A DNA stretch of 64,000 nt from the NCBI GenBank assembly GCA_965214605.1, contig OZ243961.1, positions 1,472,001 to 1,536,000 on the forward strand, given 5' to 3'. The notes under the pieces were generated by a model. That model worked only from the letters and a program-made list of their open reading frames with translations, was not told the origin of the DNA and made no database searches. A program made the translations under genes and the position numbers. Numbering within the stretch: position 1 is the stretch's first letter; each line of letters begins with the position of its first letter. The DNA comes from an uncultured Candidatus Binatia bacterium. Lineage in GTDB: Bacteria > Desulfobacterota > Binatia > Bin18. Below, piece after piece: positions 1 through 64,000 of this stretch.

Positions 1-1097
1 GCCATCTATGCACGTAGAGTCCTTGGAACAGCCCCTATTCTGCTTGTTCCGCCTGCTGGTCACATCATCCTGGATGTCGACACATTTCAATCGACCGTAC
101 ACCATGCCATAAGCTTTGCCCGGCAGGACAAGCTTGTGACCTTCGGTATCGCGCCCCGCTCACCGGACCCTGATCCGGCTACATCCGGCGCGGTGCGGTC
201 ATTGAAGAGGGTGGATACGTCGTGGCCCATTTTTGTAGAGAAACCCGACCGTGCCACCGCCCGTGATTACCTGGCGGCCGACGACTATTACTGGAACAGC
301 GGGATGTTCAAGGCCAGCCGTTATTGAGAGGAGTTGGCGACCTTTGGGTCAGATATCCACGATGTTTGCGCAACTGCCATGTTGAATGCAGACACAGAGA
401 GGAAATTTGTTCCTCCTAGGGCGGAAGATTTTCTGGCATCATCCGCGGACTCGATCAATGACGCCATCATGGAAAATACCACCGATGCCATCGTGGCACC
501 TCTGGATTATGGTCGGCATGAGATTGGATCCTGGTCTGCCTTATGGGACGTATCGAATAAGGATGAACGGGCAATGTTATTATGGGCGATGTGATAAGCT
601 ATGACAGTGAGAACTGTTATATAAAGGGCGAACGTCGTCTGAGTACCACACGGTCATTGAGAGCGACGACGTCGTTATAGTGACGACAAGGAGCCGTGTC
701 CAGGACGTGCAACACATCGTCGTTGATTCAGAGCGGACGCAGCGAAGCCGCTCTCCATCGCAAGGTCTACCGTCCCTGGAGCTATTACGCTTGTTTGGAC
801 TCGGGTCCGCATTTCCAAATGAAGCGTCTGGTGATGTATGCTGGGGCCAGGCTCAGTTTGCAACGACACCAGAGACGGACCGAACACTGGGTGGTAGTCA
901 ACGGCGTTGGTCGCATTGCCAAAGGCGAGCAGGAATTTGATCTCAAGACGAACGAATCAACCTACATCCCGAGAGGGATCAAACACCGCCTGGAAAACCC
1001 CGGGACCGAACTGCTAGCAATCATCGAAGTCCAATCCGGAGAATATCTTGGCGAAGATGACATCGAACGTTGTGAAGACGTCTACGGTAGACCCTGA
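1..1097 (+). pseudogene. manC: Mannose-1-phosphate guanylyltransferase/mannose-6-phosphate isomerase (ManC/AlgA-like), fragmented; 5' end outside window
   Basis: Motifs LVTFGI, FVEKPD, YYWNSGMF, IGSWSALW and cupin part RPW...LSLQRH..RTEHWVVV...IIEVQSGEYLGEDDIER are spread over ORFs 136-327, 334-594 and 696-1097. In-frame TGA at 325-327 and frameshifts downstream. Confidence 0.85.
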
Positions 1098-1315
1098 CCT
1101 ATTCGTACCCAGGCCTAGTTGAGACGGTTCGCTCTAAAAGCCGCATCAGAACGCATCAATGGCAGCGTTCCAAAGCCCTCGGGCCAATACCCTTAGAGTG
1201 TTCGCCTATCGCTCAGACCATTATCCATTTGCCCAGGGTGTTCCCTTGCCCATCCCCGACGACCGCGCTAGGCTGTCTGACACACCAGACTCTAACCTAT
1301 AAGGAGGGGATTACT

Positions 1316-2422
1316 ATGGCAGCACATCGGCTTATCTCTGCGGATTCGCATTTTGTCGAACCACCGACGATGTGGGCTGAACGTATTGACGCCAAGTTCC
1401 GCGACCGGGCACCACACACCCAACAGGGATATAAAGGCAGACCCGGTGAATGGTTCATGTGTGAAAACATTCAACCGGTTCAGGTCGGCGGCTTTTTTGG
1501 TTCGGGCAAAAGCTCAGAGGAACTCCCCGAACATCTTAAAAAAGGCTTTGAGGTTGCCCCCAAGAGCGTCTGGGACCCGGCCGAACGTCTCAAAGAACAG
1601 GAGCGCGACGGTGTCAGCGCTGAGGGGCTGTACACCTCGATGGGCATGCTGCTGTTCGGCCTTGAGGATGCCGAGCTACGCGCCGCCAGTTTTACCGCCT
1701 TTAACGACTGGGCCGCCGAGTATTGTAGCTATGATCCCAAGCGCCTGATCGGCCTCGGAGCGATCACGCTGGAAGACATTCCGGCCGGCGTCAAAGAGCT
1801 CGAACGGATCGCCAACAAGGGCCTGCGGGGTGCGCTGATCTGGGGCTCACCGCCCGAAGACGCACCGTATAGCGATCCGGTCTATGGTCCGTTCTGGGCT
1901 GCGGCCCAAGACCTGAATATGCCGTTGTCGCTGCATATCCTGACCGGCCGAGGAGGCAACCGCTTTAGTCGCCGCCGGGTCTTGTTCGGCTATATGCGCC
2001 TGCCCCAAGAAATCCAGCTCACCCTGGCCGATATGATCACCGGTGGGGTGTTTGAACGCTTCCCCAAGCTGAAAATCGTGTCGGCTGAAAACGATGTATC
2101 GTGGCTGCCCCACTTCATGTATCGACTTGATCACGCCTATGACCGGTTGCGCCATATTGAGGGGTTGACCCTGTCAATGCTGCCCAGCGAGTATATCAAG
2201 CGTAACATCTGGGCGACCTTCCAGTTTGAGACGAGCAATGTCGAGTTCACCCGCCAAGCGGTCGGCACTGAACAGATCATGTGGTCGTCAGACTATCCCC
2301 ATACGGACTCGCCGTGGCCGCGCTCGCGTGAGTTCATCGCTGGGGCGTTTAAGGATATGCGGGAGGACGATGTGGCTAGGATCGTCGGTGGCAATGTCGC
2401 CGAACTCTACGGGCTTGCGTAG
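1316..2422 (+). CDS. Amidohydrolase_2 family metal-dependent hydrolase
   Basis: ISADSH N-terminal motif, [14 protein letters not shown]; SD AAGGAGG before ATG 1316. Confidence 0.85.
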
Positions 2423-2443
2423 TAAGGGTGAAAGACGTTTCGT

Positions 2444-2483
2444 CCTTCAGGAGGAGCGAGCAATGCTGCACCCCTCCTGAAGG
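2444..2483 (+). promoter_or_regulatory. Intergenic hairpin (11-bp stem CCTTCAGGAGG/CCTCCTGAAGG) overlapping the rpe ribosome-binding site
   Basis: Perfect inverted repeat 2444-2454/2473-2483; function inferred only. Confidence 0.4.
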
Positions 2484-2490
2484 GAGCGGT

Positions 2491-3153
2491 ATGACCACAA
2501 TCAAAATCATGCCCTCCATCCTAGCCGCAGATTTCTGCCGGCTTGGCCAACAAATCGCCGAGGTGGAGCGGGCCGGGGCGGACGGCATTCATATTGATGT
2601 GATGGATGGTTGTTTTGTGCCCAATATCAGCCTAGGCCCTCTTATCGTCGAGGCGGTTCGGCACACCACAACTTTAGCGCTCGACGTTCATCTGATGATC
2701 GTTAATCCCGATCGCTATGTGGACGACTTTGCCCGCGCCGGGGCCGACATCATCTCGGTCCACCAGGAAGCTTGCCCCCACCTACACCGTACCGTCCACC
2801 ACATTAAGCAGTTGGGTAAACAGGCCGGAGTCGTGCTGAACCCCAGCACCCCGCTTTCGAGTCTAGAAGAGATTCTTGATGAGGTCGATCTGATTCTGCT
2901 GATGAGCGTCAACCCCGGCTTTGGCGGCCAACGTTTTATTGCGGCCAGCATCGATAAGGTCCGCCGTTTGCGCCACCTACTCGACGCCCGAGACTCACCC
3001 GCTATCCTCGAGATCGACGGCGGGATTGATCCAACTACCGCCCCCCAGGCGGTCACCGCCGGGGCGCGGATGTTGGTTGCCGGCTCAGCTGTATTTGGCA
3101 CCCCTGGTGGTCCAGCCCAGGGGGTCAAGCGTCTGCGGGAAAGCCTGGCCTAA
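2491..3153 (+). CDS. rpe: Ribulose-phosphate 3-epimerase
   Basis: [48 protein letters not shown] motifs. Confidence 0.95.
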
Positions 3154-3166
3154 GAACACGTCGTCC

Positions 3167-4618
3167 CTACTTCTTCATTTTCTGCCGCAGCAAATCCCCG
3201 AGCGTGGTACTAAAACCACGGCTGGTCTGTCCAGAGCCGCCCATATACGCCTGAGCTTCGGCCCGCTCTTCTTGGGCCTGGGCTTTGGCCCGCGACAGTC
3301 TGATCCGTCTCCCATTGTCTTCAACTGCCAAGACAAGAACTTTCACCTCGGTATCCGGACCAAAGTCTTTGTTATGGTCGGTGCCGCGCGGCGTGCCCAT
3401 CTCAGGGTTGGGAATCAGGCCGGTTTGTCCAGGGCCGAGACGGACAAAGACCCCGAACGGCTCGACCCGGTCAACTCTGCCGCTCAGCACACTGCCGACT
3501 TCGATGGCATTTTCTTCGACCTGTTCACCCGGGTTCGCTCCTTCAGGAGCCAAGGCCAGAGCAATACGGCGCTTTTCGGTGTCAATGCTAAGAATCATGA
3601 CCGTGATTTGTGCCTGCCCAGCGGCTGCGTCTTTCAGCGCCCCCTGCTGGCTGCGCGAAATTTCGCTGACGTGTAACAGGCCATTGACACCGGGTAAAAC
3701 CTCGACAAACGCGCCAAAGTCGGCCATCCGCACAACCTGGCCCTTAACAATCTGACGCGCCTTGAGCCGCTCGGCGACCTGCTCCCAGGGATCTCCCTCA
3801 AGTGCTTTCATACTCAGCGAGATCTTCCCTGTCTGTTCGCTGACCTTGAGGACTTTGACGTTCACCGACTGACCGCTAGTCAGCAACTCGGCCGGCTTTA
3901 TAGTCCGTGAATGGGACAACTCGGAGACGTGCACCAAGCCTTGGATCCCGCCCCCCAGATCGACAAATGCGCCAAAGTCGGTCAGTGACGTCACCGTGCC
4001 CGGCAATACCGCGTCGAGGACGATCTTTTTGCGGACCTCTTCGGCTTCTTTGGCCACCGCTTCCTCAAGCAGGCGGCGGCGCGAGACGATGATATTGCGT
4101 CCGTTGTCGGAGTAGCGGGTTACGCGGAATTCTAGAGTTTGATTCAAAAAAACGTCTGAGGACTCGACCCGACGGATATCCATCTGAGAAAATGGACAGA
4201 AGGCCCGCAGACCCCCGACCATAACCGCGTAGCCGCCCTTAATAACCGAGCTCACCGTTCCCTCAACCGGCAACCCGTGTAAAAAGGCCGCCTCTAACTG
4301 CTGGCGGGCCTGCATGCCTTTGAGCAGCTTGCGGGACAGACGAATTTCGCCCTCAGTTGACAACACCGTCGCCTCAATCTCATCCCCGACCTCGACCTGG
4401 AGGCTGCCGTCTTCGTTCTCCAACTCGGCGCGGACGATAATCCCCTCGCCCTTATCGCGGACATCGACAAAGACGCTATCCTCCCCGATCTGAATCACAC
4501 TGCCTTTGACGATTTGACCCGTTTGCAGCGTGGGTTGCGTCTCTTCCTGGGCCAGCAGAGCCGCAAAATCCTCTGCCCCCTCTTCTGCAGGGATCGGGTG
4601 TGTCTGCTCGTTACTCAT
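3167..4618 (-). CDS. rpsA: 30S ribosomal protein S1-like protein (about five S1 domains; possibly a paralogue)
   Basis: Repeated S1 motifs (FGAFVDL..GLVHVSEL, FGAFVEV..GLLHVSEI, FGVFVRL); C-terminal TTLGDLL. Confidence 0.8.
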   Translation of the reverse strand: MSNEQTHPIPAEEGAEDFAALLAQEETQPTLQTGQIVKGSVIQIGEDSVFVDVRDKGEGIIVRAELENEDGSLQVEVGDEIEATVLSTEGEIRLSRKLLKGMQARQQLEAAFLHGLPVEGTVSSVIKGGYAVMVGGLRAFCPFSQMDIRRVESSDVFLNQTLEFRVTRYSDNGRNIIVSRRRLLEEAVAKEAEEVRKKIVLDAVLPGTVTSLTDFGAFVDLGGGIQGLVHVSELSHSRTIKPAELLTSGQSVNVKVLKVSEQTGKISLSMKALEGDPWEQVAERLKARQIVKGQVVRMADFGAFVEVLPGVNGLLHVSEISRSQQGALKDAAAGQAQITVMILSIDTEKRRIALALAPEGANPGEQVEENAIEVGSVLSGRVDRVEPFGVFVRLGPGQTGLIPNPEMGTPRGTDHNKDFGPDTEVKVLVLAVEDNGRRIRLSRAKAQAQEERAEAQAYMGGSGQTSRGFSTTLGDLLRQKMKK

Positions 4619-7600
4619 GCTTCAGGTCCTTTCTGCCTTTCGAACCAGCGCGTATAACAGTCCCGAATGGCCTCCCGTTGGACATAATAGTCGGCCAGCA
4701 GTCGGGATGCCGCGTCTTGGCCACCATAGCCCATCCGTCTGGCCAACAGGGGCAGCTGCGTACCCTCACTCTCCAGCGCTTCAACCGGCTGGTCACAGTC
4801 AATACGAAGGCGGTTTTCCAAGGTCCGCAGAAAACGATACCCCTGACTTAAGAGCTGGCAATCGTCGGCCGGGAGAACTCCGCAGGTCTGCAGGGCCTCA
4901 AGGGCCTGGAGTGTGGCACGCTGTCTCAGCGCCGGGAAACTCCGCCCATAACGCAGCTGTAACATTTGTACAAGGAACTCAATATCGACAATACCACCGC
5001 GGCCGGTTTTGATATTAAAACGGTCGCTCGCCTCGCCGGCCAATTCATTCTCTATCCGCCCCCGCAGCCGGTCGATTTCGGCCACATCGTCAGCAGCAAT
5101 GCTGTCAGCATAGATAATCGTTTCTAGCAAGCCTTGTATCGAACCGGTCAGGGACAGGTCGCCGGCGACCACCCGGGCCTTAATCAGGGCTTGGCGCTCC
5201 CACACCTGGGAACTAGACCGATGATAGCGTTCAAAGGCGGTTAGTGAAGAGACCAGCGAGCCGGACCGTCCTGAGGGTCGGAGCCGCGTGTCGATTTTAT
5301 ACACATAGCCTTCTCGAGTTTGGACCTGCAAGGTTGAGATAATGCGTTGGGCCAGCTTGGTGAAAATCTCGTGGGGCCCGAGTTTAGGGTGAACGGCGCC
5401 GCGGTCGGGCTGCTCAGCCGGCAGATACAGAAAGATCAGATCAACGTCCGAGTTATAATTGAGTTCTCGGGCTCCCAGCTTGCCCATACTCAAAACGGCA
5501 AAGCGGCCTGGGAGGGCGCTGAGTGTAAGCTGGTCAAACAGGGCCGCTCGCGCCGTCTCATAGGCGCCGCCCAGACAGGTCTGGGCCAGATCGGACAGTT
5601 GCTTACTGGCCTGCGTACAGTCCAACAGCCCATTGCTGTCTTTAATCCCGATACGCAGAAACTCTTCGGTCCGGTAGCGACGCAAGATATCGAGCCGCTC
5701 CTCCAGGTCGCTCACCTCGGCCAAACGGGCCGACAGTTCCGTCTGCATCATCGCCTGCGGTTTATGAATTTGAACCAGATCGGTCCGCACCAGGCTATCG
5801 AGCAATTCGGGGTGGCGTAAAAAGGTCCGTGACAGATAGGCACTCGTGCCAAACAGCCCGACCAGAGTCCGCAGGGTCCCCGGATTCTCTCGGAGCAGAG
5901 CCAGGAAGCTGGAACGGGCTCCGATCGAAGCAACTAAGTCAGCCATACTGGCCAACGCAAAGTCTGGATCTGCGGCTCGCATCACTTCGCGAAACAGGCT
6001 CGGCGCAAGATCATACAGAATCTTGCGCCGCCGGGGCGAGGCCGGAGAGTGAGAGGGCCCGGCATGGAGCAGTATTGCGTGTTGATAGCTGTGCTCAATA
6101 TCGCGAAAGCCGAACTGGCGCAGATGCTCGGCGGCCCGTTCCCTATCGCCAAGCGCCTCAAAAAAGGCTCGTACGGCCTCGGCGTGGGGATCGGCCTGCT
6201 GCTCCTCGGGAGCATAAAAGAGTGAACGAAAAACCTGATGAACTCTCTCAGTATGGGCGTGGAACAGCGACCAGAATAGCGCTCCCTCATCGGTTGGGGT
6301 ATGGGAAGTTTGCCCTTTGACTTTTCCCCAGTCTTCAATACGCAGCCGCCGCGCTAACACCTGAATCTCCGCCTCAGTGTCCGGCAACCTATGAGTTTGT
6401 CGATCGTCAAAGACCTGGATTTTGTGTTCAACCTGCCGGAGAAACCAATACGCGTCGCGCAAAGCGTCACGATCTGCGACCGATAGGTAATGGCCTTCGA
6501 CGAGGCGGTCTAGTGCTGGTACGGTTTTAAGCTCTCGCACATGGAGATCTTTGCCAGCGTGAATAAGTTGGAGCACCTGGATGACAAACTCAACCTCTCG
6601 GATGCCACCGCGACCGAGCTTAATGTTGTGGCTGCCGGGTTCGGCCTTGCTCAGACTGTGCTCAATCCGAGCTTTCATATCTTTGAGGGCTTCGACCGTG
6701 GTAAAGTCGAGATAGCGCCGAAACACAAACGGCTGAATCTCAGAGAGAAAACGCTTACCCAAGGCCATATCTCCGCCAATAGGCCGCGCCTTGAGCAATG
6801 CTGCCCGCTCCCAGGTCTGGCCCCACGCTTCGTAATAGCCCAAGGTGTTGGAGAGCGAATTCACGACCGGGCCGTTCGAACCGTCCGGTCGCAAGCGCAA
6901 ATCAACCCGAAACACCCGCCCGCCGGCAACCTGATTGCTGAGGGCCCGGGTCAACTTTTGGGCCAAGTGGGTGAAGAACACCCGGGGTTCTATGCTGCCT
7001 TTCCTGCCCCCGGTAGTGTGCCCGGCATCGCTCTCATACATATAGATCAGGTCAATGTCGGAACTAAAATTCAAATCCTGGCCGCCGAGCTTGCCCATGC
7101 CAAAGACGACAAACCCGAGCGGTCGGCCGTCGGGCGAGACGGCTTGACCGTACAGCTCACACAGACGCGCTCGGCTCCGTTCGTAGGCAATCTGGACTGC
7201 CCCGTCAGCCAGACAGCTCAGCTCCTGGGTCGTCTCCTCCAATGTGGCTAAGGCCAGCAGGTCTCGCGTGCCGATGCGAAGGTACTCGCGTTCACGATAG
7301 ATCCGCAGCCCATGCCAGAACTCTTCCTCGGTCAGGTCAAGGGGCAGCCGAGCGCGAAGCTTGGACAGATGCTGGGCTACGCTCGTGCCCGGCGCCTCGC
7401 AATCGGCCACAAAAACCGCCTCCCACTCTTCAGTCTGACGTAATAAGACCCTGGTGAGATGTTGGCTTGCACCAAGTACGAAAAGCAGGTCGGCGCACCG
7501 CTGCGCGTGGCTGAGGACCGCTCCGCTGCCTGTTCCGTAGTCGAGCAGCCGGCTTAGATTAATAGCCGCCAGCCGAGGGTCTGGCGCGGCCGCAACTCCA

Positions 7601-7692
7601 GCCGCAATGGCATCCCACCAGCCAGACAGGCTTTCACGCAGAGGTAGGAGGGCTTGGAGAGGATCGGAGACGGACGGAGTCCGGATGGCCAT
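4615..7692 (-). CDS. glnE: Bifunctional glutamine synthetase adenylyltransferase/adenylyl-removing enzyme
   Basis: Two nucleotidyltransferase halves: MGKLGGQDLNFSSDIDL/RVDLRLRPDG/WERAALLKAR and MGKLGARELNYNSDVDL/IDTRLRPSG/WERQALIKAR. Confidence 0.95.
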   Translation of the reverse strand: MAIRTPSVSDPLQALLPLRESLSGWWDAIAAGVAAAPDPRLAAINLSRLLDYGTGSGAVLSHAQRCADLLFVLGASQHLTRVLLRQTEEWEAVFVADCEAPGTSVAQHLSKLRARLPLDLTEEEFWHGLRIYREREYLRIGTRDLLALATLEETTQELSCLADGAVQIAYERSRARLCELYGQAVSPDGRPLGFVVFGMGKLGGQDLNFSSDIDLIYMYESDAGHTTGGRKGSIEPRVFFTHLAQKLTRALSNQVAGGRVFRVDLRLRPDGSNGPVVNSLSNTLGYYEAWGQTWERAALLKARPIGGDMALGKRFLSEIQPFVFRRYLDFTTVEALKDMKARIEHSLSKAEPGSHNIKLGRGGIREVEFVIQVLQLIHAGKDLHVRELKTVPALDRLVEGHYLSVADRDALRDAYWFLRQVEHKIQVFDDRQTHRLPDTEAEIQVLARRLRIEDWGKVKGQTSHTPTDEGALFWSLFHAHTERVHQVFRSLFYAPEEQQADPHAEAVRAFFEALGDRERAAEHLRQFGFRDIEHSYQHAILLHAGPSHSPASPRRRKILYDLAPSLFREVMRAADPDFALASMADLVASIGARSSFLALLRENPGTLRTLVGLFGTSAYLSRTFLRHPELLDSLVRTDLVQIHKPQAMMQTELSARLAEVSDLEERLDILRRYRTEEFLRIGIKDSNGLLDCTQASKQLSDLAQTCLGGAYETARAALFDQLTLSALPGRFAVLSMGKLGARELNYNSDVDLIFLYLPAEQPDRGAVHPKLGPHEIFTKLAQRIISTLQVQTREGYVYKIDTRLRPSGRSGSLVSSLTAFERYHRSSSQVWERQALIKARVVAGDLSLTGSIQGLLETIIYADSIAADDVAEIDRLRGRIENELAGEASDRFNIKTGRGGIVDIEFLVQMLQLRYGRSFPALRQRATLQALEALQTCGVLPADDCQLLSQGYRFLRTLENRLRIDCDQPVEALESEGTQLPLLARRMGYGGQDAASRLLADYYVQREAIRDCYTRWFERQKGPEA

Positions 7693-7742
7693 ATTAGAGA
7701 GACGAAGCGTTTTACAGGCTGGAAGCCCGTAAAACGCGACCC

Positions 7743-8339
7743 CTATTTGCTCAAGGTTTCACACGCCCCCATCAGCCACTTGACGCTAGACCTCTCATCA
7801 TCAATCAGCGAGCCCAGTAGCTCTTTACTGTGCTGATCGTCCTGGATTTGGTCAACGGCGCTGGTCAGGGGTTTGAAAATCTCGACCGGATCCTTGATCT
7901 GGGAAGTCAGGGACTGCAGTTTCTCAATATCGTTGCTCTCGCTTGAAGCAAAGAACGGCAGCTCTTTTTCGCGCCGCTCGACCGGCACGGTGCACTGCGG
8001 AGAGCCGCCTAACTCGCGCAGCCGCTCTTCCAGAATCTTGGCGTGATAGGCCTCACGCTGCTGCACCACCCGCAGCCCGCCTTTGACACACTCTTGATCG
8101 CTGACCTCAACCCAGCGGTTCAGATATTCGGCGGCAAAATCCTCAGCACACCGGAACTCATCCAGAACGGCCAGGACCATCTCTTTCTCGGTCTCATAGG
8201 ACTTTCCATTGTAGGTATAACCCTGGTCGCCCGCGCCGGTCTGGAGTTCCTGCATCTGTTCTTCAAACAGCTCGTCCGAGATCAATCCTTTACGGTACGC
8301 CTTGAGCAGCTGGCGTGCCTCAAAATCTGCTGTGGACAT
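7743..8339 (-). CDS. Ferritin-like domain protein
   Basis: Helical, E-rich, with E..AE / EAYH / DE..S di-metal-like spacing; SD AAGGAG upstream. Confidence 0.6.
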   Translation of the reverse strand: MSTADFEARQLLKAYRKGLISDELFEEQMQELQTGAGDQGYTYNGKSYETEKEMVLAVLDEFRCAEDFAAEYLNRWVEVSDQECVKGGLRVVQQREAYHAKILEERLRELGGSPQCTVPVERREKELPFFASSESNDIEKLQSLTSQIKDPVEIFKPLTSAVDQIQDDQHSKELLGSLIDDERSSVKWLMGACETLSK

Positions 8340-8427
8340 AGTGTAGCTCCTTTCGTGTTACTTCTGTGAACGTTCCATAGGAAATCGCCCGTGTCTTGTC
8401 AAGCAATACCGGTCTCGAGCATTGACG

Positions 8428-8474
8428 TGTCCAAAACTTAGGCACCGGAAGCGCAGATGCCTGTCTAGTAAGCA
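8428..8474. promoter_or_regulatory. Paired 17-bp enhancer-like (NtrC-type activator) sites TGTCCAAAACTTAGGCA (8428-8444) and TGCCTGTCTAGTAAGCA (8458-8474)
   Basis: TGY-N11-GCA dyads 30 bp apart upstream of a sigma-54 promoter; the first matches the site at 30538-30554 (reverse strand) at 14/17 positions. Confidence 0.6.
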
Positions 8475-8514
8475 GATTTGTTGCCTGGAGTGCCTCAAGA
8501 CCGGTTTTCCCTGC

Positions 8515-8530
8515 TGGTACAGTCTTTGCT
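8515..8530 (+). promoter_or_regulatory. Sigma-54 promoter (TGGTAC-AGTCT-TTGCT) for porin-glnB-amtB operon
   Basis: GG-N10-GC spacing, close to consensus TGGCAC-N5-TTGC, about 80 bp upstream of ATG 8611. Confidence 0.75.
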
Positions 8531-8610
8531 GGGTTGTGTAGGAGAAGACGCCGGGCACAGGGCAGGTTTGTCCGAAGTCATACCTATATATATCCAAGGA
8601 GGTAGTGAGG

Positions 8611-10289
<1,679 letters not shown>

Positions 10290-10311
10290 GTGCACGATTT
10301 GCCTGAAGAGA

Positions 10312-10335
10312 AGGGGCGTACTGCCATACGCCCCT
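10312..10335. repeat. REP-like palindrome AGGGGCGTA-CTGCCA-TACGCCCCT
   Basis: 9-bp perfect stem in the glnB-amtB spacer. Confidence 0.5.
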
Positions 10336-10417
10336 CTCGTTGTCCGTTACACACAGCCCCAATAGACTGCCCGGACAAGGATACACACCGGGCAATTATA
10401 ACCAGGAGGTTCAGACA

Positions 10418-11866
10418 ATGGAAGGCTGGTTGAGAATTGCTCTCCTCACCGTTCTTGGTGCCGGAATCGTTGGCCTGCTCGAAGCTTCCTTTTCCACCCA
10501 TCTCGCCCACGCCCAAGATACCGCCCCCTATGCCGATTATGACGCCTTTACCGCCTCACCCGGCTATCCCGTGTTTACGGTTCACAACCTGTGGATGATG
10601 ATTGCCGCAGCCTTGGTGTTTATCATGCACCTGGGATTTGCCACCCTGGAATCGGGCCTCACCCAGGCTAAAAACACTGTCAACATTCTGTTTAAAAACA
10701 TCTTTATCATCAGCATCGGTCTGCTGACCTACGCCTTTTGCGGCTTCAACCTCATGTATCCGGGCTTTGCCGACGGCTCCTTGGGTCTGTTAGCCTTTGC
10801 CGGCTTTGGCGTTGCGGTCAACGACGTGGTTGCCGGTCAGACCGATGTCTATAACGCCGGCTACACATACTGGACCGACTTTCTGTTTCAGGCAATGTTT
10901 GCCGCTACCGCGGCGACGATTGTCTCGGGGGCGGTGGCCGAACGCATCAAGCTGTCGTCTTTCATGGTCTTTGCCACCATCTATGTTACTGTGTCCTACC
11001 CGATTACCGGGAGCTGGAAATGGGGTGGTGGCTGGCTGGATATGATGAGTACCTCGTTTTACGACTTCGCCGGCTCAACGATTGTGCATTCAGTCGGCGG
11101 TTGGGGGGCGCTGGCCGGCGCAATCCTGCTCGGTCCCCGACTCGGCAAGTACGCCGCCGATGGGCGGGTGAGGCCGATTCTGCCCAGCAATATGCCGCTA
11201 GCCACAATCGGGGTCTTCCTGCTGTGGTTGGGTTGGTTTGGGTTTAATGGCGGCTCAGTGTTAAATGCGGATCCACATCTGGTCTCGCTCACGCTCATGA
11301 ATACCTGTTTAGCGGCCGCGGCCGGATCGCTTGGCGCTATGGTGACTTCGTGGATCGTGTTGAAAAAGCCAGATCTGTCGATGGCGCTGAACGGTATTCT
11401 AGGTGGCCTGGTTGGCATTACAGCCGGAGCTGATCAGATGGCGGCCATGTCGTCGACCATCATCGGCCTGATTGCCGGAGCGCTCGTTGTCTTCTCGGTC
11501 CTCTTCCTTGACAAAGTGAAGATTGATGATCCGGTCGGGGCCATATCCGTTCACCTGGTGGCCGGTATTTGGGGGACCTTGGCGGTCGGGATCTTCGGTG
11601 GTTTGGCCGGCGGAGCCCAGCTTTTCAGCCAGATAATCGGGATTGTCAGCATCGGCATTTTCTCCTTCGCCTTTGCCTTCATTGTTTTCAGCATCATCAA
11701 AGCGTCAATGGGCTTACGGGTGAACGAAGACGAAGAGTTTGAAGGGCTCGACGTTGGTGAACACGGCAACGTCGCGTATGCCGACTTTCAGACTGCGTCG
11801 GTTGGCGGCGGTGTCATTCCTGGTGGCAGAGGGAGTCTTTCTCCAGCCGGACCTCCGAAGGTCTAA
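10418..11866 (+). CDS. amtB: Ammonium transporter
   Basis: FQAMFAAT..IVSGAVAER, DFAGSTIVHSVGGW, GWFGFNGGS, DDPVGAISVH; SD CAGGAGG before ATG 10418. Confidence 0.97.
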   Translation: MEGWLRIALLTVLGAGIVGLLEASFSTHLAHAQDTAPYADYDAFTASPGYPVFTVHNLWMMIAAALVFIMHLGFATLESGLTQAKNTVNILFKNIFIISIGLLTYAFCGFNLMYPGFADGSLGLLAFAGFGVAVNDVVAGQTDVYNAGYTYWTDFLFQAMFAATAATIVSGAVAERIKLSSFMVFATIYVTVSYPITGSWKWGGGWLDMMSTSFYDFAGSTIVHSVGGWGALAGAILLGPRLGKYAADGRVRPILPSNMPLATIGVFLLWLGWFGFNGGSVLNADPHLVSLTLMNTCLAAAAGSLGAMVTSWIVLKKPDLSMALNGILGGLVGITAGADQMAAMSSTIIGLIAGALVVFSVLFLDKVKIDDPVGAISVHLVAGIWGTLAVGIFGGLAGGAQLFSQIIGIVSIGIFSFAFAFIVFSIIKASMGLRVNEDEEFEGLDVGEHGNVAYADFQTASVGGGVIPGGRGSLSPAGPPKV

Positions 11867-11951
11867 ACTCAGATCAGAGAAAAGACCTCAATTCGCGGTC
11901 GCCTTCTTTCTGTTGTTTCTGGACACACCAGATCCCAGCGCGTAGCGAACC

Positions 11952-13142
11952 ATGAACGCGTTACAAAAACGTTTCGAAGCGCTGTTTTCGATCGGAACGG
12001 AGATTTCTTCGACCTTGCAGCTCGACGAGGTTCTGAGCCGAGTTGCGGCCCACGCCTGTCGGCTGATGGAGGCGCGAGTTGCCTCCCTGTTGCTGATCGA
12101 TACCGAACGCGGCACCCTCCGCCCCGCCGCGACCTACGGCGCTAGCGACGCCTATCTGGCCCTGCCTGATCGAGAGGTCGCTTCGAGTTTAATCAGTCAG
12201 GTCATCACCACCGGCCGACCGCTGCACATTCCGGATGTGCGCAAAGAAACCCGCTATCGCGTCTCCGACGTGGCGCGCCGGGAAGGCCTGTGTACACTGT
12301 TGTCGATCCCGCTGCGAACCAAAACAGCGATCGTTGGCGTACTCAACGTGTATACTGGTGAACCGCGCTGTTTTGATGACGACGACTTGCGGCTGTTGAC
12401 CTTGCTGGCCAGCCAGTCAGCCATCGCCATTGAAAACGCAAAGTTGCATCGCGATGAAATGGAGACCCATGAACGGCTGCGCCAGTCAGGAAAATTGGCC
12501 GCGCTAGGAACCTTATCGGCCGGTTTTGCCCATGAGCTGCGCAATCCCCTCAACACGGTCAGCATGCTCATATATGCCATGGGCCAAGACATGTCGACCA
12601 ACAATGCTTTCGCGGCCGATATTGAGATCGTGAAGAGCGAGCTCGCCCGCATGTCGCTGCTGATCGAGCAATTTCTCGAATTTGCCCGCCCGCGCCCACC
12701 CCACTTTCAACGGGAACGGATCGAAGAAGTTATGGAAGAAACCTTGCTGTTGATCGGGCTGGAAGCCCGAACGCGGGGGATTCGGGTGATCAGAGACTGG
12801 TCTAAAGACCTGCCCCCAGTCTGGGCCGACGGGACACAGATCAAGCAAGTCTTTCTGAATCTGTTACTCAACGCCATGCAGGCTATGGGCCATGGCGGCA
12901 CCCTGACCGTACGCATCGTGGTCAGTGGCGGCAGTCTGCTGACCATCATTATCGACGAGGGCGAGGGTATTTCGCCCGAGGTCCGGGCCAAACTGTTTGA
13001 GCCGTTTTGTAGCACCAAACAGGGAGGGACTGGGCTGGGCTTAGCGATTTCCCAACGGATTATTGAGTGTCATAACGGCCGACTTCGCCTGTCCTCTCAG
13101 CCGGGAGCAGGAACCGCAGCGATTATCCGTCTCCCCTTATAA
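11952..13142 (+). CDS. Cytoplasmic GAF-domain sensor histidine kinase (NtrB-like position)
   Basis: GAF domain, H-box FAHELRNPL, N-box QVFLNLLLNA, G-boxes DEGEGI and GTGLGL; no TM segments. Confidence 0.9.
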   Translation: MNALQKRFEALFSIGTEISSTLQLDEVLSRVAAHACRLMEARVASLLLIDTERGTLRPAATYGASDAYLALPDREVASSLISQVITTGRPLHIPDVRKETRYRVSDVARREGLCTLLSIPLRTKTAIVGVLNVYTGEPRCFDDDDLRLLTLLASQSAIAIENAKLHRDEMETHERLRQSGKLAALGTLSAGFAHELRNPLNTVSMLIYAMGQDMSTNNAFAADIEIVKSELARMSLLIEQFLEFARPRPPHFQRERIEEVMEETLLLIGLEARTRGIRVIRDWSKDLPPVWADGTQIKQVFLNLLLNAMQAMGHGGTLTVRIVVSGGSLLTIIIDEGEGISPEVRAKLFEPFCSTKQGGTGLGLAISQRIIECHNGRLRLSSQPGAGTAAIIRLPL

Positions 13143-13157
13143 TTGACAACATGATGG

Positions 13158-14564
13158 ATGCATATGGATAAGATTCTTGTAGTTGATGACGAACGCAACG
13201 TCCATTATTCATTCCAACGCGTCTTGGGCGGTGCATACGAGGTCGTGTCGGCGTACTCGGGCGAAGAGGCGCTGCAACAGATCGGCGATCCCGCCCTACG
13301 GCTAGTCCTGATGGACGTCCGTATGCCGGGCAAAGACGGGCTGACAACGCTCCAGGAACTCAAGCAACAACGGCCCGGTCTGCCGGTGATTATCATGACC
13401 GCCTTTGTGTCGGCCGAGACCGCGATTCAAGCCACAACCTTTGACGCCGAGGATTATCTTGAAAAACCACTTGATGTTGAGACGCTCAAGCAACTGATTA
13501 CCGATACTCTCCAGCACCCGCTCCGAGCCGGAATCGGCGCGGGAGAAACACCAGATGAGGCGGTCAGCCCAGACGCGATGACACCCGGCGGCGTGTCCTT
13601 GTTTGGCCAAAGCCGGGCGATGCAAGAAGTGTATAAGACGATCGGGAAAACCGCGGCTCGCGACGTGACCGTTCTCATCACCGGAGAGAGCGGGACCGGC
13701 AAAGAATTAGTCGCTCGCGCGATCAAGACCTACTCAAAACGTGACCGTGGTCCTTTTGTGGCGCTGAACTGTGCCGCCATTCCAGAATCCTTACTAGAGA
13801 GTGAACTCTTTGGCCATGAACGCGGTGCCTTTTCCGGGGCAACCGAGGCGCGACCGGGCAAGTTTGAGTTGGCTCATAGAGGGACGCTTTTTCTGGATGA
13901 AATCGGCGATATGCCCCTCGTTTTGCAGTCGAAGCTGCTGCGCATGCTCCAGGAACGGGAGCTGTATCGACTGGGCGCTCGCGCTCCTAGACCGGTCGAT
14001 GTACGCATCATTGCGGCCACCAACCAAGCCCTAGAGGACCTAGTACAAACGGGGCAATTTCGTGAAGATTTATACTACCGGCTCAATGTGGTGCGTATCA
14101 ACCTCCCTCCGCTGCGCGAGCGGGGAGGCGATATTATGTTATTGGCGAACCGTTTTCTCCAACGCCAACGCACCGTACGGGGGCCGTGCCGCTTTTCCGA
14201 AACTGCCCACCAGACGCTCCTCGACTATGCCTGGCCGGGTAATGTGCGTGAGTTGGAGAACGTCATCGCCCAGGCTATTCTGCGCACCCGGAGTCCGGTT
14301 ATTCAGGCTGAGGACCTCGCGCTGCACGTAAGTCGGCCGCCTTCAACAACGGCATCCCAGGAAGCGGCCCCGATGAGCTCTTCGAGCGTCGACCTAGCGG
14401 TCCTCTTTGATCAGCACGCCGGCAACGTCTTCGCCGCTGCTGAGCAGCTACTGGTCAGTAAGGCGCTTGAGCTTACCCGTTACAATCAGGTCCGAGCTGC
14501 GCGTTTGCTCGGCATCAGCCGCAATGTCCTGCGTGACCGGATGAAACGCTACAGCCTGCGGTAA
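13158..14564 (+). CDS. Sigma-54-dependent response regulator (NtrC family; REC-AAA+-Fis HTH)
   Basis: VVDDE/DVRMPG receiver, GESGTGKE, ESELFGHERGAFSGA, FLDEIG, WPGNVRELEN, NQVRAARLLGISRN. Confidence 0.93.
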   Translation: MHMDKILVVDDERNVHYSFQRVLGGAYEVVSAYSGEEALQQIGDPALRLVLMDVRMPGKDGLTTLQELKQQRPGLPVIIMTAFVSAETAIQATTFDAEDYLEKPLDVETLKQLITDTLQHPLRAGIGAGETPDEAVSPDAMTPGGVSLFGQSRAMQEVYKTIGKTAARDVTVLITGESGTGKELVARAIKTYSKRDRGPFVALNCAAIPESLLESELFGHERGAFSGATEARPGKFELAHRGTLFLDEIGDMPLVLQSKLLRMLQERELYRLGARAPRPVDVRIIAATNQALEDLVQTGQFREDLYYRLNVVRINLPPLRERGGDIMLLANRFLQRQRTVRGPCRFSETAHQTLLDYAWPGNVRELENVIAQAILRTRSPVIQAEDLALHVSRPPSTTASQEAAPMSSSSVDLAVLFDQHAGNVFAAAEQLLVSKALELTRYNQVRAARLLGISRNVLRDRMKRYSLR

Positions 14565-14656
14565 CCAGCGTCGGGCAGTCTGATCATTTTCACTGGCCCG
14601 AGCATACGCGAGGTGCAGGATCTGAGAGTCAGTGTATATTTAAGGAGGTTGTACAT

Positions 14657-14920
14657 ATGTCGTGGCTAGAGCAAATAGTTGATCGGCTTGCCGCTACCAG
14701 CGGACAATCGGCCGAATCTCTTGTTGTGACTCCGGATCAGGTGCGAGAGCTACTTGATCTGGCTGGAGGGGCGGCGCGCAGCAGCGGCAACCGAATCAAT
14801 GCACCGCTGCTGTGCTACGTGCTAGGTCTCGCCGTGGGACGAGGAGCAGCGTTCAATGGGCTGGCCGAAGCAGTTCGTGAAGCGCTGGCCGACGAGGATT
14901 CGGACACGACGGACGACTAA
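14657..14920 (+). CDS. Small protein resembling DUF6457
   Basis: SD TAAGGAGG; LLDLA..AA.....NAPLLCYVLG pattern recalled from DUF6457. Confidence 0.55.
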   Translation: MSWLEQIVDRLAATSGQSAESLVVTPDQVRELLDLAGGAARSSGNRINAPLLCYVLGLAVGRGAAFNGLAEAVREALADEDSDTTDD

Positions 14921-14976
14921 ACAGCGTATCGACCCCGTCCTTGTTTATCATTCTCAGTCCGAGAGTATCAGAGGTC

Positions 14977-15560
14977 ATGGCCAGGCTCAGAACAACACAA
15001 ACTCGATACCCATATTCTCTACCAGATTGCGACACTGCACTGGCCCGAGCTTGACGCGGCGAGCAAGACACGGTTGTGCACTCTCCCCTTCTGGGACGAG
15101 GCGGCGGTAACAGCACGCACCGCCACCGCTAAAATGCAGGCCCGGGCGGAGCTGGAGGCAGATTCCCTTATCCACCAGGCTATTGCGCTCCAAGGCTTGG
15201 AAGAGGTGCGCCCCTCACAGCTGCTCGGATCCCTGCCGCAGACTTATGATGTCTGTCCTCCCAGCGAGAGCGCTCTTACCCTGTCGACCGCCTTCTCGGC
15301 AGATATCGAGTGAGCCTTTTATGCCAACCGACTATAGGGAGTGCTTTGATTCCTTTTTTGCCTTTAGCCTGTTTACCCGGCCCCTCGGGCTCTTTCCCGC
15401 CCGCGCTGAGAGAACTCTTCGAGCCCATCGTCCAAGCGGCAGCCACCCATTCCCATGGGCGGCCCCCTGGCGACGCTGACCATCCAGGCCTGGAGGAGGT
15501 GGCTACAGACGGCCCGTGGTATGGACAAGGAACACTATACTATACGAGGCCACGCCGCCA
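14977..15560 (+). pseudogene. Decayed ferritin-like domain protein (boundaries approximate)
   Basis: Fragments WPELDA..RL.TLPFWDEA, AIALQGLEE.R, Y.ECFDSFFAF.LF and ALRELFEPIVQ in different frames, with stops. Confidence 0.55.
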
Positions 15561-15651
15561 TCGACGATTGAGCAGGGACGGTCAACGTCTGGGGTGCCCA
15601 CTTATCACTAGGGCTGTGCGTTGGGTTTTGGGCGAGCCAAGAGCCGACGGC

Positions 15652-16764
15652 TCAGCGCACGCTTTGGTAGCCCGGCGTCCTATCCTTGGAAAACACAATC
15701 TGCCACAGCTGAAGGCGATGGGCCTCAAACCCAGCGGCGAAGGACAATAGGTAATACTCCCACATGCGCCGAAACTGCTCGTCGTAGCGATCCTGTAAGC
15801 TGGGCCAGCTGTTCCGAAAATTGCTGCACCAGGCGCGCAGCGTTCTAATATAATCGGCGCCAAAATTGTGCCAGTCTTCCATCACCAATAGTCCGTCTAT
15901 GGCTTCTCCGAGCTGCTTGACAGACGGCAGGGTACCGCCCGGGAAAATATATTTGTTGATCCACGGATCGCCGCTGTGGACGGTCCGGTTCAGGCCCATC
16001 GTATGTAACAGGAAGAGACCGGCGGGCTCAAGGCAGGCGTCAACGACTCGAAAAAAATCTGGGTAGTTTTTATAGCCGACGTGCTCGAACATGCCGATTG
16101 AGACGATCGCGTCGAACTGTCCGTTGATCTCGGCTCTCAGCTTACGATAATCTTGTAGCATGATTTCAACTGGTAGCCCGCGGCACAGCCCATCGGCCAG
16201 TATCTGCTGTTCTTTGGAAACCGTGATACCGACCACCTCGACCTGATACTGCTGAGCCGCGTACTTAGCAAAACTGCCCCATCCGCAGCCAATATCGAGT
16301 ACCCGCATACCGGGCTGCAGCTGGACTTTCTGACAGATGAGTTCCAGCTTGGCCTCTTGGGCTTCATCCAGCGTCGCCGCCTTCTTCCAGTAGCCGCAGC
16401 TATAGACCATGCGCTTGTCTAACATTTTTTTGTACAGGTCGTTGCCGATATCGTAGTGTCGCTCGCCGATCTCAAAGGCCCGGGCTTTCCGCTGCTGATT
16501 CATCAACCTAGCAACTAGCGTATGGAGCCGTTCGCGGAGCGAACTGACTTTCTCATCAAGGCGTGCCTTGAGGATCTTGGCCAGGCATTGATCAAGCGCT
16601 TGACAGTCCCACCAACCGTCCACATAGGACTCTCCGAGCCCGAGCGAGCCGGATCCCAAAATCCGCCGATAAAAACGGGGATTACGGACGTGGATATCCC
16701 ACGGCCGGTCGCCGTCTATCTGAATATCCGCTTGGGCGAGGAGATTCCGCAGGGTGTCTTGCAT
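15652..16764 (-). CDS. cfa: Cyclopropane-fatty-acyl-phospholipid synthase
   Basis: GSLGLGESY, HYDIGNDLY, YSCGYW, LDIGCGWG, SIGMFEHVG, WINKYIFPGG. Confidence 0.95.
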   Translation of the reverse strand: MQDTLRNLLAQADIQIDGDRPWDIHVRNPRFYRRILGSGSLGLGESYVDGWWDCQALDQCLAKILKARLDEKVSSLRERLHTLVARLMNQQRKARAFEIGERHYDIGNDLYKKMLDKRMVYSCGYWKKAATLDEAQEAKLELICQKVQLQPGMRVLDIGCGWGSFAKYAAQQYQVEVVGITVSKEQQILADGLCRGLPVEIMLQDYRKLRAEINGQFDAIVSIGMFEHVGYKNYPDFFRVVDACLEPAGLFLLHTMGLNRTVHSGDPWINKYIFPGGTLPSVKQLGEAIDGLLVMEDWHNFGADYIRTLRAWCSNFRNSWPSLQDRYDEQFRRMWEYYLLSFAAGFEAHRLQLWQIVFSKDRTPGYQSVR

Positions 16765-17039
16765 GGCCTAGTCTCCTTGCGCTGACAGCCGGCGTCAGAA
16801 GGCCAACGGCAATTAAAGTGCGGAGAAAAAAGCAGCGCTTTTTCTCAGTCTCCGGTCGTAGACAATCATACTGGAATGTATCTGGACTACTACGGAAGCA
16901 CAGTTGGGAACTGATAGCAAGTCAATGACTGCCATGGTCTGAGAGACCAGGAACTAGGATTGGAGACAATCGCCCACTGGGCCCCTGACAAGCCTCGTGT
17001 GAAGGCCAACGGCAAAAGTAAAACAGTCCCGGCTTAAAG

Positions 17040-17520
17040 CGTCAAAAGCCACCGCGGTGAAGAAGCAATCGCAGCTCGGTCGATTTTTTACACCGGCAAG
17101 AGCGGCGTGGGGCCATTCGTCAGGAGCCGGGAGCGGCTCTCTGAGTGCGGCCTTGAAAGATTGGCCGCTGATGCTTTTGAGCTTGACTAGTTCCTGCATC
17201 CTTATTGAATGAGAAGCTCGAGAAATACAAGCAGCATCTCAATATCGCGTTATACGTCGGCGAGGCGACTTCATAGAAACTGCGGTGCAATCAATGTGTG
17301 GGAGTCTTTTTCCCACAAGCTCTTCCCTGCACCCACCCTCCTGAATCCGCCGGACAAGCCAATTTCTTCATACTGCAGCCTTACGCAGGGCTGGTCTTGA
17401 AACGGGCACTCTCTACCCATCTTCGCCTACCTTCTCTCTTATCCTTGTTGAAAATCATGGTCAGCCTCTCGCCCTCATCTCACCCAACTTCTGCAACGGT
17501 TCGCACCATCGCCTTTTCAC
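17040..17520 (+). pseudogene. Decayed N6-adenine DNA methyltransferase (BsuBI/PstI-type), N-terminal half
   Basis: Relics in the correct order: SQLGRFFTPA (about 17070), motif I GAGSGSLSAA (17123), AFELD, GDFIETA, LLNPPDKPI (degenerate NPPY, 17344), GLETGTLY, FCNG (17489). Frameshifts and stops throughout. Confidence 0.7.
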
Positions 17521-17599
17521 GAGTTTATCGAGGAGTGCACCGCAATCCAAAGCTGAAGCCCGGAAGCTTAGGACGATAAATTAACGGGTTCTCTTGTCC

Positions 17600-18125
17600 C
17601 ACGCGAGACACTGGCTGCAAGATATGCTAAGGAGTGCTGGCAAAACCGAGTTCCGGCACAAAATCGCACGAGCAAGAGGATAAACCTGATTCTTAGTGAA
17701 CACAGTCAGCTTATTCGGGCGATTATTCAGGACTTCGGACCCCGTTCTCCGCCCGGGTAGCGTGCTCATCTGTGTCGTGGACGTAGGAGACAAGGGGGGC
17801 TGTTTTGATGCATCATTTGCTCACCGATCTCGCCGTCGATGTTGATCTGCACAATAAAATGCCGGATGTGGTGATTTACGATACTCGACACAGCTGGGGC
17901 TTTTTCTGGTCGAGTCCGCCACAAGTCATAGGCCGGTTGATGGAAAACGACACGCCGAGCTAGTCCGATTGTTCACAGGGGCAAAAGTGGGGACACTCTA
18001 TAATAACGGCATTCCCGACCCGGGCCCCTATGGACCGATCCCTTGGAGACATTGCGTGGGAAACCGAAGTGCCTCCTGCCGAGGCACCATCGCAGTTCAT
18101 CCACTTCGATGGTAAATCTCCTAGA
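17600..18125 (+). pseudogene. Decayed BsuBI/PstI-family type II restriction endonuclease, C-terminal half
   Basis: RETLAARYAKE, EHSQLIRAIIQDFGPR, DLHNKMPDVV, LVESATSHRPVDGKRHAEL, TAFP, DIAWETEV, IHFDG across several frameshifts. Confidence 0.8.
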
Positions 18126-18251
18126 ATCGCATCATGCTCCCTAACAAGGCGGTGTCTCATATCTCCAGAACTCGATTATTTCTAGGCCACAGCCGTCAAC
18201 AATGAGACCTCGTTGGCAGGAGATTTCATGAGAGTTGAGTAAGGAAGGTCG

Positions 18252-20762
18252 ATGCCAGAACAAGAAAAACCGCAGCCGCCTCCCGTAGAGCTCCCGTCGC
18301 CAACGCCGATTATTCTGCGTGACGGCACGACGGCGTACCTGCGTCCGGCCCGATCAGACGACGTTGAAAAGCTCCAAGCGTTATTTGAGCGCGCCTCGCT
18401 AGAGTCAGTATGGTTGCGTTTCTTCACCGCCTCAACCCGGGTTAGTCGCCGCGAGATCGACCGCATGCTCGATATCGACGGCGTCGCCCGAATGACCTAT
18501 GTGGTCACCCGGGGCGAGGAGGCCGAGGAGCAAATCCTGGCTATTGGTAACTATGTCCGTCTGCCACGTTGGGATACGGCTGAGGTCGCCTTCTTCGTCG
18601 ATGACGCCTACCACGGGAGAGGCCTCGGTACGGTCCTATTGGAACGCTTGACCGCCTATGCCAAGCAGCAGCACATCCTCACTATTGTGGCGACTGTCCG
18701 ACCGGAGAACAGCAAGATGCTCGAAGTGTTCCGCCAAAGTGGCTTTGAACCGCATATCGCTTGGGACGAAGGGGTGATGCGGGTCGAGCTGCCGGCTACG
18801 CCCAGTGAGAAGGCGCGCGCCCAAGCCGAAGCCCGTGAGAAAATCGCAACCGCGGCCTCGCTTGATCCCTTCTTCCGGCCTCAATCCATCGCCGTGATCG
18901 GCATTTACCATCTGCACGAACTCGGCCGACGCGTCTTTGAACAGCTCATTCGGACCGGATTTAACGGTCCGGTCTATCCGGTTCATCCCCATGCCCGGTC
19001 GATTGCTGCAGTCCGTGCCTTTCCCTCTATTGCTGAGATTCCCGACGAGATTGAGCTAGCGATTCTGGCTGTTCCGGCCGATCAGATTCTGGCCGAGCTA
19101 GACGCCTGTGCGACCAAACACGTCCGGGTCGTTCTGGTGCTATCAACCGGCTTTGAAGAGACCGACGCTGAGGGATTGCAACGCCAAAACACGCTGCTCA
19201 AAAAGGCGCGGGCCCACGGGATGCGGGTGGTAGGCCCCAACTGCATCGGGCTGCTCAATACCGCCCCAGACATCAGCCTGAATGCCACCGTCATTCCCAA
19301 CCCAGTTCAGCCCGGTCGGATTGCCATCTCGACCCAAAGCGGGGCGCTTGGGGTGGCCGCGCTCGGCTATCTCCAGACCTCAGATCTTGGCATCTCCATG
19401 TTTGTCAATGTCGGTAATAAAGCCGACGTGTCTGGCAATGATCTGCTCCAATACTGGGAGGAAGATCCGTCAACCGACCTGATTTTGCTCTACCTCGAAT
19501 CCTTCGGGAATCCGCGCAAGTTTGCTCGTATAGCTCGACGGGTGGCCCGGCGGAAACCCATTGTCGCGATCAAAAGTGGCCGGAGCGCGGTCGGAGACAC
19601 GTATGGGGACTATGATGAGTACGCTACAGAGGCATTATTCCGCCAGGCCGGTGTGATTCGGGCAGAGACCCTGGAAGAGAGTTTTGATATTGCCACACTC
19701 TTAACCCGCCAACCGCTGCCGGCCGGAAATCGGGTTGCGGTTGTCACCAACACCGCTGGCCTGGCTGGCCTGTGTGTGGACGCCGGTGAGGCCTACGGGC
19801 TTCAGTTTCCGGCCCTGAGCCCGGCTACAGTTGAAGCTTGCCGAGGGTTGCTCCCGCGTGAGGTCGCGCTTGACAACCCGCTGAATCTGCGCCTCGAAGC
19901 CCAACCCGAACACTATAGAACGGCTGTCCAACACGTGCTGAGCGATCCCAATACCGACGCCGTGATCGCCCTGTATGTTCCAATGGGCAACGCCACACGA
20001 CAGGAATTAGCAGAGGTGCTGAGTCAAACCGTGTCCATCGCCGGGCCACAGCCGGGCCGGGCAAAGCCGGTTCTAGCTTGTTTTTTACACCAAGACGCAT
20101 CAGTGATGGGACAAGGCACGGCCAACACTGCGACGAACCTGCCCTTTTTTCGTTTTCCTGAAGCGGCCGCCCGTTCGCTAGCCCATGCAGCGAGATATGC
20201 GGCCTGGCAGTGCAGGCCGCAGGATGCGGTATCTGAACCAAGCCAGGTAGACGCCCAGACCGCTCGCCGCGTGATTGAAACGGCTCTCGACGATCACGGC
20301 CAGGCAGAGCTCGGCCAACGGGCAAGCCGTGAGGTACTCGCGGCTGCCGGTCTGTTGGTATCCGACGTCGTTGCAGAGACGGACGAAACGACGGTCATCG
20401 TTCGTATGGTTGAAGATGCCAGCTTTGGACCGCTGATTGGTTTTGGTTTGAGCGGGGCAGTAGCGGAAGTTTTACACGACTATGCATTCTGTATCACTCC
20501 CTTAAGCAGAACCGATGCCCAGGACCTAGTGCATTCCATCCGGGGCTTTGGCCTGCTCCAGCGCACCTATTCGGCGGCTGATTTGGCCGCCCTTGAGGAC
20601 GTCCTTTTACGGGTGTCCTGGCTGATCGAAGAATGCCCCGAAATCTCTGCCCTTGAGCTTGAGTCCATCTCCATTCGGACCGGCGGCCAAGGCGTGGTAG
20701 CACGGGACGGGCGCATATCCATCCGACCGGTCAGGTCGGTAGAAGGGCTAGCGTTGGGCTGA
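18252..20762 (+). CDS. Pat-type protein lysine acetyltransferase: N-terminal GNAT fused to NDP-forming acyl-CoA synthetase-like domains
   Basis: AEVAFFVDDAYHGRGLGT; FRPQSIAVIG, GPNCIG, TQSGALG, GNKADVSGNDLL, YLESFGNPRKF; shortened ATP-grasp region (D.SFGPLI.FG). Confidence 0.88.
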   Translation: MPEQEKPQPPPVELPSPTPIILRDGTTAYLRPARSDDVEKLQALFERASLESVWLRFFTASTRVSRREIDRMLDIDGVARMTYVVTRGEEAEEQILAIGNYVRLPRWDTAEVAFFVDDAYHGRGLGTVLLERLTAYAKQQHILTIVATVRPENSKMLEVFRQSGFEPHIAWDEGVMRVELPATPSEKARAQAEAREKIATAASLDPFFRPQSIAVIGIYHLHELGRRVFEQLIRTGFNGPVYPVHPHARSIAAVRAFPSIAEIPDEIELAILAVPADQILAELDACATKHVRVVLVLSTGFEETDAEGLQRQNTLLKKARAHGMRVVGPNCIGLLNTAPDISLNATVIPNPVQPGRIAISTQSGALGVAALGYLQTSDLGISMFVNVGNKADVSGNDLLQYWEEDPSTDLILLYLESFGNPRKFARIARRVARRKPIVAIKSGRSAVGDTYGDYDEYATEALFRQAGVIRAETLEESFDIATLLTRQPLPAGNRVAVVTNTAGLAGLCVDAGEAYGLQFPALSPATVEACRGLLPREVALDNPLNLRLEAQPEHYRTAVQHVLSDPNTDAVIALYVPMGNATRQELAEVLSQTVSIAGPQPGRAKPVLACFLHQDASVMGQGTANTATNLPFFRFPEAAARSLAHAARYAAWQCRPQDAVSEPSQVDAQTARRVIETALDDHGQAELGQRASREVLAAAGLLVSDVVAETDETTVIVRMVEDASFGPLIGFGLSGAVAEVLHDYAFCITPLSRTDAQDLVHSIRGFGLLQRTYSAADLAALEDVLLRVSWLIEECPEISALELESISIRTGGQGVVARDGRISIRPVRSVEGLALG

Positions 20763-20799
20763 TGCGAATGATGTACGGTCAGGGTGCCTAGTAACGGGG

Positions 20800-21062
20800 C
20801 CTCGCGCCGCCCTCTTCAAGTTTAGTCTGCGTTCCGGCTATTGCTGCATGGCCTGCATCTAGCCTGGGCAGCAGCGCGGTGGTCAATCACCAGCAAGCCA
20901 CTCGCGCCATATTTGTTCCAGCCGTTTATATCGGTCGCGCGCAGCTCACCGTTCATGTCCTCAGAATCACCACGCTGCACCCGCGTTCGTCGGGGACCAC
21001 GCGCCGCCTGTACCTGTTCCAGCAACTCCCTCCCAATGATACTCACGCAGTTCAAGCATTGA
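20800..21062 (-). pseudogene. Possible DEAD/DEAH-helicase remnant
   Basis: MLELREY...ELLEQVQAA (Q-motif-like) and LLVID..HRAAA fragments; weak similarity only. Confidence 0.25.
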
Positions 21063-21180
21063 GTTCCCTACGCCCAAGATTGAGGAGCGGATTATAAGGG
21101 ATTCAAAGCCCAGGTTATAGACAGGAGATTCAGCATAGGGCGTTTCTGCCATCGGACGGCAGCAGGACCGGTCCAGCAGG

Positions 21181-22899
21181 CTAAAACAGAAAGTAGCGCT
21201 GGGCCAGCGGTAGGACGCTGGCCGGCTCGCAGGTTAGCAGCTGGCCATCTGCCCGCACCTCATAGGTCTCAGGGTTGACCTCGATGTGCGGCAGGGCGGC
21301 ATTGTGAATCAGGTCTTTTTTACCCACCTGGCGACAGTTGTGGACCGGCACGAGCTGTTTTTGCAGCCCATGCCGCTCGGCTGAGCCGTTTTCATATGCT
21401 GCCCGGGAGACAAAGCTAAGCGACAGGCTGGCCGGCGCACGACCAAAATGGCCGAACATCGGTCGACCAAAGACCGGTTGGGGTGTAGGAATTGAGGCGT
21501 TCGGGTCGCCCATCGCCGCCCAGGCAATAAACCCCCCTTTCAGAACGAGTTCCGGTTTGACGCCAAAAAATTTAGGCTCCCACAACACCAGGTCAGCCAG
21601 CTTACCGACCTCAATCGAGCCGACTTGGTCGGCAATGCCGTGAGTCAAGGCCGGATTAATCGTATATTTGGCTAGGTAACGCTTGACCCGGAAATTGTCG
21701 TTGTCGCCGCTCTCTTCGGCCAAACGCCCGCGCTGGACTCGCATTTTATGGGCCGTCTGCCAGGTACGCAGGATCACCTCTCCGACCCGGCCCATGGCCT
21801 GGGAGTCCGACGCCATCATGCTGAAGGCTCCGATATCGTGCAGCACGTCCTCAGCCGCAATCGTTTCCGGCCGTATGCGCGACTCGGCAAAGGCTACGTC
21901 TTCGGGCACCCCGGGGTCGAGGTGGTGGCACACCATCAACATATCGAGGTGTTCATCAATCGTGTTGACAGTAAACGGCCGGGTGGGGTTGGTGGAAGAC
22001 GGGAGGACGTTGGGCAACCCACACACTCTGATAATGTCTGGGGCATGACCGCCGCCCGCTCCCTCGGTATGGTAGGTATGAATCGTGCGGTCTTTAAAGG
22101 CTGCAATCGTCTCTTCGACAAAACCGGTCTCGTTCAAGGTGTCGGTGTGGATGGCGACCTGAACATCATAGGCATCGGCTACCGACAGTGCACAATCAAT
22201 AGCCGCTGGCGTCGAGCCCCAGTCTTCGTGGAGTTTGAGACCCATCGCACCGGCTTCCAGTTGTTCGCGCAAAGGCTCGGGACGCGAAGCATTGCCCTTG
22301 CCCAAAAAGCCGAGGTTCATGGGAAAGGATTCAATTGATTCGAGCATTCGGACAATATTCCACGGTCCGGGGGTACAGGTGGTGGCATTAGTGCCGGTCG
22401 CTGGGCCGGTTCCACCGCCAAACATGGTGGTAATGCCGGAGGCTAAGGCTTCGGTGATCTGTTGCGGACAGATAAAGTGAATATGGGAGTCAATCCCGCC
22501 CGCGGTCAAGAGCTTGCCCTCTCCAGCCACAATCTCGGTCCCCGGTCCGATCACCAGCTGGGATGACACACCGTCCATCAGCAGCGGGTTACCAGCCTTG
22601 CCGATGCCACAGATACGGCTATTTTTAACCCCTACGTCGGCTTTAACAATGCCCCAATGATCAACCACCGTGGCATTGGTAATCACGAGGTCCGGCGCGC
22701 CTTGGGCCGAGGTCTTGACCGGCGACTGGGCCATGCCATCCCGAATTACCTTGCCGCCGCCAAACTTGACCTCATCACCGTAGACTGCGTGGTCGTGCTC
22801 AATCTCAATTAACAACTCCGTATCAGCCAGACGTACCCGATCGCCAACGGTCGGCCCAAACATCTCCGCATAGTGCTGTCGCTCAATCGTTCGACTCAT
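21181..22899 (-). CDS. ureC: Urease alpha subunit
   Basis: [55 protein letters not shown]. Confidence 0.98.
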
Positions 22900-22908
22900 C
22901 CCTTGCTC

Positions 22909-23211
22909 CTAGCGAATCGGTTGATGGACGCTGACCAGCTTGGTCCCGTCCGGAAACGTGGCCTCGACCTGGACCAGCTCAATCATCTCGGCTACCCCGT
23001 CCATCACCTCCTCCCGGCCGAGAATCGTCGCCCCGTAGGACATGAGCTCGGAGACCGATTTCCCGTCGCGGGCACCTTCAAGAATCGCGCTGGTAATCAG
23101 GGCCACGGCCTCGGGATAGTTCAGTTTGAGCCCCCGCCCGCGTCGTTCGCGGGCCAGCTGGGCGGCGAGATATATCATCAACTTTTCTTGTTCGTGGGGG
23201 GTCAAGTGCAT
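22909..23211 (-). CDS. ureA: Urease gamma subunit
   Basis: [11 protein letters not shown]...GLKLNYPEA...[19 protein letters not shown]; 100 aa. Confidence 0.97.
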
Positions 23212-23245
23212 GCAACTCTTCCTCAGTCTGGGCGCTAGACCGACA

Positions 23246-23941
23246 CTAGATCGACAAATGTTGGCGGACAATCTCGTCTGTCAGGCCGGAGATCGGTCCC
23301 TCGGCGACCACACTCCCCTTTTCCAACACCGCAAAGGTATCCGCCACTCGACGGGCAAAAGGCAGCTTTTGCTCGACCAACAGGAGCGTCAGCTTTTGTT
23401 CGTGGTTGAGCCGTAAGAGGATATCGCCGATCTCCTGGACGATATTCGGCTGGATACCCTCAGTCGGCTCATCCAGAATCAACAGTTTGGGATTGAGCAC
23501 CAGAGCTCGCCCGATGGCGAGCTGCTGCTGCTGCCCACCAGACAGGTCCCCGCCCTGGCGGCTCAGCATCTGTTTCAGGACCGGGAAACAGTGAAACACC
23601 GTGTCTGGAATTGACCCGAGCCCGTCGCGCCGCGCGGGCAGGCCGACTCGCAGGTTTTCCTCGACCGTCAGTTGGGGAAAGATCTCGCGTCCCTGGGGCA
23701 CGTAGCCAATGCCCAGCCGTGCCCGCAGCTCGGCCGGACGATGGGTCAGATCCGTCTCCTCAAAGTGCAGACTGCCCGAAGCGACCGGCAAGATTCCCAT
23801 GATTGTCTTCAGCAGGCTGGTTTTGCCTACCCCGTTGCGTCCCATTAGACAGGTGCACGAACCGGAGGTAATGTTGAGGTTAACATCCCACAGGATATGA
23901 CTCTCACCGTAATACTGGTTGAGCTGACTGATACGAAGCAT
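23246..23941 (-). CDS. urtE: Urea ABC transporter ATP-binding protein
   Basis: [43 protein letters not shown]. Confidence 0.93.
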
Positions 23942-23962
23942 GTCCGTTCGATCCCACCCCAC

Positions 23963-24790
23963 CTAGGCTCCCAGATAGACCTCAGCCACCCGGGGATCGT
24001 TTTGCACCTCTTTCATACTGCCCTCGGCCAGCACCCGTCCCTCGTGCAAAACCGTCACCTGGCGGTCCAGGCTGCGTACAAACTCCATGTCGTGTTCGAC
24101 CACCACAACCGTATGTTTACCGGCGAGTGAGAGCAGGAGCTCGGCCGTTCGTTCTGTCTCGTGCTGGCTCAGACCGGCGACTGGCTCATCGACCAACAGC
24201 AGCTGGGGGTCTTGGATCAACAGCATACCGAGCTCTAGCCATTGCTTTTGTCCATGAGAGAGCAGGCCAGCTCGGGTGTGGAGGTGGCCGAGCAGACCGA
24301 CCATCTCGGCGGTAGCGCTAATACGGTCGCGCTGTTCACCGCTCAGGCGTGCGAACAAACTGTGCCACACACTCTTATCGGCCTGCATAGCTAGCTCTAG
24401 GTTCTCGAACACGCTGTGGCCCTGAAAAACGGTTGGCCCCTGAAACTTACGACCGATTCCAGCCAGGGCAATCTCGTACTCCGACAGCCGGGTCAGATCC
24501 AGATTGTTACCGAAAAACACCGTCCCGCTATCGGGGCGGGTCCGACCAGTAATAACATCCATCAGAGTCGTTTTACCCGCCCCGTTGGGACCGATCAAAC
24601 ACCGCAGCTCGCCGGTGTTCAGATAAAAGCTCAGCCCGTCTAAGGCTCTAAAGTTATCAAAACTAACTACGAGATTTTCGATATACAGGCTGACGCCATG
24701 GCTAGTATCGATCACCCCCGGTTGGGCAACGTGGGCCAGCACTGAGTTGCCACCCTGATCGATCGGCTCGTCTTTCAGCTTCTGACTCAT
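23963..24790 (-). CDS. urtD: Urea ABC transporter ATP-binding protein
   Basis: IGPNGAGKTT, GIGRKFQ, LSHGQKQWLE, DEPVAG, EVYLG. Confidence 0.93.
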   Translation of the reverse strand: MSQKLKDEPIDQGGNSVLAHVAQPGVIDTSHGVSLYIENLVVSFDNFRALDGLSFYLNTGELRCLIGPNGAGKTTLMDVITGRTRPDSGTVFFGNNLDLTRLSEYEIALAGIGRKFQGPTVFQGHSVFENLELAMQADKSVWHSLFARLSGEQRDRISATAEMVGLLGHLHTRAGLLSHGQKQWLELGMLLIQDPQLLLVDEPVAGLSQHETERTAELLLSLAGKHTVVVVEHDMEFVRSLDRQVTVLHEGRVLAEGSMKEVQNDPRVAEVYLGA

Positions 24791-24803
24791 GCCAGGCTCC
24801 ACA

Positions 24804-26009
24804 CTAAGCCTGAACGGCGCGCTCAGCGGGACGAAACAGGCCGCTTACCCCGCGGGGCAGAAACAGGGTCACCGCAATGAATACAGCGCCCAGGATATAT
24901 AGCCACAGGTCGGGAAAGGCAGCCGTACACCAACTCTTGGCCCCGTTTATCAAAAACGCGCCCAACAGGGCCCCCGCCAGCGTGCCACGCCCTCCCACCG
25001 CCACCCAGATTGCCATCTCAATCGAGTTGGACGGCTGCATCTCGCTCGGGTTGATAATGCCGACCTGGGGCACGTATAGCGCCCCGGCCAAGCCGCACAA
25101 GACGGCTGACAGGGTCCACAGAAAGAGCTTATAGCTGTACGGGTTATACCCGCAGAACATCAGGCGACTCTCGGCATCCCGCACTGCGGTCAAAACCCGG
25201 CCAAGCTTAGAGACCACCAGATAGCGGCATCCCAGATAGGCCGCCATTAATACAGCGACAGAGACCATATACAGGCCGAGCTTGGTCGACTGCTCTTGGA
25301 GCGAAAAGCCCACGATGCGCTTAAAGTCGGTTAGGCCGTTATTGCCGCCAAAACCGGTATTGTTGCGAAAAAAGAGCAGCATCAGGGCGTAGGTCATCGC
25401 CTGAGTTATAATAGAGAAATACACCCCGCGAATACGCGACCGGAAGGCAAGAAAGCCAAACACACAGGCCAGTACGCCCGGTACCAGCAGAGCCATCAGT
25501 AAGGCAAAACCAAAATTACTAAATCCATACCAGTACCACGGCAGTTCCTTCCAATCCAGAAAGACCATGAAGTCGGGCAGTTCGCTACGGTAGACGCCCT
25601 CGGTGCCAACAACCCGCATCAGGTACATACCCATGGCATAGCCGCCCAGCGCAAAGAACACGCCGTGGCCCAGGCTGAGAATGCCGGCGTAGCCCCAGAT
25701 CAGATCGACCGCCAGGGCAACCAGGGCATAGCACATAAACTTGCCGAGCAGCGGGATAAGATAGTCGGGGAGGTGGAGGGCGGATTCGGTCGGCAGCAGG
25801 TTCAGACCGGGAATGACGACCAAGGCGAGGAGTAGCGCGCCCAGGACCAGGCTCCATCCCCCTCGAGTATGGAGGGTGAGCAGCCTAGGGGGAGGCCGTA
25901 GCTCATCCTGCGGCTCGACGGTCGGGTCGAGGGGCGGCTCGGACGAGCTTTGGGTCGGTGACATATCCGCCACGAGCTCAACTTTCTGCAATTCGTCCTC
26001 TGAGTGCAA
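24804..26009 (-). CDS. urtC: Urea ABC transporter permease
   Basis: WGYAGILSLGHG.FF, LPDFM, GVYFSIITQA, GGNNGLTDFK, VAVGGRGTL. Confidence 0.93.
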   Translation of the reverse strand: MHSEDELQKVELVADMSPTQSSSEPPLDPTVEPQDELRPPPRLLTLHTRGGWSLVLGALLLALVVIPGLNLLPTESALHLPDYLIPLLGKFMCYALVALAVDLIWGYAGILSLGHGVFFALGGYAMGMYLMRVVGTEGVYRSELPDFMVFLDWKELPWYWYGFSNFGFALLMALLVPGVLACVFGFLAFRSRIRGVYFSIITQAMTYALMLLFFRNNTGFGGNNGLTDFKRIVGFSLQEQSTKLGLYMVSVAVLMAAYLGCRYLVVSKLGRVLTAVRDAESRLMFCGYNPYSYKLFLWTLSAVLCGLAGALYVPQVGIINPSEMQPSNSIEMAIWVAVGGRGTLAGALLGAFLINGAKSWCTAAFPDLWLYILGAVFIAVTLFLPRGVSGLFRPAERAVQA

Positions 26010-27606
26010 ACAGCCCTTGGGGACGTTGCTGGATGAACAGAACGATAAAAATCAACACGCCAATCTTCCCTAGCACGGCTCCGGCAACAGGTTCGAGAAA
26101 CTTATTGACCAGTCCTAGACTCAGCGCCCCAACCACGGTCCCAGCAATATTGCCCACCCCGCCCAGGACAACGACCATAAACGAATCAACAATGTACAGA
26201 CGGCCCAACTCAGGACCGACATTGCCAATCTGCGATAAGGCCACCCCACCTAAGCCGGCAATACCTGAACCTAACCCAAAGGTCCACATATCGACCCGGG
26301 CGACCGAGATGCCCATACAAGAGGCCATAGGTCGGTTCTGGGTCACTGACCGGACCTGTAAACCAAGACGCGTACGCTGGAGGATGAGCCATACCGCGCC
26401 TACCACCAGAGCGACAAAACCGAGGATAGCCAGGCGACTATAGGGCAGGACAACGCCGTACAAGACCTCGGTTCCGCCCGACAGCCAGGCTGGATTGGCA
26501 ACCTGGACATTCTGGGCGCCAAAGATGAGACGAACACTCTGAATAAGCACTAGGCTGATGCCCCAGCTGGCCAACAGAGTTTCTAGGGGACGGCCATACA
26601 AGAAGCAGATGACACCCCGCTCCAGGATGATACCGGCGATCAGACACACGCCAAAGGCGGTCGGAATAGCCACTACCAAATACCAGTCAAACAGAACCGA
26701 GAAATGCTCCTGGAACATACTCTGGACAACATAGGTGGTATAGGCGCCAAGCATCAGCATCTCACCGTGGGCCATATTGATCACGCCCATTAAGCCGAAC
26801 GTAATCCCCAGCCCAAGGGCGGCCAACAGCAAGATACTGCCTAAACTGAAGCCATAAAAAAGATTCCCGAAACCACTGATCAGGACTTGGGTGCGATCGA
26901 ACCTGGTTAGAACCGCAGCAGCGGCCTGGCGGACCACGGCGTCTGGCTCAGCAAACGAACCGTCTTCCTTTGTCGCCACCAGGGTTTCGAGCTGCGGCCT
27001 GAGCCCCAAATTCCCAGAGTCGCCAATCATCGCAATGGCGGCCAAACGCTCGGCCTGATCCTTGCCCTGGAGCTGTATTTGGGCCAGGGCAACGGCTAGG
27101 GTGGCACGAACGTTTGGCGCCTGTTCGCGTTCCAGGGCGGCTTGTAGGAGGCCGACCATCTTGGCCCGCGGACGTTTGGCCAGCTCTTCTGCCGCAGCCA
27201 GGCGGACGTCAACATCGGGAGAGCCCAACTGGAGTTGGGCGATCACCGGCCGCAGCGCTCGGCGAATCGCGTTATTAATCCGGGGGGTACGCAGACGTGT
27301 CTCGTCGAGGGCGGTCGGCTCCTCACTCAGCACAGCCCGAATACTGCCGTCCTCGGTTTTGATGTAGACATTGCCTGCCTCATCGACCCGTAGACGTCGC
27401 TCACTCAGGGCTTCAAGGGCAGGCAGAGCGGCTGCATCATTCAGCCGACCTAGGTTGCTGATGGCCTGCCTGATGAGGATTCGGCTCTTGGCCCCAAGCC
27501 CTTTGAGCAGGCTGACCAGCTCGTTGTCAGCCGCTTGTCCGGAGCTGACAAAAGCAAAGCCGAGCATCGTCACAACGCTCAGCCGCAAGATAAAAGACTG
27601 GACCAT
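25978..27606 (-). CDS. urtB: Urea ABC transporter permease with N-terminal HEAT-like periplasmic extension
   Basis: GLMGVINMAHGE, YGRPLETLLASWG, IVDSFMVVVLGGVG, RPQGLF. Confidence 0.93.
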   Translation of the reverse strand: MVQSFILRLSVVTMLGFAFVSSGQAADNELVSLLKGLGAKSRILIRQAISNLGRLNDAAALPALEALSERRLRVDEAGNVYIKTEDGSIRAVLSEEPTALDETRLRTPRINNAIRRALRPVIAQLQLGSPDVDVRLAAAEELAKRPRAKMVGLLQAALEREQAPNVRATLAVALAQIQLQGKDQAERLAAIAMIGDSGNLGLRPQLETLVATKEDGSFAEPDAVVRQAAAAVLTRFDRTQVLISGFGNLFYGFSLGSILLLAALGLGITFGLMGVINMAHGEMLMLGAYTTYVVQSMFQEHFSVLFDWYLVVAIPTAFGVCLIAGIILERGVICFLYGRPLETLLASWGISLVLIQSVRLIFGAQNVQVANPAWLSGGTEVLYGVVLPYSRLAILGFVALVVGAVWLILQRTRLGLQVRSVTQNRPMASCMGISVARVDMWTFGLGSGIAGLGGVALSQIGNVGPELGRLYIVDSFMVVVLGGVGNIAGTVVGALSLGLVNKFLEPVAGAVLGKIGVLIFIVLFIQQRPQGLFALRGRIAES

Positions 27607-27671
27607 CGCTTTCCGTCCCTGGCGGCTGGGCCGAATCAAGTCGCCCGGCCCCAAACCGCAGAGAATGAGGT

Positions 27672-28982
27672 TTAGTGCTTGAACTGCGCTTCGGTACAGT
27701 TGCCACACACCCAGGGATAGGTCCAGTCGGCGACCTTCTGAGCGCTGTCAGGAATAAACGGGCTCCAGGCCTGAGCACGGATCGGTCCATCGGTATTCCA
27801 CACAATATCGAACTGACCATCTTCGCGGACTTCGGCAATCAATACCGGTTTGTGCAGATGGTGGTTCTTGGCATCCATTCTAATGTCAAAGCCCGACGGG
27901 GAGCGCACGACCTGATTTCCCACTGCCTGGCGCACCGCGTCAACATCGGTCGTTTTAGCCTGTTCGACCGCTTGAGCCCACATCTTGATGCCAATATAGG
28001 TGGCTTCCATCGGATCATTGGCCACCCGTTTGTCGCCGCCGGGCAGATTCTGTTTTTTGACATAGGCTTTCCACTTCGCGACAAAGGCTTTGTTCTCGGG
28101 CGTATCAACCGACATGAAGTAATTCCAAGCTGCTAGATGGCCGACCAAGGGCGCGGTGTCAATTCCTCGCAGTTCCTCCTCGCCAACCGAGAAGGCCACC
28201 ACCGGGATATCCTCGGCCTTGAGGCCCTGGTTAGCCAGCTCTTTGTAGAAGGGGACGTTAGAGTCGCCATTGATGGTCGAAACCACGGCCGTTGGCTTGC
28301 CCACCGCAAAGCGCTTGATATCGGCCACAATGGTCTGGTAGTCACTGTGGCCGAACGGCGTGTACAACTCCATAATGTCAGCTTTGGCCACCCCTTTGGA
28401 TTCCAGAAAGTAGTTCAGAATTTTGTTGGTGGTACGTGGATAGACATAGTCGGTCCCCAGCAGCACGAAGCGCTCGGCACCGCCTCCGTCCTCGCTCATC
28501 AGATATTCGACCGCGGGAATCGCCTGCTGGTTGGGGGCCGCGCCAGTATAGAAGACATTAAATGAGGACTCTTCACCCTCGTACTGGACCGGGTAGAACA
28601 GCAGGCCGTTCAACTCCTCAAAGACCGGCAGAACCGACTTGCGGGACACAGAGGTCCAGCAGCCAAACACCACAGCTACCTTTTCCTGCTGAATCAGCTC
28701 ACGGGCCTTTTCGGCAAACAGTGGCCAGTCCGAGGCCGGGTCCACCACGATCGGCTCGACCTGGCGGCCTAGCACCCCGCCGTTTTCGTTCAGTTCCTCG
28801 ATCGTCATCAAGGCGACATCTTTAAGAGAGGTTTCGCTGATCGCCATTGTGCCGCTCAGCGAGTGCAGGATCCCGACCTTGATCGGTTCCGCGGCCCAGC
28901 CGGCCCGCGCTCCGGTCAGCGAGGTGACAAGCAGGCCGGTAACGATCCACACGGCGGTTTGCGCTATGGACTTCCTTTTCAT
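27672..28982 (-). CDS. urtA: Urea ABC transporter substrate-binding protein
   Basis: IKVGILHSLSGTMAISE, FGCWTSVSRK, YPVQYEG, GTDYVYPRT, NHHLHKP. Confidence 0.96.
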   Translation of the reverse strand: MKRKSIAQTAVWIVTGLLVTSLTGARAGWAAEPIKVGILHSLSGTMAISETSLKDVALMTIEELNENGGVLGRQVEPIVVDPASDWPLFAEKARELIQQEKVAVVFGCWTSVSRKSVLPVFEELNGLLFYPVQYEGEESSFNVFYTGAAPNQQAIPAVEYLMSEDGGGAERFVLLGTDYVYPRTTNKILNYFLESKGVAKADIMELYTPFGHSDYQTIVADIKRFAVGKPTAVVSTINGDSNVPFYKELANQGLKAEDIPVVAFSVGEEELRGIDTAPLVGHLAAWNYFMSVDTPENKAFVAKWKAYVKKQNLPGGDKRVANDPMEATYIGIKMWAQAVEQAKTTDVDAVRQAVGNQVVRSPSGFDIRMDAKNHHLHKPVLIAEVREDGQFDIVWNTDGPIRAQAWSPFIPDSAQKVADWTYPWVCGNCTEAQFKH

Positions 28983-29011
28983 AAGCAGGGTCTCCTTTCG
29001 TGTCTGGTAGG

Positions 29012-30322
29012 CTAAAAAAGGATCTGGGTCTGCACCCGGAACCGATGGTCGCTCGTGCTGGTGCCACGAAACGGGTCACCGTCCAGAAAGCTATAATCGA
29101 TCTGGATTTTCGCGGCGTGGCCGTACAGGTAGTAGTTGAGGCCGGCCGTGTACTCGCGTACATCGCCCCGGGTGTCGGAATTATTGGCAAACTGAAAGTC
29201 CACGCCCGACACCCGGCCGGCGAGTTCCAGGCGCTCACTCAGATAGTAGCCTAGCTGGCCGTAATAGCCCCAGTCTTGCCCGATGTCCTGATCCAGGCTC
29301 TGCTCAAAGTTATTACGTCGGTAGTAGCCAGCGGCCTGCACGCTCAATCCCAGGTAGCGAAAGCCGCCGTCAACGGTGACGTTGGTCGTACGGTCGCCGG
29401 AGCTAACGTTCTGGAAGCCAGAGGCCTCATCAACCGGGTTGAAAGCCGCGGCCATGCCTAGCGACAGCTGCGGAGCAGTGGCTGGCGTGGGCGAGCTCTC
29501 CAGATAGCCATAGGGTTCAAGCAGGTCGTACTCCAGGCGGCCCTGCCAGGCAACCTCAGAACCCACGTTCTGCTGCCCACCGGCATCCAAGGCACGGATG
29601 CTGTTGGTGACGACGGCATGGTAGGACAGCTTGCCAAGCCTACCGCTTAGATTGGCTCCAACCGCACGCTGGAGATTAAAGGCATAATCAGCCGAAGACA
29701 GGTCGGAAAACAACAGATTTCCAGGATGAGTGTAGAACTGGCGGCTGTAAGGCAGGATAAAGCGCCCAGCCTGCACCTGAGCATGGTCTAAAAAGCTATA
29801 CTGCATCCACCAGTCGAGCATCGTCTCGCGGTTGTTATTACCAAAAGTTGTAGCCTCAAGCTGAAAGAAATACGACAGCTTAGGGTCAAAAACGTTGCCT
29901 GAAAAGGCTAACCTGGCCAGGGCAACATCAAAATTGTTCCGCGTTCCGCCGTCGTCCGTACCGGCCGGGGCCAACAGCGTATATCGGCTCTGGACAAAGC
30001 CGTTGATCTTGAGCGAATAGCTCTTGTCTTTACTGCGAACATAAAAGCCGCCGTCGTAGACATCTTCAGACTCAAAGCCGTCGCGGCGTAGCCCGGTGGG
30101 CGTGTTATAGCCGAACTCGACCTCTTTTTCGGCCCGGGTCTGCTCCCTGCTCTCGAGTTCAAGCAGCCGCTTTTCCATCAACTCCATGATCCGCCGCTGC
30201 TCACTAAGCTGCTTGCGCAACTCACCGATCTCGTCTGCCGACACCTGGCTCGACGTACCGGCCAGCGCCCCAAACGTAAAACAGGTCCCGGCGATCAGGG
30301 CCGTCCATCTTTTCCGTTGCAT
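29012..30322 (-). CDS. OprO/OprP-like (FmdC-type) outer-membrane porin leading the urea-uptake operon
   Basis: Signal peptide from MQRKRW (30322), coiled coil, RLAFSGNVF, GLNYYLYGH..KIQ.DY, terminal Phe. Confidence 0.78.
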   Translation of the reverse strand: MQRKRWTALIAGTCFTFGALAGTSSQVSADEIGELRKQLSEQRRIMELMEKRLLELESREQTRAEKEVEFGYNTPTGLRRDGFESEDVYDGGFYVRSKDKSYSLKINGFVQSRYTLLAPAGTDDGGTRNNFDVALARLAFSGNVFDPKLSYFFQLEATTFGNNNRETMLDWWMQYSFLDHAQVQAGRFILPYSRQFYTHPGNLLFSDLSSADYAFNLQRAVGANLSGRLGKLSYHAVVTNSIRALDAGGQQNVGSEVAWQGRLEYDLLEPYGYLESSPTPATAPQLSLGMAAAFNPVDEASGFQNVSSGDRTTNVTVDGGFRYLGLSVQAAGYYRRNNFEQSLDQDIGQDWGYYGQLGYYLSERLELAGRVSGVDFQFANNSDTRGDVREYTAGLNYYLYGHAAKIQIDYSFLDGDPFRGTSTSDHRFRVQTQILF

Positions 30323-30377
30323 AAATCCTTTTCCCTTTCTGGTAGTGACAAGAAGCGCTTCTGAGGGAGTCAAAAGG

Positions 30378-30393
30378 TGCAAAAAGCGGGCCA
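30378..30393 (-). promoter_or_regulatory. Sigma-54 promoter (TGGCCC-GCTTT-TTGCA) for porin-urtABCDE-ureAC
   Basis: GG-N10-GC on minus strand, about 55 bp upstream of ATG 30322. Confidence 0.75.
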
Positions 30394-30537
30394 TGCCTGA
30401 GGAGACTGGCGATACGAAACAATTTCAGATATGGGCGACAAGACACATCATAGAAAAAATGAAGGTTGCAGGAGTGTTAGACGACTCGGCTTGGAAGATA
30501 TTTTATTGACTGCCACGCTCTTCATGACACGGTAATT

Positions 30538-30586
30538 TGCCCAGGGTTTGGACAGTGTCCTGATTTTCGTGTCTACTTTCTGAGCA
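30538..30586. promoter_or_regulatory. Paired 17-bp enhancer-like sites TGCCCAGGGTTTGGACA (30538-30554) and TGTCTACTTTCTGAGCA (30570-30586)
   Basis: Same dyad family as 8428-8474; 32-bp spacing; lies between two divergent sigma-54 promoters. Confidence 0.62.
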
Positions 30587-30636
30587 CTGTTTCTCCTCAT
30601 GAGGAGAAAAAAGTCTCTCCCCAGCGCTTTCAGAGC

Positions 30637-30652
30637 TGGCAAGACTCTTGCG
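30637..30652 (+). promoter_or_regulatory. Sigma-54 promoter (TGGCAA-GACTC-TTGCG) for ureBGDEF
   Basis: GG-N10-GC, about 65 bp upstream of ureB ATG. Confidence 0.75.
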
Positions 30653-30715
30653 GATCTTTGGATGTCGTGACAAACACACAGCAGAACGTAGCGTTTAGGA
30701 AAGGAAGAGACGCGC

Positions 30716-31117
30716 ATGGCCTCTCAAACCCCGACGCGTATCCCAGGCGAGGTTCTGTCCGCGGCCGGGACACTTAGCCTCAACGTGGGCCGCCCGACCA
30801 ACTCGCTGACCGTGCTTAATATCGGTGACCGGCCCGTCCAGGTTGGCTCACACTATCACTTCTTTGAGGCTAACCGGGCCTTGCGCTTTGACCGCAAAGC
30901 TGCTTTTGGCCGGCATCTAGATATGCCGGCCGGCACCGCAGTCCGCTTTGAACCCGGAGAAGCGAAAGAGGTCAACCTCGTCCCGTTTGGTGGCCAGCGT
31001 ATCGTGTTGGGTTTAAATGGGCTGACTGAGGGCAGTACGACGGATGCGAAGGTTCGGCAACGAGCACTAGACACCGCGCGAGAACACGGGTTCGTCATGA
31101 CCGAGGAGATACGGTAA
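30716..31117 (+). CDS. ureB: Urease beta subunit
   Basis: [32 protein letters not shown]. Confidence 0.96.
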
Positions 31118-31728
31118 TGCACACAGAGGTTCCACGCCTTGGCATTGGAGGTCCGGTCGGCTCAGGCAAGACGGCGCTGATTGAACAGCTCGTTCCCTAT
31201 CTGCAAAAAGCCGGTAAGCAGATCGCGGTAGTGACCAACGACATCCTGACCGAAGAAGACGCCCAGCGTCTCCGCAGCCGGAGTTTCTTGGCTCCAGAGC
31301 TCATTGTCGGTGTGGAGACCGGGGCGTGTCCGCACACGGTGATTCGGGAAGATCCCACAATGAATCTGAAAGCCGTCCACGGGTTGGAAGTCCGCTTTCC
31401 CGACCTAGATCTCATCGTGTTGGAGAGCGGCGGGGATAATCTTGCATCAACCTATTCACCTGAGCTGGCAGACGCGTTTATTTTTGTGATTGATGTGGCC
31501 GGTGGTGACGATATTCCTCGCAAGCAAGGCCCTGGCATCACCCGTTCTGATTTACTGGTGATTAACAAGGTTGACCTTGCCCCGTATGTTGGGGCCAGTC
31601 TCTGTGTCATGGCACGCGAGGCACACCAGGTGCGGGGAGAACGTCCGGTCCTCTTCACCAACTGTAAAACCGGTCAGGGCATCGTCGAGGTAGGTGCGTG
31701 GATACAGCGCGAACTGCTGTTCAGCTAG
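31117..31728 (+). CDS. ureG: Urease accessory GTPase
   Basis: [29 protein letters not shown]. Confidence 0.96.
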
Positions 31729-32678
31729 CACCTTCAGGTCAGATCGCCCCGGCCGCGCACCCCTCGCTCCAGCCAGTGTCTGACGGGATGGCCAAATGGC
31801 CGTACATCTTCCGTGTCTATCAAGCAGAGCCGCTCGTCCAACGTCCGGCCGGATCAACGGGAAAACAGGGGGTGTGTCACTTAACGTTCATCGTCCAGTC
31901 GGACAAAACACGGCTGCGCCATGCCCTTGTTTCGCATCCGTTTCACTGCACCCATCCGTGGTACTTAGATCCGGCCGTGCCGGGCATGGCCGTGCTGTAC
32001 GTGCAAACCCCAGGTGGCGGACTGATCCAGGGCGACCGAACGGCCATGCGGTTTGAGTTGAGTTCTGCGGCTCAGGTCCATGTCACCAACCAGGCGGCTG
32101 AGAAGATCCACACCATGACGGCTAACTGCGCACTCCAACAGATTAACTTCACCCTTGGTCCCGACGCGTATGCGGAATATTGTCCTGAACCCCTCATCCT
32201 ATTTCCTGGGGCACGTTTTGGTCAGGTCCTTCAGATTCAGTTAGCATCTGGGGCGAGCTTTTTTGGAACCGAGATTGTTCTGTCTCGAGCCGCGCCAGAC
32301 GGCGCATCTTTTGAGGCCTTCACCACCAACCTCACGGTTTTGGATGACGACGGGGACATACTTGTTCGAGACCTAGGTCTTGCCCTACCCGACCAACACC
32401 CCCTCGTCGGGCCAGGAGTGCTTGCCGAGCATCGTGTCTGGGGCCAGGCGTTCCTAGTCGGTCCCGACATTCCAGCCGACTGGGCGCGTGAAATCCATGA
32501 ACGGCTGCCGACTGAGGGAGGAACGGTCTGGGGAGTTAGCCTGCTGCCGCGAGAGCGCGGGATCAGTGTGAAAGTCGTCGGCTCGGAGGTCCGAGCGGTC
32601 CGACAAGTTCTATCCAGCGTCTGGAACCTGCTACGCCTGCGTCATAGGGGGGCCTCGGCACCTCGTTTTCCAAAATAG
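31698..32678 (+). CDS. ureD: Urease accessory protein UreD/UreH (start may be ATG 31788)
   Basis: [28 protein letters not shown]; operon context. Confidence 0.88.
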
Positions 32679-32696
32679 TCAGAGACAGGGGGAAAT

Positions 32697-33221
32697 ATGC
32701 TGCGGATAAGCAGATTGCTCGGTAATATCCATGCCGATTCTAAGATCGTGGATCGGGTCAACCACTGGAGGCAAACAAAGCAGCTGGAAGAAATTACCCT
32801 CGACGAGCGAGACGCTCAGAAGAGCCGTTTACGCACCCAGACCGCGAGCGGACGAGATCTGGGCCTCGTCCTGCCGCGCGGCACGCTCCTGAGTGAGGGC
32901 GACGTGTTCGCCCTCGCCGGCGAGGCCGGAGGGGTGTTGGTCCACGTTAGACTCCAAGAAGTCATGGTCCTCACTCCACCAGCTGAGACCGACCCGGCCG
33001 AACGTTTACAGCGGGCGGTTCGGCTGGGACACATATTGGGCAATCAGCACTGGTCTATTGCGCTTGTCGGAGAGCAGATCTTAGTGCCCGTCTCACTGGA
33101 TCGAACGGTGATGGAAACGGTGTTACAGACGCATCATATGACGGATTATTTCCAGATTCGCTACGAACGCCGTGCCTGGCCGCGCGACCAAATGGACCCA
33201 CTTCCAGCCCACAGTCACTAG
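32697..33221 (+). CDS. ureE: Urease accessory nickel chaperone
   Basis: KSRLR...G.DLGL.L.RG..L..GD, GHILGNQH, C-terminal HSH. Confidence 0.88.
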   Translation: MLRISRLLGNIHADSKIVDRVNHWRQTKQLEEITLDERDAQKSRLRTQTASGRDLGLVLPRGTLLSEGDVFALAGEAGGVLVHVRLQEVMVLTPPAETDPAERLQRAVRLGHILGNQHWSIALVGEQILVPVSLDRTVMETVLQTHHMTDYFQIRYERRAWPRDQMDPLPAHSH

Positions 33222-33228
33222 CAGCCGT

Positions 33229-33933
33229 ATGAACAGGCCAGTACCCATGGACGACCCTGCCCTGCTGGCCGCCTTGCAGCTGGCCGATTCGTTTTTTCCG
33301 TCCGGCATGATCAGCCTGTCGCACGGGCTTGAGGCCTTTCTCAGCCTACAACCTCAGTCAGGCAAAGACATCCGGCGTTTGCTTGAAGATTATCTTCAGC
33401 ATAAAGTCGTGCCATTAGAGCTGCTTGCCTATTTCCATGCTTACCGAGCGGCGGAAACGGCCGATCTTGAGCGGCTGCACTTTGTTGACCGCTATCTGAC
33501 TGCGTCCATCCTGCCTCAGGAGTTACGCCAGGCCTCGACCCATTCGGGCTGGGCGATGCTTGAAACCCTCCGTCCCCTGGAAAACGGCACGCTCTTCCAG
33601 GCCTTTGTCAGTGGAGTCGGTAAGCGACACAGTGAGGGCAACAGTCCGATCTGTCTGGCCTTGGTGTGTGTTAACTGGCAGGTGCCGCAACGAGCGGGCG
33701 GGATGGTGTTACTGTATACCTTTATGGTCAGTTTTGTGAGCGCCGCCCTGCGCCTGGGTAGCCTCGGACATCGTCAGGCGCAGGCGATTCTACTCGACCT
33801 GCGGCCACAGCTGTCGTCACTGGTCGATACGGTCTGGGAACGGGATCTGGAAGAGCTGGGCGCGTTTGCTCCCCTAGCCGATATCCGGGCTATGCAGCAC
33901 GCCTATCTACCGGTCCGGCTGTTCAGCAGCTGA
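33229..33933 (+). CDS. ureF: Urease accessory protein
   Basis: LQLADSFFPSG...SHGLE, SAALRL, H......RLFSS C-terminus. Confidence 0.92.
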   Translation: MNRPVPMDDPALLAALQLADSFFPSGMISLSHGLEAFLSLQPQSGKDIRRLLEDYLQHKVVPLELLAYFHAYRAAETADLERLHFVDRYLTASILPQELRQASTHSGWAMLETLRPLENGTLFQAFVSGVGKRHSEGNSPICLALVCVNWQVPQRAGGMVLLYTFMVSFVSAALRLGSLGHRQAQAILLDLRPQLSSLVDTVWERDLEELGAFAPLADIRAMQHAYLPVRLFSS

Positions 33934-34748
33934 GCATTTTGCCTCTGGAATCCGGGCTTCCTCTCTCCGCCCAGCGTACAAAAGCGAAATCACAAAAGGG
34001 AAGACAGTGGAGACAGGCGACAAGTGATCTCTACCGGCTTTTAAGTTAAACCAAAATGGCCGACTGCCGAGGCATTGGAGGACCTACGTGAGACTAATCT
34101 TGAACCGGGGCTAGAGCCCATTTCTCCTATCATCCAGTCCGGCGCTCAATCCGACTGACTTGGCGTTGTCGCACAATTCTCAAACACGTCTAGTCCGGTC
34201 TGATTTCGGCTGATTTTGTCCACTTCACCATTTCCCGAAGGAACTTGCCGCTGTAGATGACAACCACTCAATCGCCGTTGGGGACTTCCTGCTTGTGCAT
34301 ATCACTTTTTGCAATAGCAATCCATGGGCTTGACGACTAGGGCAGGTCTGAACAAGTGGAGTGTGGGAAGAGTGACGAAGCGGCCCCGGCAGCTGAGCGG
34401 ACGCTGGAACCGGTGCCGGGTGGGGAACTGGCTCATGCTTCGACGAAGCGGCGCCCAGGGCGCGAGCCAGGCTTTCCGAAGGCCGGTCGGGGGCGCCGGC
34501 CGGCCCCGCTTTGGGCGCTGCGGTGCGTGCCCGGTGGGCAGGTGCTTGAACGTAAGGGTGCTGGCACGGAGCTCCCGGGGCAAAGCGTCGCCCCCAAGCG
34601 CCCTGCTTGAACCCACAAACCGCCCCTGGGCGGGTCCGATGACCCCCCGGCCTTCCACCCCTGGACCCACCGATCTCCCGGGCTCGCCAATACTGGGGTT
34701 CTCCAGACCTTCCCTAGGGGCTAGACAGGGGGCGGGCGAGCTGGAAAG

Positions 34749-35960
34749 GTGGGGGAGATGCGAGGAGCGAGTGCCCTGGAGCCCCCTGATGGGGGTAGGC
34801 AACTTCTGTGTCTGCTGCCGAGCCTGCACGACACCCTGATTGCGCGGCGGATCGCGATGCTCACCCGCAGCGGCTTCGCGGTGGAAGCGGCCGCGTTCGC
34901 CCGCCCGGTGGGCTTTGGCCGGGCCCCGGGGTGTCCGGTCGTGCGGTTGGGGGCGCTGCCGCCTCGGCAGTATCTCCGCCGCCTGCCCACGCTGCTGCGA
35001 GCGGCGGGCCAAGTGCGGGCGCTGATCCGCCGGCACGCGCTCGTGTACGCGTTCGGCCCGGACCTGGCGTGGCTGGCGACGCTGGCGGGGGCGGGGCTCG
35101 CGCGGCCGCTGGTGGTGGAGGTGGCGGACATCAAGGCGATCCAAGTCGAGCGGAGCTGGCGCGGGCGCGTGGTGCGGGCCCTCGACAAACGGGTGCTCAG
35201 CCGCAGCGGGTTGCTCGTCCTGACCGCGGCGGGCTACGAGACCTACTACCGGGAGGAGGTGGGCGTGGCGACGCCCACGCTCATCATCGAGAACAAGCTG
35301 GACCCGGCGTTCACCGCGTCGCTGCCGCCGCCCGCCCCGCCGGGGCGCGGGCAGGCGCAGGCCCGGCCCTGGCGGATCGGCTGGTTTGGCCGCCTGCGCG
35401 ACGCGTGGACGTTGCGCGTCCTGGATGAGGTAACCCGGCAGGCCCCCGGGCAGTTCACCGCCGTCCTCGCGGGGACGGTCTCGCCGTTCCTGCGCGAGTT
35501 CTCGGCGCGGGTGGCGGCCAATCCGCACCTGGCGTACCGGGGGGGCTACCGGTATCCGGACGACCTGCCGGCGCTCTACGGGGGGATCGACCTCACGATG
35601 GCGTGCCATACGCCCCGGCGGCCCGACCACTGGTCGCGGGGCAACCGGTATTATGAAGCCTGCCTGTTTCGCAAGCCGGTGCTGATCCGGGCGGGCCAGG
35701 CGCCTGCCCACGAGATCCGTCGCCATGGCATCGGCCTGATTATTGAGGCCGGGGGGGTCCGCGAGGCGGTGGCCACGCTGAGAGGGATTCGGGCGGCGGA
35801 TATGGCGCACTGGCAGGAGAATCTGGCCGCCCTGCCGCCTTCCGTCTACACCACCACGACGGAAGGCGCCGCGCTGCGGGCGGCGCTCGTCCGGCTGGTT
35901 GAGGCTTGGAGCCCCCCCCCCCCCCCCCCCCCCCCCGCGGCGACTTGCCCGCCTGGCTGA
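34749..35960 (+). CDS. Glycosyltransferase, GT-B fold, succinoglycan ExoL-like
   Basis: RRIAML...GF.V..AAF.R, EVADI, IENKLD, WRIGWFG.LR, YRYPDDL..LY..ID, NRYYEA; very GC-rich; C-terminus runs through a poly-C tract. Confidence 0.72.
   Translation: MGEMRGASALEPPDGGRQLLCLLPSLHDTLIARRIAMLTRSGFAVEAAAFARPVGFGRAPGCPVVRLGALPPRQYLRRLPTLLRAAGQVRALIRRHALVYAFGPDLAWLATLAGAGLARPLVVEVADIKAIQVERSWRGRVVRALDKRVLSRSGLLVLTAAGYETYYREEVGVATPTLIIENKLDPAFTASLPPPAPPGRGQAQARPWRIGWFGRLRDAWTLRVLDEVTRQAPGQFTAVLAGTVSPFLREFSARVAANPHLAYRGGYRYPDDLPALYGGIDLTMACHTPRRPDHWSRGNRYYEACLFRKPVLIRAGQAPAHEIRRHGIGLIIEAGGVREAVATLRGIRAADMAHWQENLAALPPSVYTTTTEGAALRAALVRLVEAWSPPPPPPPPAATCPPG
35912..35936 (+). repeat. 25-nt poly-C homopolymer at the 3' end of the glycosyltransferase
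   Basis: Directly visible. Confidence 0.9.
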
Positions 35961-36500
35961 CTGAGCAGGCGCGGGCGGGGGGGCGGGCGCCCGCCGCCTC
36001 TCCCTTCTTCCTGGACGGCGCTGACAGCCGCCCCCCCCTCTTCCGGCGCCCGACAAGGGGGACAAGCCGGACAGCGCGCCCGGGAAGGGGCGTGAGGGGA
36101 GGGGACCGGGGCATCCGGTGGGGGCGTGGGCGTCCTGCGCTCACCAAGCGGCGTCGCTCCCTCGCCATGGGGTGCCGTCAGCCCCCCCGCCCGCAGCCCC
36201 GTTCTGGCGCGCTCTGTGGGCCCCGACGCAGGCCCGGTTCGCGGTCCGGGCGGATGCCCTGAAGCTCCTCCGGGCCGCCTGCACTGGGGGGGCGGCGCTG
36301 GTCAACGTGCGGCGCGCCCCGGGGGAGCCCCGCGCGCTCATCCGGGCGGTCCCTGAGCAGGCCGCGCCGCTCGCCGCCCTGTGGCACGCTTGGCACAGGG
36401 CGCATCTCTCGGCAAAGGTCCTTCCAGCGGGGAAGCGATATCAGCAGACGAACGAGGCCAGAGACAAGTTCCACTACTCCATGCTTAAGAGAGTAAAGAC

Positions 36501-36808
36501 ATGGCCAGTGTTGCAGAACGGGACATCTCTTTGCCGCCGGAGCCCGCCGGGCTGAGGGCTGTTGGGGGTGAGGGGGACGATCATGCTGTCCTGGGCCGTT
36601 CCAAGTGATCCCGACATCATCGGCTACCGGTTCCGGCTGAAAGGCTCGCGGGAGTCCGACTGGGGGTGGGTGGCGCGCAGTCAAGGCATGGTGGCGGCAC
36701 CGCACCCTGTTGCCTGGCCTGACCAACGGAAACCTCTACCAGGTGCAGTTGCGTGCGGGAAACGGTCGGGGCTGGGGACCGCTGAGCGAGACGGTGGCGA
36801 AAGCGTAG
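36501..36808 (+). pseudogene. Fibronectin type III domain gene, frameshifted
   Basis: PPEPAGLRAVGGEG / TIMLSWAVPSDPDIIGYRFR / LPGLTNGNLYQVQLRAGNGRGWGP joined across two frameshifts. Confidence 0.7.
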
Positions 36809-37171
36809 GCACCGGAGTCGTGACGTGGCGGCGGTGGAGCGGTGAAGAACTCTCCCCCGTACTCTCGACCGACGGAGACAGGTAAGACCCTGTTGAAAAG
36901 TCACTGCAGGTTCGTGCAGTCTCTTGATGCCGTGAGTGCAGCAAGGCTGAAATCTGCTCTTTTTTCCTAGTCGCTGTGGTAGGATCTCAGTCGTACTGCC
37001 CGTCCCGAGCCTTACCCTTGTGCCTGGCGCTGGGAGTGACCTAATGGGGTCATACTGTCACGGAATTCCACCAGAGACTACCTAAGTGTCCGGAACCTGC
37101 TGGCCGAAGAAGGATTCTGAGCTTTGACCGGGGCGCTTATACGATGCAGTAACTCTCCTCCCCGCCACCGC

Positions 37172-37283
37172 TGGTCGAGACAAGCCTAGAGTTATCTGTT
37201 AATGTTACATCACAATCTCGAGATTGCGTATCGCAATAAAGAACGCATGGTCGAGACGAGCCTAGAGTTATCTGTTAATGTTA
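37172..37283. repeat. Two 36-bp direct repeats (TGGTCGAGAC[A/G]AGCCTAGAGTTATCTGTTAATGTTA) separated by 40 bp
   Basis: 37172-37207 and 37248-37283, one mismatch; spacer contains the palindrome CAATCTCGAGATTG. Confidence 0.85.
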
Positions 37284-37357
37284 TCCTTTTTGACCATAGT
37301 TGTGGGTAAATACCTGCGACAATACCCGAAGTCCCACTCCCTACCGGGATAAGCATT

Positions 37358-39412
37358 ATGATGTTGGATGTCAACGGAAATACTTCTCCACCTGCCGGCT
37401 CATCATTTAGGAGACTTGTCCACGGATCCGCTTCCGTTATTCTCTCCTCCTGTATCGTGCTCACCGGCGCGTTGTTACTGGCGAACATCCTGCGCCTCTA
37501 TTCCCCGGGCCCGCCCATGGACGGTCTGCTTGGCGTTGTGTTCCTTACACTGGGCTTATCGCTGTTGCGTCATCGTGCGCCCTGGCCACGGGCGCCTCTA
37601 CTCTGTTTCACCGCCTTGGCTGCCCTTTACGGCGTGGGCGTCGCCATTGAGAGCAATTTCGAAGGCGTCCGCAACTTCGTCTCCATCCTGTACGCGGCCA
37701 TCATCTTCCTGTTCGGGTTTCGCAATGCGCCCGAATTGGCCCGGCACAGCGGCCTGATTGTGCTACTCGTGATCGTAGCGACGGTCATTACCATATTCCA
37801 GTGGCTACCCACGTTCCCCACCCTTAACCCGCACCTGATCTCGTCAATTTACGTCTATATACTCCTCACCATCGGATTAATCCTGGCTGCTCGCGGCTGG
37901 CAGGGGAGGGCCACCCTTGTGTTCTTGTTGGTCATTCCCACAGCTGCCGTCTTCGCCAACCGCTCGCTGGTGTTCGCAGCGTTGGGGAGCTATGCAGCGT
38001 ATTGGGCCGGGAAGGTCGTCCTGCGAGACCGACTGCGGGTCACAGGACTGGCTGTATGTCTCGGTTTCTTGATCTGTCTCCCGCTGCTCTTTGTGTTGTC
38101 GTCAGCGGTACCGCTCAATGAAGAAGAAGCCTTCCGAGAGCGCACTAGTCGACACCTTCTTCAAAATGGGCGTCAGATCTTGTGGAAGGTGGCGGTGGCC
38201 CACATTGCGGCAGCTCCCTGGTTTGGCCATGGGCCGGGTGCTGAGCTGAGTGCTGGGATGCATTCACCGCTGTCGCCAATCGACGGAGAGAAAGGGGCGG
38301 GATCGGTGTCCTGCTTGGAACAGGCTGGTGCTCCTGGCCTTGCTAGGGATTGTGACCTGTTGCTGGACATCAAGCACCTCTTGATTGGAACAGATGGGAA
38401 GGGAGAAATGCTGTGGAGCTGGAATATGCGGTCGCCGATTGCCTTCTGGAGGGGGATCGAGCTGGCCGGCACGCCGCCTCGTGTGACGGCCTTGCGCTTG
38501 CCTAACTCTGGCTTGAGCGGCCACCTCCCGGCACAGCTGGGGGAACTCGATGGGCTGCAAGAGCTCAACCTTGCGCGCAATCAGCTCACCGGTCCCATCC
38601 CGCCGGAGCTGGGCAAGTTGCCCAAGCTACGACGCCTGGCACTCCAAAGGAACCGGCTGACGGGGCCCATCCCGCCGGAGTTGGGCAAGCTCTCTGATCT
38701 TTCGGAATTATGGCTCAGCAACAACCGGCTGAATGGTGCCGTGCCGACAACCCTGACGCGGCTCGACCGCTTGTCTGGGCTGCGTTTAGCCAACAACGAA
38801 TTTGTCGCGCCCTTTCCAAGTCCGCTCTATGCCATAGCGGACCACGACCTCACGCAGGCCCTGTTCTGCCTGCCTATGCCCCAAACCCCGCCCGAACTGC
38901 TCGCGGACTGCACTGCCCTGCTGGCCATGCGGGACATTTTTGCTGGCGACGTTCCCCTCAACTGGACTCTCTCCTCACAAATCGGATTCTGGCAGGGCGT
39001 TGTAGTGGCCGGCACGCCGCCTCGTGTGACGGCCTTGCGCTTGCCTAACTCTGGCTTGAGCGGCCACCTCCCGGCACAGCTGGGGGAACTCGATGGGCTG
39101 CAAGAGCTCAACCTTGCGCACAATCAGCTCACCGGTCCCATCCCGCCGGAGCTGGGCAAGTTGCCCAAGCTACGACGCCTAGCACTCCAAAGGAACCGGC
39201 TCACCGGGCCCATCCCGCCGGAGTTGGGCAAGTTGCCCAAGCTACGACGCCTGGCACTCCAAAGGAACCGGCTGACGGGGCCCATCCCGCCGGAGTTGGG
39301 CAAGTTGCCCAAGCTACGACGCCTGGCACTCCAAAGGAACCGGCTGACGGGGCCCATCCCGCCGGAGTTGGGCAAGCTCTCTGATCTTTCGGAATTATGG
39401 CTCAGCAACTGA
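37358..39412 (+). CDS. O-antigen ligase/Wzy-family membrane protein with LRR insertion, N-terminal part (ends at frameshift)
   Basis: Multiple TM helices, then Wzy_C-like GRQILW..A...I...PWFGHG (38168-38233), then Cys-capped 24-aa LRRs (LTGPIPPELGKL). Confidence 0.8.
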   Translation: MMLDVNGNTSPPAGSSFRRLVHGSASVILSSCIVLTGALLLANILRLYSPGPPMDGLLGVVFLTLGLSLLRHRAPWPRAPLLCFTALAALYGVGVAIESNFEGVRNFVSILYAAIIFLFGFRNAPELARHSGLIVLLVIVATVITIFQWLPTFPTLNPHLISSIYVYILLTIGLILAARGWQGRATLVFLLVIPTAAVFANRSLVFAALGSYAAYWAGKVVLRDRLRVTGLAVCLGFLICLPLLFVLSSAVPLNEEEAFRERTSRHLLQNGRQILWKVAVAHIAAAPWFGHGPGAELSAGMHSPLSPIDGEKGAGSVSCLEQAGAPGLARDCDLLLDIKHLLIGTDGKGEMLWSWNMRSPIAFWRGIELAGTPPRVTALRLPNSGLSGHLPAQLGELDGLQELNLARNQLTGPIPPELGKLPKLRRLALQRNRLTGPIPPELGKLSDLSELWLSNNRLNGAVPTTLTRLDRLSGLRLANNEFVAPFPSPLYAIADHDLTQALFCLPMPQTPPELLADCTALLAMRDIFAGDVPLNWTLSSQIGFWQGVVVAGTPPRVTALRLPNSGLSGHLPAQLGELDGLQELNLAHNQLTGPIPPELGKLPKLRRLALQRNRLTGPIPPELGKLPKLRRLALQRNRLTGPIPPELGKLPKLRRLALQRNRLTGPIPPELGKLSDLSELWLSN

Positions 39413-40377
39413 ATGGTGCCGTGCCGACAACCCTGACGCGGCTCGACCGCTTGTCTGGGCTGCGTTTAGCCAACAACGAATTTGTCGCGCCCTTTCCAAG
39501 TCCGCTCTATGCCATAGCGGACCACGACCTCACGCAGGCCCTGTTCTGCCTGCCTATGCCCCAAACCCCGCCCGAACTGCTCGCGGACTGCACTGCCCTG
39601 CTGGCCATGCGGGACATTTTTGCTGGCGACGTTCCCCTCAACTGGACTCTCTCCTCACAAATCGGATTCTGGCAGGGCGTTGTAGTGGCCGGCACGCCGC
39701 CTCGTGTGACGGCCTTGCGCTTGCCTAACTCTGGCTTGAGCGGCCACCTCCCGGCACAGCTGGGGGAACTCGATGGGCTGCAAGAGCTCAACCTTGCGCG
39801 CAATCAGCTCACCGGTCCCATCCCGCCGGAGCTGGGCAAGTTGCCCAAGCTACGACGCCTGGCACTCCAAAGGAACCGGCTGACGGGGCCCATCCCGCCG
39901 GAGTTGGGCAAGCTCTCTGATCTTTCGGAATTATGGCTCAGCAACAACCGGCTGAATGGTGCCGTGCCGACAACCCTGACGCGGCTCGACCGCTTGTCTG
40001 GGCTGCGTTTAGCCAACAACGAATTTGTCGCGCCCTTTCCAAGTCCGCTCTATGCCATAGCGGACCACGACCTCACGCAGGCCCTGTTCTGCCTGCCTAT
40101 GCCCCAAACCCCGCCCGAACTGCTCGCGGACTGCACTGCCCTGCTGGCCATGCGGGACATTTTTGCTGGCGACGTTCCCCTCAACTGGACTCTCTCCTCA
40201 CAAATCGGATTCTGGCAGGGCGTTGTAGTGGCCGGCACGCCGCCTCGTGTGACGGCCTTGCGCTTGCCTAACTCTGGCTTGAGCGGCCACCTCCCGGCAC
40301 AGCTGGGGGAACTCGATGGGCTGCAAGAGCTCAACCTTGCGCACAATCAGCTCACCGGTCCCATCCCGCCGGAGCTG
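38464..40377 (+). repeat. Near-identical tandem LRR-module repeats (543-bp unit with nested 72-bp LRR repeats)
   Basis: Units start at 38464, 39007, 39687 and 40230 (spacings 543, 680, 543); 680 = 543 + 2x72 - 7. Confidence 0.92.
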
Positions 40378-43300
40378 AAAGAGCTGCGCAACCTAGTATT
40401 GACCGGAAACCGCCTGACGGAGCTGACATCGCATCCCGTCGCCAACCACGACGTGAGCAGTCAGTTTCGCTGCTCGTCGCTGCCCAGCGCTCTGGTTCGG
40501 GATTGCATCGCGCTGTTGGAGGTGCGGGATGTCTTGGCTGGGGGTGCGGTACTGAACTGGGATGACTCGACCCCGATTCAGCTTTGGCAGGGCGTCGTGG
40601 TGGACAAGATCCGCCAACGCGTGGTCGCACTGGACTTGTCTGGCAAAAGGCTGCGCGGTCGGCTTCCGAAGGAACTTGGAGCATTGGATCAGCTTCAGTC
40701 GCTGCATCTCGATCACAACCTGCTCAGCGGTGCCATCCCCCCTGAACTGGGACGATTAGCCCACTTACAGGAGTTGGTACTGGACGCCAACATGTTGGTA
40801 GGCCCCATTCCGGTGGAGATCACACAACTTGCGAATTTGACGGTATTGTCGCTGCGCGACAATGGGTTGACCGCCGTTCCGTCGAGGCTGGAGGAACTTG
40901 GTAAACTTTCACGCCTGAGCCTGGGCGGCAACGACTTTTACGATCCTCTCCCGCCAGCCCTTGTAGAGATCAACCGCGATGTTGGCGACGATCTACTGTG
41001 TTCCATGATAGCTCGTCAGGATACCTTCAGAGGCCTGCGGCAAGACTGCCGCGCTCTGCTGGACGCACGAGACATCTTGACCGGAAGTGGCGAGCTCAAC
41101 TGGAACGACACCCTACCCATCGGTCTGTGGCGCGGCGTCCGGCTTGCGCATGCTTCAGAACCGCGTGTCGTCGCCCTGCGTTTGCCGGGGAGTGGGCTGA
41201 CCGGCGAGATTCCTCCCCAACTAGGCCACCTGACTAGGCTGGTTTCGCTTCGACTAAACGGGAATCATCTTACCGGCACTATCCCGGCGAAGTTAAGCTC
41301 GCTCAGAGAGCTGGTGGAACTCCGGCTTGAGAATAACCGCCTGAGCATGAGCAGTCCAATCCTCGATCTGAACCTCTTGAATAACTCGCTGCTTGTCAGT
41401 CTCGGCGGCAACCGCCTTGACGCCGTGAAAGCGTCAAGCGCTTCCAGAGACTTGGCACTGGTGACGGCTACAGCTAGCGACGGGTCCAAGCACGTTGCAC
41501 AGCCGGTGCCGGATATCATCGGCAAGGAGCTCTTCTGCCGCCCGTCGGCTTCTCCCACGGAGCTACTCGCCGATTGCGAGGCGCTTCTGGCGGCCCGCAC
41601 CGCATTGATCGGCAAGGGGGCAGCGCCGCTTGTGAACTGGAGCGACTCGATACCTATCGGTTTTTGGCGAGGAGTGACACTTAGCGCAGAGACGCCGCCG
41701 CGGGTGGTTGCGCTAGATCTGTCGCAGATGCGGCTTCACGGGCGTATCCCTCCCGAACTTGGCGTACTGGAGCGACTCCACTCCCTGCGGTTACATCGCA
41801 ACCGACTCGCTGGGCCGATTCCAGCCGAACTGGAGGCCCTGGATAACTTGCAAGAGCTGATGCTCGGTATGAACGCCTTGACCGGCTCTATCCCGCCAAC
41901 ATTGGGGAAGCTCTACCAACTCAAGGTGTTACATCTACGCAGGAATCGACTCACTGGTTCTATCCCGGAGGAGCTTGGCGAACTCAAGAACCTGCAAACG
42001 CTCGTGCTGGACGGCAACGCTTTGACGGGCTCCGTTCCGGTGACACTCGCGAGTTTGCCCAACCTAGAAGAACTGTGGCTGAAGGGAAACCGCTTGAGCG
42101 GCGAGATTCCGGCGGAACTCGCGGAGCCCGGCAGACTGGCCGTGCTGGATCTTGGGGACGATGTGTCTAGCGTCGGTTATGATGCTGGCGGTCTCCGGTT
42201 CTGCGAGGCGGCTCGTGGCAAAGACAACGGTTTGGGGCAAGATTGCACCGTGTTGCTCGACGTGCGAGAGAGGCTCATGGGTACGGCTAGGTTGAATTGG
42301 GATATCACGACGCCGATCAATGATTGGCAAGGCGTCGAGGTATCTGGCGTGCCCGCACGCGTGACGGCGCTGAACTTGGCCCGTACAGGGATAAACGGGA
42401 ATATTCCTCCCGAACTGCACAAATTGGACCGGCTCATCGAACTGCGCCTCAGCGACAACGGGCTCACCGGTCCCATCCCGCCCGAACTCGGCAAGCTGGT
42501 GCATCTGCAAGTGCTGGCACTCAATAATAACGCCCTGACCGGCTGGCTGCCTAGAGACTTGGCCAAAATACCCGGCCTGCGCGAGGTGCGGCTCGGCGGC
42601 AATGCGACAGAACACAAGCGGTTGTGCCAGCCCTCGTTGCTGGACAGTCCAGGCCTGTTGGACGACTGCACCGTGCTGCTTGCCGTCCGCGATCGGCTGA
42701 GGGGTGACGCGTTCCTCAATTGGAACAAGAGTACGCCCATAGAAGCCTGGAAGGGTGTGACGGTGGGCGACGGTGGGCCGGAGCGCGTGGTAGCGGTCGA
42801 GTTGCCTAGGGCTGGGCTGAACGGCCGGTTGCCGTCGGAATTGCTGGCGCTGAAACGACTCGTGTCCTTGCGCCTGGAGGACAACCGGCTGACCGGTTTC
42901 ATCCCGGCTGGTCTGGACCATCTTAGGGACCTAGTGAGATTGCGGCTGGACGGCAACGATTTCTCCGGTTGCGTGCCGTCTGCTCCGGCGAGGATGCAGG
43001 GCCGTGATCTGGAGCTGGATATGCTATGCGGCCCGTCCGCATGGGCCAAACCGAAGCTCTACGACGACATGGCCGTGCTGATAAGCGTGCAGGACGCTCT
43101 AGCCGGTAATGCCGAGCTGAACTGGGACTTCACCCGTCCTGTGACCTCTTGGCAGGGCGTAACCGTGGGAGGCGAGCCGCCTCGGGTAGAGCAAATCATG
43201 CTGTCACGGATGGGCCTTGACGGACACATCCCACCGCAACTGGAGGCACTAGATCGACTCGTGGCCCTGCACCTCGACGGCAATCGGCTCACCGGCACCG

Positions 43301-43899
43301 TGCCGTTAGAACTCGGCAACCTAGAGCATTTGAGGCTCCTATGGATCAATCACAATCAACTCAGCGGAAGCCTGCCGTCGGAGTTGGAGAGATTCGCCGG
43401 ACTTACATCCATAAGGCTCCATGAAAACAACTTTACTGGCTGTGTCTCACATCCGTTGCACGGGCTGCGTAGGGAGTTAGCCGCCTCATCTGGCCTCCCC
43501 GAGTGCGTCGTGGCGGAGAGTGATACACAAGGTTTCAACCTCAAACGCACGTTAATCGAGGGAGCCCATCAGTGGTCCTTATGGCGGCCCGCCATCACGA
43601 CGAGCAAGACGGCTCACAATCTCGTTTTGCAAGTAGGGTTGCAAACCGGGATCATCGGCATAGCCGTGCTGCTCCTGTTGTTCGTATCCCTGATCTTCGG
43701 CCTAGTGGCGCCACAGGGTGAGGGAATTGGACCTACGCGACGGTTTGCATTGGCGTGTATCGTCACGATCATCCTTCACAACGCCTTCGAGGTCTTCTTG
43801 TTGCAGAATGCGCTCGTCCTAATGACCATAACCTGGCTGCTGATCGGTCTCTCCACGGGCGTGGTCCACGCCGGCGAAACATGCAAAGGAAGCCAATGA
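39397..43899 (+). CDS. Same gene, C-terminal part: eight further capped LRR modules plus the ligase HN motif and final TM helices
   Basis: Repeated DC..LL..RD...LNW...W.GV caps; AHNLVLQVGLQTGIIG at about 43612; LHNAFE TM segment. Confidence 0.8.
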   Translation: MAQQLNGAVPTTLTRLDRLSGLRLANNEFVAPFPSPLYAIADHDLTQALFCLPMPQTPPELLADCTALLAMRDIFAGDVPLNWTLSSQIGFWQGVVVAGTPPRVTALRLPNSGLSGHLPAQLGELDGLQELNLARNQLTGPIPPELGKLPKLRRLALQRNRLTGPIPPELGKLSDLSELWLSNNRLNGAVPTTLTRLDRLSGLRLANNEFVAPFPSPLYAIADHDLTQALFCLPMPQTPPELLADCTALLAMRDIFAGDVPLNWTLSSQIGFWQGVVVAGTPPRVTALRLPNSGLSGHLPAQLGELDGLQELNLAHNQLTGPIPPELKELRNLVLTGNRLTELTSHPVANHDVSSQFRCSSLPSALVRDCIALLEVRDVLAGGAVLNWDDSTPIQLWQGVVVDKIRQRVVALDLSGKRLRGRLPKELGALDQLQSLHLDHNLLSGAIPPELGRLAHLQELVLDANMLVGPIPVEITQLANLTVLSLRDNGLTAVPSRLEELGKLSRLSLGGNDFYDPLPPALVEINRDVGDDLLCSMIARQDTFRGLRQDCRALLDARDILTGSGELNWNDTLPIGLWRGVRLAHASEPRVVALRLPGSGLTGEIPPQLGHLTRLVSLRLNGNHLTGTIPAKLSSLRELVELRLENNRLSMSSPILDLNLLNNSLLVSLGGNRLDAVKASSASRDLALVTATASDGSKHVAQPVPDIIGKELFCRPSASPTELLADCEALLAARTALIGKGAAPLVNWSDSIPIGFWRGVTLSAETPPRVVALDLSQMRLHGRIPPELGVLERLHSLRLHRNRLAGPIPAELEALDNLQELMLGMNALTGSIPPTLGKLYQLKVLHLRRNRLTGSIPEELGELKNLQTLVLDGNALTGSVPVTLASLPNLEELWLKGNRLSGEIPAELAEPGRLAVLDLGDDVSSVGYDAGGLRFCEAARGKDNGLGQDCTVLLDVRERLMGTARLNWDITTPINDWQGVEVSGVPARVTALNLARTGINGNIPPELHKLDRLIELRLSDNGLTGPIPPELGKLVHLQVLALNNNALTGWLPRDLAKIPGLREVRLGGNATEHKRLCQPSLLDSPGLLDDCTVLLAVRDRLRGDAFLNWNKSTPIEAWKGVTVGDGGPERVVAVELPRAGLNGRLPSELLALKRLVSLRLEDNRLTGFIPAGLDHLRDLVRLRLDGNDFSGCVPSAPARMQGRDLELDMLCGPSAWAKPKLYDDMAVLISVQDALAGNAELNWDFTRPVTSWQGVTVGGEPPRVEQIMLSRMGLDGHIPPQLEALDRLVALHLDGNRLTGTVPLELGNLEHLRLLWINHNQLSGSLPSELERFAGLTSIRLHENNFTGCVSHPLHGLRRELAASSGLPECVVAESDTQGFNLKRTLIEGAHQWSLWRPAITTSKTAHNLVLQVGLQTGIIGIAVLLLLFVSLIFGLVAPQGEGIGPTRRFALACIVTIILHNAFEVFLLQNALVLMTITWLLIGLSTGVVHAGETCKGSQ

Positions 43900-43927
43900 A
43901 AGGCAACGGCTCCTTATTAGAGGGCGC

Positions 43928-45301
43928 TCATGACCATCGCATTCCAGCATGGCGGACCAGCTTGAGAGCCGAGGTCCACAAAAACGCCACGTCGGCGGGC
44001 CGGAGCAGCAGAGTGGCAGACATGGACAATTGGGTGGTTCTCTGGAACGTAATCCACAGGATGAAGCTGCGGCAGAGAAGGCTGCCGGTCAAGGCCCATG
44101 CAGCGCCGTGCAACCCCCACGTCGGATAAAGGACAAAGAAAAGCACGCCGTTGGCAGTGAGGCCGAGCCACATGGCATAGGAGAAGACCTGGGGAAGGTT
44201 AACGCCCCGGAAGTAGGTGGCGAAGATCTCGGCGCCAGCATAGGCCAGTACACCGATGGACATGATCCAGGTCAAATGGACGACCGGAGCAAAGGCTTCC
44301 GAGAGAAGCAGGGGCACTAGGTGGGTGCTGACGGCGAACCAGACCAGCAGCAGCCCTCCCATGGTTGACCAGGTCACGCGGGCGCAGAAGGCGGCAAGTT
44401 CGGGCCTCCCAGAAGCACTGTCGGCCGTCCGCGGCAGCAGATAGGCTGAGACTGCAGTCTGAATGAAGTTACTCTTCGTGATCAGAGTATTGCTTGTGGC
44501 GAAGAGCCCGATGTCGGCGCGATCAGCCACATTGCCCAGCAGCAGACTCCCCACTCGGGATTCGAAGGACTGGCCAACTCTCGCCGGATACTCTTTGAGG
44601 CCGTATAGAAGCACCTCTCGCAACCCCTCCCAGCTCGGCAGCTCCAAGGTCAGACCGCAATGCTGCCTTAAGTCCAGAACACAAGCCCCGACCATTGCCA
44701 AATGCCCCAATGCCAACGCCAGGACTGCGCCGCTGACGCCTAGGTTCAGTCCCCACACCAAAACTACGACAGCAGCCGCTCCCACTCCCGCACGGAGGAA
44801 GGAGAATAACGCCAGTCGGCCGAATCGCCGCAGCCCCTCTAGCTGCAGGATGATGGCGGAGACAAGGGAAGATATGGGGATCAGGAGCATAGCCATGTAG
44901 AAGGAACTCGTGCTGGCGTTGCGGAAAAAATCAAGGTCGCTATGAATCAGCGGTAGTGCTGCAATGATGGCGACCGTACTCCCAATCAGACAAAAGACGA
45001 CCGCAATCGACACACCCCGCGAGATGCTGATCCGCTTCGTGATAATGAGGTATTGCGCACCGTGGCCAGAGCCCAAGGTGACTAGGGCCCCGGCGAGGCT
45101 TCCAAATAAAACGCAGACCGTATAGGCACCGCGGCCTTCGGGCAGAAGCGTATAGGCAAGAAGACTTTGGGTTACTACGTTTAGGGTCAGGACAATTCCC
45201 CGGGTGATCAGCAGGACTGTTACCTCCTGTCGGCCGGTGGAGGCTGGTCCCGATTGGGTGGGAGGCGTAATAAGTCTCTCCTTACAAAGCCGATTGCTCA
45301 C
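43928..45301 (-). CDS. wzx: Oligosaccharide/O-antigen flippase (Wzx, MOP superfamily)
   Basis: About 12 hydrophobic segments; LLPEGRGAY, LLYGL, IGLF, P.WGL.GAAWA patterns. Confidence 0.8.
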   Translation of the reverse strand: MSNRLCKERLITPPTQSGPASTGRQEVTVLLITRGIVLTLNVVTQSLLAYTLLPEGRGAYTVCVLFGSLAGALVTLGSGHGAQYLIITKRISISRGVSIAVVFCLIGSTVAIIAALPLIHSDLDFFRNASTSSFYMAMLLIPISSLVSAIILQLEGLRRFGRLALFSFLRAGVGAAAVVVLVWGLNLGVSGAVLALALGHLAMVGACVLDLRQHCGLTLELPSWEGLREVLLYGLKEYPARVGQSFESRVGSLLLGNVADRADIGLFATSNTLITKSNFIQTAVSAYLLPRTADSASGRPELAAFCARVTWSTMGGLLLVWFAVSTHLVPLLLSEAFAPVVHLTWIMSIGVLAYAGAEIFATYFRGVNLPQVFSYAMWLGLTANGVLFFVLYPTWGLHGAAWALTGSLLCRSFILWITFQRTTQLSMSATLLLRPADVAFLWTSALKLVRHAGMRWS

Positions 45302-45770
45302 TTACATCGAGATGCCGAACGCCTATATTCTATGCGCAGGGGCCTGATGCGCGCAGGTTTTATAAGCGACTCTACGCCTCAGCAGGGGTGAGCGGCTAGT
45401 TGGTGACGATCTGCGGGGATATCGGCTCCTTATAATAAGCTTTTTTGTCCCCGTGTCAAATATTCTCCACGTACACCACCGCCATACTAACCGTCGTTAT
45501 CTCCACCCGTCGGCCGGTTTGTAGCTTTTGAAAGGCTGCAGGAACCCCATGTTGATATCACGAATACCGGGGTATATGAGGTAAGACTTCGAGAGGTTGG
45601 AAGAGGCTATAGAGGTAAGCTCAGCGTTCGTTGGAGGCTGGTCACCGACGACGCTTTTCAATGTTGCGTTGGTTAACACAACCCTGGAATTGGAAGGCTC
45701 GTGCGGCTACCTCTTTATCAAAACTGTCCGAAAGTCTTGCTCATCTCATAAGGAGAAAGGCTGGAAACCC

Positions 45771-47879
45771 ATGAAGAAACGCTGGAAAACGACGATGTTT
45801 CCCCCCCTTGCCGTTCTGAGATTCTTTCTCAACCTCGGTCTTGCGGCACTGCTGCCGGTGACGGCAAGCTGTGCGCATGAGGTTGATCCTCCGCCGAACG
45901 TGCTCGTCATCTTCGTCGACGACCTCGGCTACAACGACGTGAGCTTCAACGGCGCGACCGAGATCAAGACGCCGAACATCGACCAGCTGGCGAAAGAAGG
46001 CGTGATCTTCGCCAACGGCTACGTGGCCGCTCCGACCTGCGGCCCGTCGCGTGCCGGCCTGATGACCGGGCGCTACCCGGCACGGTTCGGCATGGAGTTG
46101 AATCTGGCCTACGCGCCTTTCGACCCTGACCACGGTCTGCCAGTGGAGGAAACGACCTTTGCCACGTACCTCCAGGACTCCGGCTACCGCACCGGCCTCG
46201 TCGGCAAATGGCAGCTCGGCGCCGCGCCGCCGTTCCACCCGCTCAACCGCGGCTTCGATTCCTTCTTCGGCTTCCTCGCCGGTGAACATGACTACTTCCG
46301 CATCGACGTCACGCGCTCTCCACTCCATGTTGGCTGGCTCCCGCTCAGCGACAACCGGGGCGCGGTCGGGTTCACCGGCTACCTCACCGATGCGCTGACC
46401 GAGCGCGCGGTGGACTTCATCCGCGAGGAGTCGGAGGCGCCCTTTTTCCTGTATCTGGCCTACAATGCCCCGCATACGCCCCTGCAGGCGCCGCCGGAAC
46501 TCGTCAAGAAGTATGCTCACGTCGCGGACGAGAGGCGGCGCGTGTACCTGACGATGGTCGATTCGCTGGACTACAACGTGGGCCAGGTGCTGGACGCACT
46601 GCGGGAAACGGGCCAGCGGGACGATACCCTCGTGTTCTTCCTCAGCGACAACGGTGGCGTGTATCCCCGGCCCAGTTGGGAGAACCAGACTTGGGCGGAC
46701 AACTCTCCGTTTCGCGGCGGCAAGACCAGCTTCCACGAAGGCGGCATTCGCGTGCCGTTCGTCGCCTCCTGGCCGGCCCGTTGGCCGCGCGGCGTGACCT
46801 TCGAGCCGATGGTCATCAGCCTGGATATCGCGGCCACCGCGCTCGCCCTGGCCGGCGTCGCCGACCCGGCGCAGCCTCTCGATGGCGTCAACCTCGACCC
46901 CTTCGTTCGCGGAGAGGCCACCGGCCCTCCGCACGACGCCCTCTTCTGGCGCCGCGTGTTCCCCCGGGACTGGTCCAAGACCGTCTACATCGTGCGCGCC
47001 GGCGACATGAAACTCATCAAGGCCACCCGCGATGGGGACGCCGCGCTCTTCGATCTGCGCACCGACCCCGGTGAGACGCGCGACCGGGCCGGCGAGAAGA
47101 CGGATGCCGTGGCGCGGCTGGCCGCGCTCTGGAACGAATGGAACCGGGAGAACCTGGGATACCGCTTTACCGACGAGACCACGTATAAAAATGTTCTCCA
47201 CGAGACAAGAAAGAGGTTGGCCGCGAGGTCGATGGTAATGCCCCCGTTCCAAATAGGATCCAAAAAGGAAATGACCGATATGCAGGTGACGCCCTCGTGT
47301 TCCAACGGAGTCGTGGTGCCGGAGCCGGACCGCAATCCCGGCCTGGTCGCCGACTGCGCGGTCCTGATGGAAGTGAAGGACATGTTCGTCGAGGAAGTCC
47401 ACACCTGGAGGTTTACCCGGCCGCTCCAGACCTGGGAGGGCGTCACCATTGGCGGTCCACCGCTTCGGGTCCGCGCGTTGTCGCTCGCTCAGCGCGGTCT
47501 CCCTGGCCGCCTCCCCTCGAAGCTTGCGGAACTGGACAGGCTTGAAGAGTTGAGGCTCAGCGGCAACCGTCTGGCCGGCGGGATTCCGCCGGAGCTGGGC
47601 CGTCTGACCGGGCTGCGGCTCCTCGCCCTTAGCGATAATCTCCTGACCGGCGAGCTGCCGCCGGAGCTGGGCGCGTTGTCGGACCTGGAGGAGTTGCGGC
47701 TCCGAGGCAATCGGCTGACGGGGGCGATTCCGCCGGAGTGGGGCGGGCTGCCCCGACTGCGGCTCCTTAGGTTGGCGGACAACGGCCTTGTCGGCTGCAT
47801 TCCGCCGGCTTTGCGGGAGGTCGAAAGTCACGACCTGCAAAGGCTGGGCCTTGTGTCTTGCATTCCGGCTACGCCATAG
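45771..47879 (+). CDS. Exported formylglycine-type sulfatase fused to a C-terminal capped LRR module
   Basis: Signal/possible lipobox (TASC), PNVLVIFVDDLGY, CGPSRAGLMTGR, AYNAPH, SDNGG, EGGIRVP; then DC.VL...W.GV cap and about five LRRs. Confidence 0.88.
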   Translation: MKKRWKTTMFPPLAVLRFFLNLGLAALLPVTASCAHEVDPPPNVLVIFVDDLGYNDVSFNGATEIKTPNIDQLAKEGVIFANGYVAAPTCGPSRAGLMTGRYPARFGMELNLAYAPFDPDHGLPVEETTFATYLQDSGYRTGLVGKWQLGAAPPFHPLNRGFDSFFGFLAGEHDYFRIDVTRSPLHVGWLPLSDNRGAVGFTGYLTDALTERAVDFIREESEAPFFLYLAYNAPHTPLQAPPELVKKYAHVADERRRVYLTMVDSLDYNVGQVLDALRETGQRDDTLVFFLSDNGGVYPRPSWENQTWADNSPFRGGKTSFHEGGIRVPFVASWPARWPRGVTFEPMVISLDIAATALALAGVADPAQPLDGVNLDPFVRGEATGPPHDALFWRRVFPRDWSKTVYIVRAGDMKLIKATRDGDAALFDLRTDPGETRDRAGEKTDAVARLAALWNEWNRENLGYRFTDETTYKNVLHETRKRLAARSMVMPPFQIGSKKEMTDMQVTPSCSNGVVVPEPDRNPGLVADCAVLMEVKDMFVEEVHTWRFTRPLQTWEGVTIGGPPLRVRALSLAQRGLPGRLPSKLAELDRLEELRLSGNRLAGGIPPELGRLTGLRLLALSDNLLTGELPPELGALSDLEELRLRGNRLTGAIPPEWGGLPRLRLLRLADNGLVGCIPPALREVESHDLQRLGLVSCIPATP

Positions 47880-48026
47880 CGGACGCATTACCGATGGCCC
47901 GGCGAGGTTTCACCCTCCGAGAACAAGTCGAAATGTCTTTGAGCCGGCAGAAGTGAAGGGGGATTTGAAACTGAGCCACTACTTACGCGCCTTGAGGAAT
48001 TAGCGTGACGACGTTTGCCCGAAAGG

Positions 48027-48080
48027 GTCATTCCTGCGAAAGCGGAAATCCGATGGATGCTGAGTCAAGCCCGGCATGAC
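48027..48080. repeat. REP/RPE-type palindromic element GTCATTCCTGCGAAAGCGGAAATCC...GGATGCTGAGTCAAGCCCGGCATGAC
   Basis: GTCAT...ATGAC termini and internal hairpins typical of this dispersed repeat class. Confidence 0.7.
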
Positions 48081-48201
48081 GTGCAGACGGGGCCTATGCC
48101 TGCGGATGATGGATGGTATCCTGGCAACAACTTCTGGCAGAGACACTTCAAGAGGGGTTAACGAGTTGCCAAGTGCGTAATATCACTCGCTTGAGATACT
48201 C

Positions 48202-48747
48202 GTGCTGATCAAAAGAACTCTCGTTGACCGGATACGCAGAGGGAGCGCCGTGATCCGAGCGCCTCGCTTGCTGAAAAAACTCGCGGGGGGGCTTCGTGCA
48301 GTCCTTTATCACCACCTTGGAGAACCGTGCCTTTTTACCCGGCGAATCGGAGTTTGTACGCCACCCGAGTTGTTCGAGGCACACATCGAGTGTCTCGTGT
48401 GCGACTACGACATCATGAGCCTGGATGATGTCCTGGATGGCACCCTTCCAAAGCGGCCACTGCTCATCACCTTCGATGACGCCTATCGGTCAGCGCTTGA
48501 CGTAGGCGCGCCTATTTTTCTGAGAGGAACATTGCGTCGAATGTGCACCACCGCGGTGTTATTCGAGCGGTGTTATTCGAGCTGCTCTCTCTATTTAGCG
48601 TCAAGACCGCAAATGCGCCTGTTTTGTCTATGGCGCCTCTCCCAATCGACAAGTCAGCGGCCTCTGCGCATTCTTCTTCGCAACAAACAACAGACCTGCG
48701 CCTCAGGCGCCGTCCGGCAGGATTCTTCTAGTGGCCGGGCTGCCTAG
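48202..48747 (+). pseudogene. Polysaccharide deacetylase (NodB-like), N-terminal fragment
   Basis: VLYHH, PELFE.H...L...Y.I.SL, LLITFDDAY; similarity lost after about 48520 and no H-x-x-x-H motif seen. Confidence 0.7.
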
Positions 48748-48919
48748 CCCATCAGGGCGGCGGCTATCCAGCCTTTATCTCGGCCCAAGACTATCACCAG
48801 CTCGCAAAAGATAACCCTTTCCCTTTCTTGGCCGCCAGTAGAACATCGCACCCTTCCTGGCGTGTCAGGCTTGCTCGTCCTTATGAAAAATCTGGGTCAG
48901 AACCCGGACCGTCAGCCCA

Positions 48920-50419
48920 TCAAACCTTCAGCGTCATCTCGATAAAGCCGAAGCTGGCCCCATCACCGACAAAAATTCGATCGACAATACTGTCGCCAAA
49001 GACATGGGCAAAGAAAATATTGACGTTGACATGCCGGTTGACTGTGTAGTTCAGTGAGGTCTCAATGATCTGGAACAGATCGTGTTTGCCAAACACCGGC
49101 CGGCCGACATAGCCAAATCCAGTCTGTCGGTTCTCCAGTGTAGCTCCAGCCCCCTGGTACCACAGGTCATTGTCTTCACTCACCCGGATATTGTGAAAGT
49201 CGGTGCGCCAGACCAAGCCCTTGAGCGGTTTGAGAATAAGCTGCAAGAAGGCGTCTTCGCTATTCATCAGGTTGTAGAAGGTCGTAAACGAATATACCCG
49301 GGCGGTGGGCAGGATCTGAAAGAAGGTCTCGTGATCGTCATCGTGGGGATCATCATCGCCCGAACTGCGATTATAGCCAACCCGAATCCACGGCTGCCAG
49401 GGCAATGTCCGGGGCTGCCAGCCGATCTCAAACGCCAGCGCCCAGGCCGCATGGTCCAGCCTGCCCCAGTCACCGCCCTGTCCCACGCCCCAGCCCATCA
49501 GGTCAATCGGGCCGGCTGAAGTCGGCCTCACATAGATTAGGTTGCCGCCGGCGGTGTGGACAGCGATATGCTGGCGGTCGGCGTTACGGACTGCAGCAGG
49601 CCGGTTGTCGGTCGGTCGCAGGCCGCGCCCGTCGGCATAATAGATGTAAAACAGACGTGCATCACTGGTTTGGGCAAACGATGGTCGGGTGATGTTGAAG
49701 CCAGTGTACAACAGGTCAATGTCCTCTATCATCTCAAGGCCGGCCAGATCAAACCCACCCTGGGTCGGGTGGGAGCCGTGCACAGTCAAGTTATAGGCGT
49801 CTTTGGTATAGCTCAGGGTGAAGCCGTCATACGAGCGCCCGACGTGCGACCAGCCAAACGGGCCGATCAGGCGTTGCGAGACGCGGAAGCGCTTGATCCA
49901 ATCGGTAGTCGGGTCCTTGCTCAGCACTTCGGCCCCTTCGGCGATCAGGTGTCGCCCGCCCTTGATTGTCAGCCCCGGTACGCCCAACTGCTTGAGCGTC
50001 AGGTGCGCCTGTTTGAGAAAAACGCCCGAGTCGTTCCTGCGGCTGCTGTGAGCACGGTAGACCGCCCCCAGGCCAAAGGCGGCCTGCGGAGCGGGTGCTG
50101 AGGCGTCATCGGGCAGGCCGAGCAGGGAAGAGTTTTGTCCTTCCACATAGACATCAAAGAAGTTCTCCGACCACTTTAGCCCGAACTTGGCAACGGTTGC
50201 CGCATAGGCGTAGGAACTGTCTCCGGATGATCCCTCGAACCAGTCCCAGAACTCTCCCCGTACCCGCAGGCTGGCCGCCAGCGACAGCTTGGAGGAAATC
50301 TGAGACCGCGCCGTGTTTGCCTGGATCCGGGCCGGCAGACAGACCAGGAAGCAGACGGCGAGCAGCATGCTAGTCAGCCCCCTCCTCGCGCGAATCAAGG
50401 CAGGCGGTCGTTTTATCAT
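48920..50419 (-). CDS. Alginate export (AlgE-like) outer-membrane beta-barrel protein
   Basis: Signal peptide, R.R.E.WDWF, LKQA.L, QRLIG..GWS.VGRSYDG, SGDDDP.D..HETF. Confidence 0.78.
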   Translation of the reverse strand: MIKRPPALIRARRGLTSMLLAVCFLVCLPARIQANTARSQISSKLSLAASLRVRGEFWDWFEGSSGDSSYAYAATVAKFGLKWSENFFDVYVEGQNSSLLGLPDDASAPAPQAAFGLGAVYRAHSSRRNDSGVFLKQAHLTLKQLGVPGLTIKGGRHLIAEGAEVLSKDPTTDWIKRFRVSQRLIGPFGWSHVGRSYDGFTLSYTKDAYNLTVHGSHPTQGGFDLAGLEMIEDIDLLYTGFNITRPSFAQTSDARLFYIYYADGRGLRPTDNRPAAVRNADRQHIAVHTAGGNLIYVRPTSAGPIDLMGWGVGQGGDWGRLDHAAWALAFEIGWQPRTLPWQPWIRVGYNRSSGDDDPHDDDHETFFQILPTARVYSFTTFYNLMNSEDAFLQLILKPLKGLVWRTDFHNIRVSEDNDLWYQGAGATLENRQTGFGYVGRPVFGKHDLFQIIETSLNYTVNRHVNVNIFFAHVFGDSIVDRIFVGDGASFGFIEMTLKV

Positions 50420-51377
50420 GTGGGCTTTCCCCTCTCTCCCTCTTGTATAGACAGGAAGCTCTGTACTAGGCGGTCGCTCCGAGAGAACAGCTGGCGAGAA
50501 CTTGGCCGGCAGGCTGTACGCCAAGGCCACATACGTAGGCACTCAGCCACATGAGTACTTCGGGCGTAGACAGGAGTTCGGAACGGGACAGGAAGTCGGC
50601 CGCCGCGGCCTCGACACTGCCTCCGGCCCCGACAATGCCAGCCACCCCGCCACGCGTGTTCTTGTTAAGGAACAGTACCACGCGTAGGTCGCGCCTTCGG
50701 ACCTCTGGACAAACAGACTGAAGATAACCATAGTCGTCGCGGCCAGAAACAGCGTAGCCATCCGGAGAAAGAGGATCAAGGCCCAGGCTCTTGGCCAAGA
50801 ACGCGCTGCCCACATATCACACCCGGCCGGTCAAACTGCTCCTGACTGTCAGTCTGTCGGAAAAGGCGTCCTCTAGCATCCGGGGAGAAACGTTCGTCAA
50901 TCCAAACACCTTGTTGACGCCGCACAACGGGACAAAGGCGCATCGGAGCGAACATCATAGAGGAGTGATGACAAATGAAACCCCAATAGCGCCAACCGAA
51001 ACAGCAGGAAGCTCTCGTAACTGTCTGCCTGCCCGATGTCCATAACCGGTAGTGACTCTCACACCAGTAGCCCAGGTATGAGTCGGATGCGTCCTAAAAC
51101 GCCGGCACGTCCCAATAAGCACGTCCGTCATAGTTTTTACACAGGACGCTCAGCAGATACAGTTTGTATGTAGAAGTCGGCCATATTGCGGAGGCTAGTA
51201 AAGAATCTTTTGTCAGCGATATGCCGGGGGTAGAAAGCGTGCTCTTTCAGTGGCCGATCTTCCTTCAGCGCGTATGGTGCGCCACAGCCACCAAGTCGTG
51301 ATAAAACATACTCCCGAGACGTCTGTGGCCGGCCCTGCAATAGCATCAACACTGCCGAGATACCCATTTATAAGTCT

Positions 51378-51405
51378 CAACCAACAAACCCCTGGTTGTT
51401 GGTTG
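51378..51405. terminator. 10-bp inverted repeat CAACCAACAA-N8-TTGTTGGTTG; possible terminator or operator
   Basis: Perfect stem followed by T-rich sequence. Confidence 0.35.
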
Positions 51406-51566
51406 CACTTTTAGTTTTCCGCCTATCACAAAAGTAGGCAGCCAGTAGTGACTAGCTCCCAGCCCAGTCGAACCATATTTTTCGGAAAAAACAAGGACAA
51501 GGGCGCGATTTGAGTCCGTTTCCTACCCACACGGGGCAGTTGTATGACAGATACTACTCCCCTCCT

Positions 51567-51644
51567 ATATGTAACGAGAGAGCTGGCTACCCATATGTAA
51601 CGAGAGAGCTGGCTACCCATATGTAACGAGAGAGCTGGCTACCC
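51567..51644. repeat. Three perfect 26-bp tandem repeats ATATGTAACGAGAGAGCTGGCTACCC
   Basis: 51567-51592, 51593-51618, 51619-51644; no spacers. Confidence 0.92.
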
Positions 51645-51712
51645 ACCTGACTCGCTCCTTTTCCTTAAACACAGGGATGGCGTTCCCCTCACGCCCCCCT
51701 TTCGCTTATTTG

Positions 51713-52438
51713 CTATTGCGATGGGCGGCTGGTAGAGCGGACCGCCCGAACAATCTGAGCTACTCCGCCGCCCACCCGCTGTTTGCTAACCCGTTCAAAT
51801 CCGACGCTCTCGATCAAGCGCTTCAATTCCTGACTATTAGGCAGATAGGAGACTGAGCGTGGCAGGTACGCATATGCCGCAGCATCCGATAGCAGGGCTC
51901 CCAGCCGAGGCACAATACGATTGAAATAGATGGAATGGGTCTGCTGCATCACCCAGTTGGTGGGCGTATCGACCTCTATCAAGATCAGCCGTCCGCCGGT
52001 CTGGAGCACCCGCGCGGACTCGGCCAGAACAGCCGAAATCGACACGAAATTGCGCAGCGCAAAGCCCGACACCACCGCGCTGGCCCAGGCTGACGGAAAG
52101 GGCAACAGACCGGCGTCGGACTGCACCCAGTCGGCCCTGATACGACGTCGACGCGCACAGGCTAACATTTGTGCAGCAAAATCAACCCCAACCACCCAGG
52201 CTCCCGTCCGACTGGCCAGAGCGCTGAGGTCTCCCGTCCCACAACCCAGATCAATGACCCGGTCACCGACCCCAAGCTCGGCTGCCCGCACGGCCCTCCG
52301 CCGCCAGCCCTGGTCCAGCCACAGCGAGATCAAACGGTTTAGGACGTCGTAGCGCGGAGCGATTCGGTCGAACATAGCGCGGACGACGGCCGCTTTTTCG
52401 GCGTTGTTGGGGAGCAGCGCGCCGGGCCGATCTTTCAT
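51713..52438 (-). CDS. ubiE: Ubiquinone/menaquinone biosynthesis C-methyltransferase (UbiE/MenG)
   Basis: MFDRIAPRYD.LN...S...D..WR, DLGCGTGD, GFALRN, AY.YLP.S. Confidence 0.85.
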   Translation of the reverse strand: MKDRPGALLPNNAEKAAVVRAMFDRIAPRYDVLNRLISLWLDQGWRRRAVRAAELGVGDRVIDLGCGTGDLSALASRTGAWVVGVDFAAQMLACARRRRIRADWVQSDAGLLPFPSAWASAVVSGFALRNFVSISAVLAESARVLQTGGRLILIEVDTPTNWVMQQTHSIYFNRIVPRLGALLSDAAAYAYLPRSVSYLPNSQELKRLIESVGFERVSKQRVGGGVAQIVRAVRSTSRPSQ

Positions 52439-52458
52439 AGGTCCATAACACCCCCACC

Positions 52459-54210
52459 TTAGGGAATCACCGGCAGGACAATATGGGAGCGAAACTCCCG
52501 ATTATGGAAAACTGTTTGCTGGGCCGTCTGAAACGTCGTTCCTGTAGCTTGATCTCCGCCTGTGTTGAGGTTGCGGTCAAAGCGCGGAAAATTGCTCGAC
52601 GCAATGTCAAGTCGCAGCCGATGGCCGGGTAAAAAGACATGGCTGGTCGCCCACAGGTCAATGCTCAATTCGGTTGGCTGGCCAGGTGACAGAAGTTTAG
52701 GTGTTGTCCGCGACTCACGGTAGCGGGCCCGCACGATGCCGTCGGCAATATTCTGCGCATAGCCATCGGGTCTCACGTCAACCAGCTTGGCCGTAAAGTC
52801 GGTATCGGGTGCTGACGAAGCGGCGTACAACACGACTTTGAGCGGGCCGGTGACTTCTAGAGGCTTGTCCAGCGGCGCTCCGGTATAGACTAAGACGTCT
52901 TGGCGGCTTTCGACCTGACGCTGGTCGGCCACGCCGACCGGAATGACCAGCGTATTACCCCCACAGGTGGGGACCGGATCGGCTGGGTCGTAGCGGAAGT
53001 GGTCGACGGCCTCCTCAGCCGGGGGATCAGGGCTGAGGAGGCCGTCACCACGTAGACTGTTGGCCTGCCCCGCACTGTGCAAATAGTACGGTATATAGGT
53101 GGTCCGGGCCAGCGGCCACTCGTACTCGTCACGCCACTGGTTAGTACCCATCACAAACAGACGAATCGGAGCTTCCTCAGAAATACCAGTGTCCATACCC
53201 TTCAGCCAGTAGTCAAACCAGCGCAACTGTATGTCATGCAGCTCAATGGACGCGTTGGGCCCAAAATCAATGTCACCGGTTCCGCCACTTATCGGTGTCG
53301 TATAAGGAAACAGGTGTGCCCAGGGACCGATTAACAGCTTTTGTCCGCCACGTGCCTGAGGGGTCATGGCTCTGGATCGCAGGCCGCAGAAATGGACGAA
53401 GGCGTCGCGCAAGAAAATATCGTACCACGAGCTGACATGGTACATTGGGATATTGATATTGTGGTGCTGGCGTTCGACATTGATCGCCCACCAGTACGGC
53501 CCGTCCTCGGGATGGGCCAGATAATCGCGCAAATACGGCGCCACATCGCGTAAGGTATCGGCCCAGTCCATCAACGGTAGACGGCGGTAAGCCTCGGGCG
53601 TCAAGGGATTACCAAAATTGATCGACCGCTCTAGATTGGGCCGAATGTGGGGCCACAGCTCCTCCTTAATGCCTTTGCGGTCGATTGTATTGCGTGCCAA
53701 AAAAATAGCGTACGGCACCTGCCAACCCAGGGAAAACGCGCCTCCGGTGTGGTACACCCAACTCTGATGAAAATCGGCCGCAGCCGAGACCGGAAACGCG
53801 CAGCGCAGGTGGGGCGGTCGGGTCGGGGCCAGCTGATATTGGGTGGCGCCCAGATAGGACTGGCCCTGGGTACCAACCAGACCGTTGCTGCAGGGAAGAC
53901 TGGCTGCCCACTCGACCGTATCGTAGCCGTCTTGGGCTTCGTCAATCAGGGCGTAGTATTCACCTTCTGACTCAAACCGGCCGCGCCCGTCCTGGATGAT
54001 CACCACATAGCCGCGGGCCGGAAAATACTCGTGGTCGCCAAACAGTTCGGCCATGTGTTTGCCGTACGGCAACCGGAGCAAGATGACTGGAAAGCGCCCC
54101 TCAGCATCGGGCCGGTACACATCGGCATACAGCTTGGTGCCGTCCCGCATAGTGGCAGCAACCTTTTTTTCGGTTCGGATAGCGTATTGTGGACGACTAC
54201 CGTGCGGCAT
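52459..54210 (-). CDS. CocE/NonD family serine hydrolase
   Basis: MRDGTKL.ADVYRP, QDGRGRFESEG, GQSYLG nucleophile, IGPWAH, SSNFPRFDRN. Confidence 0.92.
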   Translation of the reverse strand: MPHGSRPQYAIRTEKKVAATMRDGTKLYADVYRPDAEGRFPVILLRLPYGKHMAELFGDHEYFPARGYVVIIQDGRGRFESEGEYYALIDEAQDGYDTVEWAASLPCSNGLVGTQGQSYLGATQYQLAPTRPPHLRCAFPVSAAADFHQSWVYHTGGAFSLGWQVPYAIFLARNTIDRKGIKEELWPHIRPNLERSINFGNPLTPEAYRRLPLMDWADTLRDVAPYLRDYLAHPEDGPYWWAINVERQHHNINIPMYHVSSWYDIFLRDAFVHFCGLRSRAMTPQARGGQKLLIGPWAHLFPYTTPISGGTGDIDFGPNASIELHDIQLRWFDYWLKGMDTGISEEAPIRLFVMGTNQWRDEYEWPLARTTYIPYYLHSAGQANSLRGDGLLSPDPPAEEAVDHFRYDPADPVPTCGGNTLVIPVGVADQRQVESRQDVLVYTGAPLDKPLEVTGPLKVVLYAASSAPDTDFTAKLVDVRPDGYAQNIADGIVRARYRESRTTPKLLSPGQPTELSIDLWATSHVFLPGHRLRLDIASSNFPRFDRNLNTGGDQATGTTFQTAQQTVFHNREFRSHIVLPVIP

Positions 54211-54417
54211 AAACCCCTCCTTATCTTTACTGTCTGTTATAGAAGCCTGTCGGCCAAAAGGCAATCCAAATCTGGGCTGCTCACGCCTCCAGCCATCAGG
54301 CAGGAAACGGCCTTGTCGAGGTGCGGTCAAGAATGCTAGACACGCGGGAGAAAAAGAGAGCGTTAATGATCGCTCCCCATGCAGGAAGAGATAAACGCTA
54401 TCCTTAATGAGAATGCT

Positions 54418-54837
54418 ATGCACTACTGGCTAGTCAAATCGGAACCGTATAAATACTCATGGGACCAATTCTGCCAAGATGGCTCAACCTACTGGGACGG
54501 CGTGCGGAATTATCAGGCTCGCAATAATCTCCAGACCATGCAGATCGGCGATCAGGTCTTGTACTATCACAGCAACAGAGAGCTAGCCGTGGTCGGGGTG
54601 GCTCGCGTCACCAGAGAAGCCTACCAGGATCCAACCACTGACGATGAGCGTTGGGTAGTGGTCGATCTGGAGCCGGTCCAAGCCTTAGCCCGGCCTGTCA
54701 CCCTGCGTGAGATCAAACAGGACACTCGCTTGCAGGACATCGGCCTGATCAAGCAGAGCCGGCTGTCGGTAATGCCGGTGAGCAAAAAGGAATTTGACCT
54801 GATTGTCAAAAAGGGCCAGCCAATCCGAAAAGCATGA
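54418..54837 (+). CDS. EVE domain protein
   Basis: YWLVKSEP, WDGVRNYQARN, YYHS, RLSVMPV. Confidence 0.92.
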   Translation: MHYWLVKSEPYKYSWDQFCQDGSTYWDGVRNYQARNNLQTMQIGDQVLYYHSNRELAVVGVARVTREAYQDPTTDDERWVVVDLEPVQALARPVTLREIKQDTRLQDIGLIKQSRLSVMPVSKKEFDLIVKKGQPIRKA

Positions 54838-55409
54838 CCCATATTCAGCATCGACAAGACCACCCGTCACCGACGCTTACAGCACTTCTGGACGAGCAGA
54901 CTTTGGTTCACCACAAAATCGAGCTCCTGCATAAGGCGAGTGCAACCTCACATATGCTTCAGCAGTTTGGGCGCTGCTGACACAGATTTCCCCTGTTGCT
55001 ACCGCTCCAGGCGTCCGAGATATCGAGGGCCACGGGCCAAGGGCGGGTATCAGCAGATCAGGGTTTTGACAGTGCCGTGAACAAAGTGTTCCCCGCTCGC
55101 TTTCCCTTGTTGTCCGCGTCTCAGTTCTAACCGAATCCGCCGCACCTCACCAAAACCACGTGCAGCATACAACAAAAAGGGGACGAGACCACCGCCGGAC
55201 TCGCGCCCTTGCTCGGCTAGCGGTGATAGTCTGAGCGCGCGCGTCTGATCAGAGAGGTTGCTGAGCAAGGGTGCCGCAGAGCTGGGGACACCAGATGCGG
55301 CCAGAAGGACAAACTCAACGAGGGGTGCCGTGCGCCCGTTGCCCTCCCCGCATGGATGTATCCCTGTAATGCAGGTGGGCTAAAACCGCACGGATAAGGG
55401 TATCAATCA

Positions 55410-55857
55410 CTTCCTGGTCTGCTTGGTCCGTCGGCAGCTGATTATTGAAGCGTTCTCGTAAATATCCAGAGGATTCACACGGCGCACCGTGATAGCATGC
55501 CGCGCTGACTCGATAGGTCGATATCTCTCCAGGGCAAACTCCCTCGTCAACTCTCCGTCCCCGTAAACACCCCTCAGTTGAACCTTATTCATGGTCTGCG
55601 GACTTACCGTCTGGCGTTCGCCTAGAGTCGAAACTGTCGAGAACGTTGTTACAGAATGTCGATGATGTTGTCGATCTCGTAGCCCAGATACTTCTGAGAA
55701 GCGGGCAGCTTAAGAGTACCCCGTCGAGGTATTGTCGCGCTTGGGCTTCAGACTGAGTGTTGCCTTTCGACAGATGGATATCGTGCAACTCATCAGCCGT
55801 GTCCGGGCTAAGCGGCAGAGCAGCTACGTACCCGGCAGTGTGAACGGGCTTCTCCAA
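55410..55857 (-). pseudogene. Possible ParE/RelE toxin remnant
   Basis: LSP...DEL.DI......SEAQARQYLDG and YENASII..RR resemble the ParE N- and C-terminal segments; broken over two ORFs. Confidence 0.35.
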
Positions 55858-56108
55858 GGAGGAGCCATGGCTCTAGGGTGAAAACGCATCTCCCAGCCGC
55901 GTCTTCCCGCATATCTTCTTCCTTGTCTCTCCCCATGCCACATCTCGAGAAACCTCTTTGGCTGTTAGTATCTTAGAAAAATTCTATCAAAGTAAGGATA
56001 CCGATTTTATCAACGAGACTGTCCAACATCCTGTCCTGTGTGTTCCCTGTCACTTGGCTTGACCCGCGGGGAGCAGTTCGCTAACTTCTGGGCTGAGGAG
56101 GGATCGCT

Positions 56109-56921
56109 ATGAGAGCGCCTCGGTCGTATCTAGCCGCAGCCGTCCAAATGACGGCGTCAACCTCAAAAGAAGAGAATCTGGCCAAGGCCGAAGCCTTTGT
56201 CCGCCTAGCGGCTGAACGGGGAGCGGCCTTTGTTGTCCTACCCGAGGTGTTTACCTGGCGCGGACCGCGCAGCCAAGAGACGGCCCAACTCGAATCCATC
56301 CCCGGTCCGACCTCAGAGCGTTTGGCCGAGTTGGCCCGCGGTCTGAGCGTTCATCTGCTGGCCGGCTCTTTTTTGGAAGAGACGACCGAACAACGCGCCT
56401 ATAACACCAGCCTGCTGTTCAGCCCAGCCGGGGAAATACTGGCGCAGTATCGCAAGATTCATCTGTTTGACATCGACCTGTCCGGTCAGGTCAGCATCAA
56501 GGAGTCTGACACCAAAAAACCAGGTCAAGACATCGTAACCGCCACAACTGAGCTGGGAACGGTCGGCTTGTCAATCTGTTACGATCTGCGCTTTCCCGAA
56601 CTGTACCGTCGGCTGGCCGATAAAGGTGCCGAACTTATCTGTGTGCCGGCTGCCTTCACCTTTCCAACCGGGGCAGCCCACTGGGAAGCCTTGCTGCGTG
56701 CCCGCGCAATTGAGAACCAGAGCTATCTCATTGCTCCCAACCAGATCGGCAAAAACGTCCACGGCTTTGCCGACTACGGCAACTCGATGATTATCGATCC
56801 GTGGGGCAAGATCCTGGCCCGGGCGCCGGACAAAGAAGGCTTGATTACGGCCGAGATTGACCGCGATTATCTGGAGAAAGTCAGAAGGGAGTTGCCATGC
56901 CTCGCGCATCGGCGGCTGTAG
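56109..56921 (+). CDS. Carbon-nitrogen hydrolase (Nit1/deaminated glutathione amidase-like)
   Basis: Catalytic triad motifs LPE, YRKIHLFD, ICYDLRFPE; HWE.LLRARAIENQ. Confidence 0.92.
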   Translation: MRAPRSYLAAAVQMTASTSKEENLAKAEAFVRLAAERGAAFVVLPEVFTWRGPRSQETAQLESIPGPTSERLAELARGLSVHLLAGSFLEETTEQRAYNTSLLFSPAGEILAQYRKIHLFDIDLSGQVSIKESDTKKPGQDIVTATTELGTVGLSICYDLRFPELYRRLADKGAELICVPAAFTFPTGAAHWEALLRARAIENQSYLIAPNQIGKNVHGFADYGNSMIIDPWGKILARAPDKEGLITAEIDRDYLEKVRRELPCLAHRRL

Positions 56922-58171
56922 CGCCCGCTCCGGTCAAAGCCTTTTTTCGGGTCGTTAGCTGTGCCGACGCCCAGGCTCAGCTGGCGGCTTTCGCCCCCCT
57001 GACCAAGAGCGAAACTATTTCGGTCTTAGATGCGGACGGGCGAGTCTTGGTCAAAGGTCTAAAGGCACCAGTGCATCTCCCTCATTTCAACCGGGCTAAT
57101 ATGGACGGCTACGCGCTACGGGCCCAAGATACGTTTGGCGCCTCGCCAAGTTTACCGACCTATCTCAAACTGCTCGGAGTGATCGAGATGGGCCAAGAGG
57201 CCAAACGACGGCTTAAAAAGGGCGAGACCATACGTATCTCGACCGGCGGCATGCTGCCGCCCGGTGCCAATGCAATGGTCATGGTCGAGTATACCGAAGA
57301 GATGGGCGACGGTACAATCGAAATCCAGCGCAGTGTCTCGCCGTGGGAGAACATCTTGCGGGTGGGCGAGGACATTAAAAAAGGCGCCTCAATTTTTTCA
57401 GCCGGCCGCCGTCTCCATGCCCAGGATATCGGGGCGCTGACCGGGGTCGGGATTACCAAGGTAGCGGTCTACCGGCGACCGCTAGTGGGCTTGATCTCAA
57501 CCGGGGACGAGATTATATCGCCTGAAAAAATCCCCAAGCCTGGTCAGGTTCGGAATGTGAACCAATATTCGCTGCGGGCGATGATTATCCAGGCTGGCGG
57601 AGATGTGTGTGACCTGGGCGTGGTCAAAGACGACCGCGCGGCGTTTGAGAAAGCCCTGGAGCAGGCTCTGAGAAAGGCCGATGTGGTAATGATCTCGGGC
57701 GGCAGCTCAGTCGGCACAAAAGACATGGCGGTCGAGGTGATCTGTTCCTTTCCCCGTTCCGAGCTATTCTTTCACGGTATTTCGATCGCCCCAGGAAAAC
57801 CAACCATCTTTGCCGCCGCGGCTGGCAAACCGGTCATGGGCCTGCCCGGGCACCCAGTTTCGGCACTGGTCGTTTTCTCGCTGTTTGGCATGCCGCTAGT
57901 CCGTATGATGGGTGGAGAAGCGGCCCAGGTCGCGTTCACCCCGGCCCGTACTATTCGCGCCCAGCTGAGCCAAAACATTCCGTCTGTCCCGGGTCGGGAA
58001 GACTATGCCCGGGTCACCATTAGCGGCAACAACGACAACCTGATGGCCGACCCCGTGCCCGGCAAATCGGGCGCTGTCTTCAGCCTCGTCCGTGCCGACG
58101 GCATGGTGCGTATTCCTCAGAACGAGGAGGGCAAAGAGGCGGGTGAAGAGGTGGAAGTCCTTCTATTTTAA
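56897..58171 (+). CDS. moeA: Molybdopterin molybdotransferase
   Basis: MDGYAL, ISTGG.LP.GA, ISTGDE, SGGSSVG, PGKPT, LPGHP. Confidence 0.92.
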   Translation: MPRASAAVAPAPVKAFFRVVSCADAQAQLAAFAPLTKSETISVLDADGRVLVKGLKAPVHLPHFNRANMDGYALRAQDTFGASPSLPTYLKLLGVIEMGQEAKRRLKKGETIRISTGGMLPPGANAMVMVEYTEEMGDGTIEIQRSVSPWENILRVGEDIKKGASIFSAGRRLHAQDIGALTGVGITKVAVYRRPLVGLISTGDEIISPEKIPKPGQVRNVNQYSLRAMIIQAGGDVCDLGVVKDDRAAFEKALEQALRKADVVMISGGSSVGTKDMAVEVICSFPRSELFFHGISIAPGKPTIFAAAAGKPVMGLPGHPVSALVVFSLFGMPLVRMMGGEAAQVAFTPARTIRAQLSQNIPSVPGREDYARVTISGNNDNLMADPVPGKSGAVFSLVRADGMVRIPQNEEGKEAGEEVEVLLF

Positions 58172-58174
58172 GCC

Positions 58175-60202
58175 ATGCCACAGCACCATCTCCACAAGTC
58201 AGACACCCCGGAGCGGAAACGCTATTTGCAAAAGAAACCGCTCGGGGAAGCTTTAGCGCTTCTCCTTAGCGCTGTTACGCCGTCGCAACGGGTAGAAAAG
58301 ATCGCGGTGGAGGACGCTCTCGGCCGCACTACGGCCCAACCTGTCTTTGCCGCACTGTCCGCTCCACACTACCACGGGGCGGCCATGGACGGCATTGCGG
58401 TGCGCGCCGAAGATACCTTCGGGGCAAGTGAGTTCTCGGCCGTGAGCCTGACCGCGGTCAAGTCCAACACCAAGCGGCTCAGTCCCAACCATGGACGACC
58501 GTTCCAATATGTAGATACCGGCAGCCCACTGCCAGCCTGGGCCAACTCGGTCATTATGATCGAGCGGGTGTTTAAAAAGAGCGAGACCGAGGTAGAGATT
58601 CGAGACGCCTCAACGCCCTGGCAACACGTCCGCCTGGTCGGCGAGGATATTGTCGCCACCGAACCGCTGCTGCCGCGCGGTCACACCCTGCGCCCGTATG
58701 ACCTCGGAGCCCTGCTCGCCGCCGGACATACCATCATTCCGGTCCTCGCCCGGCCAACGGTCGGGCTTATTCCGACCGGCTCGGAACTGATCGAACCAGG
58801 AGAGCCGGTCAAACCGGGCCGGATTATCGAGTTTAACTCTCGGGTGGCGGGGGCGTTTGTTGAAGAGTGGGGAGGCATGCCGCAGCGCCAGCCTCGGGTT
58901 GTAGATGAGCTGCCCAAGATTATCGGAGCGCTCAAAAAATCGATTGGAGACAATGACATCACCGTCATCATTGCCGGCTCTTCGGCTGGTGAGCACGATT
59001 TCACCTTGCGAGCCTTGGAATCACTGGGAGAGATCTTGGTTCATGGCATTGATATCATGCCCGGCAAACCGGCCATCTTAGCGGTCATCAAGGGTAAACC
59101 GGTGATTGGTCTGCCTGGCTACCCAGTGTCGGCAGTTGTCATTTGTCAGCAGATTCTTCATCCCCTGCTCGCCCATTTCCTCGGCCGACCGGCCCAAGGA
59201 CCGTCCAGACTGCGGGCCGTTTTACCACGTAAGGTCCCTTCACGGCTGGGCTTAGAAGAATTTGTGCGGGTCAGTCTGGGCAAAGTCGGCGAGCGATTGA
59301 TCGCTAATCCACTCGGCCGTGGGGCCGGGGTGATTACGACGATGGTGAAGGCCGATGGGGTACTGCGGATTCCCTCGCTCGATGAGGGTCTGAATGCCGG
59401 CCAGGAAGTGCCAATTGAGCTCTTACGTCCGGCCGAGGAGATTGCCAATACCATTCTATTCACCGGCAGCAATGATCTCACCATCGGCGTTCTTGACGAT
59501 CAGTTGCGGGGGCAGTATCCGGGGCTCAAGATCTCGGCCAGCAATGTTGGCTCGCTGGGCGGCTTAGTCGCTCTAAAACGCAGCGAAGCGCATATCATTG
59601 GCAGCCACCTGCTCGACCCGGCCAGCGGAACCTACAACTTGCCTGATCTCAAAAAGCTGAGGCTGACGTCCAAAGTTGTAGTGCTGAACCTGGTGATCCG
59701 CGAGCAGGGTCTAATCGTGCCCAAAGGCAATCCTAAAAAGCTGAGCGGCATCAAAGATCTAGCCTGCCAAAACCTGAGCTTTGTCAATCGCCAGCCCGGG
59801 GCCGGCACACGGGTTTTACTCGACTACAAACTGGCCAAGCTTGGCATCAAGCCGGACACGATTCAGGGCTACGAGCACGAAGAAGCTACCCACATGGCCG
59901 TGGCAGTTGCCGTTGCCAGCGGACTGGCCGACACCGGGCTGGGGGTCAAGTCAGCCGCCAAAGCCCTTGACCTGGACTTTATCCCGGTCGAGCACGAAGA
60001 CTATGACCTCATTTTTCTCAAAGACTTCTTCAACAGTACCACCGGCCAAAAACTGCTCGCGGTGATCCGCTCCGACGGCTTCAGACAGGCGGTCGAGCGC
60101 TTGGACGGCTATGACACGAGCAAGACCGGTCGCGTCAAAAGCCCAGCTCCAGGACAGACACGCAAAAAACCGGCGACCACAGCAACCAGGCGAAATGGCT
60201 AG
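58175..60202 (+). CDS. MoeA fused to a C-terminal periplasmic-binding-protein-like (molybdate-binding) domain
   Basis: AMDGIAV, PTGSEL, GSSAG, PGYPVS; then GSLGGL.AL, FVNRQ.GAGTR.LLD, H.AVA.AV.SG.AD.GLG. Confidence 0.9.
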   Translation: MPQHHLHKSDTPERKRYLQKKPLGEALALLLSAVTPSQRVEKIAVEDALGRTTAQPVFAALSAPHYHGAAMDGIAVRAEDTFGASEFSAVSLTAVKSNTKRLSPNHGRPFQYVDTGSPLPAWANSVIMIERVFKKSETEVEIRDASTPWQHVRLVGEDIVATEPLLPRGHTLRPYDLGALLAAGHTIIPVLARPTVGLIPTGSELIEPGEPVKPGRIIEFNSRVAGAFVEEWGGMPQRQPRVVDELPKIIGALKKSIGDNDITVIIAGSSAGEHDFTLRALESLGEILVHGIDIMPGKPAILAVIKGKPVIGLPGYPVSAVVICQQILHPLLAHFLGRPAQGPSRLRAVLPRKVPSRLGLEEFVRVSLGKVGERLIANPLGRGAGVITTMVKADGVLRIPSLDEGLNAGQEVPIELLRPAEEIANTILFTGSNDLTIGVLDDQLRGQYPGLKISASNVGSLGGLVALKRSEAHIIGSHLLDPASGTYNLPDLKKLRLTSKVVVLNLVIREQGLIVPKGNPKKLSGIKDLACQNLSFVNRQPGAGTRVLLDYKLAKLGIKPDTIQGYEHEEATHMAVAVAVASGLADTGLGVKSAAKALDLDFIPVEHEDYDLIFLKDFFNSTTGQKLLAVIRSDGFRQAVERLDGYDTSKTGRVKSPAPGQTRKKPATTATRRNG

Positions 60203-60232
60203 GGGCGGTTCCCCTTCCTCGTCCCCTCCCCC

Positions 60233-61447
60233 ATGATCGACTTCAACCCACCCACCCACGTCCAGACCGCAGTCAGTGCTATCAAACGTTTTATCGCTGA
60301 CGAACTCAAACCCATGGAGCGCGAGCTAGCCGACTATCTGACCAACGAACACCTCTATCTACAAGCCGACGGCCAGCTCGCTCCACTGATCTTATCGGCC
60401 CAACGGACCATTCGCAAAATGTCTGCCGAGCGGGGACTGTACGCCCTACATATGCCCACAGAGGTTGGCGGCGGTGGCTTCAGCCTGACCGACATGTTCT
60501 TTGTCCATGAGGCTGTCTATCAGCACGGCATAGGCCTCAGCCAGTGGATGCTGTCATGGACTGAGGGACCCAACCAGATGCAGATGTGGCTGAGCGAGGA
60601 GCAAAAGCAGCGCTACCTGCTGCCGCTCGTCCGGGGAGAGCAGACCGCGGCCTATGCCATTACCGAATATCGGGGGGGCTCGGACGTGCTAGGCATGCAA
60701 ACTCGAGCCGAGCGCTGCGGTGATGAGTGGACTATTCATGGCACCAAAGCCTATATCACCAACGCCCAGTATGCGGATCAGATCTTTGTCTGTGCGCTCA
60801 CCGACCCCGCTCAAGGCAGCTCGGGCGCAACCGCCTTTATCGTAGAGAATGACGCGCCGGGCCTCACCATCGGTCGCACCTATCGGACAATCATGGACGA
60901 CGGCATGACCGGCGAGCTGATGTTTGACGACTGCCGAGTACCGCTGGAAAACACTTGGGGACAAGAGGGCCAAGGTTTTTACCTCAGCATGGGGATGATC
61001 AACTGGATTCGCGTCCGCCGGGGCGGTATGTGTAGTGGTCTGGGCCAATACTTACTTGATCGGTGTATCGACTACGCCAAAAACCGCCAGGCTTTTGGCG
61101 GCTCGCTGAGCCGTTTCCAAGCCTTACAGTGGATGATAGTCGATTCCTATCTCGACGTACAGGCGATGCGAAGCATGTCCTTGCGCAGTCTGTGGGAAGC
61201 TGACCAGGGCAACCTGTGGGCGCTGAAGGTTGATCCGCGACTCATTCAGACCGTGTGTGGCTTAAAAGTCTTCTGTGATGAGGCGCTCTACCGGGTCGCC
61301 GATCGGGCGGTGCAGCTGCACGGCGCCTACGGCCTGAGCAAAGATTCGGGTATTGAAAAGATTTTTCGGATCGCCCGTAACTTACGCATTCCAGGCGGAA
61401 CGGACGAGATTCAGCGGGTGAATATCGCCAAATCTCTAGGTTTGTGA
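60233..61447 (+). CDS. Acyl-CoA dehydrogenase family protein
   Basis: AITE..GGSD, GTKAYITNA, RQAFG..L..FQ..Q, AVQLHGAYG, I.GGTDEIQR. Confidence 0.92.
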   Translation: MIDFNPPTHVQTAVSAIKRFIADELKPMERELADYLTNEHLYLQADGQLAPLILSAQRTIRKMSAERGLYALHMPTEVGGGGFSLTDMFFVHEAVYQHGIGLSQWMLSWTEGPNQMQMWLSEEQKQRYLLPLVRGEQTAAYAITEYRGGSDVLGMQTRAERCGDEWTIHGTKAYITNAQYADQIFVCALTDPAQGSSGATAFIVENDAPGLTIGRTYRTIMDDGMTGELMFDDCRVPLENTWGQEGQGFYLSMGMINWIRVRRGGMCSGLGQYLLDRCIDYAKNRQAFGGSLSRFQALQWMIVDSYLDVQAMRSMSLRSLWEADQGNLWALKVDPRLIQTVCGLKVFCDEALYRVADRAVQLHGAYGLSKDSGIEKIFRIARNLRIPGGTDEIQRVNIAKSLGL

Positions 61448-61476
61448 GGAAAGAGAGCGATGGACAGAGTTCACCA

Positions 61477-61760
61477 TGAATAGAGAGGACTGGCTCCCTG
61501 AAAGTTGTCGAATACTCCGACGAGGATCAATGCTATATCGGGAGAGCTCCCGGTGTCATGCTGGGCGGCGGAGTGCGTGACTAGGACGATGCCCAAGGTA
61601 GACGCCAAGTGATGCGAAAAGTAGAGGCAGATCTAGGCAGCCGATAGTGACCCCCTCCCGTTCGAGACCGCGAACAAGGCGTATTCAGACAAATTCAACC
61701 TGCGGGTAGGCAAACACGAACGGCTAGCGATCACTGCCTGCAAATCCGATCAGATCCTGC
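61477..61760 (+). pseudogene. hicB: HicB-family antitoxin remnant (with RHH domain)
   Basis: LKVVEYSDEDQCYIGRAPGVMLGG...DPLP....KAYSDKFNLRVG..HERLAI with stop and frameshifts; no hicA seen. Confidence 0.7.
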
Positions 61761-61818
61761 ACTTCTTTTGTGTCAAAGTTCTTGACAGAGAAACTGACCG
61801 TCAGCTCTCTCCGCCACC

Positions 61819-61846
61819 TTGACAATCTTTTCTCCCACCCCATACT
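61819..61846 (+). promoter_or_regulatory. Sigma-70-like promoter TTGACA-N16-CATACT
   Basis: Consensus -35 and near-consensus -10, ending 7 bp before ATG 61854. Confidence 0.45.
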
Positions 61847-61853
61847 GCGTTCG

Positions 61854-63173
61854 ATGAAGAACTCCTCCTCAGTGGCCGAGGAGTTGACCCACCCCTCTGT
61901 CCCGGCTCCCACGCGGCGCATCTTTTACGGCTGGATCGTACTCGGTTTGGCTTGGACCGTCCTGTTTGTCTCTTACGGCGTTCAATTTACGTTCGGGGTT
62001 TTCATGCCGGCTATTGAAACAGATACGGGTTGGGACCGGACCAGCTTGTCTCTCCTCTATGCGGTCTATGTGTTTCTGTATAACGTCTTGGGAGCCGTCA
62101 GTGGCTGGGCGACCGATCGGTGGGGTCCGCGGCTGGTTATCTTTACCGGTGGCTGTTTTCTAGGCGGTGGTGTTCTTCTGACCAGCCAAGCGCAGGAGCT
62201 CTGGCAGCTGTATGTCACCCTCGGCGCTATCACCGCAATAGGTATGAGCTCAGCCTTCGTGCCGTGCAACTCCACGATTGTCCGCTGGTTTACGAGGCGG
62301 CGGGGTCTAGCTCTGAGTATTTCGACCAGCGGGGGCAGCGTGGGAAATTTTCTTTTTCCGCCGCTTGCCGCAGCCCTCATCGCTGCTTACGGCTGGCGTC
62401 CGACCTATCTGATTCTAGGCTGTGCTAGCCTGGCCATTATCGGCCTGTGCGCTCTGTTCATCGTTCGTGATCCAGAACAGTTGGGGCTGTCCCCGGACGG
62501 CTCTTTCACCTCGCCCGTCCAAGAAGAACCAAACGGCCATGCAGTCGCAGGAACGGACTATACGCTCGCCGAGGCACGAAAGACGGCTTCTTTTTGGCTG
62601 TTAAACGCTGTCTTTACTCTGACCTGGCTGGTCGTGTTTATGCCATTGATTCATCTTGTTCCGGTCGCCACCGCTCTGGGGGCGTCGCCAGTTCAGGCGG
62701 CCACAATTGTGAGCGCGGTTGGTCTTGGCAATCTGGCTGGCCGTCTGCTAGCCGGAGTCATCTCTGATCGTCTGGGTCCCTTGCCAACCCTAGGGACCAG
62801 CCTTGCTATGCAGGTGCTGGCCTTTGTTGGTTTTGTGCTGAGTAGCAACCTCAGCCTGCTGTATCCCAGCGCGATTATCTTTGGCCTCGCCTATGGCGGG
62901 GCGGTCGCCCTGTTTCCGCTCATTGTGGGAGATTTTTTCGGTCGGGTGTCAGTCGGGGCTATTGTCGGCTTTATCTTTGCCGTTGCCGGCTCAACCAGTG
63001 CCTTTGGGCCCTTTATCGCCGGCTACATCTATGACACCAGCGGTTCATATGAGACGGCTTTTCTGCTCGGTGCGGGGCTCAACCTGCTCGGTTTGGGTGC
63101 ACTCTTTTTTGTCAAAAGACCGCCGGTTAAACAGCCCTCCCCAAACCTGATGGCCCCTGTTCACACAGGATAA
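61854..63173 (+). CDS. MFS transporter (OFA/MCT-like)
   Basis: FYGW, G...DRWGPR, RWF.RRRGLA, G.ISDRLG, GP..AG.IYD..GSY; about 12 TMs. Confidence 0.9.
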   Translation: MKNSSSVAEELTHPSVPAPTRRIFYGWIVLGLAWTVLFVSYGVQFTFGVFMPAIETDTGWDRTSLSLLYAVYVFLYNVLGAVSGWATDRWGPRLVIFTGGCFLGGGVLLTSQAQELWQLYVTLGAITAIGMSSAFVPCNSTIVRWFTRRRGLALSISTSGGSVGNFLFPPLAAALIAAYGWRPTYLILGCASLAIIGLCALFIVRDPEQLGLSPDGSFTSPVQEEPNGHAVAGTDYTLAEARKTASFWLLNAVFTLTWLVVFMPLIHLVPVATALGASPVQAATIVSAVGLGNLAGRLLAGVISDRLGPLPTLGTSLAMQVLAFVGFVLSSNLSLLYPSAIIFGLAYGGAVALFPLIVGDFFGRVSVGAIVGFIFAVAGSTSAFGPFIAGYIYDTSGSYETAFLLGAGLNLLGLGALFFVKRPPVKQPSPNLMAPVHTG

Positions 63174-63251
63174 AGTTATGGCTGCTCTTGTCGTTTCCCG
63201 CCCCTCAGGATATTGCACACCTCAGTCTCAGCCTCAGGCAAGGAGGGAGCG

Positions 63252-64000
63252 ATGTTACGCGCACAGGTGAACGGCATCGAGTTAGTCTACGAACTGAACG
63301 GCTCGGGCGAGCCTCTAGTTCTGATTCATGGGGCCCAGAGCGACCGTAGTATTTTCGCCGGACTGTTGCCCGCTTTTACCGATCAGTTTCAGGTCTTGAC
63401 CTTTGATCAACGCGGCTCAGGGCAGAGCGAAAAACCCGACATGGAATACACCATCGCCCTGCTGGCCGATGACACAGCGGCCCTTATGGAGCAGGTCGGG
63501 TTTGGTTCGGCTCACATTATCGGTGTGTCAATGGGTGGCATGATCGCCCAAGAGTTTGCCCTACGGTATCCGGCCAAAGTGCGTAGCCTGGTGCTTGGCT
63601 GTACCACATCCGGAGGTCCCAAGGCTGTCCCGCTGTCCGGGGAGGGCCTCGCTAGGGCCTACTCCACCAAAGAAATGTCGGCCGAAGAACGTGGCCGTGC
63701 CCTGGCCGAGGCGGCCTTCACCAAGGGCTATATCAAGGCCCACCCGGAAGTGATCACAGCCATGATTGAGACCCGTCGCAGTCGCCCGATCGATCCCGTT
63801 GGCTTTGGCTCTCGGATGAAAGCCGCGTTTGCCCACGACACCTACGACCGCCTGCCCAATATCTCCTGCCCGACCCTGGTTATCACCGGCAAACAGGACG
63901 CCCTGATTGCCTGGGAAAATTCCGATTTGCTGTCTGAACGTATCCCTGGCGCTAAGCGGGTGGTGCTGGAGCCGGCCGGGCATGTGTTTTGGATTGAGCA
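63252..64000 (+). CDS. Alpha/beta hydrolase (runs off window end; absent from ORF track)
   Basis: SD AGGAGG; MLRAQVNGIELVYE..G.GEPLVLIHG, FDQRGSG.S, GVSMGG nucleophile, PTLVITG..D, GH near window end. Confidence 0.9.
   Translation, partial: MLRAQVNGIELVYELNGSGEPLVLIHGAQSDRSIFAGLLPAFTDQFQVLTFDQRGSGQSEKPDMEYTIALLADDTAALMEQVGFGSAHIIGVSMGGMIAQEFALRYPAKVRSLVLGCTTSGGPKAVPLSGEGLARAYSTKEMSAEERGRALAEAAFTKGYIKAHPEVITAMIETRRSRPIDPVGFGSRMKAAFAHDTYDRLPNISCPTLVITGKQDALIAWENSDLLSERIPGAKRVVLEPAGHVFWIE

Follow-up and report, generated by a model that had tools for sequence, protein, structure and literature searches.

A mosaic genomic island in a Candidatus Binatia genome carries a predicted WaaL-fold Wzy_C gene with an inserted array of plant-type LRR modules

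The window analyzed here is a 64,000-nt stretch of a contig from an uncultured Candidatus Binatia bacterium. It contains an insert of approximately 14.4 kb (~34,304 to 48,704) that interrupts a broken cyanase gene (cynS) and is flanked by urease accessory genes on one side and by a native porin gene on the other. The left boundary is a 3' remnant of cynS (34238..34303, minus strand; amino acids 121-142 of the genus orthologue), detected by tblastn with cynS of the same-genus genome G007 and by blastn to G007, while the right boundary is a 5' remnant (48705..48868, minus strand; amino acids 1-61), detected by tblastn and by blastn to three of the four genus relatives. All four same-genus genomes (G002, G004, G005, and G007) lack the insert at the syntenic site. 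Blastn homology to them ends at 33,935 and restarts at 48,742 (48,920 in G002), and the cyanase/ABC operon occupies the insert site in three genus relatives. At least three GC blocks and gene debris were observed inside the island: with a G+C content of 0.584 for the genome, the values were 0.70-0.74 at 34324-36885, 0.56-0.61 for the Wzy-LRR and Wzx genes, and 0.65-0.68 for the sulfatase gene. Absence from the relatives' syntenic site and deviating composition, by which genomic islands are recognized, were both found. No tRNA was detected at the island, no integrase or transposase was among the Pfam matches of its ORFs, and no direct repeats flanked its boundaries. The region is a horizontally acquired mosaic of ~14.4 kb, and the caution of the initial annotation that it could be partly decayed was well placed.

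Several features of this locus are debris or native and lie outside of the core discussed below. A repeat copy that corresponds to the 5' portion of a GT9-like gene (34324..34717, plus strand; G+C content of 0.70) was found by blastn to contig C8 and to C1:3337372-3337904, where the C1 copy overlaps the beginning of an ORF that matches Glyco_transf_9. At 36025..36885 (plus strand), tblastn to the sulfatase-FN3 protein of genome G041 revealed a frameshifted pseudogene remnant with the C-terminal part of a sulfatase and an FN3 domain, 34% identical to residues 439-535 of protein P0003 (fn3 E-value of 4.9e-4). The FN3 remnant noticed initially is real, but it is part of this larger sulfatase-FN3 tail. 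Near the right edge, an ORF at 48202..48747 (plus strand) is a weak candidate for the N-terminal fragment of a CE4-type deacetylase. One sub-threshold NCBIfam PgaB match (E-value of 1.1e-3, 17 bits) covers a TFDDA stretch, which we take to be the TFDD motif of CE4 deacetylases, and the Pfam search returned no match; the deacetylase remnant suggested earlier found an echo in the one database but not in the other. The Alginate_exp-family porin (48920..50542, minus strand; Pfam Alginate_exp, 3.9e-21) had been rightly recognized as alginate-export type, but it is native and outside of the island. In G002, G004, G005, and G007 (4/4), all without the island, the corresponding position holds an orthologue with 81-84% amino acid identity, and the porin adjoins the cyanase/ABC operon in three of the four genus relatives, those with neighbours scanned. 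It is native to, and conserved in, the urease/cyanase neighbourhood and is not an island member. We also considered the porin as an exporter encoded with polysaccharide genes, as in alginate-type systems, and rejected this since it is kept at its site in all four island-free relatives. As a separate observation, the cyanase operon was lost around the insert.

The island carries what we read as a single gene for a Wzy_C/WaaL-fold membrane enzyme of ~2,180 amino acids (37358..43899, plus strand), appearing as two ORFs (37358-39412 and 39397-43899). The Wzy/ligase-LRR protein first placed at 37358-39412 does contain Wzy_C and LRR parts, but the LRRs are an insertion in the predicted periplasmic, catalytic loop of the enzyme and the gene runs on to 43899, the 1500-amino acid ORF at 39397-43899 being its continuation. 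A frameshift at 39408..39409 (plus strand) separates the two, with 7 nt missing in the second repeat copy as compared to two other identical repeat copies. Positions 3-105 of the Wzy_C profile match upstream of the LRRs (27.9 bits) and positions 124-149 in the C-terminal TM part (18.6 bits), each below the Pfam cut-off of 31.7. The same layout was found in intact homologues of 633, 808, 1335, and 2368 amino acids; proteins P0005 to P0008 are intact homologues of the split gene, and P0008 reaches 32.4 with the same profile. Except for the one deletion, ~2,180 codons are open, and R202, R272, and the AHN stretch are retained in the protein. The 7 nt are present in the sole contig crossing the site, in all three of the runs with cover, a result that two sister repeats could also yield. 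Judging from the sequence, 37358-43899 is one gene that a 7-nt deletion divides in the assembly. Because the assembled sequence is frameshifted, the enzyme may lack function in this genome, and its activity there is presumptive.

Homology searches indicate that the Wzy-LRR family is real: a cut-off of E<=1e-3 yielded 78 proteins, and at E<=1e-30 there were 28 clusters, of which 26 measure 593-3,250 amino acids. Among short relatives, 41 of 42 match Wzy_C (best 3e-19). Inserted forms have 214-2,766 amino acids between GxG and HN; of the four nearest short relatives, two have 58-79 between these motifs, and the motif was not found in the other two. An AF2 model of P0005, a 47%-identical homologue (pLDDT of 84.2), aligned with the O-antigen ligase WaaL (7tpj_B) over 325/403 residues, covering both TM parts (Z 19.8, rmsd 5.0), and the comparison with RodA gave 11.6. 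On this model, the membrane part has the WaaL fold of the Wzy_C superfamily. It shares with WaaL (7TPJ; Wzy_C, PF04932) the modelled membrane fold, the Wzy_C matches (below the cut-off for the window protein itself), and the conserved Arg, Arg, and H-N-x9-G-xx-G, but the two are only 16% identical and the family's GxG-to-HN gap is filled with capped LRRs. Across 48 sequences, R213 and R285 never vary and H538 hardly does (P0005 numbering); Arg/Arg/His in the periplasmic loops of WaaL have a catalytic role. The profile of 42 non-inserted relatives matched one solved chain only, 9rmk_A (E-value of 3.7e-8, positions 10-351), an 'Oligosaccharyltransferase' of the same superfamily that is presumably a PglL-type O-oligosaccharyltransferase. 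This chain is without LRR, unlike the Wzy-LRR proteins. The enzyme could be a ligase, a polymerase or a protein O-glycosyltransferase, its class and topology being predictions. In a second Wzy_C clade (type B), the same LRR array is found at a different point in the loop, splitting the profile at positions 4-67 / 81-149.

The LRR array itself (38381..43533, plus strand) comprises 10 capped plant-type (SERK-like) modules, as counted by cap, each consisting of an N-cap followed by 4-5 plant-type LRRs; no match to Pfam LRRNT_2 was obtained for the modules in the search of window ORFs. Three 300-nt stretches within the array are 100% identical, and module number shifts fast via exact tandem duplications. 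The LRR part of the P0005 model resembles SERK/BAK1 ectodomains (30-34% identity, TM-score of 0.65-0.71 on the target), and with Foldseek and VIA the modules matched ectodomains of SERK, BAK1, ERL1 (Z 19.9), and PGIP (Z 19.1). The N-cap and the 4-5 repeats per module are common to plant SERK/BAK1 and PGIP ectodomains, whereas the modules described here are bacterial, run in tandem up to ~20 and are embedded in an enzyme loop. The initial annotation had pointed to the same capped module in two unrelated enzymes. This is indeed the case: the modules of the Wzy enzyme and the sulfatase are 43-54% identical over longer matches, and 13/13 capped-LRR matches in the genome fall within these two genes. 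The suggested phylogeny of LRR modules placed the sulfatase module inside the Wzy-module clade (support 94/84). As for indiscriminate fusion, the module is confined to two genes in this genome, but in relatives its fusion partners are many and unrelated surface domains, as in adhesin-like proteins with FN3, He_PIG, Calx-beta, cadherin, and autotransporter domains. The LRRs may act as a binding scaffold.

The second LRR-bearing gene (plus strand, start at 45597 or 45771, end at 47879) encodes, as previously proposed, a putative exported type I sulfatase with one C-terminal capped LRR module at 47382-47879 (Pfam Sulfatase, 4.5e-67, and SGSH_C). Its N-terminus is signal- or lipobox-like, and its sequence contains CGPSR, which we take to be the C-x-P-x-R motif of type I sulfatases; two FGE-sulfatase matches (sulfatase maturation) were found in the genome. 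Roughly half of the best 120 sulfatase homologues have the Sulfatase+LRR combination, and the C-terminal tail varies in the family between LRR, FN3 or none. In G041, FN3 replaces the LRR module of the orthologue, which stands alone amid housekeeping genes ~1 Mb from the Wzy-LRR genes. The sulfatase-LRR protein is a member of a separate, large and independently widespread family of exported enzymes.

Between these two genes lies a divergent Wzx-like (MOP family) flippase (43928..45301, minus strand), identified by homologue matches. The window protein had no Pfam match of its own at E<=10 beyond chance, and the earlier flippase assignment was supported indirectly, through its 73%-identical G041 orthologue (Polysacc_synt, 29.4 bits with a cut-off of 28.2) and 25%-identical full-length homologues matching Polysacc_synt_3, Polysacc_synt, and MurJ (up to 6.1e-17). 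It is also 41-46% identical to flippases adjoining type-B LRR-Wzy_C genes, of which the 41%-identical one matches Polysacc_synt_3 at 5.4e-8. The glycosyltransferase recognized initially at 34749 is GT4-type (34749..35960, plus strand; Pfam Glyco_trans_4_4, 3.3e-10; G+C content of 0.74), with a 25-C tract near its 3' end (35912-35936). A second copy (97% nucleotide identity, C1:1084023-1085424) has a 44-C tract and lies between housekeeping genes, and no homologue was found in 40 relatives or in G041. Being a solitary high-GC cassette, also present amid housekeeping genes elsewhere and not found in G041, this GT4 gene is weakly linked to the other genes. In four genomes (G789, G792, G795, and G803), LRR-bearing type-B Wzy_C genes are found amid GT4 genes (2-5 in the loci of G789, G792, and G795) with a flippase alongside, and the search of these four loci detected neither a sulfatase nor a porin homologue. 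These four genomes, which are mutually related and have Wzy_C genes of another clade, represent few independent cases. In G041, a genome with closer homologues, ~340 kb separate the flippase from the closest Wzy-LRR gene, and a sulfotransferase adjoins the Wzy-LRR pair. The conserved co-occurrence sought from the outset thus exists for the GT4/flippase trio near type-B genes, but not for the sulfatase and porin, nor in G041, where the genes are scattered.

Taken together, we favour, with a probability of roughly 0.6, an island mosaic in which a small Wzx/Wzy-type glycan module (GT4, LRR-bearing WaaL-fold enzyme, and flippase) is the working core. A lipid-linked oligosaccharide would be started by a host transferase, extended by GT4-type enzymes and turned to the periplasmic face by the flippase, and the Wzy_C enzyme would then ligate or polymerize it in the periplasm. 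The LRR array would stand beside the Arg/Arg/His site, a scaffold to bind either the acceptor or the growing chain, and in the sulfatase a module of this kind may have been gained as a tail for targeting. As in Wzx/Wzy-dependent clusters, a flippase, a Wzy_C-type enzyme and a GT4 stand side by side, but the island has neither an initiating transferase (none in a Bac_transf profile search) nor a Wza-type exporter (no Wzz or Wza-type Pfam match among the island ORFs scanned), and its Wzy_C enzyme has an LRR array. The sole Bac_transf match in the genome is ~205 kb away (C1:1302943), and Wzy_C has further genomic matches outside this locus, two above the cut-off.

The frameshift leads to another reading, in which the Wzy-LRR gene is a pseudogene, the remainder is leftovers of several transfers and no module works now. 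In addition to the 7-nt lesion, the sulfatase-FN3 tail, the GT9-like piece, the truncated deacetylase-like ORF, the loss of the cyanase operon and the unstable C tracts in both GT4 copies agree with such decay. We regard it as unlikely, however, given that the long reading frame is open bar one deletion with Arg/Arg/His kept, that the flippase and sulfatase-LRR genes are intact, and that the 7 nt reappear in the contig across the site, with the sister repeats as a possible source.

The proposal of the initial annotation, that all seven parts form one LRR-organized system building or editing a sulfated or acetylated surface glycan, with LRRs joining the Wzy enzyme and sulfatase and the porin as exporter, is more doubtful still. 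The three polysaccharide genes do occur together here, the two adjacent enzymes share a module that is found nowhere else in the genome and is of one clade, a sulfotransferase stands beside the G041 Wzy-LRR pair, and FGE maturation genes are present. Nevertheless, the porin is native and beside cyanase/ABC genes in the relatives scanned, the adjacency of the sulfatase is not conserved (its G041 orthologue is solitary with FN3, no homologue was detected in the type-B loci, and sulfatase-LRR is a large family by itself), the GC blocks differ, and two of the parts (FN3 and deacetylase-like) are fragmentary. It is just as improbable that the array is a eukaryote-like host-interaction device for which the Wzy_C membrane part is mainly an anchor or export aid, with glycan chemistry secondary: the likeness to plant receptor ectodomains, the adhesin-like proteins of relatives and the fast change in module number are in keeping with it, but the family shows no variation in its catalytic-type residues, the array, in a loop that connects TM segments of an inner-membrane fold, would face the periplasm and not the outside, and GT4 and flippase genes are its neighbours.

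Eukaryotic-like proteins and sulfatases are enriched in sponge symbionts (PMC5735121, PMC6306507). The lineage studied here likewise has LRR, FN3, and cadherin-type domains along with many sulfatases, but the parts of these reports considered here describe enrichment and not LRRs built into glycan enzymes. We also noted that an array of ~1,700 amino acids would need room in the periplasm.

We established the gene map of the region from an ORF listing and Pfam/NCBIfam scans, which largely bore out the gene content reported in the initial annotation. The region is flanked by urease accessory genes ureG/D/E/F (31117-33933) on one side and by ubiE and an X-Pro dipeptidyl peptidase gene (51713-54423) on the other. 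Its forward strand encodes a GT4-type transferase at 34749-35960, a Wzy_C-matching ORF that continues into LRRs (37358-39412), a 1500-aa LRR ORF with transmembrane helices at its end (39397-43899), a sulfatase carrying LRRs at its C-terminus (45597-47879; its start is probably 45771), and a 181-aa ORF seen in the ORF listing (48202-48747). A 457-aa multi-pass membrane protein without a Pfam match, the Wzx-like flippase (43928-45301), and an Alginate_exp porin (48920-50542) are encoded on the reverse strand. Three promoter-like sites were observed in the region for 2.9 expected, with one good site upstream of the flippase. Scans of the island found no tRNA, integrase or Rfam family. About 200 nt (47989-48187), also without an Rfam match, share 80% identity with an intergenic stretch of the same genome (C1:939767-939970).

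To delimit the island, we compared the window with four same-genus genomes. Three of them (G004, G005, G007) share the order ureDEF, ABC ATPase, permease, cyanase gene cynS, NMT1_2 binding protein, porin, ubiE and pepX, the ureF match in G007 being limited to its last third. In the fourth (G002), the comparison covered ureDEF and the porin, both of which are present. The porin, 81-84% identical in all four genomes, is native and not part of the island. Nucleotide homology with the relatives ends at 33,935 and restarts at 48,742 (48,920 in G002). Residues 121-142 of cynS are found at 34303-34238 and residues 1-61 at 48868-48705. Thus, the cynS ends and the homology break indicate an insert of approximately 14.4 kb inside cynS, with the rest of the operon deleted. 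No match to an intact cynS, its binding protein or its permease was found anywhere in the genome at E≤1e-10. The lost cyanase/ABC transporter operon corresponds to window positions 33934-34303 and 48705-48919, and three same-genus genomes keep it between ureF and the porin.

The insert has a mosaic make-up. Its G+C content is 0.70-0.74 at 34324-36885, 0.56-0.61 in the Wzy_C-LRR gene (Wzy-LRR) and flippase, and 0.65-0.68 in the sulfatase, compared with 0.584 for the genome and about 0.70 for the loci of genome G041. The same genome holds a second copy of the GT4 cassette, which matches it at 97% identity over 1.4 kb and has a GT20 gene on one side and tRNA synthetase genes on the other. Both copies end in poly-C tracts, of 25 bases in the window (35912-35936) and 44 in the other copy (C1:1084183), which alters the C-terminal reading frame. 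This genome has 15 homopolymer tracts of at least 12 bases, all G or C. Positions 34336-34717 repeat the 5' part of a GT9-like gene, while 36025-36885 are the tail of a second sulfatase-FN3 gene. The genome has a single Bac_transf initiating transferase, located some 205 kb from the island and beside a canonical Wzy_C gene; it also has additional Wzy_C matches, of which two exceed the cut-off. The island module would therefore have to draw on functions of the host.

The two LRR ORFs form one gene, Wzy-LRR (37358-43899), which is broken in the assembly. The first ORF ends in "...LSELWLSN" before its stop and the second starts with "MAQQLNGAVPTTLTRL...", and these are two halves of one sequence present intact twice more within the gene. 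At the DNA level, three 300-nt stretches are 100% identical, spaced by 680 and 543 nt, and the middle copy lacks, at 39408/39409, 7 nt present in both sister copies. For each of three studies, the assembled runs yielded one contig over the site, which carries the 7 nt, and no contig with the deleted junction; a fourth gave no coverage. Such assemblies merge the three identical repeats and lose rare variants, and the two sister repeats yield the same contig as an undeleted middle copy would. In Pfam, the N-terminal 341 residues cover Wzy_C profile positions 3-105 and the last 121 residues positions 124-149, so that approximately 1,700 LRR residues lie within the Wzy_C domain. The array is bounded by "...APWFGHGPGA" and "...AHNLVLQVGLQTGIIG", and 10 of its modules open with a cysteine-containing cap. 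In another Wzy_C gene of this genome (C1:2960701-2961627, 640-aa frame), about 170 residues separate the two parts of the profile match, which breaks at 65/75; this insert is not a capped LRR module, since all matches to that module in this genome fell within the island.

The family to which Wzy-LRR belongs (type A) is real. A word-indexed search returned two intact homologues with the same layout, one and two LRR modules, and membrane parts 46-47% identical to Wzy-LRR. Searching all 1.84 billion representatives with a profile recovered 78 proteins at E≤1e-3, including 28 at E≤1e-30. Of these 28, 26 were 593-3,250 aa long, at least one strict LRR core motif was present in 26, and 22 ended in an H-N-x9-G-xx-G stretch. 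The gap between the GxG and HN motifs is 214-2,766 residues in the inserted forms. Of the four nearest short relatives, two (P0035, P0036) have a gap of 58-79 residues, and the GxG pattern was not found in the other two. Pfam Wzy_C was matched by 41 of 42 short relatives, and their profile matched one solved chain, 9rmk_A, "Oligosaccharyltransferase" (E 3.7e-8). Among genomes, the family occurred in one further record, OZ242023.1 (G041, titled a Gammaproteobacteria MAG), with three intact paralogues of 808, 2368 and 1335 aa. The type-A alignment found no homologue at E≤1e-15 in 400 genomes of the class, 400 of the phylum (top five candidates scored per genome) or 60 relatives of G041, nor did the N-terminal part of Wzy-LRR in 40 relatives at E≤1e-3. 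A scan of metagenome contigs gave only four matches, weak and short (31-62% identity over 26-130 residues). The portions of the literature available to us contain no description of LRRs inside Wzy_C enzymes or of a Wzy/O-antigen ligase joined with LRRs.

The fold was predicted with AlphaFold2 for P0005, a 633-aa homologue 47% identical to Wzy-LRR (pLDDT 84.2, pTM 0.76). Both membrane parts of this model, taken together, matched the WaaL ligase 7tpj_B (Z 19.8, rmsd 5.0 Å, 325/403 residues) well above RodA (Z 11.6) and FtsW (Z 10.6). Among the aligned sequences, R213 and R285 never vary and H538 almost never does (P0005 numbering), with their equivalents kept in the protein of the window. Residues 333-502 of the model resemble plant LRR receptor ectodomains in their N-terminal portion: Foldseek matched this LRR part to SERK1/2 and BAK1 (30-34% identity, target TM-score 0.65-0.71), and VIA-align to ERL1 (Z 19.9) and PGIP (Z 19.1).

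A second clade (type B) emerged when the relatives of G041 were queried with the sulfatase-LRR protein, which revealed giant ORFs of 1943-2185 aa in G789, G792, G795 and G803; the type-A profile did not recover these genes. They consist of 7-9 N-terminal transmembrane helices, 8-9 capped modules, the sequence "...LWRLGFEKAMEAPxFGHGLGAL...HNLYL..." and three transmembrane helices. Wzy_C positions 4-67 precede the array and 81-149 follow it (32.5-37.9 bits, over the cut-off). The split at 67/81, against 105/124 in type A, therefore places the array elsewhere in the same loop region.

We then compared gene neighbourhoods. The type-B loci (L092-L096) carry 2-5 GT4 genes and a flippase, often with a giant and a paralogue of about 810 aa. 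The order is giant, GT4, GT4, flippase in G792; short Wzy_C-LRR, radical SAM, GT1, two giants, GT4, GT4, flippase, GT4, GT4 in G795; and giant, GT4, GT4, 811-aa Wzy_C-LRR, GT4, start of a flippase in G789, whose LRR genes and flippase are mirrored in G803. The G792 flippase is 41% identical to that of the window over 433 residues and matches Polysacc_synt_3 (5.4e-8); that of G795 matches the window's at E 4e-93. Because the type-B genomes are kin, they amount to few independent cases, and for G803 the association covers the LRR genes and flippase only. G041 departs from this arrangement, its flippase (73% identical to the window's) adjoining mnmA and a kinase gene about 340 kb from its Wzy-LRR genes. 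No homologue of the sulfatase or porin was found in the four type-B loci. The seven-part polysaccharide system proposed initially is only partly borne out: the recurrent unit is the LRR-loop Wzy_C enzyme with the flippase and GT4 genes; the porin is native, the sulfatase-LRR protein belongs to a separate large family, and the rest is debris. A candidate flippase at L034:8656-10011 was rejected, being without similarity to that of the window. In G041, a tandem Wzy-LRR pair and a GT1 gene are followed by a Sulfotransfer_2 gene and a PMT_2-type transferase (L035:12945-16734), which hints at a sulfated product in that genome.

As a rule, O-antigen ligase/polymerase-type enzymes are compact proteins of the membrane. 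A family whose catalytic loop holds as many as about 2,800 plant-receptor-like LRR residues raises the question of what a binding array does where surface glycans are linked together. The capped SERK-like module could be a polymer-binding unit, a reading to which we give roughly one chance in ten. Tandem modules in the WaaL/Wzy-fold catalytic loop would grip the glycan chain that is growing or serves as acceptor, and the array would serve as an integral ruler or processivity scaffold replacing a separate chain-length regulator, its length being set by tandem duplication (1 to ~20 modules). On the sulfatase, the module would direct the enzyme to this same polymer, which may be sulfated. Two observations speak for this reading: two Wzy_C clades carry the array at different loop points, and a sulfotransferase is present in one homologous locus. 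The recurrence of the array at two loop positions and its travelling with a particular flippase and with GT4 genes make it worth pursuing, and short intact members (~600-800 aa) allow a test. For the window, the practical gain is a corrected map that separates foreign from native genes and module from debris, and marks its showpiece gene as broken in the assembly.

The sulfatase-LRR protein is not peculiar to the island; it is a member of a separate large family sharing the module type. Among the best 120 of 6,627 matches, roughly half had Sulfatase and LRR Pfam domains (51-63% identity, mostly 81-90% query cover, a few shorter at ~72%), and the remainder had FN3 tails, other Ig-like tails or no tail. 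In the island's protein, a CGPSR motif is present and the N-terminus is signal/lipobox-like; this genome has two FGE genes. With two candidates scored per genome, no close orthologue was found in 400 genomes of the class (E≤1e-120) or 400 of the phylum (E≤1e-100). The G041 sulfatase, 62% identical, stands alone and has an FN3 tail.

Finally, we searched for the capped module outside the two enzymes. In this genome, 4.37 Mb long and 99.99% complete, every one of the 13 matches fell in Wzy-LRR or sulfatase-LRR. Matches were present in 11 of 40 relatives. Among the matching ORFs of these relatives, 21, in 20 stretches around the better matches, were scanned for partners: FN3, He_PIG, Calx-beta, cadherin, reprolysin, SWM repeats, an autotransporter domain and Roc-COR-TIR were present, and Wzy_C or sulfatase in none of the 21. 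In a phylogeny of 34 capped modules, the relatives' adhesin modules formed one clade (97/98), and the other clade held all the Wzy modules and the sulfatase module, the latter beside the last-module group (94/84). In a relative of G041, capped modules lie within a single 13,334-aa open frame (G794:C1:149404-155154). The same-family genome G021 encodes an 890-aa LRR-Roc-COR-TIR protein (L067:6570-9239), a cytoplasmic, defence-like architecture unrelated to the capped-module proteins.
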